The position numbers and the translations under genes are program-made. Positions 1-33,787 of a stretch of DNA of 33,787 bases are shown piece after piece. The notes beneath the pieces are model-generated. The model worked only from the letters and a program-made list of their open reading frames with translations, was not told where the DNA came from and did no database searches. This stretch comes from Atractiella rhizophila (Eukaryota), in assembly GCA_021432655.1 (NCBI GenBank), contig MU271664.1:1-33787 (forward strand), in the 5' to 3' direction. Numbering within the stretch: the stretch's first letter is position 1; every line of letters begins with the position of its first letter.

Positions 1-154
1 AAACTATTGAAGGATCGTAAGTGTTAACTCAAACTAAGACAGAGTTTCTAACAGAACCAGGGCAGAAAACCAAATTGATCAGTTATGTTTAGTGTTTAGG
101 CTTCGGAATACAGATCCTAGGGATGAAAGAGAAGAAACGAAATCAGAACCTTGA
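1..154 (+). other. Possible 3' fragment of a gene entering from outside the window
   Basis: Well-formed intron at 17-60 (GTAAGT...CTAAC...CAG). One spliced frame reads TIEGSAENQIDQLCLVFRLRNTDPRDEREETKSEP to TGA at 152-154. The frame and product cannot be fixed. Confidence 0.25.
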
Positions 155-522
155 TCTGAATATGACCCATGGCTTTACAGCGAGAGTGACGAACAAAGAG
201 GAAGAGGGTGGGTGGTGTTGAATTTCGCAAATTCGATTCGGACAATTTATACATTGCAATCTTGGAGAGTGCATTGTGCATAGAGGTGAAGGAAGAGAAA
301 GACTCGAAGCATGAGGACTGCAACCCAAATATATCCACCTATGGTCTGCGGGAAGACCAACACTCTGCTCGGAAATCAGGCAGCATTGCCAGAGTGGTTC
401 GATTTGATCCTGAACTGAAGGATGCAGAGAAAACAGAGGTGGAAGACAATGGATTGCGCCGTTTATATTCCCATTTTGGCTCGTGAGAGCTGTTCCTCCT
501 TCCCAAGCAAAGACTCCTATCG

Positions 523-1851
523 TTACTGATTATGTTCCATCAACAACCGGACCTGCAACTCCCTGTACCCCATGAGCTTGATCTTGGTCTCCTTTATCAT
601 GTCTCCCAGCTTCGTCAGTGGATTCTCCGTCACCACAAGCTCTCGACAGATGTTTTTCCCCAATGCCACAACATGCAAGGTCTTCCATCTCCCTCTCCGC
701 CTTTGGTCCAAAATTTTATCAAAAAAATACATAGCCATGTCGTAATAACTTTCAAAACGCGGGTCGACCATGATCCCATAAGAGGCGAATCGGCTTTGCT
801 CCCAAATGAACGCGTTGACTGGCGAGAGAGAGAAGTATGAGAGGATTCGAGCGGTTTCCATTTTGGGGTCGAAGGGAAAAGGGTTGATGAGTTCCAACTC
901 TTCAAGCTGTGGAAGAAGACTAGGCGCATCAAGAGCTTCGTAATGTCGAACAAACTCGGCTTCCTCCATAGTTTCGTCGTAATCGTCGGGGTCAACATTG
1001 ATGGGACCATAGATGTGAAGTCGTCTCAAACCTTTCCCGTTAATACGGAGACACCTGTCGAGGGAGACAAAGGAATGAAATCCGTCCCTGGATTCATTTG
1101 AGAGCGCGAGAAAGGAAAGATGGGGGAAAGGCAGAGGCAATGGAGGAAGGGAAGTGAGTCCGATACAGAGAGCGACGACGCAATTGATTGGAGGATATGA
1201 GGGAATGGAATGAAAAAACTTCGATTCGTAGAAAGACACCCTGAAATCAAGGACGATGTCCTCTCTCCGTGCGAGGAGTAGGTCATAAAATGTCGAAAAG
1301 ACCGAAAATTCGTTGACCTTCTCTCCAAAATTGCATTCGCATTGTATCAGATCTCTCAGCCCAATTGAAATTTTCTCCAGTGCCATATCCATATATTTGA
1401 TCCTCTCCACTAGTTGTGCACAATATTGCAAAACGTTTTTCGCATGACCCGGACCGGAAACTCGTCGTGGACACGAGCAGCTCTCAACCAGACTAGAGTC
1501 GATGTCGATATGGAATTTGATGTGCTCTATCCTTTTCCGGAATGGTTCTGGAAAGTAGTCGAAGCTCTTCGGCTCGGTTTTGCCTTTTGGGAAGCACCGG
1601 GGTCGCGAGATGTCCAGAGTGTGGAAGATGAAAGGGCTGACCATCGCGCGTGTTTCACGATCGCATACGCTGAAAGATATCAGATCCAAGATTCTCGGTT
1701 TACTGCTAGAGGCTAGGAAAGAGACGACAATGATGCGCAGCTCAACTGGAAGACCATGCCAGTTGAAAGAGGTGAGATTAGAGGGAAGGAGGGAGGTGTC
1801 GTCGGCCATATCTCCGTTCACGTCGTATGATTTGCCTTGATCTTCAAGCAT
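523..1851 (-). CDS. F-box-like protein with a probable LRR-like C-terminal region, intronless
   Basis: Long ORF 523-1986; first ATG at 1851. N-terminal WHGLPVELRIIVVSFL...LISFSVCDRETRAMVSPFIFHTL fits the fungal F-box pattern. Later LxxLxL segments (FPHLSFLAL, LRRLHI, LPQLEELEL). The true start is uncertain. Confidence 0.7.
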   Translation of the reverse strand: MLEDQGKSYDVNGDMADDTSLLPSNLTSFNWHGLPVELRIIVVSFLASSSKPRILDLISFSVCDRETRAMVSPFIFHTLDISRPRCFPKGKTEPKSFDYFPEPFRKRIEHIKFHIDIDSSLVESCSCPRRVSGPGHAKNVLQYCAQLVERIKYMDMALEKISIGLRDLIQCECNFGEKVNEFSVFSTFYDLLLARREDIVLDFRVSFYESKFFHSIPSYPPINCVVALCIGLTSLPPLPLPFPHLSFLALSNESRDGFHSFVSLDRCLRINGKGLRRLHIYGPINVDPDDYDETMEEAEFVRHYEALDAPSLLPQLEELELINPFPFDPKMETARILSYFSLSPVNAFIWEQSRFASYGIMVDPRFESYYDMAMYFFDKILDQRRRGRWKTLHVVALGKNICRELVVTENPLTKLGDMIKETKIKLMGYRELQVRLLMEHNQ

Positions 1852-2322
1852 AGAGTTAAGAGTAGTGTCTACGTGGTCCAATGATATCTGAGAACTGGTT
1901 GTATGCTCGCCTGAATCGCCTGGAAAATTAAGAATCAGTTGCAAGTAATGCGAGAGAACCCAAAACCGTGCGGTATTGGTACACACAGCAAAGTATACTC
2001 TGAAAATCTTTGGAGATACCTATAGAGTTGAGTTTTCAACGACTGCTAGTGCTCTGACGCTTCTCGCAATGTCATCTGCAAATTATCACATGACCAGTTT
2101 TTGTTACGTAAGTTGTCACTAATTGTCATCATGTCCAACCCCACAAGTATAGATCAAAGTCGACAGCGTGCACAACTGTTAGCTCAGCAGTTATCTTATC
2201 ACTGATGACACACCTAGTCCTTTAATATTAATATTCATTCCCCGTTCCCTTTGAGGTTCAGGTCCGGTTACTTCCACAGGGTTACTTCGGCTCAAGAGAG
2301 GGAGCGGTACCCGAGCCAACTG

Positions 2323-2332
2323 TAATATAAAA
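2323..2332 (+). promoter_or_regulatory. Putative TATA element of the ABM-domain gene
   Basis: TATAAAA about 50 nt upstream of the ATG at 2383; supported by motif and position only. Confidence 0.3.
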
Positions 2333-2382
2333 GTTAACACTTCACTTCTTTGGGGTCACTCAAAACAAACAAAATTAGCATT

Positions 2383-2850
2383 ATGGTATTGTGCGCTCTC
2401 CATTATTTACTGAAGAACTGTTTTGATTTTGTCCCAGCGTTGTAGTCGCTACACTTCGCGCTTCGTCACAGGACAATGTAGACAAAATCAAATCGCTCCT
2501 TCTCGTCGCTGCTGAGATGTATGAGAAAGATCGTGAGACTATTGCGTGGCACTGTCTACAGGACGCTAAGGTGTGGCTGTCGATTGTTTCTTCACTTGGA
2601 AGAATGGTGCTGAAAGGAAATGCAAGGATCCGCTGAAGTTCACTATCGTCGAACGTTACCAAAACGGCACCACAGCGCTCAAAGAGCACACTTCAAACCC
2701 CATGTTCAAGAGATTCAAGTTCGTTTTTATTGTCTCCAATAAAGCCGGTATCATTTCTCACGACGTTCCGGGGGAGAAAGTAAGGAAATCCGGTCGTTGG
2801 TTGAAGGTGGTGTCAAGTTGGAGATGCTTGACGAGCTGTCGAAGCTGTAG
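2383..2850 (+). CDS. Small ABM/Dabb (antibiotic biosynthesis monooxygenase-like) domain protein, 100 aa, C-terminal SKL
   Basis: Exons 2383-2390, 2438-2570, 2627-2718 and 2781-2850 (303 nt) splice to MVFVVVATLRASSQDNVDKIKSLLLVAAEMYEKDRETIAWHCLQDAKDPLKFTIVERYQNGTTALKEHTSNPMFKRFNKEIRSLVEGGVKLEMLDELSKL*. The KDxETxxW...QD..DP..FTIVERY...H..NP.F pattern is typical of small fungal ABM proteins. Confidence 0.85.
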
Positions 2851-2992
2851 TTGCGAATGCACTTCATCTTTGCAATGCATCTTGTTCGATAAAATCACCT
2901 GGCAATTACAGCGCAGAGCTCCTTGGACCGCAGTCCGAAGCACCGTTGCGACATACGACCGAGTTTCTCTCAAGCCGACTGAGGGATTTATC

Positions 2993-4982
2993 ATGCGTTT
3001 CAATCTGCATTCTGGTATCTTCCTAGCAGTTACCGTTGCCCTCCAAGTCCCCTTCCACTTTCCTGCCCAATCGAACTCACGGCCCCGCCTCGCTCATTCC
3101 GATGCAGCTCACCTCTTTTCCTCCGTACACTCCCTCCTGTCACAGTTGGGAAACACGCTCTACTCATCTGGACATTTCATCGTCCCCGGTGTAGTCCCGC
3201 GAGGGACTGTCCTGTTTCATGCTCGGAAAGACCTTTCGATTCCGAAGACCTTTGAATGGCTCGCCTTTGATGCGGAAATGTCTTATGGCATTATGGCAGG
3301 ATTTGGAGAGGCTTATATGGTGTCTTATGTCGCGCAGAGGGACTTAAAAATCATCTACTTCGATGGTTTGAGTGCGAGTCTGGGGACGAGAGGATGGCAG
3401 GACAGCCAGGATGTTCTGGTCTATGGACGGGTTAGAAATGAGAGCGAGAGATTTCCTTGGGGCAGAAGTAAGCCGAAGGATGGAAAAGATGGCTCCGTAA
3501 TGGAAGAGAAGCAAGAGGGAGGAGATGATGATGAGGGAACGACCGACCCGAGAGGACCGTGGTTCGATCCATTTGGCGAGTACGCGATGGCAAAAAGCTT
3601 GTGCGATTTGGGGAAGGAATGGGGATTTGAAGGCGTGGTCAGGTATGCGCAGAATCTCACAGAGAGGTGAAGTTGTGCTAATTTGGAACAGGACAAATGC
3701 TGGCTTTGAACTCTTGTGGTGTGACTTCACCAATGGGATCAGGTCTGTCCCCCTTACCGCTGAACCAAAAGATGGTCTCATTAGCTTAATTCAATAGACT
3801 GCTTTCCCAAACAAATATCACCGATCCTTCTCTCAACTCCCAACCTTTCAACTTTCCGTTCCCTCCGCGACACGATGAACCCCAAACAGTTCCACCTGCA
3901 GATGGTGACTCCGATTCTTCCCCCGAACACCCAGAGCGCCTCAGGCGACCAAATCGGCCAGAACGTTATGGGCCTTACGGTCCTAGATGGCCTCTCAAAC
4001 GCTCCGCCTTCTCTTCTTTGGCACATCTACAGTGGGCACGGTCTTCATCGTGGCATCTTTTGGCGCCAGGTGAACATCGTGTTCAACTTGCACTGCCCTA
4101 CGCGGTCACATTTTATGATCCTATGTTTCCTTCTTTATCGAAGTCAAGAATAGGAAAGGAAAGATGGCAGTTTACGCTAGCCGCACTAACTCCAGAGGAA
4201 GGGAAGGAGGTATCGAAACTGTTGCAAGAGAACTTGAAATCCTGGAACACAGGAGGAAGAAGAAGGGACGCAGTGGATTGGAGGGCGATTACGCAGACTG
4301 TGGTCCAACGCTTTGAAGGCGGATTAAAAGGCGTTGAATACGCTCTTAGGAACAAGGCTGTGGATGAAGCTGTAGCTATAGCGTATCATCTAGTCATGGC
4401 ATTCATCGATACGAGTGGCTGGCCAACTGTCGCGCAAATTCATCCAAACGACACTCACTGGTCCGGCAACACCGAGAAGGGAAATGAATGGGTGGAAGAC
4501 GCCTTACGCCTTTGCACTAGGGTCTACACGGATTTTGGAGAGAGTTGGGAAGGTGAAAGGACGGAACAACTTGTCAAAGATGCCGTGGAAGGTGCTCTTG
4601 GACAAATATGTCAGAATTGCATAGGGATCGTGCGCGAAGGTTATCAGTTCCTCAATGTGGACTCGAAATCAGGACAGGGACTGGAGTCTATAGACAAGCG
4701 GAAATCAATTTTTTTCTCAACATGGATCGAACAGGTCGCAAACCTACGAAGTTGGTTAGGGTGGATCGATTACGATGGCTGCAAAGGAGGGTGTGAACCA
4801 AATCAGTTTTGCGCTGTGGTGAGTCAATGCAATCTTATCATGCAAGTATTTTGTTCATGTGGTCCATCCAACAGCCTTTGTGGCCGATAACGTTTCAACC
4901 TCCAGAAGAAGGAGAAGAGCGACGACCCTCCCTCAAGGCTGAATGTATGGGAGATGCTAGGAAGCATGAACTTCGTCCATAA
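2993..4982 (+). CDS. Conserved fungal hypothetical protein, probably secreted
   Basis: ATG 2993 with a hydrophobic N-terminus (MRFNLHSGIFLAVTVALQ). Introns 3643-3691, 3743-3797 and ~4819-4874 join the ORFs in frame. Motifs HLFSSVHSLL..GN, VPRGTVLFH, EWLAFDAEMS, IIYFDGLSA, EGVVRTNAGFELLWCDF and the C-terminal LxxWLGW...C..GC.....C.VPLWP resemble a widespread uncharacterised fungal family. Confidence 0.75.
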
Positions 4983-6930
4983 AACTGACAGAAAACATGT
5001 CTCTTTGCGTTGTGTGTAGATTTGATTTGTGTGTCCAAGTGTACGCTTAATCTAGGTCGTAAAGCTGCAATATTCAATGACTTATATTAAGGAGAAAATC
5101 TCCAAGGGAATAATTTGCTTCAAGTCAAAGTTGTTCGTCCGCGAATAATCAATTTGGGATCAAGCATACATTAAAATAATTATCTCGCGAATTTATGTCC
5201 CGAGTTGATGCATACTTTCACGACTCTAGTTCACAATCCTCATTTCACTAGTAGCTTGTGTGAATTGATTGAGACACAATACCAGTAATATTCATTTTTT
5301 CATCGCAGAAGGATCAAGGTCTCAGTTCCCCCACGGCTTCAAGAAGGATTCGGAGAAGTCAGCTGACCACAAGTCTCCTTGACCGCTGCTTCCATTCAGT
5401 ATGTGACGGAAACGGAATGGATGAGAAGTGCATACCGTGAAAGAGATTTGTTAAGGGCATACCTGCTCACCCATGTTGATCAATTCTCGTCCCCTCCCAC
5501 ATTTCTCTGCCAATCTTTCAGCCACTTCATTTTCTTTTGCTTCCCCCCGCTCCTCCCTGACAGCTGAGGATGTTTGCCAGAACTGCCTCCGCCTTTCAGT
5601 CCAGCCCCATCTGTATCGTACACCTGTTCCCTTGTGCGCTGTACAGGGCTTCAAAGGCGGGTCAACTTTCGGCGGCTTCTGTACTTACCACCGGCAGACA
5701 CTGCTGCCATGATACGAGAGAATGAAACTGTGGTTCGATCCTTCTCGCGAGCTAAGCTGTCAGTTCCAATGACAAGTCGCTTCGCCGACCGACGAGAGTG
5801 AAGGACTGGTATGAATGCGGTTAATGTTTCACCTGGTTTATCCACCCGAAAAGCAGGTGTCCAACGATGAAAGAAAGTCGTTTGCCTTGTCCACACAAAG
5901 TACTTGAACCGAATATAGCGAGAATGTAGCCACTTAAGACATTTATATACATCACAACCTCAAGGCTGCCTCAGGACTCAATAAATGAGTTATCTTCCCT
6001 CGGGATGTCTGACGGTATGTTGTGGATGACAGTGCTTATGGTAAAGAGAAGTTCCCGTGCTTGCGTTGGATTAGGAATGGAGGGCACGTTGACAAAGGTT
6101 CGAAAGGACACATGACGAGAAAGGGATGAGCGAAAATTTGGTCAAAGAGTGTCGCTGACTAGCCTGGCTATTCTCAACCGAGTTAGTAGATTTCTCCATT
6201 TCTCCTCCAGCAAAGGTCATCACCGCCAATATAGATCTCTTCTGCTAAGCAATAAAGTCTCTACTGCAGAGAAAGGGTCATTTGTACAACAAATATTCCT
6301 TGACTGTAACAGACAAAGAGGGAAGAATGGCTGGCTACACCAAACGGTGCGCCTAAGAGGTTATTGGGAAGATGTCATGCTATCAGTCTACATTGTCCAC
6401 CTACGGCATAATGATGCGCCATGCAGACTGTTGCAGACAATTGGTCGGCTCAATCACGGCTAACTTCATTTCATGGGCAACGATCTCCCTTACAGACTTT
6501 CGCTGGCCCGAGTGAATTGCTACGCTACGCCGTGTCACACTCAAACCGCAGAATTGTAACATCCTCTGCAAATCGACAAACTCACTTGGTGCTCTTGCAA
6601 AATTACATGTATGGACGCCTTATCACCTTCAAAACTTCCAGCACTCCGTCTAGCAACATGATGATATGACTGCCTGATGCTACACCTGATACCACCAACG
6701 TGCCAGCAAGATATCGGAGGAGCTAGGGACGGATCGCTGACTAGTGACCGTTTCAAAATCGTTTCTGGCTGCGTTTCTGCCTCTTTCTGAGGTCTCGTCG
6801 ATTTTTTTGAGGCTTTGGATTCAAAAAGGAGTGGTTGAGTACTTGAGTGATTACATCATAGGCACGTGGTTAATTTTGGTCACTCGAAAGTCGTGTCAGT
6901 CTCTCTCCCTTTGGCTGGGACTCGCCAGAT

Positions 6931-6937
6931 TATAAAA
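6931..6937 (+). promoter_or_regulatory. Putative TATA box of the HAD phosphatase gene
   Basis: TATAAAA about 120 nt upstream of the ATG at 7050; motif only. Confidence 0.3.
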
Positions 6938-7049
6938 GGGCCTCTTCGAGGTTCGCGTATTCATCCCCACAACACTCAATTAATATCGTCATATAATCTG
7001 ACTCTCGTTCTGTGATAGATTTCACTTTTAGACTTCTAGATATAACAAG

Positions 7050-8225
7050 ATGGCGAGAGACTCGGTACTCAGCAGAGCCCAGGAAGCGCTCGATGCGAAG
7101 GGAGCAAAGGAAGTTTTGGATCTTCATGGATTGCCTTACAAAGATGCCAAATTCATCGTCTTCTCTGATTTCGATGGTTCGTATCTATTTGGTCACTCTA
7201 ATAGTTAACTCACACGGGTGTGTGATGGAATCAGGAACTATCACGACTGAAGACTCAAATGACCATCTCACCGACAACTTGGGAATGGGTGTCACACGGC
7301 GAAAAGCAATCGGCGCTGACATTCTTTCCGGCAAGACTACATTCCGAGATGGATTCAGGGAGGAGCTTGCAAGCGTTGCTACCAAATACTCTGTCGAAGA
7401 GTGTCGGCAGCGCGTAGTTTCTCGTGTGTATTTTCCTAGTGGTACAAGGGGATCAGTTGTTGAGAGTATTGTCAAGACATCAAGCTCGATCAGGGATTTA
7501 AGAGCTTCCACGAATACTGTGAATCGGAAAACGTCCCTGTGGTCGTTGTATCTGGGTTCGTTTCCTCTGCCTCTCTTCAAGGGGAAGTTTGGCTCATTGC
7601 AGCACGATGGGCAGTGGAATGGAGCCCTTTATCCGTGCCGAACTCGCCAACCTCTTTCCCGAAAAATCCTCTTCAATCCCAGTCATTTCGAACAACATCG
7701 ATTACGGCTCAAAAGGTACTGGAGAGAAGGGAACTTGGAGTATCAAATACCGGTTAGTCATTATGTTCCTTTCCAAGAATCAAGGCTCACTGTTTAATAG
7801 TCATCCTGAAACGGGCTACGGTCACGACAAGTCCCTTGCAACCAAGCCGTACAAGGAGCTGAGGGAGAAAACTGGGAAGGGTCCATTCATGTTCTTCTGC
7901 GGAGATGGCGTTAGTGATCTCAGCGCTGGTGTGTTTCCTCCTCCTGCGCTGAGAACGCTCTGTTGAATGGAACGCTGGTAGCTCGAGCAGCAGACGTCCT
8001 ATTCGTCAAAGTTGTGAGCGGAGGAACGAACGACCTTTCGGTCCACTGTCAGAAGGAGGGGATCGATTATATCCCGTACGAATTCTCCGTTTTCCACCCC
8101 ACAGACAATTCATATGACGGAGGGGCAGGTTTGAGGACTTCAGCCAAGTCGAAGTTGTGGTCAGAGAGTACTTGGAAGGGAAGAGGCGGTTACCCAATAC
8201 ACTATCCACCCAACTAAAGAACTGA
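7050..8225 (+). CDS. PYP1: HAD-superfamily phosphatase, MtnX-like / polyol phosphate phosphatase (yeast YNL010W-like)
   Basis: Six introns, the first at 7177-7234. Splicing restores HAD motif I FSDFDGTITTEDSNDHLTDNLG, motif II VVVSGGM, motif III GHDKS and motif IV FCGDGVSDLSAA..ADVLF. Ends ...STQLKN* at 8223-8225. Confidence 0.85.
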
Positions 8226-8575
8226 AAGGATCTCATGCAGAGTGAGGATCCAGACATGCAAAATAGATGTAAAATAGATATAGATGTGTATATTCACTAA
8301 CACATTCCCTTCATTGGCTATGCTCATTGCTGGAAATTTGCTGCGTTATACGTAGCTGCAGATGCTTCAGTACTAATATAATAGTAGCCGAAAGGAATCT
8401 CCCACTGACGTAGGGCAATCTATCCGCCACCGTCGAGTGGTCAGTGATTCAGAGCAGGTGACTCACCTCAGAATTCGTCGATTGATTCTTTCTTGCCATC
8501 CTCGTTTTTGGCCTTGCAAACAGGAGATCGAGCAATTTTCATCCTTGAGAAAGACTACGTAGACAATACTATCGT

Positions 8576-8630
8576 GTATGTACCCTTGCCGTCTTTATGA
8601 ATCCGATGGCTGAGCTTTTGGCACTCCCAG
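8576..8630 (+). other. Probable 5'-UTR intron of the eIF2-gamma gene
   Basis: GTATGT donor, GCTGAG branch-like motif, CCCAG acceptor, 55 nt, ending 27 nt before the ATG. The upstream exon has an in-frame TGA, so it is not coding with this donor. Confidence 0.55.
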
Positions 8631-8657
8631 TCTTCCACTAGTCAAAGCAAAACCAAC

Positions 8658-10807
8658 ATGAGCGACGCTGAAGCAGGGAGCTCCCGCTCCGCCTCTCCTA
8701 TCCCTACCAATCCCAACAACCCGACATCTATTCTCAAGAAGAATAACCCCTTCTCATCCCCCAAACCAGCGTCATCTGGACGAAAAAAGGCAAACGGGAA
8801 GAGTGTCCAGATCGAGTCTGGAAAGAAGGATGAGGAAGAAAGTGAGGAGGAAGAAGAAGATCTGAAGGAGGTAGAGGTTGATTTGAAGAGCTTGACAGCT
8901 ACTAGTGAAGAAGTTATTAGGAATCAGGCCACAATCAATATTGGTACGTTTGTTTGAAAGGTCTGTCAGATTAGGAAGGAGGGATATTGAGGAAAGTGCT
9001 TTGATGGTAAAGGGACCATCGGTCATGTCGCTCACGGAAAGAGTACGGTCGTGAAAGCGATTTCAGGAGTCCAGACCGTGCGATTCAAGAATGAGCTGGA
9101 GCGGAACATCACCATCAAACTTGGATATGCAAACGCCAAAGTACGGCTTCCCGTCCTCTTTCTTTTCTCATTACCTACGTTCTCTTTTGTTTTCTTGCAG
9201 ATCTACAAGTGTCAGAACCCGGCATGCCCCCGCCCTCAATGCTACAAATCATACCCGTCCGATAAAGAGCTTGAACCGAACTGTGAGCGTGATGGATGTG
9301 GAGGAAAGATGAAGCTGTTACGGTATGCGCTCCTAGCTCCAACCGCGAGAAGAGGGTGGTGATTTGCTCGATGGCAGACATGTTTCTTTTGTGGATTGCC
9401 CTGGCCACGATATTCTCATGGCCACGATGTTGAACGGGGCCGCGGTGATGGATGCAGCACTGCTGTTAATCGCAGGTAACGAGTCCTGTCCCCAGCCTCA
9501 GGTCTGTGTATTCCCTTCTGCTTCCGCGATCAAACAATTGAACGGGATTGGTCTGTAGACATCAGAGCATTTGGCCGCTATCGAAATTATGCGATTGAAA
9601 GATATTATTGTTCTTCAAAACAAGGTTGATCTCATCAAAGAAGCTCAAGCCGCCACCCAGTATCAAAGTATCATCAACTTCGTTCGCGGCACAATTGCGA
9701 AGAAGGCGCCGATCATTCCGATCTCTGCTCAACTCAAGTATAACATCGAAGTCCTGAATGAGTATATCTGCACCAAGATCCCAGTGCCGATCAGGGACTT
9801 TGAAGCTGATCCAAAACTTATCGTCATCCGGTTAGTTTTTCCTCAGAACTAACGAGTGCTTGCGCACGCTCATACCTTCCTAATAGTTCTTTCGACGTCA
9901 ATAAACCTGGAGCAGAGGTGCGGGAGCTCAAAGGTGGCGTTGCAGGAGGGTCCTTATTGAAAGGGGTTCTGAAGGTGCGTTGTTTCTTCTCTTTCTCCAC
10001 CTCATTCCAAAGATGAAGCCTCAATTCCAATCATTTAGGTCGGTCAAATAATCGAAGTTCGACCTGGAGTCGTTTCCAAAGATAAAGAGGGAAAGATCGT
10101 CTGCAAACCTATCCGCTCACAGATCGTCTCCCTGCTCGCGGAGAAGAATGAGATGAAATTTGCCGTGCCAGGAGGGCTAATTGGAGTGGGAACGAGGATG
10201 GACCCGCAACTAACGAGATCCGACCGGTAGGTTTTCCACCATTTGGTATCACCACCTTGGGTCGCAAAAAAGCTAACGTATTCGATGTTGGATAAATGCA
10301 GACTCGTAGGTCAGGTCATGGGTCTTCCAGGCAGACTGCCCCAGATCTTCACGGAGATCGAAATTACTTACTTCTTGCTCACTCGTCTGGTCGGAGTTAA
10401 GACCGAGGGAGATGGGAAGAAGGCAAAGGTTCGTTAAACATTCACATCTTTACTTTTGTGTGGGAGAGCTAACATATTGCCTGGTTGATTGTAGGTTGGG
10501 AAGCTTACACCTGGAGAGATTCTCATGGTCAACATCGGATCAACCAGTGAAGGAGGGCGTGTGACAAGTGTAAAGGGGAGCTCTGCAAAAGTCCGTCAAT
10601 TTCAATCCTTCCATCAATACCTCAATATTCACGCTGCTGCAGATTTATCTCAATACTCCTGCCTGCACGGAGCTGAAGGAGAAAGTGGCGCTCTCAAGAA
10701 GAGTTGATAAACACTGGAGGTTGATTGGCTGGGGAGAGGTGGTTCGCGGGACTGTTTATGACCTCCCTAAAGATGATGCCCTTGCTACTCACGCAGATGA
10801 TGCCTAG
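8658..10807 (+). CDS. GCD11: Translation initiation factor eIF2 gamma subunit
   Basis: Nine coding-region introns. Contains [89 protein letters not shown] and [16 protein letters not shown]. Stop TAG at 10805-10807. Confidence 0.97.
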
Positions 10808-11111
10808 TCATTGTGCGCGTGTTCTTGTTTCCTTTGCATGATGTTGTAGCATAGTCTGCAGAGTTGAGAGAATAAAAGTCAATAGCTGATGTTGCCCAAC
10901 TACTATTGATGCAGAACTCACACAATGAAATAGCGGGCTGTGCCAAATGTATTTTAAGTTCCTTTTCAAATGATTGTCAGCGCGCTAACCTTATTTCACC
11001 CGCCATATAACCCGTCCGCCCTTTTTCCAGCCGTTTTTCCCCCCACTTTTCCGTCCACTTATTCACGCCAGCAGCTATTATTCTCCTTTGATCAACGTAC
11101 CGATAGCAGTC

Positions 11112-12672
11112 ATGGCAGGGTACGATTCAACTGATGAAATCAGACAAGCTCTTCTCGCTGCTGCGGCAGTGGCGGAACAGACCCAACGAGAAAACCAAGA
11201 CCAGCCGCCAGAGTCTCACAATATCCCAGTCGGCAACATCGACGACAACATCGAGCCCAGCCTTCAAGAGCAAGGTGCTGAACCTACCCAGCAGGAGATG
11301 AGGCAAGGGGAGGTGGATGCGGCACCTCCGGTGTCACAACAAGAGCCTGAGCCTGGTGTTTATCGTGAGATTCCTGGAGAGATTTATTTGAGCCATCCTG
11401 ACCAGTCTGTGAACTTCCTACATAAGTATGTTCTTCATTCTCAATTCTTTCACAATATCCGATGTTAAGAATCGTAGGCGAGAACCGAGCGAAGAGGCTG
11501 GAGTGCAAATGCGACCGACTCTAGTAAAGTCTGTTAAACTTCATTTCCAGCGATGAGTTGAGCTGACGACGTTGACAGGAGACCAGTGAAAGTAGCTTGT
11601 TGTACGTTGTACGCTATCTTCCGCGTTACTTCTCTCATCTAAGATTGAGCAGCAACATGTAATAAACGAAAGGTGCGCCGTTTGTGTTTAAGCGGAACAT
11701 GTCGCTGATTTATTGCTTCAGAGAGCTTGTAAATCTACCACAGACCGTGACTACCCTTGCGTCCTCTGTATCTCATTAGGTATGCCGGACTCATGCGAGT
11801 ATGTGTTCCCCTTTTGTTCCTCACCTAGATGCCGACATTGACAAGAGGGCGCTCTCTGCAGACCATTTCGGCGCAACAGGTTCGAGTGTTTCTCGCTTCA
11901 ATATGGAGGACAAAACTGATATTTTGCTGGATCGATCAAGCCCTAGGGGTCCCAAAGCATCGATGGCGTGCCGTGCGTGTCCTTTTAGCTCATCGCTTGA
12001 AGTTTACGCGACGTGTCTGGAGCAGTTCGATGTCGTTCTCTTAAGGTATAACTTTGGTCATCTCCTCTAACCAAAGTATTAAATTTCAAAACAGCAAAAA
12101 TGCCCTCCTATGGCAGAAGGCGAGTCAGTTTGTGCCAGATGTCGCGATGCCGGAGCCCCTTGCGCGTGAGCACCATCAATCCCCGCCAATACTCTGAAGG
12201 AGGCTGACCAATGATGGACAGAATGGGAGAAGATCGACGAAGACGCACCGACTTGTCGGGTCCAAGAAGGAATCAACTGTCGAGATTGTATAAGACCGTG
12301 CAACAACCGGATTCGGACGTGCAGACATTTGAAGGAACGAGCGACATAGTCAATTCGATGGAGAGTGGAAATGAGCACGGAGGCGAAACAGACATTCCCG
12401 TTCATTTCCCTCCTTCTGATCATGATAACGACCTACGAGTGGAACCTTCAACAAACGGCGAGCATGTTATTGGGAACGAAAATATTGACATTGATATTCA
12501 AATCGATCCGGCTCTCTCAGGCGCTTCTATCCCAGTTGAAGAGGAGGGAAGTGGCACAAGTGGGAGGGAGAGAGACGGCCAAAGCATAGAGCTGCAACCG
12601 CAGCATTTAGTCGGTACAGCCCCAACTATCCCGCCTAGGTTAACACCGGTGGAGAGAGTTCACTTCAAGTGA
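11112..12672 (+). CDS. Zn(II)2Cys6 transcription factor with two tandem zinc clusters
   Basis: About 10 exons. Cluster 1 is C-ST-C-NKRKRA-C-KSTTDRDYP-C-VL-C-ISLGMPDS-C and cluster 2 is C-LR-C-RSLKQK-C-PPMAEGESV-C-AR-C-RDAGAP-C. 20-nt microexons at 11653-11672 and 12026-12045. Acidic, low-complexity termini, with IDPAL in the tail. Confidence 0.85.
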
Positions 12673-12944
12673 GAGAGTGGCAAGGTTGGGGTTTTCATGT
12701 GTGCTGAAGTGTGTTTCACGTTCAATACTTGGATTTTAGTTAGGTTATGAAATGGCTATAAGTTCTGTGGATTTGATTAGGACTCTGCCCTACCCTACAA
12801 AACGTCACCTTGCCAACACCCTGGAATAACAAACCGTGTCTTTGTTCTTCATAACGACCATGGCAATATTAATACTCCGACGTCAATACCACTCTTCCAA
12901 CCTTATTTTACCAACGCAGAACAGATTTCTGTCTCTGCATCGCC

Positions 12945-14091
12945 ATGACAGGGTGAGCCGTTTTATCCATCCACTGCTAGTGCCTTAAAATCACTCGTCT
13001 ACCGTTGCTGCATATCAATGCAATGAAGCCATTCATCCCCCAATGCTCCTTTCAACTAGCAAACTACCCTCTAAACCTCGCCTGCGCTCTCTTTACAGAT
13101 GCGGTACGTCGATTCTATTGATTCCCCAAATTGTTGTGATATCACCTAATGGAATATTTTCTTTTGTAGTTGAGTGCCGAAGGCAGCGTGTAGGTATTCT
13201 TCGTTTTGGTTCGCCTCGAGATCATGACACTGATTGTTGGGACACAGAAGAAGTGTGTCTACAATGAAGAAGAAGGGACTTGTGAGCGCTGCCAGGCATC
13301 TGGCGCGAGCTGCGTGTTTGTCTGCCTTCTATTTTCTCTGGCACCTTTTTACGCCTGTGTCTAAATGCAGGATCGTTCGCACTAATGGGAGGTGGAAACG
13401 CTGGCATCCTGACGAGGAGCCTGCGGTACGGCGACTCCTTCCGCCTACGGCTGGGACGCAAGAGCCTGTCCCTCTTCCAGACGAGGCACTTTATACTGTA
13501 TCAGTGCCAGAGGACGTGGGAACGACTTATTCTCCTGGGAACCATGAGATTCGACCACTTTTTAAAACAGAGACACCGACGGCCATCCCTGACAGTCATG
13601 AGTGGCGCCAAAGAGACAACCAATCTTCGCCCTCGTTTGCTTATTCACAGAACCAGGACTTCGATGTTGAAAGGGACCGCAACATTTTCTCTCCAACTCC
13701 AACACCCACACCTCTGTTAGAGCCGATGCCAACACCCCGTTCACAACCGGGAGAATGGCAACTCCAAACCGGTTGGCATCTACATTCCCGGCGCAACTTG
13801 TTTGATCCCACACCTTCAGTTTCTCCTTCAGTTTCTTCTCTAGACCTACGGTCCCAGTTGGATAGGATGACGAGTCCTCCACCAAATCGGAACGCTTTCT
13901 CTCCCACACCAACGCCGTCAATCTGCAGCGAAGCGAATATAAAGGACAACGAAAGTCGTGGAGACCACACGGGCAGTCGCGCTAGTCAAGCATTATTGCC
14001 TTCTTTTACTAATTTCCACCTTAGTCGCGAGGCTAGGAATATATTCGACCCACCGTTAGTCGATGATGAGATATTGTCCAGAAATGACTGA
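12945..14091 (+). CDS. Zn(II)2Cys6 transcription factor with a single cluster and a Pro/Ser/Thr-rich tail
   Basis: Introns 13104-13169, 13190-13247 and 13316-13370 give C-VE-C-RRQRKK-C-VYNEEEGT-C-ER-C-QASGAS-C, joining the last long exon in frame. The start is either ATG 12945 (via intron 12953-13059) or ATG 13043. Confidence 0.8.
13678..14055 (+). repeat. Four dispersed peptide motifs R-N-x-F-[S/D]-P
   Basis: RNIFSPTPTPTP at 13678, RNLFDPTPSVSP at 13792, RNAFSPTPTPS at 13888 and RNIFDPP at 14035. Confidence 0.8.
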
Positions 14092-14455
14092 GAACTCTGT
14101 GTATTAAGATGGTCTGATTCTTGGATAGGCATAGATTGCATTTGCTTGCACATTACATTGTCAATGAAGGCTTTGCATTGTGGTGTAGAACGGAAGAGCT
14201 ACTGTTACGATCTTTGCTTGTGGCGCAGCCCAAGTAGGACTGACAGTTTCATGCTGGATGTACAGAGTGCATTGTCTTTGACTGGTGAACCGGCTTTATG
14301 GTACCTCTATAAGATTCGATTTACTGCGTCAACGAAAGTGTAAACTTTCCGTCAACTCCACCTCGCCTAATAACTCGCACACATTGAACCCCCTCGTAGC
14401 ACCTACCCCAATACCCAATAGGCAGTGGCAGGGAGGATTAGCAAGATAACTGAAA

Positions 14456-17400
14456 ATGAGCACAAAATCGCTCGACTCCATTCTACTCGACCTCAAATCG
14501 CGATCAGACGGCGTGCGAGCGACTGCTGGTGAGGAATTAAGGCATTATGTATGTATATCTTTTTTGCCTCATCGCAATGGGTCTGTTTCTTATCATCTCC
14601 AACTTGGGAAGGTCTTGAGCTCTAGCCGAGTATTGCTTGGCCCTGCCTTTGAGAAGACATTCTCTGTCCTCTCTTCACGTCTTTTTGCCCTTGTCAACTC
14701 TACCGACCTTCCGGACAAGCTTGCAGGGGTATGCGCCATCGAAGCTCTGCTTCCATTACTTTCCGCATCAACCTCTAGCTCGAGATTACCACGATTAGCG
14801 AGCTATGTTCAGCAAGCGCTTCCATGTCCCGACGCACTCGTCATGTCGACAGCCGCTAGGGTGTTTGCAAAGTTGTCACGGATGGGAGGGAGTAGTATGA
14901 GCGAGATGGTGTCAAACTACGTCAAAGATTGCGTTCTCTGGCTCACGTCCGAGCGTGTAGAGATGCGTAGGTACGCTGCTTGCCTCATCTTGCGCGAATT
15001 AGCTCGAGAGAGTGTGTCTGGGGGCACGTCCGGGGCTTTGGTGAGCATGGGGGAGAGCGTAGCGGAACTTGCAGAGGTTCTCTGGAATGGATTAAGGGAC
15101 CAGAAAGTTGCGGTGAGAGAAGCAGCGGCGGATGCGATGGGGCAGGTCTTGAGGATTTGTTGGGTACGGGACGGTGAAGAGGGGGAGGCGTTCAGAGGAA
15201 CATGGGAAAATGTGCAGAAGGGTATGTTCTTCCTCTTCTGTGATCTTCGGTAGAGGAGTCTTGGTGCCGCAAGCGCTGACGCTCGGATTCGGTAGGATTG
15301 ACGCAGAGCAATCCGGACGTTATCCACGGCTCGTTACTCGCGTTGAAAGAGCTGCTGATCCAGGCGGGTCGGGTTGGTCTCTTTCTGTTCCACACCTCGC
15401 ACTTTGTTCAATCGCCTTGCTGGGGACCAGTTTCTAGCACCTCATTTCGACGCCGTCTGCACCCTCATCGTTACCTACAAAGATTCCAAAGAGACCCTTG
15501 TACGCCGCGCTACGATTGAGATGATGCCAGGGCTGGCTTCATTCGAGCCCGTACACTTTGCCAAAACCTGGCTGCATCGCTTTTTGGTGCACTTGCTTGG
15601 ATCGATTGGAAGAGGAAACGACAGGGGAATCTGTGAGCATTTCTCCCAATGAAGTGGGCGATTGGCTGAGCGCTTGATGGCGTATAGCTTTCTTGGCTAT
15701 TGGACACATCGCCACATACGTTAAATCTGACATCAAGCCCTTCCTTGACGGCATCCTTTCCGCTCTCAAAGAAGCATTAGCCTCCTCCCTTCGAGCCGCG
15801 GTCGGAGGCGGACACCATCTCCCTCAACCTCTGTTAACAGAATTTGGGCTCGGTGCTACGCCGCCTCCCTCGAAAGACGACAAAAAGAGCAGGAAAGGTG
15901 CTCCAACAGCCAGCACCGGAGGAGGAACGGGAGAGGCGCAGATTTTCGAATGCATTGCGTTGCTCACACAGGCTGTTGGCGTGGTTTTGACGAAGCATAT
16001 GCCGGAGCTCCTGGACGCAATGTTTGCGTTTGGACTGAGTGAAGCGCTTCGGAAGACTTTGGTGGGGATCGCCAAGTGGGATCCCCCCATTGCACCAGTG
16101 GTGAAAGGTCCGTGGTACTCCCTCTATCGAACGAAAACTAAAATCGTGCGAATAGAGAGGCTACTCAATCTATGTTCGGTCACTCTGACCGGAGAATCCT
16201 TTAAAGCACCAGGGGAAGGGCGTATAAGATGGACTCCGCTACTTGTGCGTTTATTCACTTCTCTGTAATGACGAACGGAGCTAATGCGGATGATTCTGTG
16301 AATATGAAGATGCAAGAACGAGATCCGGAACTCATTTCTCTCGCTCTTCAGACTTTAGGGACGTTTGACTTCACCGGTATGTTCTACTGCTGTCACTTTC
16401 CCTTCATGCCGCAAGTACTGAAGTGCAACGCGAAGGGTACAATCTTTCAGAATTCGTGCGAGACGTCATCGTTGCCTTTTTAGAGGACGACTCCTCTTCC
16501 ATACGCCGTTCCGCTGCCGACTCTGCTTGTGCATTATTATGCCACGATCCCATTGTGAAACGGAATGATTTGGCAGCCATCAAACTTGTGAGGGAGGTCC
16601 TGCAGAAGGTCCTTACTGTGGCAATTGCAGATCCGGGTGAGTGCTTATGAAGCAAGATTCGCTGCATCCCATTGTGCCTGTCAATGCGACAATCTTTGCT
16701 GATACTGTTAATCGGGCCGACAGACCCAACTATTCGTCTCAATACCCTCCTCGCCCTCGAACCTCCCGTAGATCGACATCTCGCCTCGCAAGATAATGTG
16801 AGGAGCCTTTTCGTTGCGGTCAGTGACGAGAACTTCCAAATCCGAGAGCAAGCGGTTCTTGTACTTGGGCGACTGGCTGGCCACAATCCCGCATATGTCA
16901 TGCCCTTCCTGAGACAGACGATCCTCGGACTATTAAGCGAAATTGAGTGGAACGATGCGCCGTATTTCTTTCCTAATTGATGTGGACTTGACTGATACAG
17001 TTGCCGAGGATAGGAGAGGAAAAGAAGAGGCCGCCAATCTGCTTGCCCTCATCGTTCGCACATCTCAGCGCCTTACACGTCCCTACGTCCTCTCCATTAC
17101 GAAAGTCCTCCTTCCAAAAGCACGAGATTCAAACCCACATCTTACAACTGCTATTATTACCGCGTTAGGAGAATTAGCTGAAGTCGGAGGCCGGGACATG
17201 CAGCCGCAGATCGGTCCTTTCATGGATCTTCTGATAGATACCCTGCAAGCACAAAACATCACACCTGAGAAACGGTTCGCGTCTTTGAAGGCATTGGGAC
17301 AGCTAGCTGGCAACGCCGGTTACGTTATCGAGCCATTTTTGGAATACAAGGCCCTACTTCCTACCTTGAGATCGATATTGGTCAACGAGGCAGGAAGTGG

Positions 17401-20400
17401 GGGACCTGCGACCAGGAGGGAAGTGGTAAAAGTCCTGGGGATTCTTGGAGCTTTGGATCCCTACAAACTGAACGTAAGCTATTGTTTCCCCGAAATTGGC
17501 GAGTTGTTGAGGCCGATTAGGTGGGAGACGAGCGCGAATCTACTGAGCTTACAGTGGGAACGGCTGAGACCCTTCTACTGGCGAATATCGGGCCATCGCA
17601 TGAGGATTATTACCCTACAATCACTTTCGCCGCCCTTCTTTCTATCTTGAGGGACTCTGGATTGTCAAATCATCATACTGCAGTGGTGGAGGCTATTATG
17701 TATATTTTCAAGAGCTTGAGGCTGAAGTGTGTACAGTTCCTCAAAGAGGTTCGCTTACATCATTACTTCGCCCCGTGACCTGTCTTGCTGAACCTATTAC
17801 CAGGTTGTGCCAGCAGTAGTTGGCGCGGTCAGAACATCCCCTGCGGCTCTTCATGCTACCTACGTGGAAAATCTCAGCAAACTCATCGATATCTCAAAGC
17901 AACATGTTAGAGTCCACATCTCTCCAGTACTTTCCCTCATTCAGGAATTCTGGGACACTTCATCTCTCCAACCTTGCCTTGTCTCCCTCATGGAATCCAT
18001 CGCAAATGCTCTCGATACCGACTTTCGAGCTCATCTTCCGACCCTGCTCCCTCTCCTTCTGTCCACTTTCAACAATGATCTAACTCGGCAGAACAAATCT
18101 GAAATTGCTATTCGTATTCTTAAGGCTTTTGTCGTATTTGGACAGAACTTCCAGGAATATATTCATCTCGCATTACCAACCGTCATACAGGTTTTCGAGA
18201 AGCAGGACCATTCGACGCCCCTTCGAAAGGCTGCTATCTCGGCCATAACGAATCTATCACGAAAGGTTAACTTTTCGGCACTCGCTTCGAGAACAATACT
18301 CCCCCTCGTCCGTGTCCTTGAGGTGCAAAATTCAGAATTAAGGACATCGGCAATGGATGCGCTCTGTTCGTTGATGGTTCAAATGGGGCCAGATTTCGCT
18401 CTTTTCATCCCAGCAATCAATAAGGTCAGCTTGCGTCCCTGGTCCAGCTGACATGACGCTGATTGTTTCAACTAGGCAACCGTTAAATATTCTATACGCC
18501 ATCAAAGCTATGAGGCAAATGCTGATGCACTCTTACGAGGCCTGGATCTTCCGATCACTATGTTTGGAGAGGAGTATGTTTCATAGTTCTCCCCAATAGG
18601 CTTCTAATAACTTCTCACTAGCTTGTCCCTACCAGTCGACAGTAACCATGCGGTGGACGCAGGAATTACGAAGCTTCCAGTTAACCAGCAGAACGTTAAA
18701 AGCGCGTGGGAGATACCGGAAAGAGCTCGAGCCGACGATTGGAAAGAATGGCTCAAGCGACTCAGTATTCAACTCCTGAAGTCTTCACCCTCCCACTGTC
18801 TTCGAGCGTGCGCCAACCTTGCAGAGGTTTACAATCCTTTGGCAAGAGAGTTGTTTAATGCCGCTTTTGTGTCTTGTTGGGGAGAACTTTACGACTCATA
18901 CAAGGTCTATCTCCTCTCTACAAACAGATCAAAGAACCTTCTGACATTTGGATTAGGACGAATTTGTATCCGCCATCGAGAGCGCGCTCTCCGCATCATC
19001 CATGCCTTCAGAGATTATGCACACACTTCTAAACCTCGCCGAGTTTATGGAGCACGATGATAAAGTCCTTCCCATCGACTGGAAAACGCTTGGAGCGTAT
19101 GCTCAAAAATGCCATGCATGGGCAAAAGCCCTGCACTATAAGGAGCTGGAATGCATCAAGGAGCCGACATCCGAAATAGTCGAGGATCTTATCTACATCA
19201 ATAGCGCTCTTCAGCAACCCGATGTTGCCATGGGAATTCTCACCAACACACAACAAAATCGGGATATTCCACTACACGAAGAGTGGTATGAAAAGTTGGA
19301 GAGATGGGAAGATGCCTTGGCCTCTTATGAACGTAGGTCGATGGAGGATCCAGGATCCTTCGAGCTAGTACACGGCCGGATGAGGTGTTTGGCGGCGCTA
19401 GGACATTGGGAGGCACTGTCTGATCTTGCAGATGACTACTGGCTCCCAACAACTCCCAACGATTTGAAGAGGAAGATTGCCCCACTCGCCGCTGCCGCTG
19501 CCTGGAGTCTCTCTATGTGGGATAGAATGGACGAGTTCGTCAGCGTCTTGCGAAGCGACTCTCCCGACCGTGCGTGGCTTAAAGCGATCCTTCACGTCCA
19601 TCGGCAAGAATACACAGAGGCGGAGAAGCAAGTTGGTAAAGCTAGGGACGGCATGGTTTCTGAGCTTGCATCCCTGCTGGGTGAAAGCTACAGTCGGGCT
19701 TATGGGTACATTCCCGCTTTCACAACATCATATGAATGGCTGACTCTTGCCACAGTTCCGTGGTTCGGGCACAAATGTTGTCGGAAATCGAAGAAATCAT
19801 AGCTTACAAGCAAGCTGTCGGTGCAGATCAACGGGACCGTCAAGAACACATCAAAGAAACATGGTCAAAGCGGTATGCCAATATTTACCTCCAAAATAAC
19901 AAACCTGACATGTGCCCCAGGCTGTTAGGATGCCAGCGTGACGTTGACACTTGGCGAAAGATACTCCGGCTTAGGGCAGCAGTTTTGTCCCCTAAAGACA
20001 ACATTGACATTACAATCAAAATGGCTAATCTCTGCCGCAAGGCTGGTCGTATGGGTCTCGCCGATCAAACATTTCAAAACTTCGTAGAAGACGATTTGGA
20101 TGATATTGTAACTATCCTCCATCCCACAGCTCTCTCTGACTGTTTGTAGACTGAGCTGCCACCAGAAGTTCACTATGCGCGATTGAAATACACGTGGGCT
20201 TTGGGGACGAAAGAAGAGACCCTTACTCAGCTGCGAGAGTTTACCACAAATCTCACTCATCAACTTGGACTTGCTGAAGACAGCCCTGCCGGGCCTGGAG
20301 TGAATGAACGCTACGAGCAATATCGTCGTCTCCTCAGTCGTTGCTACTATCGCATCGGAGAGTGGCAATCTTCTTTCTTGCAGGATTGGGGCTCAGTGAG

Positions 20401-23311
20401 TATTTGTTCGCATGAAATCAGGTCCTAATTACCGAGGCAGGAACAAGTTGAAAACATATTAGCTAGCTATTTACTAGCTTCCACATTGGACTCTGGCTGG
20501 GCAAAGGCGTACCATAGCTTTGCATTGGCTAACTCGGACGTCATCAGCTATTATTCCAAAATGGCAGATGAAGGAGAACCCATGCCTGAGGACATTTTTG
20601 CGAATCACTTAGTCCCTGCTTTACATGGTTTGTACTCAATTTTTCCTTCCTTCGCCACTCAGGGTAGAATAGCTTTCTTCAAAACGATTTCCTTGTCTCA
20701 AGGCACCGCGTTGCAAGACACCCTCCGACTTCTTACTCTCTGGTTCAAGTATGGTGATCACAAAGAAGTAGCTGGAGCCATAGCTGAGGGATATTCATCT
20801 GTTTCCATCGACACTTGGTTAGAAGTTGTGCCTCAGGTCGGCTCATATTCCATTTTTAATACACTCTAACGGCACTCTCTAGCTCATAGCTCGGATACAA
20901 GCGAAGAGTGGGCCGACTCGGAAGCTGGTGCAGCTCGTATTGACTGAAGTCGGAAAAGCGCATCCACAAGCTCTAGTGTACCCCGTAAGTCTTAAAGACT
21001 CAAAGTTATCGAGGCTAACAACTCTACAGTTAACTGTCGCTTCGAAGTATCCTAGTCAGTCGAGACGGAAGTCAGCTCTGACAATCCTAGACAAGTTGCG
21101 AGAACACAGTCCCAATTTAGTCACCCAAGCATTAGTGGTCAGTTCTGAATTAATACGCGTCGCTATCCTATGGCCCGAAATGTGGCATGAAGATCTCGAG
21201 GATGCTTCCCGTCTCTATTACACGGAGCACAATATTACCGGCATGTTCGACGTTTTGGAGCCTCTACATATGATGCTGGACAAAGTGGGCCTTGAACCCT
21301 TCGTTGTCATCCGTCATTGATGATTTTAAAGGGAGCGGAAACACAACGAGAACATGCCTTCGTCCAAACATACGGTAGAGATCTGCAGGCGGCGAGAACC
21401 TCTTGTGAACGTTATCAACAGTACAAAGAGGTCAACGATCTCAATCAGGCTTGGGATCTATACTACAACGTTTGTGAATTCCTTTGGTTGTTAAGAACAA
21501 TCATCAACACATCTTGCAGGTGTTCCGCAGAATCTATAGAGATCTAGCGAAAATGACCGTGTTGGACCTTCAAAACGTTTCCCCCAAGTTATTGCAACAA
21601 AGAGATCTTCAATTAGCCATCCCAGGTATGCGCTCTCCTATGCTAACTTTCCATCCATTTCACCAACAGAGTTTTCAGGGACATATCAAAGTGGCAAAGA
21701 GGTCATTTCTATCAAACGATTTGCTACCACTTTCGATGTACTGCAATCTAAGCAACATCCCCGAAAGATGAAGATCACGGGGAGCGATGGCAAGGATTAT
21801 GCCTTCTTATTGAAAGGTAGGCCGTGTCTCCATGTGTAATATTCCCCTGCCAGAATCCTTGATTAGGGCACGAGGACCTACGACAGGACGAGAGGGTGAT
21901 GCAACTCTTCGGCCTCGTCAACACGCTTCTGGTTAAGGATTCTGAAGCCTTCAAGAGACATCTCAGTGTTCAAAATTACCCAGTCATTCCACTCTCACCA
22001 AATTCAGGTTTGATCGGATGGGTTGACAACACAGATACCTTCCACATTTTAGTTCGAGTACGCACTGTTTGATCCTGAATCGTCTAGCTGAATACGGTCT
22101 AGAATTATAGAGAAAGCCGAAAGGTTCTGCTCAACATCGAACACCGACTCATGCTCCAGGTGTGTTGCTTCACTTCATTCAATTGTCCCATCTCTGATCC
22201 TGCTTGCAGATGGCTCCTGATTACGATCAGATGCACCTGATGCAGAAGATAGAGGTTTTTGAATTTGCATTGGAGAACACAACAGGGCAAGATCTCTATT
22301 GGGTACTGTGGCTGAAGAGCCGAAACTCAGAGTCCTGGCTCGTTCGACGAAGTAATTACGTTCGCTCTTTGGCGACAATGTCGATGGTGGGGCATATATT
22401 GGGACTTGGCGATCGTCATCCGGCCAATTTGTTGATGGATCGTATAACGGGACGCATTGTTCATGTCGATTTCGGCGATTGCTTTGAAGTCGCCATGAGA
22501 CGAGATGTGGGTTTCTCACTGACACTGATCCCCCCTTTGCTGACTCCGTTTGAAGAAATACCCGGAGAAAGTCCCATTTCGCTTGACCAGAATGCTTGTT
22601 CATGCTATGGAGGTCAGTGGAGTAGAGGGAACGTTTACGAGTCAGTCCACCGTCGCCTGACGATGCTAACTAACATCATTTGTGCAAGTTAACTCTGGAA
22701 TCGCGATGCAAGTGATGAGAGACAACCAGGAGTCGATTCTTGCAGTGCTAGAAGCATTCGTTTACGATCCACTTATTAACTGGCGCCTTGTTACTGGTGT
22801 GTCCTTACACCTGCCGTCCATAGCGAACCTGATTCTGTATGTTGGTTAAGGCGGACGTCGCGTTGGCAGTGAAGATGTAGATGAGCCCGAAGATTCTGCA
22901 GCACAGGCACCTGCCCAAAGTAGGCCATACACCAAAGGACGACCGCGTGTGGATGAAGCGAACACCATGGATGGTTTGTCTTTCGTTCTCTTCCCATGAG
23001 AAGAATGCTTATACCTCAGCAGAGGAGGCTGCAGAGCAGTTGAATGCGCGAGCTTTGGAGGTTGTTGATCGCATTAATCAAAAGCTGACAGGTGCCTCTA
23101 TTGTTCACATCGCATTGAGGAGCTAATGCCTCCTTTAGGACGAGATTTCAAGCCTACGGAGGCTCTACAAGTGTCCGATCAGGTCAAAAAGCTTATCAAT
23201 CAGGCGACGAGCTACGAAAATCTTTGTGTCATGTTTGGTGGATGGTGCCCATTTTGTACGTTTTTACCTTTTCTTTTCGGCGACGCTGACGAGAAGAGTG
23301 CAATAGGGTAA
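14456..23311 (+). CDS. TOR1: Serine/threonine kinase TOR (PIKK family)
   Basis: About 33 GT-AG introns. HEAT repeats, FAT ([21 protein letters not shown]), FRB ([22 protein letters not shown]...[13 protein letters not shown]), kinase ([36 protein letters not shown]) and FATC ([19 protein letters not shown]). Confidence 0.98.
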
Positions 23312-23528
23312 ACATGTTGTATTCACATTGCTTTTCAGTTTCCCAAGATCAAGTTGTACTGTGCAACAATGTAGTTCATACGCAACCAAACAATGGAGTA
23401 GTTTCATCGTCATCAACAGACGTCGACAATCGGCAGAATGTGGTGTTTCTTCACATGCATACGCCGCCTCAAAGAGTCGATGCTCCGAAGTTACAAATTT
23501 TACAACAAAGCTTCCACAAGCGAGCCGA

Positions 23529-24302
23529 TTACTTCTTCCAGGCAATATCGACAACTGTCCTTCCGTCAACACCTCTTCCTTCAATTCGACGAGAGTCAGC
23601 TCACCATCCTCCAATAGGGGTTCTGCAATATATTCTCTCCCCTCCTTCTTCCTCCTCCAATCACTCCCGAATCGCTCATCCCGCTCGCCCACTACCTTCT
23701 CGAACTCTTTCATTTGCCCTGCGCCTGTAAAACTTCCCATCAAGACCGGTTGTCCCATCGGTAACTGATCACCTCTATCGACCTGCCAGAAATGATACGT
23801 CTTTCCGTAAAGCTTCACGACCTGCTCCATCTCCTTCTTCTCTGCCGCTTCCCAAGCTATTGCCGGCAGAAGGGATGTAGAGGGTTGTGGCATAATAAGC
23901 ATTCCGGATTTCACTTCAAATACGTGTGTGTGCCACAGCTTCCTCTCTTCGGATGAGAGGGTGCTGAAAAGGCGTGGGGTGACCATGTATTCAACTCCTA
24001 TGAGACGTGCATTCGGAGCGGTGGAATCGTAGATTAGACACTGCCTGACATCTGCCAATCACTTTTCTTCAACATCCGAGTTGATCCTCCAGCGCAAGGG
24101 AACTCGACGCACCGTCATTCACATGAGCGCAATAGTGATTTGCCTCTACGAAACGATGTGGCTCATCAGCGTAAACATGAAAGGCGTTCAAGTGAGCGCA
24201 GATGCTCTTTACTGGATGAAAATCTTGCACAACTGCTGCTCCGGAAGTGAGCAGTTGGTTAGTGGTGCTGAGGGGTGCCCCTGGAATCGACTCCGAAGCC
24301 AT
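23529..24302 (-). CDS. DUF1264 / oil-body-associated protein (OBAP)-like protein
   Basis: Spliced product has [11 protein letters not shown]...[22 protein letters not shown]...ARLIGVEYM...[17 protein letters not shown]...[19 protein letters not shown]. Intron 24052-24112; a second intron precedes a short last exon encoding VVDIAWKK* (stop 23529-23531). Confidence 0.9.
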
Positions 24303-26327
24303 GAACGTAGCTGTTGCAATAGAACGGACGAAGGCAAAAGATGACGTGGTCTGGCGTGTTATATCCTTCTTTTATGATATGCGTCACATTACGCCCTGCA
24401 TTTACTGAAATAAAGCTTGGCATGGGCAGAACCTTCCACAGCTCGATAAATGCACAAGATCTCCTTTCCGACAGTGCACAGTGGCCTGCAGGTGGTTTGC
24501 AGGACAAGGGATCTAAGGGAATGCCGATGTAAGTTATGCCATGTCTCCTTGGATGATCCTTGTGAGAACTGCAAGATACGGCAATCTGCTCATAAACATC
24601 AATGCACTTCTTCCCCAAGCATTTAAGACAATGTTCATGCTGACAGCAAGTAGATAGTAGAGGTCCCCACTGAGGGAACATGAGCTGCAGGGACGCCACT
24701 GGGAGCGAGGAGGGTTGAAGTTGACAGTTGACAGCTCAGGCCTCAGGTTAGAACCGTGGCCTTTGAAACCAAACAGCATGAAGAGAGGTAAGACACAATA
24801 GAACTTCTCGCAAACATATCTGTTGGCACATCGACGCTCACCATCCCAATGCCAGACGACTAAGAATCTCACAATGCAATGCAGACTTATCGATATCCCC
24901 AATTACTCTTGGAAGTGCCTTGCAGTCCCACCCCTTAATAATCCGTATTCTCCCTTGGACCGAATCGAGGACAAATTCCAAGGTTACTTGTGGAGGATAC
25001 ATGTACATGTAACCGTTTCTGACAGTTTGGCCCTAACCCAAATTAAAACACCAATTGTGGAACAAACATGTAATAACCAGCACTATCACAATCTGGTTTA
25101 AAAGCTTGATCAGACATCCTCCAGAAGACGTGCCCTAGCAGGAAGGAGAAGACGTAGGAGAATGAAATCTCTGTGCTTCTTCGTTTTTCGCAGGGATCAT
25201 GCGAGTACCCTTAAAAGGCGTACCTTACATCTTCGAGCCTCTGGTCTTCCGTTGTCGCTGCCAAAAGTGCTGCCCCAACTGAGAAGTCTGGGTAGTTGAG
25301 AATCTCGTGATGTGATGTCGTTTGCTCCGCAGCAAGTCGCATTTTAGATCCTTTTCCCGACAATTACTCGCGCATTACAATGCCTTCCAAAGCCAATTAA
25401 TGCGCGACTGATAGAGTAGGTATCTGACTTAATATCCCGCCAAAATAGTAGGAATGGACGACCTACGTGTAACAATGAAAGAAGAGCTAATGCTCGAATT
25501 TTTATGAGACATTCAAGCTGGCTCTCTTCTCTTCCTCATAAATAAATAACACTAGCAAAAAAAATGCAAAGATGGGAGAAGTGCTTGACACCTGAATAAG
25601 AGAGAGTTCCATCCTCACATTCACAGAGGAAGAAGGACAGGCCAAGACTTATTGAGTCACGCATGCATTTCGAATCCTGCATATCTTCGTCTCTAGTGCT
25701 GGACAATTCCTGATCGATGTAGATGTTTGCTAATCTTCTACGACGTGCAGTACGGAAGCCGTAACAAAGAGCACCTGGTACTAGACCAGAAACTGCTGCA
25801 ACAGAACGCTCTGCCAAAATGACCTTGTGTCTCGCCCATCGATCGTACCACAATCTCTGGTACTCCTTAGATGCCCTTGTTGAGCTCAAGCGTCGCTATA
25901 AGAATCCCATATAAGCTGAAGTCTGATCTGCTGGCGATGAGCAGCCCCTCAGTCGCGTCAACACCCAACAGCGGCATTTCCCCCCTGTTCAACTCCCCTA
26001 GACGGCCATTTATCTCAATTCGCTCTTCTTTACCTCACCCATACCAATACTGACACATTATGCCCGCTGGCTGCTACAGAGAGCAAATAGAGTAACACAG
26101 GAGAGACTTATAACGGTGCGGCACGTGACGGCAACAACTTCTTATCCGCTCGCAAACTCTCGCTCGAACCTCCTCAAACCACCACGATCTCCCCTTGATA
26201 ACTTCATTCACCTCGAATACGTTAAAAAAATAAATATCAAAAACTAGGTATACCTGTTTCGACTAGATATCGAGAAAAAGTGGGATATTAGACACCTTCT
26301 TTTCCGCATCGATATTCTAGGGTAAAC

Positions 26328-29300
26328 ATGCCCCCCTTGTCTTCAAATATGAAGACGACTTCTTCAGCTCCTACACTGGGCTACACACTTTACCTTCCTC
26401 AACCTGGCGCTCCAAAACGCACAGCATCATCGGAGGGTGGAACAATCAATCCAGCTACCTCAGCCGCAGATGGCGCCACCACGGACAAGGAACCACCCAC
26501 CACGGTCGGTGGGCCTCACCCTGACGAAGGCATAGTTGCATCTCATGGGAAGCTTTTGGTCAAAGAGTCCATTCCTTCTGAAGGGAAAGGAGACTTCGAG
26601 AAGGAAGGAACTGGAAAGAGGACTACAACAGGTGCGTAGACATCCTTTCAAAAATAAATGGTTGACTTTCGAACCACAATTGCAGGCACTACATTGCCCA
26701 CGAAACAGCCTCGACAGTTGACTCCAGGTATCGATAATACCTGCGGAATCTCTGATTCTCAGATAAATGCTCCAAACCTACCGTCTACCACCTTACCGCT
26801 ACGAGGTCAACCCCATTCTGCTTCCGCTTTGCCATCGATACCTACGGAGTTGCATTTACCCCGGATTCCGATTGTGAGACCAGTTACTGATGAAGGAGAG
26901 GAGCACAGCGAGCTTGGCAGAAATGACGAAACTGGAAATAGGAAAAGGAAAAGGGGGGTTATTGTTCAATCGAACCCTGAAAGGAACTTGGGAAGCAAAT
27001 TAGGTGAGTATCGGACATTTTGTTGTGGAGTGGGATGGTTGAGCAATGTCGTGTTAGTCGCATCCCTTCAGTCCCCACGTCCCGACGATCAATCTCCGAA
27101 AGATACCCCCGATTCAACAAACAGATATGATTTTACCTGCTCCTGCGGTATGTGTATTCCCTATCAACTTAGTTTGCAGAAGCTCAAGCGGTTTTCTGCT
27201 TATAGTGGAATGCAGGAAGATCAAGGTTGGACTTTTTTCACAAAATAAACCATGAGCTCACAATCTCGCATAGATGAAATGCGAAAAGGAGACGGGAAAC
27301 CCTTGCGAACGTTGTGTGAAGAAAGGAATCGAATGCTTGTACGTTGTTCCCCCTCTCGCTTCGCTTTGAACCGAACCAATCGGACTTGGTAGGCCCCCGT
27401 TGAACACAAAGTCATGCAAACTGAAATGCCGTACGTCACCTCCTTCAAATGCGATCCATATTGATGTTTCCCGCCAATAGAACGCTGTAAAGAGCGAAAC
27501 GTTCGTCCATTCCTCTCAGTTCTAGCATGATGATGAAGAGCTTTTTGGTCAGTTTGTTTGCCTGCGGAAAGACGAAAACACTGCATGTGGTCGCTGCCAA
27601 AAAGATAATAAGGATTGCTTGTGGGTAGCCACTAACTTCAAATGAGTCATGTACTGACATAAGTTAGGGCGAGGACTGATGGAAGAAAGAAGGTGGGGTT
27701 GAGAAGAGCGCGACGCAGAACGTCCGTACTTGTCTCATTAATCTGCGATAGCAAATTCACGAAGTATGGGCTACAGGCTTGATATAGTCGATTCAACCGA
27801 AGAAAGTGCTGCTCCTTCTCCCTATTCTCCCGTTGTCCGAGCGCAACCTATCGCATGTCATGTTGAACCTCCTAGCATACAGACTCAGTCTGATTCTGCG
27901 AAATGCTCAATCCAGCCAATTCAAAAGGACCAAGGAACTCGTCAAATCGCTCCGCTGCCGCGACGATCAACTCATTCCACCACGACCCGGTATCCTTGCG
28001 TACCGCACATTTCGTCTGACTACCTTAGCCAAGGCTCATCCGAATGTCAACCTGCCTTAGACTCTACCACTGTCGCCAACCAGTCGCTATCACCCCGTCT
28101 CGCTTTCATCGAGAGTGAAGTATCGACATTCCTGGACGAACACATTGGTGCTGGTTTTGCGACAGGGACCTCACAGCCTCAGTTATGTCTGAAAGATGCA
28201 AATAATGCGATTAGCAGCAGGCCCGGTCATCTCTTCCAATTTTCGAACACCGCGAACTTGTCTGCAGCAGCACCATACACGAACTACTATAGCCAAACCA
28301 CAGTGCCTGATGGACCCATCTCAGTCCAGACTGCTGTCGCTGATCCATGGTTACAATCCGATCAGACGAAGGATTCTCTCTCAGGATTCCTCAGCAAACC
28401 CATTGGCGCTGGTTATGTGGCAGGGACCTCACGGCCTCAGTTAGTACTAGAAGATGTGAACGACTCTAAGTCCAGCACGCCTCATCCTCTCTTGCAAGCG
28501 TCTAGCGTTACGAACTTGCTCCCCATGGAACACATCTCGTCCTTCAAATACAGAAGGCAAGACTCAACCGTCGATCGACCTACCTCAGCCCATGCCGCTG
28601 TCGTTGACCCGTCACCAACATTCCGTCTCGCTCTGATCGAAAATGAAGTATCGGCATTCCTAGACCAACACATAGGTCCTGGTTTTGCGGCAGGGACCTC
28701 GTTGCCTCAGTTAAGGCTAGAAGACGCAAATGATACGATTAGCAGCAAACCTTATGCTCTCCCTCAATTGTCGAGCACCTCGAACTTGCTTGCTGCAGTA
28801 CCACACACTTCGTCCTCTAAGTGCCTTAGCCAAGCGGCGGGTCAACTCAGCTTCGCTGATCCCACACTGCAACTCGATCAGAGCGAGATCGACAGTTTTT
28901 TCTCAGCATTGGGCAACCCACCAGTGGAAGTTGACTTTGCTGCAGCAACACAGTCAGGACCAGGACCAGAAGATACGAATGCTACTGTGTGCACCAATCC
29001 CAGTTCGCTCCCACAACCGTCTGTCACTGCGACCTTCCCTCTTGTTCCTATCACATCACAGGCAGCTCCCGACTACCCTAGTCAAACCTTCGCGGATTAT
29101 CATCCCCTCTTGGCCGCTCCAATCCCCGCTCTCTCGTTGCAAGATCTCGACGGTATCTTCTCGTTTTCCCAGGACCCATCTGTCGATGCTAGCTTTCTAC
29201 CAGCAACGTCACCATCTCTGCAGGCAGAAGTCAGAAACATCGCTGATCCCCTGAAAGATCTTTCTGCTTTCTTGAAGCTTTGGTCGATGCCGACTTCGCA

Positions 29301-29622
29301 GCCACTCCCCTGTTCGAAATCCAGTTCTCTAGACGGATGCACAACCTGGTTTCGGGAGTTCGAAAAAGGGAGATGGGAAGCTTATAACTGGCAGTCACGG
29401 GCTCTCATTGAAGGCGAATGCGCATACGGCCCCTTTCGTCTCCTAAATTGGCTCAAGACCAAGGATCATGTGCATTCAAACGATGCAGGGATGTTCAGCC
29501 CTAGTTATTTGCCTGCCATGGAAGTTTGGATTCGTCCCACCGACAACGAGCATCAATACGAGTTATTACCTTTCAAACCTTTGGGGAAATCCCAGCCGTT
29601 CATTTTGGAAGCTTGTCTGTAG
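26328..29622 (+). CDS. Large Zn(II)2Cys6 protein with two tandem clusters, internal repeats and an unknown C-terminal domain
   Basis: Introns include 26632-26685, 27004-27057, 27148-27205 and 27722-27776. Cluster 1 is C-VE-C-RKIKMK-C-EKETGNP-C-ER-C-VKKGIE-C and cluster 2 is C-QR-C-KERNFV-C-LRKDENTA-C-GR-C-QKDNKD-C. Microexons at 27206-27225 and 27481-27500. NLS-like RKRKR before the clusters. The junction to the last large exon is plausible but less certain. Confidence 0.8.
28090..29040 (+). repeat. Degenerate tandem repeat, ~86-90 aa (~260-270 nt) unit, 3 clear copies plus weaker ones
   Basis: CAGGGACCTC recurs at 28163, 28421 and 28691. The peptide FL..[HP]IG.G[FY].[AT]GTS.PQL.L[KE]D.N...SS.P..L.Q.S...NL occurs three times. 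Copies 1 and 3 (offset 528 nt) are clearly alignable at DNA level. Confidence 0.9.
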
Positions 29623-29761
29623 GAGTGAGTTGAGAAGATGATTGAGTGGATGAATATCAAAGTATGTACGAATGAGGACTGTCGTTGTTTTGAACCCAAA
29701 TGCAATGCAATTATGTACGATCCAAAGATTACAAGAAAGTCTAGATTGTCCCTACAAGAGA

Positions 29762-31929
29762 TCAAACCAGGCACTTAACGTCTCCTTCCAACATAGCGAG
29801 TGTAGCTCCCAAGCTCCATCCCAACTCGACTCCATCGACCTGCTTCCCGACCAAAAGCTCCCGAGTGTCATCCAGCTCCCATCCGACCTCAAGCAGTCCA
29901 ATCATCCACCCCAGATCCAAACACCACTCCGGTCTTCCTCTCATCTCCTCCTCCAACTCCGCACCGTCGAGCCAAGTTCCCCAACTCTTCGGACCCTCAC
30001 AGACATCCCTAGCCATCGACTTCAACTCTCCCAGCGATATAGTTCCCCAAGAAGCGGAGGTGTGAAGAAGGGGTAGGATCCTATCTGTGAAGTACGACAA
30101 AGCCCAGAGCGGTCCCGAAAAGTGGGCATTCATAAGCGGCTGCCACACACCGCCAAAGCTACACGGTGGGAGAGTGCAAAGCTGATCCTTGCCGACCGCA
30201 AGGTTGACCAGTCGACGACAGGCTTCGTAAGGCTTGTTCCCCTCCGGTCCGTAAAAGGTCACTTCCTTCTTCTCCCGATCCTTTGGATCCAGCATGACCT
30301 TCTTCTCACTTCCGGGGTAGAAGCAAGGATGTGGTATCCGCGTATCCGACTTCAAGTCGTCCCAAGCCATAGGAGTTTTTGTGCGCAGGGAGGACCAGAG
30401 GGTTGTATGGACCAGGAGGTTATGAATGGTTCGACGGGCCTCCATAAGGCCATAGCCTAGGTGGGAGTGCTGGTAGAGGAGGTAGGACTCGGGAGAAAAG
30501 GTGAGGTTGTAGATGTGAGTCGGCGGAAGTTCGAGAGAAGGATCGAGGGAATGAGGAGAGAAAACGGTTTGAAGAGATGCGCCACCTAAATCGATGATAC
30601 CAGCTGTGTGACTCTTTGATGTACTGGATGCCGGTCCGATGAGGGAAGAGAGGTAGTTTAGTGTTATCCAACTGTATACGCCTTTTCCAATCAAGTCAAC
30701 ATTTTATTTGAAACCTCCATAGACTCAACGTTGACGGAAGAGAAAGGGGAACGGAACTGTAAACGTGTTCCACGAGACAGCCTTTTAATATGGTTTGCTC
30801 TAGATCGCTAATGCCACGGCTAATACATCGCCACCTCGAACCTGGCGCACCGTTCTCATTGACTACATGCTTTCCTCCACCAGGGTGAGCAGAAAAAATA
30901 GCACACAAAGAAAAAAAGCATTCAACCTGTTGTGGCATCTAAATTCATTGACAACACCGCTGTGCGCAACTTTGACGCTGATAAGTGAAATTGAGAAATA
31001 TGCACGACACTCCTTCGCTCTCGCCAGAAGAAGGTAGCCAGTCATGAAGATCAAAGGTGCTGCAACGAATAAGTTCAGAAACAGCAATAAAGTCAAGCAA
31101 TAATCCAGAATTTCGATCTAACTGCAAACTCCCGTCCCTTTATCAAATAAAAAGACGCACCTTCATCGCTGCCATCCATAATCTCCACAGTTGGCGCACC
31201 CTCTTTCGTTCCGGTCAACGGGAACCCATAACTTCTCTCAATCAATCCCTCGACCTCTCTCAAAATGGCGTCCGCCTCTCTCTCGCCCAGCAATCTCAGA
31301 CCAGCTGTCGCTTTAACAGAAATAGGACTGCACTTCCACTCGTCCTGAGGCACGCTCTCCTTCGCCTTCTCCAGCAGGGGAACGAGGGACAATGCTGCGT
31401 CTCGAGCGGTAGCGAAAGTAGAAGAGGAGAGACCGGGGTTTAGGGAGAGGAAGACTTCGTTGTCCAGCTTCAAAGACGGTGCGGAGGTTGACGATGGAGA
31501 TTGGCAGTAGAGGAACTTGTAGACGTGTATCCGACTGCCTGTGGACCCCGCATCGATCATCATCGCATACTGATGGCTCCTATGCGGCTTAGGAGGAGGA
31601 ACGCATAAGGCCTCCCCCTTACTCCCTCCCGCGCTCTTCCCACTCCCGCTTCCTGTGCCTGGAAAGTAGCCGTTTGGGTCAGAGACGGGGGAGGAGCCGT
31701 AGGAGAGGTAGAGGATGAGTATGAAGATGCCGAGGAAGGCGAGGAGCGTGCGGCGGGAGGAGAGCATGCCTTTCTTGTTGGCGTTGGGCGAGTTGGAGCT
31801 GGACGGCGGGAATGTCTGCGGGAGGGGGCTGAAGCGCTTGGAACTGGAGTTGGACGACGAAAACATGCTCGTGCGAGTTGGTGACGGCGCTGTGGTGGTC
31901 CGGGTCGAAGAGGATGAGCGACGGCGCAT
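29762..31929 (-). CDS. GDA1: Golgi guanosine-diphosphatase / apyrase (GDA1/CD39 family)
   Basis: N-terminal TM segment (LLAFLGIFILILYLSY) and all five apyrase conserved regions: IDAGSTGSRIH, ATAGLRLL, MDGSDEG|VYSW, DLGGASLQ and GWSLG. One intron, 30682-31160. Confidence 0.95.
30682..31160 (-). other. Unusually long (479 nt) GDA1 intron with several hairpins; candidate ncRNA host
   Basis: The GTGCGT donor and AAAAG acceptor rejoin ACR3 exactly (DEG-VYSW). About 8-9 times the local intron length. The intron itself is well supported; the ncRNA content is unproven. Confidence 0.8.
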
Positions 31930-32327
31930 CGACTTGTCCACGAAAGTCTCTCCAGTCGCCACAAAAAATGATCTGATCTACGAAAATGCTTGGAAGTTGC
32001 CCTTGTCTCCAATTTGAAATGCTCAACTTTTAACATTATTTATGTTGTGTATACAACGTATTCATAGCAAAACACGAAATCATCAATCATTCTCAAATAA
32101 TCCAACATCTCATCATGGTGGTACATACCAATCGTCGTAAATTCATGAAATAGACAACTAGTGTTTCTTTCTCTCTCGAATTCGAAATTATGGCAGATTA
32201 TCCCCCATTCCTTTGATACAAAGTCTGTAGCGACAATATCAATAATGAGAGCATGCTTGAGGCGTCGAGTGAAGACACGTACTGAAAATTCAAAATCCAA
32301 TATGCCGGATTCAACGCAACACATTTA

Positions 32328-33731
32328 TCATTCACAATTTTCTCCCTGTGTACCATCAGCAGCCTGAATACTCTTCATCAGTTCTTCCCATTCGCTGTCC
32401 TCGATGCACCCGACATATTCTCCTTCGCAAGAATTATACTTGTGCTCCTCATTGTCGATAATTGACGAGTGAGGCTGTTTAGCCATCCGGCTTCCAAGAG
32501 TCTCAGCAGCCCTTTGTTTATCCAACCGTAAGCAACCCTTATGACTAAATATGTACCCTAAACAATCACCCAAAAGCATCAGATAATCCAGCACTAAGCT
32601 CCCAAACCGTGCTCACAAGGATAAAGCTCTTTATGACGCCTCACTTCCATATCCGACTGAATAGCATACCACTCCTTCTCTTCTTCCGGAAGCCGTTCCC
32701 ACAACCTCCCCATATACTTCGCCAGGTCCTTCGCCGCCGGGAACAGGGGACGATACTTGGCGTCATTCGCAGAACGAAACAACATGAACTTGTTCCGAGG
32801 TCTATTGATCCTCTCACCCGTCAATGGGTGCAGCGACGAGTCGTAATACAGCTCTAAGGGAATCCCACATTCTTCAGACCTGTCCTTAGTGCGTAGACAC
32901 TTTTTGACGTGAATCGCGAGGGGCAGACCGAGATAGGTCTCTTTGGAGACTTTGACAACCTTGTGGCCGATCTTCTCGTCCGTGGGCTCCATCCGATAAG
33001 TTCGAGGCGTTGATGAACTTTCTACCGCATGCTGAGACTCCACATCTAAACTGAAAGGCAAATTTAAAATCGACTGTCCACCCACGAGCGCGGCAGAAAC
33101 TGAAACAAAAAAGTCAGACAGGAACGTGATGACAAGAATCCGTACTTTGCGACTCAAAATTTCTTACCACATTTGGCAACCCTACAGATTTGTTTTCAGT
33201 CGACTGAAAGCTTTGAATCCCGTCTTGATCGTACAATGCCCTGGTGTGGCCTGAAGAAAATGAAAGCGCAGGCCAGTGATACGTGCTCGAATATGGGAGT
33301 GCGTACTGGAGTGCAGGGTAAAATTGGCCAAGCTCAGTAGCATTGACTGTCGACTGTTCCGAGCTTGGAGTAATATATTTAGGATATGGAGAAGTCCCAC
33401 AAGATAGCATGGACGCATTAGGAAATTGAAACGCCATCATTGATGGGAAGTACTGGTCATTGAGAGGATCAATAAAGGAAACTTCATCTGGTATTGCTGG
33501 TTGAGACTCTGTAGGAAGTTGATCCGTCGTTCTGCAATGATTAGACATATTGGAGGAAGAAGAAAAATCATCCATATTTGAAGATTCAAAGGTGAAAGTG
33601 GTTGTTCCAGGTGATGCAAGAGGAACAAGGGAATTCTTGTTTACATTCTCGGGCGGAAACGCTCTCGAAACAAACAACGAGGAACCAGGTTGTCGTCCTT
33701 TAAACAGCGACGGGTAGACAGCCTTCATCAT
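32328..33731 (-). CDS. MATA_HMG-type HMG-box transcription factor, probably 5'-partial
   Basis: RINRPRNKFMLFRS...DLAKYMGRLWERLPEEEKEWY...RRHKELYP|WYIF, with an intron just after ELYP. Upstream S/P-rich exon at ~33168-33731; the junction near 33040-33167 is not resolved. A CTAAT...TGCAG acceptor at ~33742 suggests more exons beyond the window. Confidence 0.8.
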
Positions 33732-33787
33732 TGCCCTTTTGCTGCAGATTAGTTTTCAGAGAGAAGGAACAAGAAATTGTCGTTAGA

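Follow-up and report, generated by a model that had tools for sequence, protein, structure and literature searches.

In Gal4, the stretch between the second and third cysteine of the Zn2Cys6 cluster contacts DNA. Zn2C6 domains are widely lost from public gene models through introns and short exons, and the available parts of the CeGAL study (PMC10141177) and of a study of Aspergillus nidulans (PMC8396895) describe how introns together with very short 5′ exons drop or distort the domain, as at the locus described here. Most of the genes treated there come from ascomycetes and have a middle-homology domain, and neither common intron positions nor a 20-nt exon is reported in these parts. In Coprinopsis cinerea, approximately 9% of gene models have an internal exon of ≤15 nt; as in our case, the omission of microexons leads to premature stops and broken models, and certain gene families are enriched for them (PMC12230235, available part). 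That work names cytochrome P450 as such a family rather than zinc-cluster factors (its main text never uses the word "zinc"), and the 20-nt exons reported here exceed the 15-nt limit of that work. Both the annotation loss of the Zn2C6 domain and the commonness of microexons in basidiomycetes are already in print.

Two Zn2Cys6 domains within one protein are known from Bhr1 of Dichomitus squalens (PMC13532241) and PoZCP55 of Pleurotus ostreatus (PMC7295025). Like genes 1 and 3 of the present locus, these are basidiomycete proteins with two zinc clusters each; however, they possess partial septin domains and C-terminal clusters, whereas a septin part is absent from genes 1 and 3, in which the clusters sit N-terminally or centrally. 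Here, we analyzed a window of 33,787 nt of Atractiella rhizophila (contig MU271664.1), in which five Gal4-type Zn2Cys6 clusters are located in three neighboring genes, each split by introns at the identical three places. This five-cluster pattern is a good illustration of phenomena that are already known.

Five zinc clusters with a common exon layout

In all five clusters, a phase-1 intron lies 1 nt past the Cys1 codon, a phase-0 intron 6 nt ahead of the Cys3 codon, and a phase-2 intron 2 nt past the Cys6 codon, as an initial annotation made from the letters alone had proposed. Its five 20-nt exons (11653-72, 12026-45, 13170-89, 27206-25, and 27481-500) proved exact as well, each flanked by AG and GT and carrying TGY at positions 6-8. 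Spliced together, exon A, microexon, and exon C gave CSTCNKRKRAC...C for cluster 1, CLRCRSLKQKC...C for cluster 2, CVECRRQRKKC...C for cluster 3, CVECRKIKMKC...C for cluster 4, and CQRCKERNFVC...C for cluster 5. All five match CX2CX6CX7-9CX2CX6-8C and likewise the spacing applied for Zn_clus membership, CX2CX6CX5-12CX2CX6-8C.

The GT-AG introns that split the clusters measure 48-66 nt, and the clusters become visible only once these are removed; consistent with the earlier claim that no cluster is intact without splicing, the six frames of the window contain no unspliced Zn2Cys6 motif. A regular expression for the spliced motif found five matches on the plus strand and none on the minus strand of the window, and none on either strand of 200 windows simulated with a third-order Markov model; a narrower IUPAC pattern gave two matches vs none in 100 dinucleotide shuffles. 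With all five frames open, 30 of 30 cysteines present, and the simulations empty, we rejected a chance origin or pseudogenes. A half-motif scan of the window revealed no extra cluster with another exon structure; its sole additional match, 24498-24563, lacks the Cys1-Cys3 part and was discarded as a further cluster.

Against the gathering score of 21 bits for Pfam Zn_clus (PF00172), the public protein P0004, which holds cluster 2, reached 22.2 bits, and P0003 with a CX5 form of cluster 3 stayed below at 15.5 bits. Scored alone, exon C of cluster 4 came to 19.3 bits (under the same cut-off of 21), and that of clusters 1, 2, 3, and 5 gave no Zn_clus match. The best solved relative is Leu3 (PDB 2er8), with whose DNA-binding domain P0004 aligned at E 0.0011; 28 of the 30 nearest Atlas clusters were Zn_clus clusters. 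The likeness to the Gal4-type domain PF00172 and Leu3 2er8 consists in the six-cysteine spacing and the basic residues past Cys2, with three to five Lys/Arg counted in each of the Cys2-Cys3 stretches (NKRKRA, RSLKQK, RRQRKK, RKIKMK, KERNFV). In contrast to these, there is no recognizable dimerization coil here (no such Pfam family), and two of the three proteins have tandem clusters.

Neither the long exons of genes 1-3 nor the proteins P0001, P0003, and P0004 matched Fungal_trans (PF04082 or PF11951) up to E 10; the pair of Zn2C6 and middle-homology domain by which the available part of PMC10141177 characterizes the CeGAL family is not found in genes 1-3. All three proteins appear to be DNA-binding proteins of the Gal4 type (Zn2Cys6) that lack the middle-homology domain usual in fungi. 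Judging from the family, they most likely bind CGG-type half-sites, and in the two-cluster proteins, with clusters 12-16 residues apart, a single chain could contact two half-sites.

A protein search that used the part of P0004 around cluster 2 as query returned only P0004 itself. Scanning metagenomes with P0001 gave 73 pattern matches, none of them confirmed by tblastn. In a metagenome scan for the cassette itself (TGCG, donor, gap, 20-nt exon with TGY, gap, acceptor, TGY), chance matches dominated: the pattern hit at least 119 loci, and of the 119 listed, three passed the full spliced motif and none was a real cluster. Those three were all TG-rich low-complexity repeats and were dropped.

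Gene models, RNA contigs, and public proteins

The RNA evidence consists of contigs of one run, in which rare forms are dropped, with 15 of 57 joints listed; small shares (0.05-0.10) of three other RNA runs covered no cassette exon. The introns behind the 15 joints listed of 57 are 48-74 nt long, the same range as the cassette introns. The RNA check suggested by the initial annotation succeeded for all junctions of cluster 2 and for the flanks of clusters 1 and 3, whereas no junction of clusters 4 and 5, or of gene 3 as a whole, is among these 15 of 57 joints. The coordinates of all features are given in Table 1.

Table 1. Genes, exons, introns, and splice features in the window, with the evidence for each
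Feature	Position	Strand	Evidence or remark
Gene 1	11112-12672	+	Model: 10 exons, 358 aa, open end to end
Cluster 1 upstream phase-2 intron	11529-11578	+	RNA junction seen
Cluster 1 exon A (23 nt, Cys1)	11579-11601	+	Junction 11528>11579; contig aligned exactly 23 letters beyond
Cluster 1 phase-1 intron	11602-11652	+	Downstream of exon A; gene model
Cluster 1 20-nt microexon (Cys2 + four residues)	11653-11672	+	AG/GT flanks, spliced motif
Cluster 1 exon C (77 nt, Cys3-Cys6)	11722-11798	+	Spliced motif; RNA loose end
Cluster 1 phase-2 intron past Cys6	11799-11861	+	RNA loose end
Linker exon (18 nt), conditional on splicing of 11880-11940	11862-11879	+	Start RNA-shown, end predicted
Putative phase-2 intron (GTTCGA..AAG, 61 nt)	11880-11940	+	Predicted; splicing would give clusters 1 and 2 a common frame
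Cluster 2 exon A (32 nt, Cys1)	11941-11972	+	Junction 11972>12026
Cluster 2 20-nt microexon	12026-12045	+	Junction 11972>12026 (side 20); present in P0004
Cluster 2 exon C (71 nt)	12095-12165	+	Junction 12165>12222
Cluster 2 phase-2 intron past Cys6	12166-12221	+	Junction 12165>12222
Gene 2	13043-14091	+	Model: 289 aa from 4 exons, with a single N-terminal Zn2Cys6 cluster
Cluster 3 exon A	13043-13103	+	Gene 2 model
Cluster 3 20-nt microexon	13170-13189	+	AG/GT flanks, spliced product; included in P0003
Tandem acceptor CAGAAG	13245-13250	+	First AG gives canonical CX6, second AG gives CX5
Cluster 3 exon C	13248-13315	+	Gene 2 model
Gene 3	26328-29622	+	Model: 10 exons, 940 aa, open end to end
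Cluster 4 exon A (90 nt in model used; Cys1 at end)	27058-27147	+	Gene model
Cluster 4 20-nt microexon	27206-27225	+	AG/GT flanks, spliced motif, IUPAC pattern
Cluster 4 exon C (65 nt)	27274-27338	+	Spliced product; alone 19.3 bits Zn_clus, E 0.0013
Phase-2 intron past cluster 4 Cys6 = upstream intron of cluster 5	27339-27392	+	Gene 3 model
Cluster 5 exon A (38 nt)	27393-27430	+	Between phase-2 intron 27339-27392 and phase-1 intron 27431-27480
Cluster 5 20-nt microexon	27481-27500	+	AG/GT flanks, spliced motif
Cluster 5 exon C (68 nt)	27553-27620	+	Spliced product, gene model
Cluster 5 phase-2 intron past Cys6	27621-27667	+	Gene 3 model

The gene 1 model contains two tandem Zn2Cys6 clusters 16 residues apart, followed by an acidic tail. 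Its RNA junctions are 11425>11478, 11528>11579, 11972>12026, and 12165>12222, with loose ends at 11862 and 12045. Ahead of 11862, an RNA contig carries GGACTCATGCGA, the final 12 nt of cluster 1 exon C, and behind 12045 two RNA contigs carry CAAAAATGC, the start of cluster 2 exon C at 12095. Every junction of cluster 2 is shown by RNA contigs; neither junction of microexon 1 is among the 15 of 57 joints listed. The public model P0004 (203 aa), which we reproduced from coordinates, starts at ATG 11903 and comprises cluster 2 without cluster 1.

For gene 2, the public model P0003 (288 aa) equals our model with the acceptor at 13250, 3 nt downstream, which turns the spacing into CX5. An 810-nt RNA contig maps to 13371-14022 from its position 165; the piece starting at 13371 directly follows the intron behind Cys6 of cluster 3, and the 164 nt upstream equal 68+20+76 or 65+20+79. 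Against our reading stands a contig from a close relative, found in a root metatranscriptome, that is unspliced across 13316-13370. The gene 3 model, for which the splice path past cluster 5 was picked from enumerated paths, comprises an N-terminal region, a tandem pair of Zn2Cys6 clusters with 12 residues between them, a basic stretch, and a long tail with repeats. In the public model P0001 (766 aa) both clusters are missing and both microexons are skipped; it is identical over 730 of 766 residues to a model without both microexons, exon C of cluster 5, and a 54-nt exon.

Each of the three public models is wrong or doubtful at the DNA-binding domain, which agrees with the earlier expectation, not new in itself, that annotation misses this family. 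The tiny exons probably trip automatic annotation and thus leave the public proteins with a lacking or distorted domain. Three public A. rhizophila protein records can be corrected: two gain a cluster pair and one regains the canonical spacing, adding three predicted DNA-binding factors to the repertoire of this plant-root endophyte. The spliced-motif search offers a simple recipe to recover missed zinc-cluster domains in intron-rich fungi, and such recovery could explain part of the reported low family count in basidiomycetes.

Splicing between and within the clusters

The initial annotation counted three genes, a number that holds only if the putative intron 11880-11940 is spliced, and the junction 11879>11941 is absent among the 15 of 57 joints listed. 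Five in-frame donor/acceptor pairs are possible between clusters 1 and 2; with 11880-11940 retained, the frame stops at 11917-11919. Gene 1 might then encode no two-cluster protein at all, but a cluster-1 protein ending at that stop and a 203-aa cluster-2 protein from an internal start, a reading that we take seriously and consider the less probable one. It would explain why P0004 reads through the segment from a start inside it; the donor GTTCGA is weak and the acceptor is AAG, and 11879>11941 is missing from the joints listed even though the contig over 11862-11972 has a depth of 189.8 and rows of depth 66 are listed. However, the same RNA has exon C of cluster 1 spliced to 11862 and running into microexon 2, AAG acceptors are used by RNA-supported introns of the window, and the joints listed are 15 of 57. 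Under eukaryotic scanning, a reading frame downstream of one of ~180 codons is hardly translated, which speaks against a separate cluster-2 protein; cluster 2 is intact and correctly spliced and is thus presumably translated, and the tandem design is found in gene 3, too.

With introns of 47-66 nt, the spliceosome would be expected to recognize introns rather than exons, and a 20-nt exon should be no obstacle; we infer that the five microexons are ordinary constitutive exons. That regulated skipping of a 20-nt exon, as suggested in the initial annotation, or the choice of acceptor within CAGAAG of gene 2 serves as an off switch for the DNA-binding domain seems very improbable. Skipping any of the five microexons would truncate the protein 0-47 residues on, the tandem acceptor at 13245-13250 yields either CX6 or CX5, and RNA contigs stop exactly at exon boundaries (e.g., 11601), as expected with more than one continuation. 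Yet any exon that is not a multiple of three shifts the frame when skipped, which makes this effect unspecific. The 15 of 57 joints listed include no skipping junction, and microexon 2 appears exclusively in its included form in these contigs, in which rare isoforms are invisible. In Coprinopsis cinerea, one basidiomycete with long-read data, exon skipping makes up 0.5% and intron retention 67.5% of splicing events (PMC12230235, available part).

Origin of the common layout

We consider it likely that the three genes are intron-rich basidiomycete (Pucciniomycotina) Zn2Cys6 genes that inherited their layout from an ancestral zinc-cluster gene structure. The three intron positions (past Cys1, two codons ahead of Cys3, and past Cys6) would have been passed on from the ancestral gene and kept while coding sequence, introns, and the remaining gene parts diverged beyond recognition. 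Between the two flanking introns, the CX2CX6C spacing would be unchangeable and the exon always 20 nt. Conserved intron positions together with this fixed spacing dictate the length, and the "invariant 20 nt" of the initial annotation dissolves as a separate feature. Pairwise, the domains have 2-9 identities outside the cysteines and the cassette introns align no better than shuffled controls; this strong divergence of all five domains and their introns therefore indicates old inheritance and not recent copying. The pattern is a tidy yet largely ordinary case of inherited gene structure.

The initial annotation had also proposed a duplicable cassette. On this reading, the zinc-cluster module, bounded by phase-2 introns, would have been copied in tandem in genes 1 and 3 and inserted into otherwise unrelated genes, and the common layout would stem from module movement instead of whole-gene descent. 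An upstream phase-2 intron indeed exists in three clusters, and three of the five modules have phase 2 on both sides: cluster 1 (both introns RNA-seen), cluster 5, and cluster 2 (upstream intron predicted only). Their lengths of 120, 123, and 126 nt are multiples of three, and two genes have tandem clusters. Outside the module, nothing detectable is common to the three genes, the C-terminal parts being unrelated (BLASTP E 0.43 or worse), and protein searches with the tails found only A. rhizophila proteins besides two repetitive proteins, which we discounted. Fast-evolving disordered tails, however, would also erase the likeness of old whole-gene duplicates, and no sequence trace of copying was seen: clusters of the same gene are not the closest (three non-Cys identities each for clusters 1 and 2 and clusters 4 and 5 vs nine for clusters 3 and 4), and the introns have no residual similarity. 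Moreover, the upstream intron lies 6, 9, or 11 residues ahead of Cys1, not at a single homologous site; cluster 3 lacks it because its start codon sits 20 codons upstream, and in the model used for cluster 4 the nearest upstream intron is phase 1. We regard the cassette as unlikely and, as slightly less likely still, a true phase-2/phase-2 module that was tandem-copied and moved between unrelated genes to give single-chain double-cluster binders needing no dimerization; if true, exon shuffling would here have built fungal transcription factors, which is rarely documented.

Should the three intron positions turn out to be widespread in Basidiomycota, they could serve as useful markers to trace the history of introns in the largest fungal transcription-factor family. 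Our literature search found no paper on conserved intron positions or microexons in basidiomycete zinc-cluster genes. In Table S3 of the Pleurotus ostreatus family paper, which gives mean exon lengths only, 6 of 66 genes have three exons or fewer and therefore cannot hold all three introns. CTRAY branch-point-like motifs occurred in 7 of 15 RNA-supported introns vs 8 of 17 introns of the cassette genes and did not discriminate between them.

Exon layout and family assignment of the five clusters

All five Zn2Cys6 clusters, two in gene 1 (c1 and c2), one in gene 2 (c3) and two in gene 3 (c4 and c5), are encoded by the same succession of exons: exon A with Cys1, a 20-nt microexon with Cys2 and exon C with Cys3 to Cys6. 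The microexon positions proposed in the initial annotation are exact in all five cases, each with AG before it, GT after it and TGY at its positions 6–8. The three introns likewise lie where they had been placed in every cluster, i.e., one in phase 1, 1 nt past Cys1, one in phase 0, 6 nt before Cys3, and one in phase 2, 2 nt past Cys6, with lengths between 48 and 66 nt. Splicing an exon that ends 1 nt past a Cys codon to its microexon and then to the following exon yields five products fitting CX2CX6CX7-9CX2CX6-8C.

A regular expression for this spliced motif matched five times on the forward strand of the window and not at all on the reverse strand, and it found nothing on either strand of 200 simulated windows (third-order Markov model). 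A narrower IUPAC pattern gave two matches vs none in 100 dinucleotide shuffles. A chance origin of the five-cluster pattern is excluded by these controls. As had been stated for the open reading frames, there is no unspliced Zn2Cys6 motif in any frame of the window. A half-motif scan returned only the five known Cys3–Cys6 exons and one stray match (24498–24563); thus, the window is devoid of zinc clusters with another exon structure. The constancy of the 20 nt is a consequence of intron sites and motif and no additional finding, because the two introns keep their places relative to Cys1 and Cys3 and the motif allows no variation in the length between them.

The family assignment is best seen in c2 via P0004, the public protein model of gene 1, which passes the Pfam Zn_clus cut-off of 21 with 22.2 bits; c2 also aligns with the DNA-binding domain of Leu3 (PDB 2er8, E 0.0011). 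Among the 30 nearest Atlas clusters, 28 are Zn_clus clusters, and in the top three listed (156–268 aa) the domain occurs on 90–100% of the members. Exon C of c4 by itself reached 19.3 bits for Zn_clus. A middle-homology domain was found neither in the long exons of the three genes nor in their public models P0004, P0003 and P0001, and protein searches with the tails retrieved only A. rhizophila proteins, apart from two discounted repetitive proteins. The three genes add new members, with correctable models, to a known family.

Features of the window, with predicted gene structures and the microexons of the five clusters
Feature	Position	Strand	Details
Gene 1	11112–12672	+	358 aa from 10 exons with uninterrupted frame; two clusters, 16 residues apart
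Microexon of c1	11653–11672	+	20 nt
Microexon of c2	12026–12045	+	20 nt
Gene 2	13043–14091	+	289 aa from 4 exons with uninterrupted frame; one cluster from residue 20
Microexon of c3	13170–13189	+	20 nt
TOR-type kinase gene	14390–23100	+	HEAT, FAT and PI3/PI4-kinase domain matches between 14450 and 22692
DUF1264 gene	23264–24058	-	E 1e-57
Gene 3	26328–29622	+	940 aa from 10 exons with uninterrupted frame; two clusters, 12 residues apart
Microexon of c4	27206–27225	+	20 nt
Microexon of c5	27481–27500	+	20 nt
GDA1/CD39 nucleoside phosphatase gene	29762–31977	-	divided over two long frames
HMG-box gene	32594–33163	-	domain match

RNA evidence and public gene models

Sequencing run X6 contains 46% of the sampled words of 10900–14200, and we regard it as RNA because its contigs show GT..AG joints all along the TOR-type kinase gene, where many introns of about 50 nt are borne out by RNA contigs from up to three runs. 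The X6 junction evidence comprises 15 of 57 joints listed. In gene 1, X6 contigs contain the junctions 11425>11478, 11528>11579 (exactly 23 letters align past the joint, the length of c1 exon A), 11972>12026 (20 letters past the joint) and 12165>12222, together with a 12-letter loose end ahead of 11862 that equals the end of c1 exon C and, in two contigs, a 9-letter loose end past 12045 that equals the start of c2 exon C. RNA covers every junction of c2; for c1 it shows the donor boundary and the phase-2 introns on either side.

For c3, the intron following Cys6 was seen in RNA. An 810-nt X6 contig matches 13371–14022 from contig position 165, which leaves 164 letters for the upstream exons, divided as 68 + 20 + 76 or 65 + 20 + 79 nt. 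An ATG in another frame lies at 13023–13025, 20 nt upstream of the gene 2 start codon, and the inferred 5′ end of the contig (13025 or 13028) falls at or just past it. For c4 and c5, where depth was only 2.6–5.7, no joint was among the 15 of 57 listed, and runs X1, X2 and X4 (shares 0.05–0.10) left the cassette exons uncovered. A root-metatranscriptome contig from X4 (13310–13588, 5 differences in 279 nt) is unspliced through the gene 2 intron 13316–13370; the same run has spliced junctions in the TOR-type kinase gene. A close relative could have retained the intron here, or its DNA could have been carried over.

All three public models, each rebuilt from its coordinates, are faulty at the domain, which bears out the earlier suggestion that annotation misses it. 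P0001 (gene 3, a 766-aa hypothetical protein) shares 730 of 766 residues with a model joining 27147>27274 and 27430>27777; both microexons are skipped, exon C of c4 is out of frame and no cluster remains. Our own path from c5 to the long last exon of gene 3 is a prediction (introns 27621–27667 and 27722–27776), chosen among many in-frame options because its acceptor is the one used in P0001. P0003 (gene 2, 288 aa) includes its microexon and uses the second AG of the tandem acceptor CAGAAG (13245–13250) that ends the following intron. The first AG gives the canonical CX2CX6C, the second CX5 instead of CX6 and 15.5 bits for Zn_clus vs the cut-off of 21; the RNA contig is compatible with either.

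P0004 (203 aa) has the microexon of c2, begins at the ATG at 11903, inside the putative intron 11880–11940, and lacks c1 and all upstream sequence that is spliced on in the RNA contigs. Removal of this predicted intron would join c1 and c2 in one open frame, and four further in-frame donor/acceptor pairs could do the same. If the segment stayed in the RNA, the frame would stop at 11917–11919 and the two clusters would lie in separate proteins. The weak donor (GTTCGA) speaks for such retention, as does the absence of the intron among the 15 of 57 X6 joints listed despite a deep contig; we nevertheless consider retention rather unlikely. The gene 1 locus may encode the single two-cluster protein or two one-cluster products.

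Such loss of the domain from gene models has already been published. The CeGAL study took nearly 17,000 factors that seemed to lack a DNA-binding domain, recovered one upstream for at least 90% of them and gives as an example a missed exon two codons long (PMC10141177). In a survey of Aspergillus nidulans, about 30% of transcription factors were found to need correcting; zinc-cluster genes made up most of these, and intron retention was frequent (PMC8396895). For Coprinopsis cinerea, an internal exon of at most 15 nt is reported in about 9% of gene models, its omission usually creating a stop (PMC12230235).

Descent of the modules and effects of skipping

Besides the cysteines, c1 to c5 have only 2–9 residues in common pairwise. 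Alignments of their cassette introns do not surpass those of shuffled controls, and BLASTP shows no relationship between the tails of the three genes (E 0.43, 0.47 and 3.0). It follows that the duplications are old and that the intron sites were retained over a long period of divergence. Clusters of the same gene are not closest kin: c1–c2 and c4–c5 share 3 non-Cys residues each, vs 9 for c3–c4. The symmetric module flanked by phase-2 introns, as proposed, is real for three modules, but argues only weakly for shuffling, since the upstream intron lies 6, 9 or 11 residues ahead of Cys1 and two modules lack it. Two metagenome scans gave no usable match, and our literature search turned up no publication that deals with where introns lie in the zinc clusters of basidiomycetes. 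Given five strongly diverged modules in unrelated host genes, it appears more likely that the three intron sites represent an old pattern widely shared among basidiomycete zinc clusters. Two-cluster proteins, too, are already described from basidiomycetes (PMC13532241, PMC7295025).

With regard to the proposed off switch by microexon skipping, any of the five skips would truncate the protein within 0–47 residues. However, the same applies to every exon with a length not divisible by three, and no skipped form was seen among the 15 of 57 joints listed. Splicing events reported for Coprinopsis cinerea comprise 67.5% intron retention vs 0.5% exon skipping (PMC12230235). In gene 2, the intron after Cys1 (13104–13169) spans 66 nt, a number divisible by three, and contains no in-frame stop. 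Its retention would lengthen the protein from 289 to 311 aa, the 22 extra residues falling between Cys1 and Cys2, with no truncation.

The initial annotation is confirmed in its observation and supported in part in its interpretation. The three genes are examples of two known phenomena: intron positions passed on by descent, and gene models disrupted by microexons. A genome-wide look at the double-cluster design and at the module with its symmetric intron phases would be worthwhile; the locus is still no outlier.

Gene neighbourhood and the gene 3 repeat tail

The root-associated basidiomycete Atractiella belongs to the Pucciniomycotina. In the window, the large TOR-type kinase gene separates gene 2 from gene 3. 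At 28100–28800, the last exon of gene 3 has a repeat unit of about 30 residues in three copies, FL-D/S-x-x-IG-x-G-[FY]-[AV]-x-GTS-x-PQL-x-L-x-D-x-N-[DN]-x-x-SS, for which BigA_beta was the only family match, weak and below threshold. P0002, a 383-aa A. rhizophila protein encoded on another contig, is a partial copy, 95% identical to the second half of this tail.
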